From the IMG/VR virus record IMGVR_UViG_3300025769_000044: a stretch of DNA of 33,961 nt. The stretch is one strand, 5' to 3'. Below are positions 1-33,961 of the stretch, piece by piece; within the stretch, counting starts at the first letter, position 1; each line of letters opens with the position of its first letter. Position numbers and translations under genes: made by a program. The notes under the pieces are model-generated. The model had not been told where the DNA came from, searched no databases, and saw nothing but the letters and a program-made list of their open reading frames with translations. This stretch comes from a virus.

Positions 1-127
1 CATCTAAAGTTCTTATTTTTACCTCGTATTTTGAAAACATCTTTCCCATACGGGTAGTAATGATCCCCATTTTGAGTGATTTTTACCCCATATTTCTCCA
101 GAGTGCTTTGTTTGATGTTTCTATCGG
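1..127. repeat. Terminal direct repeat copy 1 (identical to 33835..33961), marking circular closure
   Basis: Bases 1-127 (catctaaagttcttatttttacc...gatgtttctatcgg) recur exactly at 33835-33961. Read directly from the sequence. Confidence 0.97.
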
Positions 128-389
128 TTATGCCCTGTGGCTTGAATACAGGCTCACTAGCGTCTTTCTGTGCTTTTGGGTGTATAGATAACACTTCCGC
201 GGTAGAAATGCTCTGGTGAGCTTCTGTGGGCTTTTTATCACGCTTTAATGGTTTATTACACTTGTAGCAGAAGAAATAACTGCTTCCATCCTCCTTTTCA
301 TACTCTCCCACGTTTGAGCTGCCAGAGTCTGAGCAGTTCACGATCTGAGAGCATGGTAAATTACGAATAAATTTACTTTTAGTTTTCAT
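1..389 (-). CDS. Primase-helicase (T7 gp4-like), N-terminal zinc-finger/primase part; the gene wraps the circular junction
   Basis: Minus-strand ATG at 389-387 follows GAGGA. Hand translation gives MKTKSKFIRNLPCSQIVNCSDSGSSNVGEYEKEDGSSYFFCYKCNKPLKRD...ITDRNIKQSTLEKYGVKITQNGDHYYPYGKDVFKIRGKNKNF. It has a Cys4-type finger resembling T7 gp4 (C..NC..S...FCYxC). The frame runs off base 1 and joins in frame to the ORF ending at 32568 (262 + 1394 nt = 552 codons once the 127-bp duplicate is removed). Confidence 0.85.
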   Translation of the reverse strand, partial: MKTKSKFIRNLPCSQIVNCSDSGSSNVGEYEKEDGSSYFFCYKCNKPLKRDKKPTEAHQSISTAEVLSIHPKAQKDASEPVFKPQGITDRNIKQSTLEKYGVKITQNGDHYYPYGKDVFKIRGKNKNFR

Positions 390-518
390 AAATTCCTCAT
401 TATTGAGACTACATAGTTATTATAATACATAGTAATAATAATCATAATAATAATTATTATAATACATAATAATATATTACATAGTAATAACATATTTTAC
501 AGCAAATGTAAATAACAC
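390..518. promoter_or_regulatory. Extremely AT-rich iteron/palindrome region upstream of primase-helicase; candidate replication origin or regulatory site
   Basis: 15-nt direct repeat ttattataatacata at 417-431 and 454-468. acatagtaataa occurs at 427-438 and 479-490, and acatagtta at 411-419. Perfect 14-bp palindrome ataataattattat at 447-460. The region is almost free of G and C and has no ORF. Confidence 0.5.
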
Positions 519-707
519 TTAAGTATCACTCAAGTGTACATTGTCGTTTATATCCAACACTTCTGCTCCGCTTGAGTACCCAAAATTATCATCTAATTCA
601 GGCAACGGTAAACAGTTTACGCATAGCTGGACTCTTTCATTGGTGTTACTACCTATTATATTGTCTTCCTGATGATCTAATATACAATCACATGATAAAC
701 ACTTCAT
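519..707 (-). CDS. Small zinc-ribbon-like protein (62 aa), early operon
   Basis: MKCLSCDC...LCVNC gives two Cys pairs. Its ATG overlaps the upstream stop in an ATGA context, which suggests translational coupling. Confidence 0.5.
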   Translation of the reverse strand: MKCLSCDCILDHQEDNIIGSNTNERVQLCVNCLPLPELDDNFGYSSGAEVLDINDNVHLSDT

Positions 708-931
708 TATTTATTCTCCTTAGTTTTTAATTTTACGAACTCAATAATATGCTGAATAATTAACCAGACGTTTAAACAGCCTATTCCGAATATTATAGCA
801 CAAGCGATAATAACGTCTTTTAACGTAAAATCAGCAATACCCATGAACATCGAACCAGCGGTAAACATCACCACCGCGAACGCTACAAACAAGCTGGTAA
901 TATCTAAAACTACTTTTATTTTATCTTTCAT
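707..931 (-). CDS. Small membrane protein (74 aa, 2 predicted TM helices), early operon
   Basis: Hydrophobic stretches ITSLFVAFAVVMFTAGSMFMGI and VIIACAIIFGIGCLNVWLII. 4-nt overlap with the upstream ORF. Confidence 0.55.
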   Translation of the reverse strand: MKDKIKVVLDITSLFVAFAVVMFTAGSMFMGIADFTLKDVIIACAIIFGIGCLNVWLIIQHIIEFVKLKTKENK

Positions 932-1176
932 TGTTTATACTCCTCACCGTCTAAAAAGTCAATATCGTCATAAACATTAAAATGAACATTAAAAGGGCAT
1001 TTGTGCCAAGTAGCAAACTTTGATATTTCATAACTAGAACCATTCCCGTTATTCAATGAGTTTTCAACATCGTAACACCACTCATCAAAAACCATGTTTT
1101 CAAAGTTTTGAAGTTTTAAATTATTTTCTAAGGCTTCCCGAAGTTTTGCTTTTCCAGACTCGTTTAATACTTTCAT
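928..1176 (-). CDS. Small acidic hypothetical protein (82 aa), early operon
   Basis: Open frame in the tightly packed leftward operon. About 15 D/E against about 8 K/R by my count. No motif recognised. Confidence 0.5.
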   Translation of the reverse strand: MKVLNESGKAKLREALENNLKLQNFENMVFDEWCYDVENSLNNGNGSSYEISKFATWHKCPFNVHFNVYDDIDFLDGEEYKQ

Positions 1177-1178
1177 TA

Positions 1179-1409
1179 TTATTTCCCCTTCACAATTGAG
1201 TTAATATAATCTTGATCGACCTTACGACCAATATCTTTACCTCTTAAATACTTATTGATATGCTTTGTAGTAGTAGCTGAGTAATGATTACTAGTTCTGA
1301 ATGCTCCGCTATCATCCCAGCCAGCTACAGGCGTAGAATAGCTAAATAATACAGATAAACCATTAATGTTTAATTCTGTCATATTGCTACCAATAGATTT
1401 TATTTTCAT
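1179..1409 (-). CDS. Small hypothetical protein (76 aa), first gene after promoter PL2
   Basis: ATG preceded by AAGGA-N7. The sequence ...SYSTPVAGWDDSGAFRTSNHYSATTTKHINKYL... looks like a conserved small phage protein, but I cannot name the family. Confidence 0.55.
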   Translation of the reverse strand: MKIKSIGSNMTELNINGLSVLFSYSTPVAGWDDSGAFRTSNHYSATTTKHINKYLRGKDIGRKVDQDYINSIVKGK

Positions 1410-1450
1410 TTTTATTTCCTTTCAAAGTTTACTAATTAACATAATAGAAG

Positions 1451-1479
1451 ACTCTAGCAAAGAGCCTTCGATATGTCAA
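1451..1479 (-). promoter_or_regulatory. Sigma70-type promoter PL2 (leftward)
   Basis: The minus strand reads aatacTTGACA-tatcgaaggctctt-TGC-TAGAGT: consensus -35, 17-nt spacer, extended -10 TGn. It lies in the 73-nt gap between the SprT-like gene and the 76-aa ORF. Confidence 0.7.
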
Positions 1480-1482
1480 GTA

Positions 1483-2109
1483 TTATTTCATATCACTATC
1501 ACAGATAGGGCATATACTAACAAAGTCTCTATCATACACTTGATAATTTTTATCAATCGATAAGTCTATATATTTTTGAGTCTGTCTATAACTGTTATCG
1601 CAACCAACGCAAGAAACTTTAATTAATCTAGCCTTTTGTTTTTTGGTTCCGCTCTCTAGTTTCATTTTATCGTGCGGATAATCACCCAGTTTTGAATCTA
1701 TTACAGGCTTATACTTATTGATAAACTCTTCACTAGCTTCTGTTGCTGTAGGCTTACCAGTTAATCCAACAGCATAAGCAAGACGTTTAAACGGTGTACC
1801 ATGTCCACTAATTAAGCCGTCGATAGCGTGGCATAACTCATGCGTGAGAATATCAAGTACTCTCATTGGGTTATCTTCTTTAGCAGTAATAAATATCTCA
1901 TAATGTCCGCCATCGCTTGCTTTGTCGCTCCAGCAAGTACCAATTGCTTTACCTCTAGTGGGTTGTGTTACTGATACCTTAACCGATGGAAAAGGTTTAT
2001 TAAAATGCGGATACTTACCAGCTAGTAATTTCTTTTGCTTTACTAATTCTGGCTCTAGTTCCTTTACAGCGCCATTGAGCCATTCTTCTCTGGTGTTATA
2101 TTTAATCAT
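1483..2109 (-). CDS. SprT-like zinc metalloprotease with C-terminal zinc ribbon (208 aa)
   Basis: Contains HELCHAIDGLISGHGTPF (HExxH followed by HG..F, as in SprT-like domains). C-terminal Cys pairs are CVGCDNSY...CPICDS. RBS is AGGAGG-N8-ATG. It is the first gene of the leftward early operon. Confidence 0.75.
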   Translation of the reverse strand: MIKYNTREEWLNGAVKELEPELVKQKKLLAGKYPHFNKPFPSVKVSVTQPTRGKAIGTCWSDKASDGGHYEIFITAKEDNPMRVLDILTHELCHAIDGLISGHGTPFKRLAYAVGLTGKPTATEASEEFINKYKPVIDSKLGDYPHDKMKLESGTKKQKARLIKVSCVGCDNSYRQTQKYIDLSIDKNYQVYDRDFVSICPICDSDMK

Positions 2110-2147
2110 TAATAATACCTCCTAGTCGTTTAAATGTTCACCCTTTC

Positions 2148-2176
2148 AATGTAAGTGTACTATTATTAAATGTCAA
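2148..2176 (-). promoter_or_regulatory. Sigma70-type promoter PL1 (leftward)
   Basis: The minus strand reads aaaatacTTGACA-N17-TACATT, about 35 nt upstream of the AGGAGG RBS of the SprT-like gene. It shares the AATACTTGAC upstream context with PL2 and the 6455 promoter. Confidence 0.6.
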
Positions 2177-2339
2177 GTATTTTTTATGTAATTAATTGTA
2201 TTTTATTTTTCTATTAATTGTTTTAATTTGATAGTTTAAAACTATGATAACTGATTGATACTAAAGTATAATATACTAAAGTATTAGATGCACCGAGATT
2301 GTGCATAATGCTACGTTGTGGTGCAACATAGAATCACAC

Positions 2340-2358
2340 GCGAGAATCATGCCAACTT
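2340..2358 (+). repeat. 19-nt direct repeat copy 1 (gcGagaatcatgccaactt); candidate operator
   Basis: Matches 2455-2473 at 18 of 19 positions, with a 16-nt exact core agaatcatgccaactt. The 9-nt core atcatgcca recurs at 2399-2407 inside promoter P1. Confidence 0.8.
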
Positions 2359-2382
2359 TACAATCATAACTGTAAACTTTAG

Positions 2383-2410
2383 TTGACACTAGCAATTATC
2401 ATGCCATAAT
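2383..2410 (+). promoter_or_regulatory. Sigma70-type promoter P1 (rightward)
   Basis: TTGACA (2383-2388), 16-nt spacer, CATAAT (2405-2410). The spacer and -10 contain the atcatgcca repeat core. Confidence 0.65.
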
Positions 2411-2435
2411 GTCCCTGGTGATTGAGTGGTTATTG

Positions 2436-2451
2436 TGGCACAGAAATTGCT
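2436..2451 (+). promoter_or_regulatory. Exact sigma54 -24/-12 core match (TGGCAC-N5-TTGCT)
   Basis: 2436-2451 reads TGGCACagaaaTTGCT, which matches the TGGCAC-N5-TTGCW consensus. It lies in the main intergenic control region and points toward the structural arm. It may be a chance match. Confidence 0.35.
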
Positions 2452-2454
2452 ATA

Positions 2455-2473
2455 GCAAGAATCATGCCAACTT
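2455..2473 (+). repeat. 19-nt direct repeat copy 2 (gcAagaatcatgccaactt)
   Basis: See 2340-2358. This copy starts 4 nt after the TTGC of the sigma54-like element. Confidence 0.8.
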
Positions 2474-2547
2474 GATTGATATGGGGGGAGGGGGTATGTT
2501 GTAGTGTTGTATTTATGCTGAACCCACACCGACACTAAAAAAAGTAG

Positions 2548-2576
2548 TTGACAAATCAATAAAAATATGCTAGAAT
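2548..2576 (+). promoter_or_regulatory. Sigma70-type promoter P2 (rightward, extended -10)
   Basis: TTGACA (2548-2553), 17-nt spacer ending in TGC, TAGAAT (2571-2576). It is the last promoter before the first rightward gene. Confidence 0.75.
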
Positions 2577-2664
2577 TATGCTTTTGAAGAAAGAGTCTAT
2601 ATAGTCATACTGGACATTCAGTTTCATAGTAATTAATTATTAATAATCATTTATTATTCTTATT

Positions 2665-3198
2665 ATGAATTACTATGAACATTATAACTATATTGACCTA
2701 TATAATGAGTATAGGAAATCAATGGATATCGAACACTCTAAGAATATTGAGGAGGAGTTAAAAGACTCTACTCAAAGCTCAATAGAACAAGAGAAGAAAA
2801 GAACATACGCTACTAAAGCCAAGACTCTCACACCAGTAGGCACTAAAGTAAAGAGAAGACCTGGTAGACCCTCTAAGAAGGAAATGGAGTATGTTGCTCT
2901 CAAAACAAAGAGAAAAAAGAGTTCTCTTGTCTCAAAACGAGAAGAAACACAAAAGATTAGAGAACTTATGGCTAGGATGCTCATTACCAATGGTGACAGG
3001 GTTCTCAAGAAAACAATAGACATAGCCATGACTGATGAACACCCACATCAGATGGCAGCACTGAAGCTACTAATGGATAGAGCATTACCTACTTCTATAT
3101 TTGAAAAAGACAAACAACTAAACAAAGGAATAACAATCAATATATCATCAGCAGCAGAACCAAAACCTATAGTAATAGAGGATTCTGATGGAGCTTGA
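2665..3198 (+). CDS. Putative small terminase / DNA-binding packaging protein (177 aa; 158 aa if ATG 2722 is used)
   Basis: Lies immediately upstream of terL and overlaps it by 11 nt. The protein is basic, with an AT-hook-like RRPGRPSKK. The ATG at 2722 has a better RBS (AGGA-N5) than the one at 2665, which has none. Confidence 0.5.
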   Translation: MNYYEHYNYIDLYNEYRKSMDIEHSKNIEEELKDSTQSSIEQEKKRTYATKAKTLTPVGTKVKRRPGRPSKKEMEYVALKTKRKKSSLVSKREETQKIRELMARMLITNGDRVLKKTIDIAMTDEHPHQMAALKLLMDRALPTSIFEKDKQLNKGITINISSAAEPKPIVIEDSDGA

Positions 3199-4441
3199 TG
3201 TAAAGTTATTATCATGGCAACAGAAGGTATGGAATGACCCTACCAGGTTCAAAGTAGTAGTAGCTGGTAGAAGAACTGGTAAATCCAGACTAGCAGCATG
3301 GTTATTAATTATTAATGCTCTTCAAACTGAGAAAGGTCATGTCTGGTACATAGCCAACACTCAGGGACAGGCTAGAGATGTAATGTGGTCTACTCTTCTT
3401 GAGTTAGGACACCCAGTAGTAGATTCTAGTCATATTAATAATCTACAGATTAAACTCATCAATGGTACTACAATATCATTGAAAGGTGCAGATAGACCAG
3501 AGACAATGCGTGGAGTATCTCTAAAGTTTGTTGTAATGGACGAGTATGGCTCTATGAAGTCAGAGGTATGGGAAACTATTATCAGACCTGCTCTAGCTGA
3601 CCAGAAAGGCTCTGCGTTGTTTATAGGCACACCTTATGGTAGAAACCATTTCTTTGACCTCTTTAACTACGCTAACGATAGCGGTGATTCAGAGTTCAAA
3701 GCATGGCATTTTAATTCTTTTGATAATGATTTACTAGACCCAAAAGAAATAGAAGCAGCTAGGAAGTCAATGTCTAGCTTTGCTTTCAGACAAGAGTTTA
3801 TGGCTTCTTTTGAAGCTGCTAGTGGTGGTTTATTCAAAGAAGACTGGATACAGTATGATGAACAAGAACCAGAAAGAGGTAGATGGTATATAGCTTGTGA
3901 TATTGCAGGATTCTCTGACGTACCTAATGCTAACACTGCTAGGAAAAAAAGATTAGACCACACCGCTATAGCAATAGTAAAAGTAGATGAAGATAGATGG
4001 TGGGTTCATAGTATAGAATATGGTCGATGGAATATTAAGAAGACTGCTTCTAAGATATTTCAAGCAGTAACAGACTTTCAGCCTTTGTGTGTAGGAATAG
4101 AAAAAGGTGTTGGTAAAAATGCAATAATGAGTTACTTGTCAGATATGATGCGTCAATACAACACATACTTCAAATTAGAAGATGTAACTCATGGAAACAA
4201 GAAAAAGATTGATAGAATTACATGGGCATTACAGGGTAGGTTTGAGCATGGTAAGATTACTCTGAATAAAGGAGAATGGAATAAAGAGTTCTTAGATCAG
4301 TTGTTACAGTTTCCTAACCCACAGGTGCATGATGATTTAATAGATGCTTTGTCGTATATCACACAGGTACAGATACCAGAATATACTACATACTATGAAG
4401 AAGAAGAATACGAACCACTAGACATGATAACAGGCTACTAA
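3188..4441 (+). CDS. terL: Terminase large subunit (417 aa)
   Basis: Walker A VVVAGRRTGKS, Walker B KFVVMDEYG, and nuclease-domain acidic motifs YIACDIAG, DHTAIAIV and VHDDLIDAL. Confidence 0.9.
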   Translation: MELDVKLLSWQQKVWNDPTRFKVVVAGRRTGKSRLAAWLLIINALQTEKGHVWYIANTQGQARDVMWSTLLELGHPVVDSSHINNLQIKLINGTTISLKGADRPETMRGVSLKFVVMDEYGSMKSEVWETIIRPALADQKGSALFIGTPYGRNHFFDLFNYANDSGDSEFKAWHFNSFDNDLLDPKEIEAARKSMSSFAFRQEFMASFEAASGGLFKEDWIQYDEQEPERGRWYIACDIAGFSDVPNANTARKKRLDHTAIAIVKVDEDRWWVHSIEYGRWNIKKTASKIFQAVTDFQPLCVGIEKGVGKNAIMSYLSDMMRQYNTYFKLEDVTHGNKKKIDRITWALQGRFEHGKITLNKGEWNKEFLDQLLQFPNPQVHDDLIDALSYITQVQIPEYTTYYEEEEYEPLDMITGY

Positions 4442-4484
4442 GCAGTATACCGTTATGTGTACCACCCCCTAAAAGGAAAACAAT

Positions 4485-6458
4485 ATGTATGATGACAGTA
4501 AAACAGTAAATCCTCTTGTATCCTGGGTACTAGGTCAATGTGACCAATGGAAAGTACACAGAGATACAAACTATCTGGACAAGTGGCAAGAGTATGAAAG
4601 ATTGTTTAGAGGTATCTTTGACCCAGCAGACAAAACCAGAGATTCTGAAAGAGCCAGAATAATCACTCCTGCACTGCAACAAGCAATAGAGTCACACACA
4701 GCAGAAATAGAAGAAGCTGTGTTTGGTAGAGGAGAGAAGTTCTTTGATATTACTGATGATGGTTTTGATCCACAGAAGATTGACATTCAGATGATTCGTA
4801 GTCAGATGATAGAAGACTTCAAGAAGGGTAACGTAAGAAAGTCAATCTCTGATATTATCTTACTATCTGCAATCTATGGTAACGGTATTGGTGAGATTAC
4901 TGTATATGAGAAGAAAGAACTAATACCAGCTATGCAACCAGTAGTAGAGATGGGTATTACAGCAGTAGGAGTACAAGAGAAAACAAGGTTCTGTGTTGGA
5001 CTCAAACCAATCACACCATACAACTTCTTGATAGACCCCTCTGCAAGCAACGTACAGGAGGCTCTAGGCTGTGCTATTGAAGAACTGGTATCTATCCACT
5101 CTGTAGTAGCAGCAATGGAGTCAGGAGTCTATGAGACTGTCTCAGACCTATCTCAGTATGCTATAGAGACTGATTTAGAACCATCACAAGAAGTATCTGA
5201 TTATCAAGAGAACAGAGTTAAGTTGTTAAGATACTATGGACTCATACCAAAGTATATGATAGAGAATCAAGATGATTCAGAAAAGTATGAAGAAGTATTC
5301 AACAAACAAGCAGATGAGTATGGTACTCAAGCAGCAGACTTTAGTGACCTTGTAGAAGGAATAGTAGTCATAGCTAATGAGCAGTATTTACTCAAAGCAG
5401 AAGAGTCACCATACATGATGAAAGATAGACCTATTGTTTCTTTTCAAAATGATAGTGTTCCTAATCGTTTCTGGGGTCGTGGTATTGCTGAGAAGGGCTA
5501 CAATATGCAAAAGGCTATTGATGCTCAAGTGCGTTCACACCTTGACAGCGTAGCACTAGCTACAGTACCTATGATGGCTATGGATGCTACCAGACTACCT
5601 AGAGGTGCTAGGTTTGAAGTAAAACCTGGTAAGACTATTCTTACTAATGGTAATCCAGCAGAGATACTGTATCCATTTAAGATAGGTTCAGTAGATGGCT
5701 CTAATATCAACACTGCTACTTCCTTTATGAATATGCTATTAATGGCTACAGGAACAATAGATAGTTCATCATTACAAGCGATGACTACTGCTGAAGGAGC
5801 AGGATTATCTGTAGCATTATCATCAATCATAAAGAAAAACAAGAGGACATTAATAAACTTTCAAGAACAGTTCTTAATTCCATTTATAACTAAGTCTGCA
5901 CATAGGTTTATGCAGTTTGAACCTGAGAAGTATCCTGCACAAGACTTTGTTTTTATTCCTTCTAGTAATCTTGGTATCATAGCTAGAGAGCATGAGCAGA
6001 TGCAGTTTATGAATTTACTGAAAACACTAGGTGCAGAATCACCAATTGTACCATTAGTTCTATCTGCAATCATAGAAAACTCTAGTTTGAACAACAGAGA
6101 ACAGCTTATACAACAGCTACAGCAGATGATGCAACCTAATCCACAGGAAGCACAGTCACAACAAGCTGCTATACAGCTACAATTACAGAAAGCACAGCTA
6201 GAATTAGCTGATTTACAAGCAGATGTACAGCTAAAACAGGCTAAAGCACAAGGAGAAACGGTAGAAACACAGTTAAAACCAGTAGAAACACAGGCTAAGA
6301 TAGCTGCTAGTGCTTCTAAGTACCTTGGAGACGCAGATGACCCTTCAAAAGAGTTTGAAAGACGTATAAAACTAGCAAATGTGGCTTTAAAAGAGAAAGA
6401 TATAGACACAAAAGCTAGAATTGCAGAATTACAACTACAATCTTCAAGAAATACTTGA
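4485..6458 (+). CDS. Portal (head-tail connector) protein (657 aa)
   Basis: Large ORF directly after terL, with size and position typical of a podovirus portal. The C-terminus is a Gln-rich coiled coil (QQLQQMMQPNPQEAQSQQAAIQLQLQKAQLELADLQ). The call rests on synteny; I could verify no motif by eye. Confidence 0.7.
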   Translation: MYDDSKTVNPLVSWVLGQCDQWKVHRDTNYLDKWQEYERLFRGIFDPADKTRDSERARIITPALQQAIESHTAEIEEAVFGRGEKFFDITDDGFDPQKIDIQMIRSQMIEDFKKGNVRKSISDIILLSAIYGNGIGEITVYEKKELIPAMQPVVEMGITAVGVQEKTRFCVGLKPITPYNFLIDPSASNVQEALGCAIEELVSIHSVVAAMESGVYETVSDLSQYAIETDLEPSQEVSDYQENRVKLLRYYGLIPKYMIENQDDSEKYEEVFNKQADEYGTQAADFSDLVEGIVVIANEQYLLKAEESPYMMKDRPIVSFQNDSVPNRFWGRGIAEKGYNMQKAIDAQVRSHLDSVALATVPMMAMDATRLPRGARFEVKPGKTILTNGNPAEILYPFKIGSVDGSNINTATSFMNMLLMATGTIDSSSLQAMTTAEGAGLSVALSSIIKKNKRTLINFQEQFLIPFITKSAHRFMQFEPEKYPAQDFVFIPSSNLGIIAREHEQMQFMNLLKTLGAESPIVPLVLSAIIENSSLNNREQLIQQLQQMMQPNPQEAQSQQAAIQLQLQKAQLELADLQADVQLKQAKAQGETVETQLKPVETQAKIAASASKYLGDADDPSKEFERRIKLANVALKEKDIDTKARIAELQLQSSRNT

Positions 6459-6483
6459 CTTTTACAAAAAAGTGTGCTATAAT
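6455..6483 (+). promoter_or_regulatory. Sigma70-type promoter P3 (internal, extended -10)
   Basis: aatacTTGACT (the -35 overlaps the portal stop codon), 17-nt spacer ending in TGC, consensus TATAAT (6478-6483). Confidence 0.75.
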
Positions 6484-6512
6484 CACGCAATAATAAAGCA
6501 AAAAACGTGCCA

Positions 6513-6788
6513 ATGGATAAAAAAATATTAAATTACTATGATAACCGTTTTTCAATGATGTCTTCACCAGGTTGGAAAGACTTGATGGAAGATTTACAAA
6601 AAATGTATGATGAATACAAAAGTGTTCAGAACTGTGAAACTAGTGAAGATTTTCATTTTGCTAAAGGACAGGTAGATATACTAAAGTATATGTTAGGGTT
6701 AAAAAATATGTCTGAAAAGGTATATGAAGATTTATGTGCAGAAGAAGAAGCACACCCTAATGAAGACTTAATGTATGTGAACACATAA
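6513..6788 (+). CDS. Hypothetical protein (91 aa from ATG 6513; the track starts at GTG 6507)
   Basis: Open frame just downstream of P3, in the slot between portal and scaffold. No motif recognised. Confidence 0.55.
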   Translation: MDKKILNYYDNRFSMMSSPGWKDLMEDLQKMYDEYKSVQNCETSEDFHFAKGQVDILKYMLGLKNMSEKVYEDLCAEEEAHPNEDLMYVNT

Positions 6789-7051
6789 TGACTAAAAGAA
6801 TATTTGAGTTTCAATGTAAAAATAATTATGTATTTGAGAAATACATTGATGATTCAGTAAAAACAACTAACTGCCCCTCTTGTAATGCTGAAGCTAAACG
6901 CATAATCAGCAAACCAAGAATAGACCTAGATGGTTGTTCAGGTGACTTCCCCACTGCATCAGATGCGTGGGTTAGACGTAGAGAGAGTCATATGAAGTAT
7001 GAAAGAAAAGTGGGTATAGGTCAAGAGTATAGTAGTATGGGACAAGGTTAG
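6788..7051 (+). CDS. Small zinc-ribbon-like protein (87 aa)
   Basis: FEFQCKNNYVFEKYIDDSVKTTNCPSCNAEAKRIIS resembles FmdB-type zinc-ribbon proteins. TAATG start/stop coupling with the upstream ORF. Confidence 0.5.
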   Translation: MTKRIFEFQCKNNYVFEKYIDDSVKTTNCPSCNAEAKRIISKPRIDLDGCSGDFPTASDAWVRRRESHMKYERKVGIGQEYSSMGQG

Positions 7052-7104
7052 ACCCCCATTCAAAGTGTCTTTCCTAAAATGTCAACTGACACAGGAGAGT
7101 AATA

Positions 7105-7866
7105 GTGGCTGAGTTTGTAGAAGAAATAGAAGATAAGAAAGAAGAACCACAGCAAGAAGAAGTAAAAGCTGAAGAAGTTAAAACAGAAGTAGAGATTCCT
7201 GAGAAGTATAAGGAGAAAACTCTTCAAGAAGTTATATCTATGCACCAACAAGCTGAGAAGTTAATAGGCAGACAAGGTACAGAGTTAGGAGAACTTCGTA
7301 GGGTTGCTAATTCTTATGTTCAAAGTCAACCACAAACAAAGCAAACAGAACCAGAAGAATCTAATGATGATGATTTTTTTGCTAACCCTAAACAGGCTGT
7401 AGACAAGGCAATACAAAATCACCCTAAGATTAGACAAGCAGAACAGTTAACCCAAGAGATGCAGAGGTCTAAAGCTCTTTCGTCACTGAAAGAAAAACAT
7501 CCAGACTTTACTGATGTAGTAAAAGATCAAGGGTTTCAGGACTGGGTAAATAATTCTAAAGTAAGAGCAGAGTTATTTATGAGGGCTGATCGTAGGTATG
7601 ATTATGATGCTGCTGACGAGCTTATTTCTACATGGAAAGAAAAGAGACAGGTAGGTAGTAAAACTGTAGAGATGGAGAAACAAGCTAGGTCACAAGACAT
7701 TAAGAGTGCTACTACAACTGTAGCAAGCGGTAGCGGAGAAGCACCATCAAAGAAAATCTTTAGACGTTCTGATATACGAAATCTTATTAACAGTGATCCT
7801 AACAAGTACGAATCTATGTTGCCAGAGATTGAAAAAGCACATAGAGAAGGAAGAGTTAGAGGATGA
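7105..7866 (+). CDS. Putative scaffolding protein (253 aa, GTG start)
   Basis: Acidic, helix-prone and low-complexity (EEIEDKKEEPQQEEVKAEEVKTEVE...). It lies between portal and major capsid. AGGAGA-N6-GTG. Confidence 0.6.
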   Translation: MAEFVEEIEDKKEEPQQEEVKAEEVKTEVEIPEKYKEKTLQEVISMHQQAEKLIGRQGTELGELRRVANSYVQSQPQTKQTEPEESNDDDFFANPKQAVDKAIQNHPKIRQAEQLTQEMQRSKALSSLKEKHPDFTDVVKDQGFQDWVNNSKVRAELFMRADRRYDYDAADELISTWKEKRQVGSKTVEMEKQARSQDIKSATTTVASGSGEAPSKKIFRRSDIRNLINSDPNKYESMLPEIEKAHREGRVRG

Positions 7867-7889
7867 TATTTTAGAAAAGGAATTTTAAA

Positions 7890-8816
7890 ATGGGTTTAGG
7901 TACTAATCATGTAATTAATTCAGAAGTCAATACCGCAGGTTTTATACCTGAGATTTGGTCGGATGAAATTATCGCTGGTTACAAGAAGAATCTTGTAGCT
8001 GCTAACTTAATTAAAACAATGAACATGAAGGGTAAGAAAGGTGATGTAGTTCACTTTCCTGCTCCTGCTCGTGGTGCAGCAACAACTAAAGCTGCTGAAA
8101 CAGAAGTTACTCTTATTCAAGAGTCTGGTACAGAAAAGACTGTAACAATTAACCAACACTATGAGTATAGTCGTTTGATTGAAGACTTTGCTGAAGTACA
8201 GGCATTGAGTTCACTAAGACGTTTCTACACAGATGATGCTGGTTATGCGTTAGCTACTAGAGTAGATACAGATGTATTATCTTTAGGTAGACAGTCACAG
8301 GCTGGTTCTGGTAGTGCTGCTTATGACAAAGGCTTCTTAGGAGGTGATGGTTCTACATTTTATGTAGCTGCTAGTAATAACGAAAGTGCTATTACTGATG
8401 CAGGATTTAGAAGAGCTATCCAGCGTCTTGACGATCAAGATGTTCCTATGGATAATCGTAACTTTGTTATCCCACCTGTAGCTAGAAACGTAATGATGGG
8501 TCTATCACGATTCACAGAACAAGCATTTACAGGTGAAGCTGGTAATGCTAACACTATTAGAAATGGTCAGATTGGTGACATATATGGTATTAAGGTATAT
8601 GTATCTACTAATGTAGACACAACTAACGGTTCTGGTGCTGCTAGAGTATGTTTGTTATTCCATCCTGAGTTTGGAGTATTAGTTGAGCAACTTGGTGTTC
8701 GTGTTCAAACACAATACAAGCAAGAGCATTTAGGTACACTTTTAACTGCTGATACCTTATATGGTACTGGTGAGCTAAGAGATACATCTGCTGTTGCACT
8801 TGTTGTCCCAGCTTAA
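7890..8816 (+). CDS. Major capsid protein (308 aa)
   Basis: Follows the scaffold-like gene, has an AAGGA RBS, and is followed at once by a strong intrinsic terminator. Size and composition fit a podovirus major capsid protein. The call rests on synteny. Confidence 0.75.
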   Translation: MGLGTNHVINSEVNTAGFIPEIWSDEIIAGYKKNLVAANLIKTMNMKGKKGDVVHFPAPARGAATTKAAETEVTLIQESGTEKTVTINQHYEYSRLIEDFAEVQALSSLRRFYTDDAGYALATRVDTDVLSLGRQSQAGSGSAAYDKGFLGGDGSTFYVAASNNESAITDAGFRRAIQRLDDQDVPMDNRNFVIPPVARNVMMGLSRFTEQAFTGEAGNANTIRNGQIGDIYGIKVYVSTNVDTTNGSGAARVCLLFHPEFGVLVEQLGVRVQTQYKQEHLGTLLTADTLYGTGELRDTSAVALVVPA

Positions 8817-8826
8817 TTTTAATAAC

Positions 8827-8858
8827 AGGGTTGGCTCTAGTAGTCAACCCTTTTCTTT
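8827..8858 (+). terminator. Rho-independent terminator after the capsid gene
   Basis: 9-bp stem gggttggct/agtcaaccc (8828-8836 with 8842-8850, one G-T pair), 5-nt loop, then ttttcttt. Confidence 0.85.
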
Positions 8859-8871
8859 ATAAGGATGAATA

Positions 8872-9186
8872 ATGGCTACAGTAAAAAGAGGAGAACTCAG
8901 ACAGTTTCAGGGAGCTTTTTCTGATACCTGGGCAATCAAAGATACATTTAATTTTGGTTCAGTAGCAGATGGCAATGAAGAAGCTACTGCTATTACAGTA
9001 TCTGGTGTAGGTGTAGGTGATATGGTATTAGGTGTAGCAACTAGCAGTTCTGCACAAGATTTAAACCTTATTGCACAAGTAACAGGAGCAGATACAATAG
9101 AGTTTCAAGTAGAAAACAATACAGGTGGTGCTATTGATTTAGCAACTGCTACATATACTTGCTTTGTTGGAAGACCAAACTGGTAA
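8872..9186 (+). CDS. Small virion-associated protein (104 aa), possibly capsid decoration or minor capsid
   Basis: Bracketed by two terminators directly after the capsid gene. Beta-rich Gly/Val/Ala/Thr composition. The function is inferred from position only. Confidence 0.45.
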   Translation: MATVKRGELRQFQGAFSDTWAIKDTFNFGSVADGNEEATAITVSGVGVGDMVLGVATSSSAQDLNLIAQVTGADTIEFQVENNTGGAIDLATATYTCFVGRPNW

Positions 9187-9193
9187 ACATTAT

Positions 9194-9216
9194 AGCCCTC
9201 TTCGGAGGGTTTTTTA
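9194..9216 (+). terminator. Rho-independent terminator (UUCG tetraloop)
   Basis: agccctc-ttcg-gagggtt followed by tttttt. Confidence 0.85.
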
Positions 9217-9231
9217 TGTTAAGGAATAATT

Positions 9232-9780
9232 ATGGCTTTTTTTAGAGGTACAGGCGGTGCAGGTACTGCTACATTTGAGCAACTACCTTTAGCTATCAGT
9301 GAGGGCGGTACAAGTGCGACTACTGTAGCTTCTGCTAGAGTAGCTTTGTTGCCTTCTTATTCTGGTAATGCTACTTTTGTTCTAGCAGTAAATGCAACTG
9401 AAAATGACATAGAATTTGTCACAGCAGCAGCAGCGTCTGCTGTAAACTATAGTGATGCTACAGCAAACTTTACAGGAATATTACAAGAAAGTGGTAGCAA
9501 TGTACTAACAAGTGCTGATATTGGTGTATCAGTAGCTTCTGCTGGTGTTACAGGAGGAGGAGTAAACTACTCTGATGCTACTGCAAACTTTACTGGTGTA
9601 TTACAACACAGTTCCAGTAATGTACTAACACAATCAATGATAGGTGTATCAGTTCAAGGTTATGATGCTGATACAGCTTTTTTAGATGCTGCTACGGCAA
9701 ACTTTACAGGAGTGCTACAAGATGGAGGAAGCACAGTTCTAACAGAATCAAGTACAATTGAAGGGGGTACTTACTCATGA
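9232..9780 (+). CDS. Tail-fibre-like protein with three tandem repeats of about 38-40 aa (182 aa)
   Basis: The N-terminal ISEGGTSATTVASARVAL is fibre/collar-like. The repeat core [VNYS]DATANFTG[IV]LQ..(S/G)S.VLT occurs 3 times (aa 71, 111 and about 150). The C-terminus is IEGGTYS. Confidence 0.55.
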   Translation: MAFFRGTGGAGTATFEQLPLAISEGGTSATTVASARVALLPSYSGNATFVLAVNATENDIEFVTAAAASAVNYSDATANFTGILQESGSNVLTSADIGVSVASAGVTGGGVNYSDATANFTGVLQHSSSNVLTQSMIGVSVQGYDADTAFLDAATANFTGVLQDGGSTVLTESSTIEGGTYS

Positions 9781-10544
9781 CAACCATTTTAACTAAGAAG
9801 AAAGACTCATCAGGAGTACCAGCTACCGCTGATATCACTAGTGCTGTTGGAGGAGCAGAATTAGCAGTTAATACTGCTGATAAAAGATTATATACAAAGA
9901 ATAGTAGTAATGTTATTGTAGAAGTAGGTACAAACCCAGCAGCATTAAACTTAAATGCAGATTTAACAAACACATCAGGTAACTTAGTAGTAGACCCTGC
10001 AACACAAGTGTTTGAGATAAAAGGTGATGGTTCTTCAGCAGAAGGACAAATACAGTTAAATTGTCATGCTAACACACATGGTCAAAAGTTAAAAGCACAA
10101 GATCATTCTCTTAGTGCTACAAATACAATGTTACTACCTTTAGGTGCTGATTCTACGTTAGTATCTGAGGTAGGTACAGCTACGCTAACAAACAAAACTT
10201 TTGATGTTGTTAATGATGCAGACGGTAATTTAAGAGATATACCATTAAGTACTAAAGTTTCAGGAGCTTATACATTAGCCATAGGAGATGCAGGTAATCA
10301 AGTTACAGTAAACTCAGCAAATGTTGTAATAACTGTTCCTACAGGAGTATTTGCAGTAGGTGACATTGTATCAGTTATATCAGTAAATGGATGTACAGCA
10401 TCATTAGCTTGTACTGCTGTTAATGCAGTCAAGGCAGGAGATTTAGCAGCAACTGCTTTGCATACACTAGATGCAAATGGAGTTGCTAGTATCATGTTTA
10501 GTTATTCAGCAGACTTAGCTGTTCTTACTGGGAATATTTCATAA
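9777..10544 (+). CDS. Tail fibre protein (255 aa)
   Basis: The N-terminus ...GGAELAVNTADKRLYTKNSSNVIVEVG... and the motif IQLNCHANTHGQKLKAQDHSLSATNTMLLPLG are typical of phage fibre proteins. ATGA overlap with the upstream ORF. Confidence 0.6.
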   Translation: MTTILTKKKDSSGVPATADITSAVGGAELAVNTADKRLYTKNSSNVIVEVGTNPAALNLNADLTNTSGNLVVDPATQVFEIKGDGSSAEGQIQLNCHANTHGQKLKAQDHSLSATNTMLLPLGADSTLVSEVGTATLTNKTFDVVNDADGNLRDIPLSTKVSGAYTLAIGDAGNQVTVNSANVVITVPTGVFAVGDIVSVISVNGCTASLACTAVNAVKAGDLAATALHTLDANGVASIMFSYSADLAVLTGNIS

Positions 10545-11389
10545 TGACTGGAATACATCAATTATTATTTTCTAATTTTGGCGATAAAAACCCTTTTGAT
10601 GGAACAATCGTAACTTTTACTGGAACTCAAAACTACACAATACCATCAGGCATAACATCAGTCGATTTTGTCATAGTTGCTGCTGGAGGCGGAGGAGGAC
10701 GAAACGGGGGTGGAGCTGGCGCTGGGGGAATGCGTGAAGGCACTAAAGCAGCAGGAACGCAATTATCTGTCAATCCTGGTCAAACATATACTGTAACTGT
10801 TGGAGGCGGAGGGTCTGGCGCACAAACAAGAACAGGTTCAAACGGGGGTAACTCAACTTTTTCAACCATTACTTCTGCTGGGGGCGGAGGAGGTGGTGGT
10901 CATGCTGGTGGAAGCAGTGAAAATGCTGCGGATGGAGGATCTGGAGGTGGAGCAGATTCGCAGGGAGGGACTAAGGGTGATGGTAACGAGCCTAATGTTA
11001 GTCCAAGTCAAGGAAATAACGGAGGCACCGGAGGAAATTCTGGTGGTAACTTTATGTCTGGAGGAGGCGGTGGAATAAATGCTGTTGGAACGAATGGCTC
11101 TTTTTCTGGCACCATAAAAGCTGGAAATGGCGGGGCTGGCAAAGCTAATGTAATCACTAGCACTGTTTTTGCTGGAGGTGGCGGAGGCGGAGCTGGCGGT
11201 AGTTCTACCTCTTCTCACTTGGGACTAGGAGGTACCGGAGGTGGTGGAAGTGCTCAACTTGGGGATGTAGGGCAAGCAGGGACAGAAAACACCGGAGGAG
11301 GAGGGGCCGGAGGTGGGTACGATGGCTCTAATCATATGGCAGGCGGCAATGGTGGAAAAGGTATAGTGATTTTACGATTAAATGCTTAA
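10544..11389 (+). CDS. Glycine-rich fibre/receptor-binding-type protein (281 aa)
   Basis: The N-terminus is YTIPSGITSVDFVIVAAGGGGGRNGGGAGAGG, followed by many GGGG runs, and it ends NGGKGIVILRL. This is the pattern of the phage glycine-rich domain family. ATAATG coupling. Confidence 0.6.
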   Translation: MTGIHQLLFSNFGDKNPFDGTIVTFTGTQNYTIPSGITSVDFVIVAAGGGGGRNGGGAGAGGMREGTKAAGTQLSVNPGQTYTVTVGGGGSGAQTRTGSNGGNSTFSTITSAGGGGGGGHAGGSSENAADGGSGGGADSQGGTKGDGNEPNVSPSQGNNGGTGGNSGGNFMSGGGGGINAVGTNGSFSGTIKAGNGGAGKANVITSTVFAGGGGGGAGGSSTSSHLGLGGTGGGGSAQLGDVGQAGTENTGGGGAGGGYDGSNHMAGGNGGKGIVILRLNA

Positions 11390-11419
11390 TTCAAAGCGGT
11401 TTTAGTTAAAGGAGTATTT

Positions 11420-11800
11420 ATGGCACATTTTGCAGAGTTGAATAGTGCAAATGTAGTTTTGAGAGTGTTGGCAGTTGATAACAAACATACTACAAATTCT
11501 GAAGGTGTAGAAGATGAAACAGTCGGTATTGCACATTTGCAAAATTGTTTATCTGGCACATGGAAACAAACTTCTTACAACGGTAATATGAGAGGTAACT
11601 ATGCAGGTAAAGGCTATACTTACTTTGCAGACCAAGATTTATTTATGTCACCTAAACCTTACGATAGTTGGTCTATGTCTACTGCTGATGCTACATGGAT
11701 AGCACCATCTGCAATGCCTACTGATGGCGGTATGTATAACTGGGATGAAGATAATCAGACATGGATTGATATAAGTGGTTCTAGTGCAGGAGGTGTTTAA
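11420..11800 (+). CDS. Conserved-looking hypothetical protein (126 aa), fibre-associated by position
   Basis: MAHFAELNSANVVLRVLAV...WKQTSYNGNMRGNYAGKGYTYFADQDLFMSPKPYDSW...YNWDEDNQTW. GGAG RBS. Confidence 0.55.
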   Translation: MAHFAELNSANVVLRVLAVDNKHTTNSEGVEDETVGIAHLQNCLSGTWKQTSYNGNMRGNYAGKGYTYFADQDLFMSPKPYDSWSMSTADATWIAPSAMPTDGGMYNWDEDNQTWIDISGSSAGGV

Positions 11801-11803
11801 ACG

Positions 11804-11980
11804 ATGAAGACAGAAGAGTTACTAAACGAACTAGACAAAAGACTAACATCCCATGAGGCTGTGTGTGCAGAAAGGTGGGCTGAGACACTTTCTAAAATCA
11901 AGAGACTAGAAACTATATTAATTGGTTGTTTTGGTTCTATTGTATTAATACTTGTTACTATTATTTTAAAACTAAGCTAA
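11804..11980 (+). CDS. Small tail-anchored membrane protein (58 aa; below the track cutoff)
   Basis: Hand translation gives MKTEELLNELDKRLTSHEAVCAERWAETLSKIKRLETILIGCFGSIVLILVTIILKLS. It fills an otherwise empty gap. The ATG lies 3 nt after the upstream stop. Confidence 0.4.
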   Translation: MKTEELLNELDKRLTSHEAVCAERWAETLSKIKRLETILIGCFGSIVLILVTIILKLS

Positions 11981-11990
11981 GGAGAAGTCT

Positions 11991-12110
11991 ATGTACGGCA
12001 TGATGAAAGGCAAGAAGAAACCAATGAAAAACGGTATGAATAAAGGTTATGGTGGTAAGAAGATGATGGCTAAGAAGCCAATGAAGAAGCCAGCTAAGAG
12101 AAAAGCATAA
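11991..12110 (+). CDS. Lys/Met-rich mini-protein (39 aa; below the track cutoff)
   Basis: Hand translation gives MYGMMKGKKKPMKNGMNKGYGGKKMMAKKPMKKPAKRKA. AAGGAGAAG RBS 4 nt upstream. The stop overlaps the next ATG (TAATG). Confidence 0.45.
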   Translation: MYGMMKGKKKPMKNGMNKGYGGKKMMAKKPMKKPAKRKA

Positions 12111-12295
12111 TGGCTAAAGGCGTAGCTCACTACTTTAGAGATGGTAAAGAATATAAAGGCAAGATGCACAAAATGCCTAATGGTGATATGCACTCTGGTG
12201 CAACACATAACAAGTCTAGTAAAAAACTTTTTCATCTTAAAGAACTTTCTAAAACAGCACAAAAGAGGGCTAAAAGTGGCAGCAAAAAAGTCTAA
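12110..12295 (+). CDS. Basic mini-protein (61 aa)
   Basis: MAKGVAHYFRDGKEYKGKMHKMPNGDMHSGATHNKSSKKLFHLKELSKTAQKRAKSGSKKV, with His/Lys-rich motifs. Coupled to the upstream ORF. Confidence 0.55.
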   Translation: MAKGVAHYFRDGKEYKGKMHKMPNGDMHSGATHNKSSKKLFHLKELSKTAQKRAKSGSKKV

Positions 12296-12437
12296 GAAAT
12301 CTCCTACACCTACTAACAAGGCTCTGTATAACAGAGTAGTAGCAGAGGCAAAACGTAAGTTTGATAAATGGCCTTCAGCTTATGCTTCAGGGTACGTTGT
12401 ACGTCAATATAAGAAGAAAGGTGGAGGTTACGCATAA
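12276..12437 (+). CDS. Basic mini-protein (53 aa from GTG 12276; the track extends it to 12141)
   Basis: AGAGGG-N6-GTG gives VAAKKSKKSPTPTNKALYNRVVAEAKRKFDKWPSAYASGYVVRQYKKKGGGYA. The track's N-terminal 45 aa overlap the previous ORF and look non-coding. Confidence 0.5.
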   Translation: MAAKKSKKSPTPTNKALYNRVVAEAKRKFDKWPSAYASGYVVRQYKKKGGGYA

Positions 12438-12518
12438 ATGGGTTTAGTTATGTTTTTTATAATTGTTGTTATACCTGTAGGAGTTGCTTACTATGTCACT
12501 AAAAGAATGGTTTGGTAA
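12438..12518 (+). CDS. Possible 26-aa hydrophobic peptide (below the track cutoff)
   Basis: Hand translation gives MGLVMFFIIVVIPVGVAYYVTKRMVW. The ATG abuts the upstream TAA, and the ORF overlaps the next ORF's start. Confidence 0.25.
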   Translation: MGLVMFFIIVVIPVGVAYYVTKRMVW

Positions 12519-12780
12519 AGGCAAGAAAGGTGACTGGGTAGATATAGGAGCACCTAAGAAGAAAGGTAAGTTTCAGGCTTGTGGTCGTAAGTCTACTAAA
12601 GATAGTAAAAGAGCCTATCCTAAATGTGTACCTAGGTCTAAAGCTAAGAGTATGACAGAAGCACAAAGAAAGTCTGCTGTAAGAAGAAAGAGAGCAGCAG
12701 GTAATACAGGTGGTAAACCTACCAATGTAAGAACATTTGCAAGGAAGAAAAATGGTTCAAAAAAAGTATCAAAATCCTAA
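12493..12780 (+). CDS. Basic mini-protein (95 aa from ATG 12493; the track starts at TTG 12484)
   Basis: AGGAG-N9-ATG gives MSLKEWFGKGKKGDWVDIGAPKKKGKFQACGRKSTKDSKRAYPKCVPRSKAKSMTEAQRKSAVRRKRAAGNTGGKP... Confidence 0.6.
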   Translation: MSLKEWFGKGKKGDWVDIGAPKKKGKFQACGRKSTKDSKRAYPKCVPRSKAKSMTEAQRKSAVRRKRAAGNTGGKPTNVRTFARKKNGSKKVSKS

Positions 12781-13006
12781 AGGTGGTCTTAATGAAGCTG
12801 GTAGAAAGTATTTTAAAAGAACTACAGGTGCTAACTTAAAACCACCAGTATCAAGAAAGAAAGCAAAGAAGTCACCCAAGGAAGCATCTAGGCGTAAGAG
12901 TTTCTGTGCTAGGATGCAAGGAATGAAAAAGAAAAGAACAGGTAGTAAAACTGCTAATGATCCTAATAGTAGGATTAATAAAGCACTAAGAAAATGGGAT
13001 TGCTAA
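12752..13006 (+). CDS. Basic mini-protein (84 aa from ATG 12752; the track starts at TTG 12737)
   Basis: AAGGAAG RBS. MVQKKYQNPKGGLNEAGRKYFKRTTGANLKPPVSRKKAKKSPKEASRRKSFCARMQGMKKKRTGSKTANDPNSRINKALRKWDC. Overlaps the previous ORF by 29 nt in the +1 frame. Confidence 0.6.
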   Translation: MVQKKYQNPKGGLNEAGRKYFKRTTGANLKPPVSRKKAKKSPKEASRRKSFCARMQGMKKKRTGSKTANDPNSRINKALRKWDC

Positions 13007-13672
13007 ATGGCACTTACAACTACATATTTAGATTTAGTAAATGATGTACTGGTTAGGCTCAGAGAAGCCCAAGTAACCAGTGTGTCTCAGAATGGGTATT
13101 CTTCTTTGATAGGTGCTTTAGTTAATGACGCTAAAAGAGAAACAGAAGACGCATGGAATTGGGATGTACTAAGAAGTACAGTATCGTTTACGACACAACA
13201 AGGCACATTTAACTACAACTTAGATGGTGCTAGGAACAAGTTTAGAATTATCTCTGCACATAATGATACAGAAGATGTATTTTTACGTTATCAAACATCA
13301 TCATACTTTATACAAAGTTTGTTGTTAACTGACACACCTACACAGGGAGCACCGTTATACTATAATCCTAATGGTGTAGACCCTGACAGAGATGGGCAAA
13401 TAGATTTATATCCTATTCCTGATGGTGATTATGTAATAAGGTTTGACTTAGTTATACCTGAAGAAGAACTAACAACTGATACAGACACCACTGCTATACA
13501 AAAGAATATAATTACATCTTTAGCATGGGCTAAAGCAATAGAAGAACGTGGTGAAGATGGAGGTATCAGTGTATCAAGTCAGTACGCAGTAGCTAAACAG
13601 GCTTTAGGAGATGCTATAGCTATAGAAGCTGCAAGAAGACCTGATGAAGAAACAGTGTGGTATCCTTCATAA
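13007..13672 (+). CDS. Putative head-tail adaptor / tail tubular protein A (221 aa)
   Basis: Size and position relative to the next large ORF match T7 gp11/gp12 order. The N-terminus LDLVNDVLVRLRE...LVNDAKRETEDAWNWDVL is adaptor-like. Confidence 0.5.
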   Translation: MALTTTYLDLVNDVLVRLREAQVTSVSQNGYSSLIGALVNDAKRETEDAWNWDVLRSTVSFTTQQGTFNYNLDGARNKFRIISAHNDTEDVFLRYQTSSYFIQSLLLTDTPTQGAPLYYNPNGVDPDRDGQIDLYPIPDGDYVIRFDLVIPEEELTTDTDTTAIQKNIITSLAWAKAIEERGEDGGISVSSQYAVAKQALGDAIAIEAARRPDEETVWYPS

Positions 13673-15294
13673 TGCCTAACAAACCTATACAACCAGTAGC
13701 AATAACATCACCAGGCTTCTTTGGTATTAACACACAAGACTCTGGTGTAACTCTTGACTTGTCATTTACATTAGAAGCAGATAATGCTGTGATTGATAAG
13801 TCTGGTAGAATGGCTGCTAGAAGAGGTTGGGAGTATCAAACAACTGCTGGTGGTACATCTACACTACCAGAGTGTATGGTAGAGTTTGATAATTATACAG
13901 CTACAGGATCACATACTATTATTAGTGGTGGTGATGAAAAGTTGTATAGAGGTGAAACTAGTATGTCTGCTATGCCTGTATATAATACTAACGCTAATGC
14001 AACAATTACATATACCATATCAGATAACAACTGGCAGTTTAAACAAGCAGAGTTTGAAAGCGGTACTAATTTTAGTCCACATATGTATGCAGTGCAAAAA
14101 GGTCATCCTACTTTAGTATACCATAAGTTACCTGTAGGTGGTGGTGGAGGTGGTAGTCATGCACACACAGGAGACTTTGGACTACAAAGACTAGGAGATG
14201 TAGGTAATGTACCTTCTGGATATGCAACAGATACATTTACACCTAATGTAGCACTATCAGCTTTTGGTAGAATGTGGATGGCTAATATAGTAAATGATCC
14301 ATTAACAATATACCACAGTGTATTACTAGACGGTTCAGACTTTAGTGGTTCTGGTTCAGGACAGTTAAATTTAGAGAAAGTTGTACCTGGTGGTGATAAG
14401 ATAACAGCACTGGCTGCACATAATAACTTTCTAGTAATATTCTGTGAACATCACATTGTATTATATCAAAATGCAGATGATGTAAGTAACATATCATTGA
14501 ATGATGTAATCGTAGGCACAGGTTGTATTGCAAGAGACTCTGTACAAGTTATAGGTACTGATTTAGTATTTCTATCTGATAGTGGTCTAAGAAGTCTAGG
14601 TAGAACCATACAAGAGAAGTCAGCACCACTAAGAGACTTGTCAAAGAATGTAAGAGATAACTTTCTTTCTCTTGTAGCAGTAGAGAGCAAAGATGAGATA
14701 AGAAGTATATACTATGAGAAGGAAGCATTTTATTTACTAACTTTACCAGCTTCAGGTTTTACATTTTGTTTTGATGTAAGAGCAACACTACCTGATGGTT
14801 CATACAGAATAACTAGATGGGATAGTATAGACCCATCATCATTAGCGGTAACAAATGATAACAGGTTACTGTTAGGACAACCTAATGGTATAGCACAGTA
14901 TAAAAACTTTACTGATGGTGGTTCTAGTTATGTATTTAGTTATTTATCACCATACTTAGACTTTGGTAATCCTGCTGTAACTAAGATACCTAAAAAGATT
15001 AATGTAACAGTCATAGGTGCTATTAATACTACATTAGCTTTAAAATGGGCTTTTGATTATGAAAACAGTTTTAATAATGCTGATGTACAAACAAAAGAAG
15101 GAAACATTGCTGAGTATGGTACAGCAGAATACAATGTAGCAGAATATTCAGCTTCTGTATTTATTGACAAACTTAGTACACAATTATCAGGAAATGGTAC
15201 TATTTTACAAGTAGGAGTAAACGCATCAATAGATAGTAACCCTCTATCACTACAAAAGATAGATATTTATTCAGTTCTAGGAAGGACTATATAA
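13672..15294 (+). CDS. Putative tail nozzle / tail tubular protein B (540 aa from ATG 13672; the track starts at GTG 13657)
   Basis: TAATG coupling to the adaptor-like gene. Large beta-rich protein in the gp12-equivalent position. Confidence 0.5.
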   Translation: MPNKPIQPVAITSPGFFGINTQDSGVTLDLSFTLEADNAVIDKSGRMAARRGWEYQTTAGGTSTLPECMVEFDNYTATGSHTIISGGDEKLYRGETSMSAMPVYNTNANATITYTISDNNWQFKQAEFESGTNFSPHMYAVQKGHPTLVYHKLPVGGGGGGSHAHTGDFGLQRLGDVGNVPSGYATDTFTPNVALSAFGRMWMANIVNDPLTIYHSVLLDGSDFSGSGSGQLNLEKVVPGGDKITALAAHNNFLVIFCEHHIVLYQNADDVSNISLNDVIVGTGCIARDSVQVIGTDLVFLSDSGLRSLGRTIQEKSAPLRDLSKNVRDNFLSLVAVESKDEIRSIYYEKEAFYLLTLPASGFTFCFDVRATLPDGSYRITRWDSIDPSSLAVTNDNRLLLGQPNGIAQYKNFTDGGSSYVFSYLSPYLDFGNPAVTKIPKKINVTVIGAINTTLALKWAFDYENSFNNADVQTKEGNIAEYGTAEYNVAEYSASVFIDKLSTQLSGNGTILQVGVNASIDSNPLSLQKIDIYSVLGRTI

Positions 15295-15530
15295 TGAGTA
15301 ATTATTCAAAAACAACTAACTTCGCAGCAAAGGATACGTTAAACAGTGGAGATCCAAACAAAATCGTTAAAGGAACAGAGATTAATACTGAATTTGATAA
15401 TATTGCTACAGCAGTTACGACGAAAGCTGATAGTGCCTCCCCAGCGGTGACAGGCACAGCAACCATTACAAATGTTGTACTATCAGGTACATTATCTGGT
15501 GGTTCAATAGAGGGAGGGTCATACTCATGA
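15294..15530 (+). CDS. Small fibre-like module protein (78 aa)
   Basis: TNFAAKDTLNSGDPNKIVKGTEINTEFDNIATAV is a typical fibre N-terminal motif. The C-terminus IEGGSYS matches the C-terminus of the 9232..9780 product. Confidence 0.55.
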   Translation: MSNYSKTTNFAAKDTLNSGDPNKIVKGTEINTEFDNIATAVTTKADSASPAVTGTATITNVVLSGTLSGGSIEGGSYS

Positions 15531-17926
15531 GTATCCTAGATGCTTACAAAATGTTTCAAGAACAGCAACTTGCACAAGGCATAGACCCTTCTGTTGCTCC
15601 TAGATTAACACAACAAGAACAAAATGCAATGAGGTTAGCTGCTACGTCTCCAGAACCCACCACAGCCTCCCAATCGCCCTCTGAAGACGTTAGTAGCACT
15701 GGTATGCTTACAGAGACAAGAGAGCGGTCACAGGCTCGTGAGAGCGTTACAGACGATACTACGTCTTATGAACAAAGAGTTAATAATCTTAGAGATGAAT
15801 TTAAAGCACAATATAATGTATTAGAAGCAAGAGGATTTGATTATGTAAATCCTAGTGATTTAGACTATATTATAGAAGAACAAGCTAAAGAGTTTGCTAA
15901 AGCTGGTGTAGATAGTATATATGACTTAGGTAAAAGAAGTGTAGATACAACTAGACAAAATGTAGAAGTAGAAAGAATTGCTGATCCTAATACTGGTAAT
16001 TTTAAATATTATTACAGTGAAGAACCTACTACCGCAATGGGAGTTGGTAAAAGAATAGAAGTACAACCTAGCACTGTTAAGGAAGTAGACACAGGTAGAT
16101 CTTTAGGTCAAGGAGCTACAGAAAAGATGTATATAGCAACTCTACCTAGTTCTATGGATGAGTTGTTCAATAAGAAAACAGGAGAAACAGTAGACGTATT
16201 TGCAGGTGGTGGCACATTACGCAGTGGAGGTGAAGAGTCTACATCCTTTGGTAATTTGTATACAGGTATAGAAGGTGGTGCAGACTTAAATGTTAAGTTT
16301 GTTGGAGACCAACCTATTTTCTATCCTTTGTATCAAGATACCTCTGATAAAAATTTAGTAACATTTGCTACAATAGCTACTACTTTAGCAGGAGGTGCTT
16401 ATGCCCCTGAAATAGGAAGTTTTATTACTGGTGGTAACGCAACTGGAACAGCAGCTACTGCTATAGGTAATGCTGTGGTAGCAGGAAGCACTAGTTTAGC
16501 ACTAGGAAGAGATCTAGAAGATTCTTTACTTGCTGCCATTATGGCTTATGGTGTAACCTATGGTGTAGATGCTTTACAATCAGGTAAGTTTGGTGATTAT
16601 TTAGTTGATAATAATATACTAGAAGCAGACACAGTAGACAGTTTAGGTATAAATAGAGGTAATTCTTTATCAGGACTAGGTGAAGGAGTTACTACTGATC
16701 TTTTATCAAGAACTGAAGAAATATATCCTGCACCTGGCGGTTTTACACAAGTAGCTGATGCTGTTCCTTCTTTTGTAGAGCCACAGTTTGGTAGTCTAGG
16801 TGATTCTTTATCAGGAATAGGTGAAGGAGTTACTACTGGATTAGGTGTTCCATCATTAGATCAATCAAAAACATTTGCTGATTTAACTAGTGATTTACCT
16901 TTATTAACTGGCGGAGAAGTAGGTATTGATGCTACTACTGGTGGTTTAACTATTACTGATGCAAATAGTGCTACAAAAGCAGTAGATGATATTATAAAAG
17001 CAGCAGGTGCAGGTGTTGTAGGAAAAGAAGCATTAGAAGAGGTAGTAGAAGAAGCTAGTAAATTTATTGACTTAAAAGAAGTGTTTGGTGAAGATGTAGG
17101 TGGTTTTCTGGAAGGAGCAGTAGGAACTGGTATAGACTTTGCTAAACTAGAAGAAATAAGAAAAAGACTAGAAGGTAGAGGTGAAGACATAGCAGGAGAG
17201 TTTGCTGATTTATTTAAACCTTATACAGTTAGAAGCGGTTTAGGAGTAAGTGAGATAACTCCTGAAGGAGCTACTTCTACTGCTGATGTAGCATATCAAC
17301 CACTAAGAGAGAGTTACTTAGAGAGTGCTACACAGTTAGCAGGACAGATACCAAGCACTAGAGAAGAAGCTGCACAGTCTTTGTTTGCTGATATATCAAG
17401 ACTATCAGAACCACAAAGAGCAAGAGAACAAGAAAGATTGTTAGGTACACTAGCACAGAGAGGTTTGCTAGGTTATGGTCAGACTATGCCAACTGTAGGT
17501 GGTGAACGTAGAGTTAGTCCATTAGCTGAGTCACTCTTTGCTGCACAAGAAGCAGGTAGAGCAAAAGAGTCACTAGCAGCTACGCAGTTTGGAACAACAG
17601 AAGCAGACAGACTTGCACAACTTAGTGGCAGACTTACAGGTGCTGCACAATCTATAGATAAGTTACCATTAGATCAATTAGCAACAGCACAAAATATAGC
17701 TTATACGTTAGGACAAGTACCAGCTAGAGAAGGTTTAAGAACTAAATCGCAGTTTGAACAACTAGGAGCGCAAGCAGAGATTGCAGGTTTAACAGAGTTG
17801 GGAGACTTTGGTAAAGGTTTATTTGGTTTAGAAACTGACCCTGGTAATGTCCCTATTAGCGGAGAAAGAAAGTATAGTGCAGAAGAAGTTAGAAAAATTT
17901 TAGAAGCAGTAGGAATAACTGGATAA
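15527..17926 (+). CDS. Internal virion / ejection protein candidate (799 aa)
   Basis: Large ORF after the tail-tube genes (T7 gp14-16 position). Gly/Ala-rich hydrophobic segment ATIATTLAGGAYAPEIGSFITGGNATGTAATAIGNAVVAGS. Contains an internal 47-aa repeat. Confidence 0.5.
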   Translation: MSILDAYKMFQEQQLAQGIDPSVAPRLTQQEQNAMRLAATSPEPTTASQSPSEDVSSTGMLTETRERSQARESVTDDTTSYEQRVNNLRDEFKAQYNVLEARGFDYVNPSDLDYIIEEQAKEFAKAGVDSIYDLGKRSVDTTRQNVEVERIADPNTGNFKYYYSEEPTTAMGVGKRIEVQPSTVKEVDTGRSLGQGATEKMYIATLPSSMDELFNKKTGETVDVFAGGGTLRSGGEESTSFGNLYTGIEGGADLNVKFVGDQPIFYPLYQDTSDKNLVTFATIATTLAGGAYAPEIGSFITGGNATGTAATAIGNAVVAGSTSLALGRDLEDSLLAAIMAYGVTYGVDALQSGKFGDYLVDNNILEADTVDSLGINRGNSLSGLGEGVTTDLLSRTEEIYPAPGGFTQVADAVPSFVEPQFGSLGDSLSGIGEGVTTGLGVPSLDQSKTFADLTSDLPLLTGGEVGIDATTGGLTITDANSATKAVDDIIKAAGAGVVGKEALEEVVEEASKFIDLKEVFGEDVGGFLEGAVGTGIDFAKLEEIRKRLEGRGEDIAGEFADLFKPYTVRSGLGVSEITPEGATSTADVAYQPLRESYLESATQLAGQIPSTREEAAQSLFADISRLSEPQRAREQERLLGTLAQRGLLGYGQTMPTVGGERRVSPLAESLFAAQEAGRAKESLAATQFGTTEADRLAQLSGRLTGAAQSIDKLPLDQLATAQNIAYTLGQVPAREGLRTKSQFEQLGAQAEIAGLTELGDFGKGLFGLETDPGNVPISGERKYSAEEVRKILEAVGITG
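16662..16838 (+). repeat. Intragenic direct repeat: two 36-nt copies 141 nt apart
   Basis: attctttatcagga[c/a]taggtgaaggagttactactg at 16662-16697 and 16803-16838, identical at 35 of 36 positions. It encodes SLSG[LI]GEGVTT. Confidence 0.9.
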
Positions 17927-17938
17927 AGGATAAAAGAT

Positions 17939-19132
17939 ATGATGGATGTAATGAAAGGATTATTTGCTAGTGATAGACCTACTGGTGCAACAGTCAGAAG
18001 AAGAACACCTGCTGTAAGGCAAAGTAGTCCTATAGGTGCTATTAGCGGTATGATAGAAGAAGCCAGAGGTGATCTATCTAGTAGCATTAGAGGTTTGTTT
18101 GGACAACAAACACCAGAAGAAGCACAAGCACAAGAGTTGCAAGAGATAAAAACAGCTTATACAGATGCTGTATTAGGTGTTGGTGACCCTAATACACCAG
18201 AGGGATTAAAAGAGGTAGCTAGAAAATTAAATAATAATCCTAACCCTAATATACAGATGGTAGGAGTAAGACTAAACCAACAAGCTGCTATACTAGAAGA
18301 AAAACGAAAAGTAGCTCAGAGAACGGCTAGAAAAGAAGAATTAAATATTGACAAATTAGAAAAAGAAATAGACACAATAGGCATACCGACACCAAACGTA
18401 TTATCAGATTCAGATATGTTAATTGCACAAGAATTAGGAATACCTACTAAGGATAAGTTTGATAATCCTAGAGACATCACTAGCTATACACAAGAAGAAT
18501 CAAGGGCTATATTGAAAAAGAAAGAAGAGCGACAGACAAGTATAGCAAAAGCTGCGTCTGGTAAATTTAATGACATAACAATGAAAGAAGTAGTTAATTT
18601 TAAAAAATCTTTTGGTTTAGACTTTGAAGGTGATGCAGTTAGTAGCCTAGAGTCAATAAATCAAATTGAAAGTTTTTTACAAAACGCTCCTGCATCAGGT
18701 TTAGGGGGCACTATAATTCCTCAGTTACAAAGAGCTTTTATTAAACTGGCAGAAGGTTCTTCAGCAAGAGTGTCTGATAAAGACGTAGAAAACATTTTAG
18801 GAGTAGAAAATTTTGTTGATACACAAGTAAGTTCGTTAGAAAAATTTATAGGTGGTAAGCTATCAAGTAAAAAAATACAGTCTTTAAAAGAACTTACTGA
18901 GCTTTATAAAAAACAGGCTATTAAAAGTTATAATAGAAGAGTAAAAGTAGCTAAAGAAGATGTAAATAGAGTAGCTTTTAATAAGAATAAAAAAGATTCT
19001 TTAATTAATAGTATTCCTCCTGTTGAATTTTATTTAAAAAGTCCTACAGAGTCAACTCCAGTAGAACAAACAGAAGTAATATTAAAAGAAATAGAAGGTG
19101 TTGGTACAGTAAGAATAAAAAAATTCAAATAA
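17939..19132 (+). CDS. Internal virion / ejection protein candidate (397 aa)
   Basis: AAGGA RBS. The call rests on position only. Confidence 0.45.
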   Translation: MMDVMKGLFASDRPTGATVRRRTPAVRQSSPIGAISGMIEEARGDLSSSIRGLFGQQTPEEAQAQELQEIKTAYTDAVLGVGDPNTPEGLKEVARKLNNNPNPNIQMVGVRLNQQAAILEEKRKVAQRTARKEELNIDKLEKEIDTIGIPTPNVLSDSDMLIAQELGIPTKDKFDNPRDITSYTQEESRAILKKKEERQTSIAKAASGKFNDITMKEVVNFKKSFGLDFEGDAVSSLESINQIESFLQNAPASGLGGTIIPQLQRAFIKLAEGSSARVSDKDVENILGVENFVDTQVSSLEKFIGGKLSSKKIQSLKELTELYKKQAIKSYNRRVKVAKEDVNRVAFNKNKKDSLINSIPPVEFYLKSPTESTPVEQTEVILKEIEGVGTVRIKKFK

Positions 19133-19141
19133 GGAATAGTA

Positions 19142-21838
19142 ATGGCTTCTTATGAATATGAAGTAGGAGATTATATATTTGAGTCAGAAAAAGAATTAAC
19201 TGACGATCAAATTAAAAATGTAATTCAAGATTTAAAAAAACCTGATATAGCACCACAATTGCAACAAATATCAGATGATATTGCATCAGAAAAAATGGGC
19301 AGATTAGAATATATAAAAGAGAAAGCAAAGCAAGGTTCTGTCAATACTATTATTTTAAGTGAAGCATTATTAGATACTTTTGTTGTAGACCCTATTAAGA
19401 AAATAGGTAAAGAGTATTTTGATATTGGTGAAGGAGCGTCTGGCGGTGTAGGTGAGAGATTTTCAAGAAATATTGAAAGACTACAAGGAGTAGCTACTGA
19501 TGTTATAGGAACTAAGTATGACATTAAAGCACCAGACTTTGCAACTAAAATGGTAGGAACAGGAGTAGAATTTTTTACTGACCCTGTTGGTTTATTTACA
19601 GGATTAAAGTCAGTATCTACCGCAGGAAAAACTTTAGAGGCTGGTCGTAGAGCAGTGGGTTTATTTGGTATTGGTGCTGTATCTGAAGCAACTGGTGAAA
19701 TAGGAGACCAAATAGAAAAAGCCATAACTGAAGAAGAAAAAACTACTGGAATTGGTAGAACTATAGGTTCATTTGCTACTATAGTTGCTGGTACTGGTAC
19801 TCAAGCAGCACTTGAACCAGGTGTTTCCACAGTAAGTCAAGTATTTAAAAAATATAAAGCTGTAAAAGAAGACCCTGATTCTGTGTCTAAAGCCTATGCA
19901 ACAGGAGCAGCTAAAAATTTAATTGAATTAATATCTAAAGAAGAAGGCGTAGATCAATTAGAAAAAGTAGTAAAAAACTTTAATACTATTAGTAAAGAAT
20001 TAGATGTAAAACAACTACCTTTAATGGTAACAATGTCAGACAGCCCTGTTGTTCAATCAACTGCTAGAAATTTAGCTAAAACTAATCCTGATTTTAGAAC
20101 TAGAGTTAAAAAAGAATATGAACAACTAGCAACAGAGTTAGATAAAAATGCTGAAAAGATATTTGGTAAAAGATATGTGCCTACGCAACCTGTATTAAGA
20201 AAAGATATAGAAAAAGATTTAAATAACCTGTCTAATAAAAGGCAAGTTATAGATGAAAAATTAGATGATTTATCAGATAAATTTGACGTATTACCTTCTT
20301 CAGTAACAAAACAAAAAATAGGACAAGCTGCTTCAAACTTAGTTGCTGCTAGAGATTCTATTGCTAGGTCGGAAAGAGGTAAAGTATATGAAGCAATAAA
20401 ACAAGAAGCAAGACAAGCTGGTGCTATTTTACCTAAACAAAGTGTAGAAAGAATATTTAACTTTGTTAGAGAAAATAATATTAGAGACATATTTGGTAAA
20501 GGAACTACTACTGAAAGAAAAATAATGAGTTACCTTTCTCCAAAAGAAAATAAAGAAGGTAATTTAGTATTTAAAGAAATGTCTTTTGATAATGTAGATT
20601 CTTTAAAAAGAGCTATCAATGAAGAGCAAAGAAAAAACTTACCTAGTGATCAAATGAGAAGATTAGGACAGCTTCAAGAAGTATTTAAAGAAGAACGATC
20701 AAAAATACCTGGTAACTTTAATCAAAGATTGATAGATATTGATAAAGAATATTATGAAAAAGTAGGAGTGCCTTTTTCTGCTGAAGGTATAAAAGAAATT
20801 AATGCTACTAAATATGCTGAACAAGTAGCTCCTGTGATTATAAAGAATAGAACAGCATTAGAAGATTTTTATAGAGTCATGGAAGGTGGGTCTAGGCAAC
20901 AAGCTGAACAACTTGTTAGAAATTCTATTTACTCAGAAGCACATAAAAAAGCTATGAAACCAGAAGGTTTAGATTATAAACAATTAAATAAATATTTACT
21001 TAATAAAAAAGAAGTACTAGACCTTGTTCCTAATGTTAAAAAAGAATTAGAAGATGTTGTAAATGTAGAAGCTACTTTGAGATTAGAAAGAGCAAACATA
21101 GAACAACAGTTAAAAGATAAACAAAAAGAAATAGCTGGTAATTACTTATTAAATAATCAATTTAAAACAAAAGAAGGAGATGTAGTAATAAATTATGATT
21201 CTTTAGGAAATAATATTTTAGAAGATAAAGCTAACTTAATTCAATTTATGAAACAAATTGATATGGTTGATGATAAAACTAAAGAGTCTATACTAAAATC
21301 AATAAGAGCAAGTATTGTTAATACAGCTAGAAATTCTAAAGAAGGAATGGAGCTTTTAACAAACCCTAAGTATACAACTCAAATACAAACTATTTTTGGT
21401 AAAAAATATAAAGACGATTTAAGACGTTTTATGACTTTATCTGATGCTATTAACAAAGGAAATACAGTACAACTAACTGCAAAAGTAGATAAGTCTGATT
21501 TAGATGCAATAGGTAGAATAGTTCCTGGTTTAGATATTCCTTATGTTACCTCTGCTTTGCGAGATAGAATAAGTAGTAATTTTCAAAAATTTGTAAGAAT
21601 AGCTAGTAGGGTAAATGTAAGACAATTTAGAGATGCTACAGATAAACAACTAGCAGATTTGTTAGCAGACCCAAAAGAACTAGAAAAAGTTATAAATACA
21701 GCAAGAACATTTAATTTTAAACTAGATAGTAAAGAAGCTGTTTTATCTGTATTTGAAAAATTTAAAGAAGTACTACCTATTTATTTCTATGCAGGAACTA
21801 AGGAAGCTATATTTGATAGAGTTGAAGAGCAACAATGA
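19142..21838 (+). CDS. Internal virion / ejection protein candidate (898 aa)
   Basis: The largest ORF, in the gp16-equivalent position. Very Lys/Glu/Asn-rich and visibly more AT-rich than its neighbours. I recognised no lytic-transglycosylase motif. Confidence 0.45.
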   Translation: MASYEYEVGDYIFESEKELTDDQIKNVIQDLKKPDIAPQLQQISDDIASEKMGRLEYIKEKAKQGSVNTIILSEALLDTFVVDPIKKIGKEYFDIGEGASGGVGERFSRNIERLQGVATDVIGTKYDIKAPDFATKMVGTGVEFFTDPVGLFTGLKSVSTAGKTLEAGRRAVGLFGIGAVSEATGEIGDQIEKAITEEEKTTGIGRTIGSFATIVAGTGTQAALEPGVSTVSQVFKKYKAVKEDPDSVSKAYATGAAKNLIELISKEEGVDQLEKVVKNFNTISKELDVKQLPLMVTMSDSPVVQSTARNLAKTNPDFRTRVKKEYEQLATELDKNAEKIFGKRYVPTQPVLRKDIEKDLNNLSNKRQVIDEKLDDLSDKFDVLPSSVTKQKIGQAASNLVAARDSIARSERGKVYEAIKQEARQAGAILPKQSVERIFNFVRENNIRDIFGKGTTTERKIMSYLSPKENKEGNLVFKEMSFDNVDSLKRAINEEQRKNLPSDQMRRLGQLQEVFKEERSKIPGNFNQRLIDIDKEYYEKVGVPFSAEGIKEINATKYAEQVAPVIIKNRTALEDFYRVMEGGSRQQAEQLVRNSIYSEAHKKAMKPEGLDYKQLNKYLLNKKEVLDLVPNVKKELEDVVNVEATLRLERANIEQQLKDKQKEIAGNYLLNNQFKTKEGDVVINYDSLGNNILEDKANLIQFMKQIDMVDDKTKESILKSIRASIVNTARNSKEGMELLTNPKYTTQIQTIFGKKYKDDLRRFMTLSDAINKGNTVQLTAKVDKSDLDAIGRIVPGLDIPYVTSALRDRISSNFQKFVRIASRVNVRQFRDATDKQLADLLADPKELEKVINTARTFNFKLDSKEAVLSVFEKFKEVLPIYFYAGTKEAIFDRVEEQQ

Positions 21839-22332
21839 TCGACCCAATCACAGCTTTAGCTACAGCAAATGCAGTATTTCAAGGTATTAAGACAGCAGTA
21901 AACTATGGTAAAGAAGCTCAAGAGGTGTTCTCACAGCTAGGTAAGTGGGCTTCTGCGGTAGAAGATGTAAAGTTCTGTTTAACACAAGAAGAAAGTAAAC
22001 CATCTATATTCAAGAAGATTACTTACACTAAGTCAAGCACAGCAGAAGCATTTGATGAACTTGCTGCAAGACAAAGAATTAAAGAGATGGAGAAGGAACT
22101 AAAGCATATGTTCTACTGGGGTTCATTGCACCATCTTGGTGCAGATGGTTATAAACAGCTAATACAGATTAGAAGGTCAATTCAACGCAAACGTGAAGCA
22201 CAAGTATACCAACAAATACGCAAACGTAAAGAACTCATTTACAATTCCACTATGTTATCTATTATAGCTGTTCTGCTTATGGCTGGATGGTGGATGGTGC
22301 AGTTCTTAATTGACTCAATAAAAGGAGTATAA
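21835..22332 (+). CDS. Tail-anchored membrane protein (165 aa), lysis- or ejection-associated by position
   Basis: Single C-terminal TM helix MLSIIAVLLMAGWWMVQFLI. ATGA overlap with the upstream ORF. Confidence 0.5.
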   Translation: MIDPITALATANAVFQGIKTAVNYGKEAQEVFSQLGKWASAVEDVKFCLTQEESKPSIFKKITYTKSSTAEAFDELAARQRIKEMEKELKHMFYWGSLHHLGADGYKQLIQIRRSIQRKREAQVYQQIRKRKELIYNSTMLSIIAVLLMAGWWMVQFLIDSIKGV

Positions 22333-22523
22333 TGATAGAAATACTACTATCTACTATGTTAGTAACTATAATACCACAAAGAGAACAATACTACTGTAGG
22401 CTACAACGAATGGAAAGAGGATTGTGTATCTATTGGTGTGCTAATGAGTATAAAGGGTTTAACTGGTTTGAAGTAGAGACTGAGAATGGCTGTAAAATAA
22501 AGAAGAAATATTATACAACATAA
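22332..22523 (+). CDS. Small Cys-containing protein (63 aa) with a hydrophobic N-terminus
   Basis: MIEILLSTMLVTIIP... followed by 4 Cys. TAATG coupling. No clear lipobox. Confidence 0.45.
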   Translation: MIEILLSTMLVTIIPQREQYYCRLQRMERGLCIYWCANEYKGFNWFEVETENGCKIKKKYYTT

Positions 22524-22532
22524 GGAGAATAG

Positions 22533-22976
22533 ATGTTACAACTACTTACTGGTCTGCTTCCTGTAGCAGAAAAAGTTTTAGATAGGGTTATACCTGACCC
22601 TACTGCTCGTGCTAAAGCTATGAAAGAACTTAGAGATATGGAGCAAAAAGGTGAACTAGCTAAGTTAGAATCAGAGATGCAAGATAAACAGTCTGCTCGC
22701 GAAAGAGAGATGAAGATAGCAAACAGTGAGTTTGCCCCAATGCTAAACAAGATTGTTACTCCTATACTAGCACTAGGCACAGTAATACTAGCGTTTGGTT
22801 TATTTCTTGTAATTATATTTGTAGAAGTAGATCCACAGTCTAAAGATATATTGATATATGTACTAGGTACGTTATCATCAGCAGTAACTATGGTATTAGG
22901 ATACTACTTTGGTAGTAGTCTTAGTAGCAAAGATAAAACAAAAGAACTAACAGATTTAATGGACAAAAAGGACTAA
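22533..22976 (+). CDS. Holin, 3-TM GTA-holin-like (147 aa)
   Basis: The N-terminal amphipathic region LLPVAEKVLDRVIPDPTARAKAMKELRDMEQKGELAKLE followed by hydrophobic helices ending YYFGSS resembles the GTA_holin_3TM family. It lies directly upstream of the endolysin. Confidence 0.6.
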   Translation: MLQLLTGLLPVAEKVLDRVIPDPTARAKAMKELRDMEQKGELAKLESEMQDKQSAREREMKIANSEFAPMLNKIVTPILALGTVILAFGLFLVIIFVEVDPQSKDILIYVLGTLSSAVTMVLGYYFGSSLSSKDKTKELTDLMDKKD

Positions 22977-22977
22977 T

Positions 22978-23367
22978 ATGAAAAAGTATATTATAGACTG
23001 GGGTAAGTATTTTAGTGAAAATGAGTTTAAGTGTAGTGCTACTGGTGAGTGTAACATGGATCAAGAGTTTATCAATAAGATGAACCAACTAAGAGAATAC
23101 TATGGTCAACCTATGGTGATTACAAGTGGATACAGAGCAAGAACACACCCTATAGAACTAAAGAAGAAGACTCCAGGTGTTCACCATGATGGTTTAGCTG
23201 CTGATGTAAAGGTAAGTAGAGGTGACGCTTACCAGCTTATGTCACTAGCTTTTGAGCTTGGTTTTACTGGCATAGGAGTGCAACAGAAAGGCAGTGGTAG
23301 GTTCATTCACTTAGATACATCTGAACACTCTACTTTTAGACCTAGACCTACTGTATGGTCGTACTAA
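22978..23367 (+). CDS. Endolysin, peptidase M15-type zinc D-Ala-D-Ala carboxypeptidase family (129 aa)
   Basis: ITSGYRARTHPIE...GVHHDGLAADV...RFIHLD gives the H/D/H zinc-ligand pattern of M15A/M15_3 peptidases. Confidence 0.8.
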   Translation: MKKYIIDWGKYFSENEFKCSATGECNMDQEFINKMNQLREYYGQPMVITSGYRARTHPIELKKKTPGVHHDGLAADVKVSRGDAYQLMSLAFELGFTGIGVQQKGSGRFIHLDTSEHSTFRPRPTVWSY

Positions 23368-24152
23368 ATTAATTTTGCATTTGTATCAATTGTTCTTTTC
23401 TCTGCAATTTTAAAATACTCTGTGTCAAGTTCAATTCCAATGAAATTGCGGTTTAGTTTTTTACAAACAACGCCTGTGGTGCCACTGCCCATAAAAGGGT
23501 CAAGAATAGTATCGCCTTCGTTGCTCCAAGATAAGATGTGGTCATGGGCAATTTGTTCGGGAAATTGTGCAGGATGACACCTTTTACTGTTAGAAACTTC
23601 TGTATTTATTTCCCAAACATTAAATCGTTGTCCAAACTCTCCTATTTTTTTTCCTTTAGAAGACATAGGCTTTAATGACCCATCTGGCTGTCTTACCGTC
23701 CCATGTTTTATCCCATTGGTTTTGTTTTTTCTGTCCTTTAATGGATTGAATGTCCCTGTTTTACCCTTCATCCAAATAAACATATACTCAAAAACATTTC
23801 CGTACCTAACTCTCAGCGAACCTGTATCTGTGAATGTTTGTTTTTTCCATACCATAGTCTCTATATTGAACCCACAATCTTTTGCCCACAGTGCTTGTTT
23901 AAAAGATGTACCAGTCTCACTTCCTTTGATGGTTGCATCTCCAACAACCCACACTACCCCTCCACCTTGTTTGGTTACTCGAAACAGGTCTTTAATAACT
24001 GCTTTCCAAACGTGTTTTCCCCATGATGCGTTGTTTCCGTTATAAGTGCGTAGATTGTCGTATGGTGGTGATGTAACAGTTAAGTTTATATTCCCATCAG
24101 GGATGTCTTTCATTTTTTCTAAACAATCGCCTTGAATCAGTTCAATCGTCAT
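23364..24152 (-). CDS. DNA methyltransferase, beta-class N4/N6 family (262 aa), orphan
   Basis: Motif IV TVTSPPYDNL lies near the N-terminus and motif I ILDPFMGSGTTGVV near the C-terminus, which is the beta permutation. No adjacent restriction endonuclease. Confidence 0.85.
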   Translation of the reverse strand: MTIELIQGDCLEKMKDIPDGNINLTVTSPPYDNLRTYNGNNASWGKHVWKAVIKDLFRVTKQGGGVVWVVGDATIKGSETGTSFKQALWAKDCGFNIETMVWKKQTFTDTGSLRVRYGNVFEYMFIWMKGKTGTFNPLKDRKNKTNGIKHGTVRQPDGSLKPMSSKGKKIGEFGQRFNVWEINTEVSNSKRCHPAQFPEQIAHDHILSWSNEGDTILDPFMGSGTTGVVCKKLNRNFIGIELDTEYFKIAEKRTIDTNAKLI

Positions 24153-24394
24153 TGACCTAACCCTTTTAATCCTAGTTTACTTCTACGCTTCTCATCTTTC
24201 TCGAAGTGTAACAACATACACTCTTCACTGAGTCTTTCTTCTGTCCATTGGTATTGAGCCTTGGCTACAGAAGTACCGTCATCTCTGCCTATTTCGTAGG
24301 CTACCTTCCATAAATCATGTACTTCTTCTCTGCCTTGGTATAATAATAAATAACTAACACTACATCCTAATATAAATATAAGAATATTACTCAT
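24149..24394 (-). CDS. Small membrane protein (81 aa from ATG 24394; the track starts at TTG 24415)
   Basis: N-terminal TM helix MSNILIFILGCSVSYLLLY. ATGA overlap with the methyltransferase start. Confidence 0.5.
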   Translation of the reverse strand: MSNILIFILGCSVSYLLLYQGREEVHDLWKVAYEIGRDDGTSVAKAQYQWTEERLSEECMLLHFEKDEKRRSKLGLKGLGQ

Positions 24395-24581
24395 TTCTAC
24401 CCCACAAGAAAGCAAGGTAGATTGGAGTGAATATAGCAGTTACTACTAGAAACTCTTGTAATCCTCTCTTATCTTCTACTACAAACTCTCCAACCACACC
24501 TATTAGAATTAAACTAACAATAAAACTTACATACAGTATAAGTACACCATGTTTGATAATATTTAATATACCCATAATCAT
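24387..24581 (-). CDS. Small membrane protein (64 aa, 2 TM helices)
   Basis: GVLILYVSFIVSLILIGVVG and LVVTAIFTPIYLAFLW. Overlaps both neighbouring genes. Confidence 0.5.
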   Translation of the reverse strand: MIMGILNIIKHGVLILYVSFIVSLILIGVVGEFVVEDKRGLQEFLVVTAIFTPIYLAFLWGRNE

Positions 24582-25111
24582 ACTTCATTCCCCCATACGT
24601 CCCATCCTTCTGTTTTCTGTCTAGCAAACAACTCTATCCTAGGTAAGTCTCCACATAACTGAACTATCCTATCCTTAACAACATCTGGTTTCTTACTATG
24701 TCTTTCAATAGGTGTATCTACTACACTATGAACACCAGCACTAACTCTTTTAGGTTTACCTTTTGTAGCTAGTAAACATAGTTCTGGGTTAGCCCTTGTC
24801 CAATTACCCATACCCCAAAACCAACTAGGTTGCAGTTTATTTCTTTTTACCCATGTAAATGCACAAGTCTTGTATGAAAAACCCCAAGAACTAATTACTT
24901 CCATTATATCATTTAGTTTAGGCATAGTAATCCATATAAATAAAATACAATTATCTTCACTTATATCTTTAACTGGTAGGTTACAAACCCACCTATGATC
25001 TTGTACTTTGTATTTAAAACTAGCTCCTCTATTACCTGAAGCAGCTTTATCTCTGTATGACCAAGGTGGGTCTGCATAAATAATGTTATACTTTTTATTC
25101 ACTAGCATCAT
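24578..25111 (-). CDS. MT-A70 family N6-adenine DNA methyltransferase (177 aa), orphan
   Basis: The catalytic motif IIYADPPWSY (DPPW) and the size are typical of phage MT-A70 methylases. Confidence 0.85.
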   Translation of the reverse strand: MMLVNKKYNIIYADPPWSYRDKAASGNRGASFKYKVQDHRWVCNLPVKDISEDNCILFIWITMPKLNDIMEVISSWGFSYKTCAFTWVKRNKLQPSWFWGMGNWTRANPELCLLATKGKPKRVSAGVHSVVDTPIERHSKKPDVVKDRIVQLCGDLPRIELFARQKTEGWDVWGNEV

Positions 25112-25226
25112 AATGAAAAGTAAACCTCACAAGAAAAAAGTCTATAACTAAATACTTATAATCATTAGCATCATGTTGATACTCTACTCCTACCATTACT
25201 CCTGATATTGGTGTAATCTCCCACAT
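25095..25226 (-). CDS. Possible 43-aa ORF in the RNR/methylase gap (below the track cutoff)
   Basis: Hand translation gives MWEITPISGVMVGVEYQHDANDYKYLVIDFFLVRFTFHYDASE. The ATG lies 1 nt after the RNR stop codon. It overlaps the MT-A70 start by 17 nt. Confidence 0.3.
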   Translation of the reverse strand: MWEITPISGVMVGVEYQHDANDYKYLVIDFFLVRFTFHYDASE

Positions 25227-25227
25227 A

Positions 25228-27159
25228 TTAAACCTCACAGCTTCCTGAAGAACAAGCTAACTCTTGTACTCCTTTAACATTATCATCTACTTCTACTAAC
25301 TCATTCCATTTTATCTTTGGAGGAGTGTTACCTAATAGCTTAACATACTCTTCTTTCGTACACTCTTCATATGGAGCTTGTCTATAAGAGCCACCATCAT
25401 AAGGTAGGAATGATATACCTGATATGTCATCAAAGTTCTTCCATACCCATGCCCCTACTTCCATCCATTCCTCTTCCTTAACGCTTATGGTCACAGATGG
25501 CTTATGCTCACACCACTCCTTCTGATACATCATCCACAACTCAAGATGGTCTATAGCTGTTAAATCATCTCTAACTGTAGCACCTTCAGGAGCTTCTATT
25601 GGGAATGAGAATACAACAGTAGAATCAGGTTTCATTACACAGTCTTCAGTATGAACTCCTTGGTCTTTTAAGAACTGGGAAAGAGGGTCTTTTTTATCAC
25701 CACGCACCCTACGAATATAATAACTAGAGTGTCTAGGATGAATACCACTGGCAGAATCAACAAGCTGAGACACAGTACCACTAGGCTTGACACAAGTGAT
25801 AGCAGTCGATTGAGGGATTCCGAGAAGAGTAGATAAGTTAGCGTTTGTTTCAACAGCCACTTGTTTGAGTTCTCGTAAGATTTTTCTTGACCCTTCATTT
25901 ACTTCTCCCATTACTTTGTTATCCAGAATGCCTGTTAATGACACTCCTAGCAGTCTCTCTTCTTCTGTATTCTTCTGCCATACCTTACGCAAGTATGGAA
26001 ACTTAGTAAGTGTAGATTGCCATGTACCTAGTATTGTCGCTATCTCTACTTTGTCTGCTATATCAGCAAATGTGTCTTCTGCTCTGACTACTACCTCAGT
26101 TAAGTTACAGAACTGACCACCTGTTCCTGTAATTGGTTGTCCATTCTTGTCTAACTTGCAACCACGCAAAATAATCTCACTACAAGGGTTTGTGCCAAAG
26201 TCATAATTGATATCTCTTCTACCATTCTTAGCAGCTTGTCTCTTTGATGCTGCCCTACTAAAGATACCACGCTCACCTGACTTACTCTCATACAAGCTAG
26301 ACCATTCCTTCATAAACTGGCTCATATCAGGCTTCTCATCATACATAGCAGAGTTGTTAGCCAATGCTCTCTGTGGATTGTATTCCCACCAGGCACCAGA
26401 CTTACAGGCTCTCATCTTGTCATCTTCTAAGTCTGATAGTGATATCATAGCTGACCTTCTAACACCACCTACAACTACTACTTCACCAATCTTACATAGT
26501 ATATCGTGACAATCAATAGATGATAACTTCCTACCAGCAGCCTGTTTAAACTTGTAGATAGTAAACTGAAACAACTGATTCAATGGTTCTGATCCTGATG
26601 CTCTACCACCAAAGGTTTTTAACCTAGCTCCTGATGGTCTAACTTTAGATAAGTCATACTTAGGTACTTCACCACTATACAATAGGGCTATAAGCTGTCT
26701 AAGAGCCTTTGCCCAACCTTCTTTGCTATCAGCTACTACTATGTTAGTCTCAGACTCAAACAGCTTCTCAGGAACTTCTGGTAGCTTTTCAACGTACTTA
26801 TGCTCTACAGAGAACCCTACACCTGTTCCACAGAGAAGAATATACATAGCTTCATCAAATGCCTTAACATCATCAATAGGAAGATAAGAACAATTATATC
26901 CAGCAGTATTGTCTCTATCTAGTGCCTTACCAGCAGTCATAATAGCCCTCATACTAGGCATTACTTCTAGCTTCTCTATTGCTTCTTGTACTTTTAGTTT
27001 TGTTGGTGTTTCTACTATATGACCATGCTCTGCTTCTAGATGATTAACCATAAAGTCTATATATCTTTGAACAGACTCACTCCAATCTTCTCTTCTTTGT
27101 TGGTCTTCTAGGTATCTTGCGTAACGACTCTTTGCTATAAACTGACTGTATGTATTCAA
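25228..27159 (-). CDS. nrdJ: Ribonucleotide reductase, class II (adenosylcobalamin-dependent) type (643 aa, apparent TTG start)
   Basis: The active-site loop FGTNPCSEIIL (NPC.EI, rather than the class I NLC.EI), the C-terminal redox Cys pair ACSSGSCEV and the size fit phage NrdJ. GGAG-N8-TTG. Confidence 0.8.
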   Translation of the reverse strand: MNTYSQFIAKSRYARYLEDQQRREDWSESVQRYIDFMVNHLEAEHGHIVETPTKLKVQEAIEKLEVMPSMRAIMTAGKALDRDNTAGYNCSYLPIDDVKAFDEAMYILLCGTGVGFSVEHKYVEKLPEVPEKLFESETNIVVADSKEGWAKALRQLIALLYSGEVPKYDLSKVRPSGARLKTFGGRASGSEPLNQLFQFTIYKFKQAAGRKLSSIDCHDILCKIGEVVVVGGVRRSAMISLSDLEDDKMRACKSGAWWEYNPQRALANNSAMYDEKPDMSQFMKEWSSLYESKSGERGIFSRAASKRQAAKNGRRDINYDFGTNPCSEIILRGCKLDKNGQPITGTGGQFCNLTEVVVRAEDTFADIADKVEIATILGTWQSTLTKFPYLRKVWQKNTEEERLLGVSLTGILDNKVMGEVNEGSRKILRELKQVAVETNANLSTLLGIPQSTAITCVKPSGTVSQLVDSASGIHPRHSSYYIRRVRGDKKDPLSQFLKDQGVHTEDCVMKPDSTVVFSFPIEAPEGATVRDDLTAIDHLELWMMYQKEWCEHKPSVTISVKEEEWMEVGAWVWKNFDDISGISFLPYDGGSYRQAPYEECTKEEYVKLLGNTPPKIKWNELVEVDDNVKGVQELACSSGSCEV

Positions 27160-27314
27160 TCTTTTAACTCCTCTTCTAATAAATCCGCTTTATCTTCTAT
27201 TCTATCGTTAAATCTATCTACTATGTCCTCAGATGCTATATCTAATACTTCAAGCAACGAAACTTCATCAAGGTTTTTAAGTCTATCACAGATATCATTT
27301 AATGTCAATGCCAT
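27156..27314 (-). CDS. Possible 52-aa acidic helical ORF (below the track cutoff)
   Basis: Hand translation gives MALTLNDICDRLKNLDEVSLLEVLDIASEDIVDRFNDRIEDKADLLEEELKD. It fills the gap, and its stop overlaps the RNR start (TTGA). Confidence 0.4.
   Translation of the reverse strand: MALTLNDICDRLKNLDEVSLLEVLDIASEDIVDRFNDRIEDKADLLEEELKD
27280..27308 (-). promoter_or_regulatory. Candidate sigma70 promoter upstream of the RNR gene (leftward)
   Basis: The minus strand reads TTGACA-N14-TGA-TAGACT. The architecture (consensus -35, 17-nt spacer, TGn, TAnAnT) matches the other phage promoters. It lies inside the 52-aa ORF. Confidence 0.45.
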
Positions 27315-27315
27315 A

Positions 27316-27690
27316 TTACCCCCAATTCTTCCCTTTTGTTTCTTTTAATAAATCTATCATAGACTTTAAATACCATTCAGCTTTCTCAGCATCTTCTAGT
27401 GGTTTATCTTTATGCCACATTCTGCTAATGTATTTGATGATGTTACCTTGACAATAACTAATAGCTTCAAACTTACCTAGTGTATCTACTATGTAATCAT
27501 ACGTTTCTATAGTTCCTTTGTTATAGTGTGGTGGATGATTAACTTTGTCGTTAGTTGTATTCTCATAGAGATTTAGATTAGAAAGAGGATTACTTCTTTG
27601 TACATAATCTCCTACTGTCTTATCATCTTCTCTATTGTTCTTTTGCATAAAATTATCCATATTCCCCTCATTATCGTTTATGATAGTCAC
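27316..27690 (-). CDS. DUF3310-like protein (124 aa from GTG 27690, or 114 aa from ATG 27660)
   Basis: HPPHYNKGTIETYDYIVDTLG...CQGNIIKYISRMWHKDKPLEDAEKAEWYL matches my recollection of the DUF3310 signature (HY...IE...KY..R...K...DL.KA..Y). Confidence 0.65.
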   Translation of the reverse strand: MTIINDNEGNMDNFMQKNNREDDKTVGDYVQRSNPLSNLNLYENTTNDKVNHPPHYNKGTIETYDYIVDTLGKFEAISYCQGNIIKYISRMWHKDKPLEDAEKAEWYLKSMIDLLKETKGKNWG

Positions 27691-27946
27691 CGCTAACCAT
27701 GTCTAGATACAGACAAAGAGCCTCTCTAGCTCCTTTTACACCGCCCCATACAAAAACGTACTTGTTCTTCTTTTCAAATTCTTGTATAAGAGGATAAAAG
27801 GCGTGCATTACTGGTTCTGCTCCTAACTCAAAACCAACTTTTAACATATAAGTATCTAACATACCATCAGCACTATAAACTTTTTTAAGTTTATCGTCTA
27901 TATAGCAACTTCCTATTATGTTTTTTCTAAAATCTTTAATGTCCAT
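27671..27946 (-). CDS. Hypothetical protein (91 aa)
   Basis: Open frame tightly packed between the phosphoesterase and DUF3310 genes. No motif recognised. Confidence 0.5.
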   Translation of the reverse strand: MDIKDFRKNIIGSCYIDDKLKKVYSADGMLDTYMLKVGFELGAEPVMHAFYPLIQEFEKKNKYVFVWGGVKGAREALCLYLDMVSGDYHKR

Positions 27947-28700
27947 ACTTCTTCCTCAAGTATTTTAAACTAACAAACATCTCATCAAACTGACCGTCAT
28001 GTACGTCATGTAACACCACGATACCTCTCCAGTGAGTATTACCTTGTATACTCATATAGTCCTCATTGTGTAAGTAACAAGAGCCAGCTATGATACAAGT
28101 GATGATAGAACCATCTGCTCTTTTGCCATAGGCTACTTGTCTGCCTTGCTGATGCCCTACTACACAACTCTGGTGAGTCTTGTTAACCATCGCGGAAGCA
28201 GTACCAATAGGTCTACCCATAACACCACTTACAAGGTAATGACTATATACAATCCCGTCAATGCTAACAGTATCAAGGAAACTAAACACCTCCCAACCAG
28301 CCTCTGAGTATCTGAGATCATCTGTACCAATAGTGCCGTCGAGTTTAGAGTCTCCTTCGACTGCTCGGTCAATTCTTTGTTCGTGGTTGCCAAGTGTGAG
28401 AACCATTCTGGGTCTATATTGCTTGAGTTTTTGTTTCTTTCGTTTTTCATTATATTCCCTCAAAGGGTTAAGTAAAATGTTCATACCTTCTTTGGCAGCT
28501 TCTATATCATCTTTGTATCTTCTACCTTCAAACGACTTCTTACCTATATCGAAAGAAGATAGTGATGGCATATCAGCAAAGTCACCAATTTGTACGATAA
28601 CATCAGGTTTCTTATCAACTATATATTTTCCAATCCATTCAAGATAACCTAGTTCAACTCCAGGTTTAACTTGTGTATCAGGTATAATTAAATGTTTCAA
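27936..28700 (-). CDS. Calcineurin-like metallophosphoesterase (254 aa)
   Basis: Motifs LIIPDTQ, QIGDFADM, LGNHEQR and GHQQG follow the metallophosphoesterase pattern. Confidence 0.75.
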   Translation of the reverse strand: MKHLIIPDTQVKPGVELGYLEWIGKYIVDKKPDVIVQIGDFADMPSLSSFDIGKKSFEGRRYKDDIEAAKEGMNILLNPLREYNEKRKKQKLKQYRPRMVLTLGNHEQRIDRAVEGDSKLDGTIGTDDLRYSEAGWEVFSFLDTVSIDGIVYSHYLVSGVMGRPIGTASAMVNKTHQSCVVGHQQGRQVAYGKRADGSIITCIIAGSCYLHNEDYMSIQGNTHWRGIVVLHDVHDGQFDEMFVSLKYLRKKYGH

Positions 28701-29041
28701 GAGTTAGCCTTTCTTAATAGTTCAAAATAATGTTCAGCAGCAACCACACATAAAGGACTACATCTATTTTGCTTAACCACAACAACTGGTTCTGCACCAC
28801 TAGGACAGTTAACTGTAGCTTGTTCATAGAAGCCGTATACAGCAACCCTAGCCCTACTTTTGCATTCAATAGAAACATTTAACTTCTTCCTAGCAACTGG
28901 TGATAGCTGTATATCTTCACCGCCACAACCCATAGATGTTGAACGTACATCATCACTGGTTAACTTGAACTTCTCTATTATCAAGTCTCTTACCCATTGT
29001 TGTAGGCTTCGACCTTTTCCTTTTCTGCTGCTTGTCTTCAA
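28697..29041 (-). CDS. Small PD-(D/E)xK-type nuclease, candidate Holliday-junction resolvase / endonuclease (114 aa, TTG start)
   Basis: GGEDIQL...VSIECKSR gives a D...E.K catalytic pattern. Size and position between the exonuclease and the phosphoesterase resemble the T7 gene 3 slot. AAGGA-N8-TTG. Confidence 0.5.
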   Translation of the reverse strand: MKTSSRKGKGRSLQQWVRDLIIEKFKLTSDDVRSTSMGCGGEDIQLSPVARKKLNVSIECKSRARVAVYGFYEQATVNCPSGAEPVVVVKQNRCSPLCVVAAEHYFELLRKANS

Positions 29042-29291
29042 GTTTAATATCCTTCCGCTTTAGTATCCACTTCTTAGGTATGTTTATCCTACAGTTACTT
29101 TGGTCTTGTGATACAGTATTTGCTAGAGTCAAAGCGTCTTTAGTTTCATCAATAATAAATCCTATACTAGTACAATCATGTAACTCTGACTTAATATTAT
29201 CATCCCATCCAACATCTGCTACTGCGTCTTTCCAATGTACTAGAGTTACTCTGGTAGCATCCAGAGTTCTTCCTTTTTTCTCCGTATCCAT
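28953..29291 (-). CDS. Hypothetical protein (112 aa) overlapping both neighbours out of frame
   Basis: VTLVHWKDAVADVGWDD...CTSIGFIIDETKDALTLANTV looks genuinely coding. The last roughly 29 aa (basic tail EDKQQKRKRSKP...) lie in an 89-nt overlap with the nuclease gene. Confidence 0.5.
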   Translation of the reverse strand: MDTEKKGRTLDATRVTLVHWKDAVADVGWDDNIKSELHDCTSIGFIIDETKDALTLANTVSQDQSNCRINIPKKWILKRKDIKLEDKQQKRKRSKPTTMGKRLDNREVQVNQ

Positions 29292-29926
29292 AATAGTCTT
29301 CCCTGTTCCAATAAGTAGTCACGATTATATTTATACTCTTCTAATACTACTCTGTATAAGTCTTCTTCCTCTTCTAATCCATCAAGTATCTTATTAGCCT
29401 TCTTATCGCCAATACCCTTGATACCTGGTATATTGTCTGTTCTGTCGCCTGTTAACAACTGTTTATAAAAGTTCTTAATAGCTTCTTCTTCTGTAACATT
29501 ATACATTTCATTTCTATGAAAGTTATAATGCCAACCTCTCAAGTTATCTAAGTCTTTATCAATTGAACAGATAACATAATCTCTAGGGTCTAGTTTGTAG
29601 GCTTCTATGCCTATGGCATCATCAGCTTCTTGTCCTTCTTGCATTTCAAAGCCCCATGCTTTTTCCATGTATTCACGCATAAGGTTAAAATGCTTTGGCT
29701 TTGCTATCCCTATCCTGTGTCCTTTGTATGTTTTTGTTACTGCTATATCATCTCTATAGTTGCCTCTACCAGTTAGATAACCTTGTGCCTTTTCACAGTT
29801 TGCATGAATAAACACAAGGTCTTCTAAGTACTCCGCTAGTTTAGCGATAGCGATACGCTCACTAGAATCCTCACAACCAAAACCTACCCTGTAAGTAAGA
29901 ATATCGCCATCAACTAGAGCAATCAC
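29246..29926 (-). CDS. 5'-3' exonuclease / flap endonuclease (226 aa)
   Basis: PIN-like acidic motifs VDGDILTYR, EADDAIG and SIDKDL, plus the H3TH motif LLTGDRTDNIPGIKGIGDKKANKIL. Confidence 0.85.
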   Translation of the reverse strand: MIALVDGDILTYRVGFGCEDSSERIAIAKLAEYLEDLVFIHANCEKAQGYLTGRGNYRDDIAVTKTYKGHRIGIAKPKHFNLMREYMEKAWGFEMQEGQEADDAIGIEAYKLDPRDYVICSIDKDLDNLRGWHYNFHRNEMYNVTEEEAIKNFYKQLLTGDRTDNIPGIKGIGDKKANKILDGLEEEEDLYRVVLEEYKYNRDYLLEQGRLLWIRRKKEELWMLPE

Positions 29927-30333
29927 TACAACACATCCCCATCACCACCGTCTTCAACATCACCTGCATACACCTGTAAATCATTTATTACCATTTTCTT
30001 CAATGTTGGTGACGTACCTTTACCCATCTTACTCTTCCAATCATAGGAAGATACAATGGCTACACCACTAGAACCATTACCAATTGCAACATCTTGTAAT
30101 GAGCTTCCTTCAAGGTCTACAATGTTCAAGGGTCTAACACTACGACAAGTAATAAAGTTACCTTTATCTTCTTTGTTCTTAGCTGTAACTCCTAGTTCAT
30201 CTTGTAATGCTTTCACAGCCCCATCAGATAATTCACATAAGTCTATCTGATACTTTTCTGACAAGTCGTTTGTCTTGTTATGAAAAGCCCACATAACCTT
30301 AGTTTGTAACTTAATTGACTTTCTGGGTTCCAT
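29926..30333 (-). CDS. Putative ssDNA-binding protein, T7 gp2.5-like, with acidic C-terminal tail (135 aa)
   Basis: Lies between the polymerase and the exonuclease. The N-terminus is OB-like and beta-rich. The C-terminus is the acidic tail GDVEDGGDGDVL, as in gp2.5-type SSBs. Confidence 0.5.
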   Translation of the reverse strand: MEPRKSIKLQTKVMWAFHNKTNDLSEKYQIDLCELSDGAVKALQDELGVTAKNKEDKGNFITCRSVRPLNIVDLEGSSLQDVAIGNGSSGVAIVSSYDWKSKMGKGTSPTLKKMVINDLQVYAGDVEDGGDGDVL

Positions 30334-30342
30334 AGATTCTCC

Positions 30343-31986
30343 TTAGTGTGTTTCTTTCCAGTTATTACCTACTTTATACTCACCATCCAAAGGACAGTTT
30401 AACTTCAATGCTCTACCTGCGTTCACTATTGATCTGACACCTAACTGACCAACAAGTTCCGCATCTTCTTCTTTTACTTCTAACTGCCATTCATCATGCA
30501 CGTTTGCTACAAAGTGTGCATCTAGTTCATACAATTTAATATACTTATTAAATATCACAAGAGCCTTCTTCATCACAATAGCACCAGCACCTTGCAATAA
30601 GGTATTTAATGCTGCGTGTTCTGAACGAATAAATAACCGTCTACCGTCTAAGCCTGGTAGTGTTCCCCTCTTTTCTAAGTTCACAGTTATCTTCTCTTTC
30701 AGTTCTGCAAGGGCTGGCACGTTCTTCATAAACTTCTTTATAATAGATGCACCATTTGTGCCTGTGATACTACCTATCTTCTTAGCACCTGCACCATATA
30801 AGAAAGCATAAATAAAAGTCTTTGCTTTGGCTCTTGTATCAAGCCCTGCTGCTAATTGGTTCTTAGTGTGTATGTCTCCATCAACTACCTCCCTTGTGTA
30901 TTCTTCATCATTCATATAGTGAGCTAACATTCTTAGCTCTAAGCCACTAGCATCAATACCTACCAGCTTGTAGTTGGGGTCAACAACCCATTGCTCGCGA
31001 CATTCTGAGCCATATTCTGCGTTTACTGATGGTATTTGTGCTAGGTTTGGACTGTGGTGTGTCATTCTTCCTGTTACTGCTCCGTTGGTAATGACCTTAC
31101 CATGAACCCTGTGTTTGTCTGATACAGCTTCAATCCAAGAGGTAACTTGAGAGAGCCTTTTCTGTAAGAGTAAATATTCACAGATGAGTTTTGCTTCTGG
31201 AATATCAACGTCTCTAAGAACTGACTCGTCAACAATGACCGAGCCTTTGTCTGTGTACTTCTTTGGCTTCCATCCAACTGCTTGTAACCTCTTAGATATC
31301 TGCTGTCTTGATGCTGGATTAAATTCTTCAATATAATCCTTTAACGGCTTTCCTGTTTTTTCTGAGACTCGCTTGTGAACAATGGGCTGAAAGGATTTTT
31401 GTAATCCTTCACATATTTCTTCCATTCGTCCTGACAAAGTTCTGCATAGTCTTTCGCAGCCTTCGACATTGAGCTTAAAGCCTCTGCTGACTTGCTTGCT
31501 GACAATTGCACAAACTTCATGTTCGAGTTCCACACACTCTGAATTAAATCCATGATTTTCTTTCTCCTTCATAAGTTGGTTATACACTTTTTCTAATACC
31601 TTCACATCATTAATACAATATTGTCTCATCTCTTCTGAGTATTGATCGAACTGGTTGAACTCTGTTTTAGGGAAGCCTAGATCCTCTCCCCAAGACGCAA
31701 GAGAGTGCTTTGTCCTCATTGGGTTCAGCAATCTGCTTAACACCAGAGTGTCTAAAACCTGTTGCAGCTTGATTCTTAAACCCCATACCCTGTTTAGAAC
31801 TGGGTAATCGAACCCTATCCCGTTGTGAGCTACTAATACTTTTCCCTGTATCTCTTTTTTTAGACTTTGTGGATCTCTGTGGCACTTAATTATTCCGTTT
31901 GCGTTTGTTACCACTAGATGAATCTTTTGGTGATCCATCGTTGTCTCCACGTCTAAGAATACAAGGTTGCTCTGTTGTCCAATCAT
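30343..31986 (-). CDS. Family A DNA polymerase with 3'-5' exonuclease domain (547 aa)
   Basis: Exo I FLDVETT, Exo II HNGIGFDYPVL and Exo III YCINDVKVL. Pol motif A VGIDASGLELRMLAHY, motif B RAKAKTFIYAFLYGAG and motif C VANVHDEWQLEV. GGAGGGG RBS. Confidence 0.92.
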   Translation of the reverse strand: MIGQQSNLVFLDVETTMDHQKIHLVVTNANGIIKCHRDPQSLKKEIQGKVLVAHNGIGFDYPVLNRVWGLRIKLQQVLDTLVLSRLLNPMRTKHSLASWGEDLGFPKTEFNQFDQYSEEMRQYCINDVKVLEKVYNQLMKEKENHGFNSECVELEHEVCAIVSKQVSRGFKLNVEGCERLCRTLSGRMEEICEGLQKSFQPIVHKRVSEKTGKPLKDYIEEFNPASRQQISKRLQAVGWKPKKYTDKGSVIVDESVLRDVDIPEAKLICEYLLLQKRLSQVTSWIEAVSDKHRVHGKVITNGAVTGRMTHHSPNLAQIPSVNAEYGSECREQWVVDPNYKLVGIDASGLELRMLAHYMNDEEYTREVVDGDIHTKNQLAAGLDTRAKAKTFIYAFLYGAGAKKIGSITGTNGASIIKKFMKNVPALAELKEKITVNLEKRGTLPGLDGRRLFIRSEHAALNTLLQGAGAIVMKKALVIFNKYIKLYELDAHFVANVHDEWQLEVKEEDAELVGQLGVRSIVNAGRALKLNCPLDGEYKVGNNWKETH

Positions 31987-32092
31987 TATGCCCCTCCAGG
32001 CGTGATTTTATTGTGCCATCGTCGAATAATACATGAAAAGTCTTAACACCATTATTATTTTCAGTGACACTTAGACTTATCGGTTTGCTCAT
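31886..32092 (-). CDS. Small protein (68 aa from ATG 32092) whose 3' end overlaps the polymerase start by about 100 nt
   Basis: AAGGA-N5-ATG gives MSKPISLSVTENNNGVKTFHVLFDDGTIKSRLEGHNDW..., followed by the basic tail ...SSSGNKRKRNN encoded inside the polymerase gene in another frame. Confidence 0.45.
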   Translation of the reverse strand: MSKPISLSVTENNNGVKTFHVLFDDGTIKSRLEGHNDWTTEQPCILRRGDNDGSPKDSSSGNKRKRNN

Positions 32093-32306
32093 CTTCGTCC
32101 TTTTCTGTGTTAGTATTGGTACTAGCATACCACAAGTCGAGGTTTTTGGCAAGAGTTTTAAGGAGCTTTTCAAGAGATTGTTGTAATTTATCCATTGATT
32201 GTTGTAAAATAGCAACATTAAATTTTACTCCGTTTTGTTTGTTTTCCAACTCCTGAATTTGATTTTCTAGTTTTGATAATTCTAGTTTAATTTGAAAGTC
32301 ATCCAT
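32061..32306 (-). CDS. Coiled-coil small protein (81 aa from ATG 32306; the track starts at 32336)
   Basis: GGAGA-N8-ATG overlaps the upstream stop (ATGGATGA). MDDFQIKLELSKLENQIQELENKQ...MDKLQQSLEKLLKTL has a heptad character. Confidence 0.5.
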   Translation of the reverse strand: MDDFQIKLELSKLENQIQELENKQNGVKFNVAILQQSMDKLQQSLEKLLKTLAKNLDLWYASTNTNTEKDEDEQTDKSKCH

Positions 32307-32484
32307 TACTATAGTCTCCTTCTGGTAAATTTTCATATTTGTTCGCAGCTACCTTTTTAATCAAGTCATTCAAAACATAGGTATAACCAAGTTTCATTAA
32401 CTCATCTGCAAAAGCGTCTACACTCATCGCAAGTGTCTCATGGTAAACTTTCTCGATTAACTGCTCATTGATTTCGTGGCTCAT
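32299..32484 (-). CDS. Small acidic hypothetical protein (61 aa)
   Basis: Open frame packed after the primase-helicase gene. No motif recognised. Confidence 0.5.
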   Translation of the reverse strand: MSHEINEQLIEKVYHETLAMSVDAFADELMKLGYTYVLNDLIKKVAANKYENLPEGDYSNG

Positions 32485-32487
32485 CGT

Positions 32488-32568
32488 TTAAACACTCCTT
32501 TCTATTTCTCTTAGACTTTCTTCATGTTGTTCATAATCATCTAAATCAACTTCTTCATAATCATCCAT
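32488..32568 (-). CDS. Possible 26-aa hyper-acidic peptide (below the track cutoff)
   Basis: Hand translation gives MDDYEEVDLDDYEQHEESLREIERSV. The ATG overlaps the primase-helicase stop (TAATG). By my count 13 of 26 residues are D/E. Confidence 0.35.
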   Translation of the reverse strand: MDDYEEVDLDDYEQHEESLREIERSV

Positions 32569-33961
32569 TACTTAACCTCCTCTAAGTCTTCTTCAAATAC
32601 TTCATTCATACGACCAGTGCTACGATCATAATACAATGCACAAGCCTTACCTGTCAAGCCTGAATATCTATTTTTTATAACTCTTACTCTTGTAGTGTGT
32701 CTTTCCGTTACATCATCAGCCTGACTGTGCCTTTCCAAACCAAACACCATATCACTAAGTTGACCAATTGCACCAGAGCCTCTAAGCTGGGATAGGCTTG
32801 TCACTGCTCCTTCTTCATGCCCTGTGCCTGGAGGTCTACGCAAGTGTGAAACTGCAAATAAAGTGATATCACACTCCTGGCATAACATCCTTAACTTTGT
32901 GGTTATTTCATCTAATGCCCTACGTTCATCTCCTTGTTGCTGGTCTGAGACCACTATACTTATATGATCAAGAAAGATAAATTTACAGTCTAGTGCCTTT
33001 GCCATATAACGTACACGATTAATAATGTTATCAACACTAGTGCTACCAAAAGAGTCAAACAAAAACAACCTACCAGTTCCCAAAGTAGCATCAAAAGCAA
33101 CTTGTTTTTCTTCCTGCGTTGCTTCCGTTTCGTTTAGATGTAATGGTTTCATAGCGTCCAGACTCATAATTGATAAAGCTGTGCGCTTTACAGACTCTTC
33201 TAAAAACATCAAACCAATGTTCTCTTCTGTGGCTTTTAATAACTTGTATACAATTTCTCGTAAGAACTGACTCTTACCTAGTCCAGAACCTGCTGTAATA
33301 CAGACTAATTCACTAGAACGAATACCACCAGTTAAGTCATTTAAGCCTCCATAGGGATAGATAGCAATAGACTTTTGAAGTGGCTCTAGTACCAATGATT
33401 TTAAGTCTTTACCCTTTACAATGCCATCAGGCATGTAAACTTGTGAAGCCCACCAGTCCTCAGTAAAGTGTTTAAACGCTGAGTCTGTAGAATAGTCACA
33501 AGCGTCTTTATAACCCTTACGCATCTTCATCATTTTAGCTTTGTTAGGGAATAGTTCTGCACACTCTAGCTGGGCTTTTTGTCCTACGTCATCATTATCA
33601 AAACAAAACACAATCTGGCTGAAGGATGATAAATATTCATAGGCATCTTTGCAAGACTTAACAGCGCTTGCACAACCGTCACGCACCGAAACAACTGGAA
33701 AACGTAAGTCTGCGCTTAGCATCTGACTTGCTGCTAATGAATCTAATTCTCCCTCAACAACTGTAATGATCTTTGCACAACCTGATGGATAAACATCCAT
33801 GCCAAACAAAGGTTTTTTATCACCAACACCAGACCATCTAAAGTTCTTATTTTTACCTCGTATTTTGAAAACATCTTTCCCATACGGGTAGTAATGATCC
33901 CCATTTTGAGTGATTTTTACCCCATATTTCTCCAGAGTGCTTTGTTTGATGTTTCTATCGG
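32568..33961 (-). CDS. Primase-helicase (T7 gp4-like), TOPRIM + DnaB-family helicase part; the 5' end runs off the window and continues at 389..128
   Basis: TOPRIM motifs VVEGELDSLA and FDNDDVGQKA. Walker A ITAGSGLGKSQF, and a Walker B-like FIFLDHIS. The frame stays open upstream of the track's Met (..GKNKNFRWSGVGDKKPLFGMDVY) to the window end. Confidence 0.9.
   Translation of the reverse strand, partial: DRNIKQSTLEKYGVKITQNGDHYYPYGKDVFKIRGKNKNFRWSGVGDKKPLFGMDVYPSGCAKIITVVEGELDSLAASQMLSADLRFPVVSVRDGCASAVKSCKDAYEYLSSFSQIVFCFDNDDVGQKAQLECAELFPNKAKMMKMRKGYKDACDYSTDSAFKHFTEDWWASQVYMPDGIVKGKDLKSLVLEPLQKSIAIYPYGGLNDLTGGIRSSELVCITAGSGLGKSQFLREIVYKLLKATEENIGLMFLEESVKRTALSIMSLDAMKPLHLNETEATQEEKQVAFDATLGTGRLFLFDSFGSTSVDNIINRVRYMAKALDCKFIFLDHISIVVSDQQQGDERRALDEITTKLRMLCQECDITLFAVSHLRRPPGTGHEEGAVTSLSQLRGSGAIGQLSDMVFGLERHSQADDVTERHTTRVRVIKNRYSGLTGKACALYYDRSTGRMNEVFEEDLEEVK
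33835..33961. repeat. Terminal direct repeat copy 2
   Basis: Exact copy of bases 1-127 at the window end. Confidence 0.97.

Follow-up and report, generated by a model that had tools for sequence, protein, structure and literature searches.

The closest described relatives of the five small genes reported here, A39, B61, C53, D95 and E84 (letters give the order and numbers the length in residues), are the proteins of the T4-GC119 family of T4-like cyanophages, in which the C, D and E modules stand in one chain. This family includes SSM1_115 of S-SM1, gp114 of Syn9, SSSM7_236 of S-SSM7, ORF29 of S-SCSM1 and XYR95929 of RB11-B. The S-SM1 entry for T4-GC119 reads “Structural protein, Y, 13”, and these 13 peptide counts come from mass spectrometry of purified virions (PMC3037559 Table S8). 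Syn9 also has T4-GC119, its virion proteome having not detected the protein (PMC3037559 Table S8). For S-SCSM1, 45 virion proteins were identified by mass spectrometry of CsCl-purified particles (PMC9602691), and the homologue ORF29 carries the annotation “virion protein”. Virion detection by mass-spectrometric counts comes from S-SM1 only and that in S-SCSM1 from annotation, both for the fused form, and the virion association of the module family is indirect in this sense.

The other described counterpart is a pair of genes (PSCSP1a_00014 and _00015) in the T7-like cyanophage P-SCSP1a, namely a DUF6321 gene of 84 aa and a second gene of 58 aa whose product is 36% K+R, located exactly between the major capsid and tail tubular A genes. 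The cryo-EM structure of P-SCSP1u (3.2-3.8 A) covers capsid, portal, adaptor, nozzle and fibre only, with the DUF6321 product unmentioned; it excludes an ordered position for this product, not a disordered internal one.

The remaining points of reference are catalogue entries. Both DUF6321 and DUF5872 in Pfam, as well as PHROG 23735, 4689, 727 and 3477, are families without assigned function. In the published literature, DUF6321 appeared in no paper and DUF5872 was mentioned once, incidentally.

Organization of the gene cluster

We analyzed a 33,961-nt stretch of viral DNA with a GC content of 36.6% (IMG/VR record IMGVR_UViG_3300025769_000044, here referred to as the window). A search for near-identical DNA among sequenced phages gave no match, so the phage lacks a close cultured relative, and Rfam and tRNA scans of the window gave no matches. 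The first-pass annotation had described five consecutive ORFs of 39, 61, 53, 95 and 84 aa at this locus, and all of them are present (Table 1). The starts of D95 and E84 are backed by the proteins of relatives, which open with MSLKEW and MVQKKYQ, respectively.

Table 1. Positions of the small genes and their neighbours in the window.
Feature	Position	Strand	Remarks
58-aa protein with C-terminal transmembrane helix	11804-11980	+	Immediately 5' of A39
A39	11991-12110	+	ATG start, AAGGAG Shine-Dalgarno; opens the cluster
B61	12110-12295	+	Its ATG and the TAA of A39 have one base in common
C53	12276-12437	+	GTG start; 20-nt overlap with B61
26-aa hydrophobic ORF (probably not a gene)	12438-12518	+	Within a 55-nt window-specific insertion between C53 and D95
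D95	12493-12780	+	ATG start
E84	12752-13006	+	29-nt overlap with D95; stop adjoins the adaptor ATG at 13007
Adaptor gene	13007-13672	+	PHROG “tail protein” match
Nozzle gene	13657-15294	+	Matches head-closure and nozzle-like PHROGs

The five proteins had been estimated by eye to hold about a quarter to a third of K and R. In fact, the computed K+R fractions are 0.38, 0.26, 0.26, 0.33 and 0.32 for A39 to E84, with pI values of 10.3-11.2, and the set as a whole carries a net charge of +88 across 332 aa. None of the remaining 37 proteins predicted in the window exceeds a K+R of 0.21, and the neighbouring structural proteins are acidic (pI 4-5). Moreover, merely nine of the 269 stop-free segments of at least 39 aa, taken from all six frames of the whole window, reach a K+R of 0.26, and the composition of the cluster is thus far above chance for a genome of this GC content.

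The translational coupling that had been proposed is borne out by the base shared between the TAA of A39 and the ATG of B61 and by the two gene overlaps listed in Table 1. A scan of the plus strand from 9211 to the nozzle gene found no terminator-like site, so that the coupled genes can be placed, as previously supposed, in one late structural unit with the fibre-like, adaptor and nozzle genes. As for the flanks, the adaptor and nozzle genes do lie downstream, and the adaptors of relatives, 80-82% identical to that of the window, bear the SU10_adaptor domain (PF24175), but the supposed upstream “fibre genes” are a Gly_rich_2 protein and unannotated ORFs. A small transmembrane protein of similar size also directly precedes the cluster in two metagenomic relatives (L004 and L007). 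No prohead protease was found among the annotated genes of the window.

Conservation of the cluster

The ORFs are conserved in related genomes, since the five-gene block is kept right before the SU10-type adaptor gene in metagenomic relatives (L003-L007), with gene sizes of 42-43, 57-61, 49-65, 95 and 81 aa. The dN/dS is 0.21-0.49 for B61, 0.09-0.41 for C53, 0.15-0.21 for D95 and 0.13-0.28 for E84, compared with 0.11-0.15 for the adaptor and 0.11-0.18 for the major capsid protein. B61 to E84 evolve under purifying selection, and these ratios together with thousands of homologues exclude that they are non-coding. A sixth possible ORF of 26 aa had also been listed, and this one fared differently: the insertion in which it sits is missing in five relatives (L003, L004, L005, L007 and L017), where the C stop and the D start overlap as TAATG, and its peptide matched no family in Pfam or PHROG.

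A39 is a K/M/G/P-rich protein (K+R 38%) with no acidic residue. At the same position, L004 and L007 have a peptide comparable to it in size and composition (MPxGKG..KKPMKK), A-like peptides precede B in another lineage (L021/L022), and others were found in the Roseobacter phage CRP-207 (gp67), L032 and L035. Its place, size and K/M/P/G composition are conserved and its sequence hardly at all, with 50-53% identity to relatives over 32 alignable codons and saturated dS; the dN/dS between L004 and L007 is 0.19. Because this conservation is mainly compositional, the case for a folded protein is weaker for A39 than for the other four. It might even be asked whether A39 and the 26-aa ORF are non-coding by-products of AT-rich, AAG/AAA-rich sequence, which would agree with the retention of composition only between the window and its relatives and with the confinement of the 26-aa ORF to the window-specific insertion. 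We give this explanation a very slim chance, as A39 has a strong Shine-Dalgarno sequence and a stop coupled to the B61 start, an ORF of 39-43 aa with like composition stands at its place in all relatives and shows the low dN/dS noted above, and A-like peptides recur beside B in other lineages.

B61 is His/Lys-rich and carries the motif HYF+DG..KG..HK...G..HSG..H..SK.L.H..ELSKTA, with four His invariant in the four sequences compared. Its homologues of 55-80 aa form at least 1000 clusters at 90% identity in marine metagenomes and are stand-alone proteins in the best 120 of more than 1000 clusters; they also occur in the Roseobacter phages CRP-207 and CRP-902. The slot between the major capsid protein and the adaptor (or tail tube A) holds B in L021 and L022, before an SU10 adaptor, and the DUF6321 gene with the 58-aa gene in P-SCSP1a. 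A look-alike stretch (MH.F..G.L.SG) in a protease fusion had raised the idea that B61 is related to DUF6496 (PF20106), which was rejected at an hhalign probability of 0.4% and with no Pfam hit at E <= 1. Neither A39 nor B61 matched a curated family in Pfam, PHROG or NCBIfam.

Families, motifs and predicted folds of C53, D95 and E84

C53 matches Pfam PF19197 (DUF5872) with an E-value of 4.2e-10 and 40.7 bits (cut-off 27.5), covering only positions 1-38 of the 116 in the profile, that is, the first third, while its larger relatives reach positions 1-102. By this coverage, C53 is the N-terminal sub-module of DUF5872 by itself. Its motif is LY.RV..EAK+KFD.WPSAYASG..V+.YKK.GG.Y. The C modules of some lineages have a Cys pair where those of other lineages have a Tyr pair, and none of 20 unique sequences mixes the two, which indicates that the exchanged positions are in contact within a folded hairpin.

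D95 belongs to phrog_23735 (E 8.4e-28), its residues 3-86 aligning with profile positions 4-81 of 81 and hence over the full length, and it has no family in Pfam. The core reads L.eWF...gDWVdI....G...C.....PKC....A..M....+.SA..RK+A....gKP.NV.T, with two Cys and two Trp invariant, and is followed by a K-rich tail. At least 1800 clusters at 90% identity and 669 representatives at 50% identity contain the D module. The AF2 model predicts a small sheet and two helices for residues 11-30 and 41-70 (pLDDT 70-81), with residues 71-95 disordered. A sequence-profile search of the PDB with the D module gave nothing at E <= 10, and a Foldseek search of BFVD with the model found only uncharacterised relatives.

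E84 is a full-length member of DUF6321 (PF19846; E 5.4e-24, 85.1 bits, cut-off 28.5, positions 2-72 of 72), and several larger PHROG families match it at their C-terminal ends. DUF6321 homologues are present in 542 phage records. The motif GGLN..GR...R.TG.NLK.P ... R+.SFCARM.G ... AL+.W.C-stop contains 13 residues that are invariant in E84 and 47 fused homologues (G11, G12, L13, G17, R18, S50, F51, C52, A53, R54, M55, W82 and C84). Residues 41-84 are helical in the AF2 model (pLDDT 82-89), with a disordered linker at residues 25-39. Searches of the D95 and E84 models against the PDB (Foldseek) returned no significant structure, the best having E-values of 5-8 and TM below 0.3, and NCBIfam matched neither the S-SM1 fusion nor a single one of the five proteins.

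D95 and E84 are thus predicted by the models to consist of small folded cores with disordered basic tails. The invariant Cys pairs of D and E, along with the Cys/Tyr exchange in C, would fit mini-domains whose fold must persist outside the reducing cytoplasm. A PDB profile search with the D module, Foldseek searches with the D95 and E84 models and a motif scan of all five proteins revealed no known DNA-binding fold or motif. This negative result extends to the SPKK-like minor-groove motifs reported from first inspection: [ST]P[KR][KR] is absent from all five, C53 having SPTP and E84 SPKE. Among close relatives a single SPKK copy occurs in L007 only, and an SPKK-like linker is missing in P-SCSP1, HTVC035P and the fused homologues.

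Separate and fused forms in other phages

The first-pass annotation had suspected that the modules exist in other marine phages, sometimes fused, and we found them both as separate genes and in fusions. By blastp, C53, D95 and E84 map at the expected positions onto 120-121 of the 124 members of the T4-GC119 family (121 for the C module), with the E module at the C-terminus; E84 shares 44-59% identity with this C-terminal DUF6321 module, and the identity between D95 and the D module is 32-38%. Both SSM1_115 and ORF29 hold D, C, CW and E modules. T4-GC119 resembles the cluster in its high Lys content, its basic linkers and its place in the late region, and is likewise uncharacterised, but it is a single protein of 270-990 aa with the order D-C-CW-E in a cyanobacterial myovirus, whereas the window, from a small SU10-portal-type podovirus, has five genes in the order A-B-C-D-E. 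The CW module (CWxGY...C) was not found in the window (tblastn, best E 0.15), and conversely A and B are never inside the fused proteins among the 124 T4-GC119 homologues. In all, the fused form accounts for at least 8000 clusters at 90% identity; one example (P0481) is a 288-aa chain of D, DUF5872 and DUF6321.

Judged by these alignments, the cluster is a split or “exploded” variant of a catalogued but uncharacterised family of modular Lys-rich proteins that is very common in aquatic phages. Other phages have the modules in one chain, D-C-E or D-C-CW-E, and A and B are two more small basic partners that accompany them.

It had also been stated that T7-type podoviruses have no equivalent block at this position, which P-SCSP1a contradicts. 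Its DUF6321 protein is 61% identical to E84 and lies in the equivalent slot of the structural operon, but in this T7-type phage the block comprises two genes only, with homologues of B, C and D absent. Phages of dominant marine bacteria, namely SAR11, Prochlorococcus/Synechococcus and Roseobacter, have the modules; freshwater MAG contigs carry them too, and a giant virus has a DUF5872 annotation. The cyanomyovirus gene sits in a hypervariable region and has also been assigned to a possible mobile cassette. A cellular origin of the modules was considered and dismissed: the 42 loci found in a genome scan are nearly all MAG/SAG contigs of unrelated taxa and phage-sized contigs, and the one long-contig locus examined is a prophage with lysozyme and integrase.

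Some fusions include enzymes. In one of them (P0487, 7 contigs), D, DUF5872 and CW follow a Peptidase_S78 prohead protease, and its gene stands between a portal(+MuF) gene and the next head gene. Another (P0483) combines D and DUF5872 with a topoisomerase IB catalytic core (E 3.4e-20); its gene comes right after one for an XkdF-type protease fusion, and a DUF6321 gene and a capsid-like gene lie downstream. Fusions to a protease or topoisomerase are rare, with 2 cases among the 150 best representatives. A possible ADP-ribosyltransferase is also fused to relatives of the D and C modules in head-gene context, and in L068 and L069 module-bearing genes come directly after the protease gene.

Proposed role and alternative readings

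We tentatively regard the five products as basic proteins that are packaged in the head in association with DNA, at a confidence close to but below even. C53, D95 and E84 are probably packaged with DNA in the head, since they correspond to pieces of a modular protein detected in purified virions. The five proteins would be made late, alongside head and tail proteins, and the simplest way into the head would be electrostatic binding to DNA during packaging, or else trapping in the procapsid. There they may remain as DNA-associated polycations and probably exit with the genome at infection, and in some lineages the modules may serve as a handle that brings an enzyme, such as the prohead protease or topoisomerase IB, into the head. 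For the phage of the window, the presence of these small stand-alone proteins in the virion, inside the capsid, is inferred, and DNA binding, a condensing or neutralising role and ejection with the genome are all putative. Bulk condensation is doubtful, because neutralising even 10% of the genome charge would need about 77 copies of every protein by our computation. The packaged reading draws on the late structural setting, the homology to fused proteins and their proteomics, the enzyme fusions, the basic charge with disordered tails and the Cys pattern. Against it count the negative Syn9 proteome, the P-SCSP1u structure, the shifting genomic place of the modules, the rarity of the enzyme fusions and the missing DNA-binding fold or motif.

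The proteins may instead act unpackaged in the infected cell, as nucleoid-associated or histone-like polycations that, late in infection, coat the DNA of phage or host, or else RNA or ribosomes. They could then aid packaging, shield replicated DNA or shut the host down, with virion detection as carry-over on DNA; very basic proteins may adhere to DNA or particles in purification. Their composition fits this reading equally well, and it also agrees with the undetected Syn9 homologue, with the lack of assigned density in P-SCSP1u, with the differing place of the genes relative to structural genes among phages, and with the topoisomerase fusion, which ties the modules to DNA and not necessarily to the capsid. 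We nevertheless consider it unlikely, given the fused form in S-SM1 virions and its annotation in S-SCSM1, the prohead protease fusion at a portal-protease-capsid position, and the setting of the genes between capsid and adaptor in the lineage of the window, in L021/L022 and in P-SCSP1.

A role as scaffold- or core-like assembly accessories, acting in the procapsid and largely expelled or degraded on maturation, is quite improbable in our judgement. Such proteins would assist in head nucleation or sizing, or bring DNA to the portal. The cluster does lie in the head-to-neck stretch of the operon, D, C and CW follow the protease in P0487 at the usual scaffold place of protease-scaffold fusions, and the module genes of L068 and L069 come right after the protease gene; but a scaffold-like 253-aa gene is already present between the portal and capsid genes of the window, the fused form is present in mature virions, scaffolds are usually acidic or helical rather than polycationic with Cys-stapled mini-domains, and many homologues are distant from head genes, for example beside lysis genes. 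This last setting, beside lysis genes or at the end of the late region, is found in HTVC023P, HTVC035P, CRP-207, L018 and the prophage L030, where endolysin or peptidase genes and small membrane proteins adjoin the modules, and with the small transmembrane protein before the cluster it recalls cationic envelope-active lysis or entry peptides of the phiKT “disruptin” style, which would disturb the anionic outer membrane or cell surface. That explanation is hardly credible here: the holin and endolysin of the window are at 22533-23367, 10 kb from the cluster, the conserved cores, with their invariant Cys and Trp, are predicted to be folded and are not amphipathic helices, and the same modules form part of virion proteins of 300-1000 aa and of the protease and topoisomerase fusions.

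Returning to the packaged reading, a wider version can be formulated, in which the five proteins and their relatives would be an unrecognised but abundant class of head-packaged, DNA-bound polycationic mini-domain proteins that tether enzymes in some lineages. We find this generalisation doubtful. Such a class, encoded either as a single long protein or as a row of very small genes, would enter the capsid during packaging and the host at ejection, would be a phage counterpart of adenovirus or giant-virus core proteins, and would tether itself to the genome and, in those lineages, also the protease, topoisomerase IB and possibly an ADP-ribosyltransferase.

The modules are among the commonest uncharacterised genes of ocean phages. 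If they are packaged and DNA-bound, the picture of the tailed-phage head as naked DNA with a few ejection proteins would need revision, many “hypothetical” virion proteins would gain a function, and a simple handle for protein delivery would become available. The relation between split and fused forms also ties tiny genes, which are often missed by annotation pipelines, to a protein with proteomic evidence, and cultured cyanophages, pelagiphages and roseophages are identified as tractable test systems.

Comparison with known DNA-condensing and packaged proteins

The likeness to adenovirus VII and mu, baculovirus P6.9, protamines and H1-type SPKK proteins is a functional analogy only: all are extremely basic, small and of low complexity, and are produced late with virion proteins. 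There is no homology, canonical SPKK is absent from the window, and these condensing polycations are mostly Arg-rich and largely unstructured, whereas the five proteins are Lys-rich with conserved Cys/Trp/Tyr cores that are predicted to fold. Tailed phages are not known to require protein counter-ions.

The internal proteins of T4 (IPI-III) and the polyvalent proteins are packaged head proteins delivered with DNA. No similarity in sequence or fold to IPI-III or to polyvalent or MuF-linked cargo proteins was found in PHROG, Pfam or PDB. With enzymatic domains in head-gene context, P0487, P0483 and P0492 fit the description of polyvalent cargo proteins, whereas A39 to E84, at 39-95 aa, are enzyme-free. 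What the cluster would share with the T4 internal proteins and with the polyvalent or MuF-linked cargo is the proposed principle itself, namely proteins held in the head and delivered with the DNA.

Genome layout and coding status of the basic mini-proteins

The genome is marine podovirus-like, with 33,961 bp and 36.6% GC (see the table). The five basic ORFs, here A39, B61, C53, D95 and E84 after their lengths in amino acids, occupy exactly the coordinates assigned by the first-pass annotation (11991-13006) and contain 26-38% K+R, with pI values of 10.3-11.2. All other predicted proteins of the window have at most 21% K+R, and the structural proteins around the cluster are acidic. The gene previously taken for a fibre gene is that of the Gly_rich_2 protein.

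Main features of the window around the basic cluster
Feature	Coordinates	Remarks
Large terminase	3188-4441	
SU10-type portal	4485-6458	followed by a scaffold-like gene
Major capsid protein	7890-8816	followed by several unannotated ORFs
Gly_rich_2 protein	10544-11389	281 aa, mostly Gly-rich repeats; Pfam Gly_rich_2, E 7.7e-24
126-aa gene		between Gly_rich_2 gene and cluster
58-aa membrane protein	11804-11980	after the 126-aa gene, immediately 5' of the cluster
A39	11991-12110	ATG start
B61	12110-12295	ATG start; one base common to A39 stop
C53	12276-12437	GTG start; 20-nt overlap with B61
D95	12493-12780	ATG start
E84	12752-13006	29-nt overlap with D95; stop abuts adaptor start
Adaptor	13007-13672	
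Nozzle	13657-15294	followed by three large unannotated proteins, then holin and endolysin
DNA methylase, ribonucleotide reductase (RNR), DNA polymerase, primase-helicase		replication genes, opposite strand

No terminator-like hairpin was found between 9211 and the nozzle gene. Two strong ones lie behind the major capsid gene (8827-8851) and behind the 104-aa gene after it (9194-9211), which suggests attenuation points setting an excess of capsid protein over the downstream products. The three large ORFs 3' of the nozzle gene (799, 397 and 898 aa; 15527-21838) had no PHROG match and, judged by position, probably encode the ejection or internal proteins that this podovirus uses. A small membrane protein also lies immediately 5' of the basic cluster in two related loci, L004 (5349-5525) and L007 (5367-5540), and an EF-hand-like membrane protein lies 5' of the basic genes in L018 (3619-3999) and in roseophage CRP-207 (3870-4226).

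The genes are real. Metagenomic relatives, whose capsid and adaptor proteins are 80-84% identical to those of the window, keep a block of 42-43, 57-61, 49-65, 95 and 81 aa immediately 5' of the adaptor. Computed for the window against two relatives, dN/dS was 0.21-0.49 for B, 0.09-0.41 for C, 0.15-0.21 for D and 0.13-0.28 for E, compared with 0.11-0.15 for the adaptor and 0.11-0.18 for the major capsid protein. An insertion of 55 nt separates C53 from D95, is flanked by the near-repeat GGAGGTTACGCAT / GGAGTTGCTTACT and gives rise to the 26-aa hydrophobic ORF (12438-12518) that had been listed as a possible sixth ORF. The insertion is missing in five relatives, one of which has a D protein 96% identical to that of the window, so this ORF is not counted as a gene. 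In these five the C stop overlaps the D start (TAATG), a coupling that the insertion breaks in the window.

Families, fused homologues and genomic position

E84 is a full-length DUF6321 protein, C53 corresponds to the initial third of DUF5872, its N-terminal sub-module only, and D95 is a full-length member of phrog_23735 with no Pfam family. A and B matched no curated family. The D family comprises at least 1800 clusters at 90% identity and 669 representatives at 50% identity; that of B has more than 1000 clusters, with small stand-alone proteins throughout the best 120. DUF6321 was found in 542 phage records, most of them T4-like cyanomyoviruses, and also in pelagiphages, Methylophilales phages and cyanopodoviruses. 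Our literature search found no paper on DUF6321, and DUF5872 only as an incidental listing in a giant-virus genome; the C, D and E families are catalogued but functionally blank.

By blastp, C53, D95 and E84 map onto 120-121 of 124 cyanomyovirus-type fused proteins, to which they are homologous. Four-module chains are present in RB11-B (XYR95929, 427 aa), S-SM1 (SSM1_115, 495 aa), Syn9 (gp114, 443 aa) and S-SCSM1 (ORF29, 517 aa), all in the order D-like, DUF5872-like, CWxGY...C (CW) and C-terminal DUF6321, and a 288-aa metagenomic protein (P0481) consists of D, DUF5872 and DUF6321 and nothing more. Stand-alone C, D and E modules are present in the cultured phages HTVC023P and HTVC035P. Among 42 further MAG/SAG loci, the modules lie within 1.5 kb of each other in about 15, in shuffled order, and CRP-207 carries a row of tiny basic genes, among them C and B homologues together with a gene for an A-like peptide. 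These fused chains, shuffled loci and the CRP-207 gene row show that the window cluster belongs to a shuffling modular family, of which it is a split form. The first-pass annotation was right that the modules occur in other marine phages, sometimes fused, as the cyanomyovirus chains fuse D, C and E homologues. Its statement that T7-type phages lack an equivalent block is contradicted by the T7-like cyanophage P-SCSP1a, in which a DUF6321 gene and a basic 58-aa gene fill the slot between the capsid and tail-tube A genes. In loci L021 and L022 it is B that sits in this position, with the adaptor on its other side from the capsid gene.

In other lineages, the modules adjoin lysis genes or stand at the end of the late region. 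The fused gene of cyanomyoviruses lies 3' of gp16 or 5' of gp17, within a hypervariable region for which membership of a possible mobile cassette has also been described. Temperate phages also possess the modules, since a prophage on a 1.05-Mb contig of a Ca. Salivita marina MAG (L030, 2701-8176) carries an E-C-D cluster between lysozyme and integrase genes. Two DUF6321-bearing contigs filed as cyanobacterial, L039 (Prochlorococcus SAG, 189 kb) and L053 (Synechococcus MAG, 194 kb), have the size of cyanomyovirus genomes and probably derive from phage DNA in infected cells or from mis-binning.

Informative extra domains were found in two proteins among the best 150 of the 50%-identity representatives of D. 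P0487 contains a Peptidase_S78 prohead protease followed by D, DUF5872 and CW, and on 7 contigs its gene is flanked by that of the portal(+MuF) and the following head gene. P0483 joins D and DUF5872 to a topoisomerase IB catalytic core (E 3.4e-20); its gene comes directly after an XkdF-type protease fusion and ahead of genes for a DUF6321 and a capsid-like protein. Since prohead proteases work inside procapsids and topoisomerases on DNA, these fusions suggest a link with DNA and the interior of the head; they are rare and come from lineages other than that of the window. A PARP match in P0492 was sub-threshold only. In the P0483 locus (L068), the motif GD[YFK]PGHPFRGNQ[HW]TGG recurs as a separator of domains within two large proteins of the head module (665-2422 and 2425-4548, the latter being P0483) and may be a linker or processing site. 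The first of them also contains IIDGHHRWAAQ, reminiscent of ParB/Srx domains.

Predicted structure and cysteines

The AF2 core of D95 is modestly confident (residues 11-30 and 41-70, pLDDT 70-81), with short strands and two helices, and its tail (residues 71-95) is disordered. E84 is confidently predicted to be helical at residues 41-84 (pLDDT 82-89), with a disordered basic linker. No PDB counterpart was found for either model. A folded core is thus predicted to carry a basic tail, and on these models the cluster proteins are folded mini-domains with polycationic tails, beyond mere low-complexity peptides. Two Cys and two Trp are invariant in D, as are the SFCARM Cys and the last-residue Cys in E. 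In the N-terminal module of DUF5872, two positions co-vary as Cys/Cys or Tyr/Tyr (Trp/Tyr once), with no mixed pair among 20 unique sequences, including those of the window (12276-12437), L016 (4618-5001) and L012 (3945-5228), in an alignment whose register was checked by eye. This co-variation suggests a helix-helix contact, disulfide-stapled in some lineages.

Virion evidence and possible role

In Table S8 of Sullivan et al. 2010, the cells for T4-GC119, the cyanomyovirus family of fused D, C, CW and E modules, are 'Structural protein', 'Y', '13', 'NP', '-', '-' and 'NP' (PMC3037559). The identification of the row is secure, since its gene lengths of 1488, 1332 and 2985 match SSM1_115, Syn9 gp114 and SSSM7_236. 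As we read it, purified S-SM1 virions are positive with 13 peptide counts, the gene is absent from the S-PM2 genome, and Syn9 has the gene with negative virions. The fused homologue is thus virion-associated in one cyanomyovirus and annotated as such in a second, S-SCSM1, through the GenBank product name of ORF29, 'virion protein'. In the S-SCSM1 genome paper, MS on CsCl-purified particles yielded 45 virion proteins (PMC9602691).

We tentatively favour, as the most likely role of the cluster proteins, that of head-packaged, DNA-associated basic proteins. The stand-alone proteins would then be packaged in this phage, lie inside the head, bind DNA and probably be ejected with it. Against this role stand the negative Syn9 virion proteome, the lack of assigned density in P-SCSP1u, the varying genomic position of the modules and the tendency of basic proteins to stick during purification. 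Proteins of intracellular nucleoid type, acting on DNA as the topoisomerase fusion might also imply, are a less probable alternative, though one of some weight. Accessories of head assembly, to which the protease fusion could also be related, seem unlikely, and cationic lysis or entry peptides, despite the neighbouring lysis genes of some lineages, very improbable. Within the cluster, A is conserved in place, length and unusual K/M/P/G composition but not in sequence, and there is a small chance that it is partly non-coding.

Bulk charge neutralisation is a doubtful role, since one A-E set carries a charge of +88 against 67,922 phosphates, and to offset 10% of these would take about 77 copies of every protein. 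Mg2+ is already supplied by seawater. It is conceivable, if on balance doubtful, that the modules make up a class of 'core proteins' and cargo handles widespread among phages.

Comparison with known systems

The cluster proteins lack the defining feature tested for each of the SPKK/H1-type, T4 IP, polyvalent-protein and disruptin families and do not belong to them. They include members of both DUF6321 and phrog_23735, and C53 shares with DUF5872 the N-terminal sub-module only. T4-GC119 is one chain with a CW module, whereas the window has separate genes, no CW, and A and B, which T4-GC119 does not have. We regard the window cluster as a variant, in split form, of proteins that are already known but uncharacterised.
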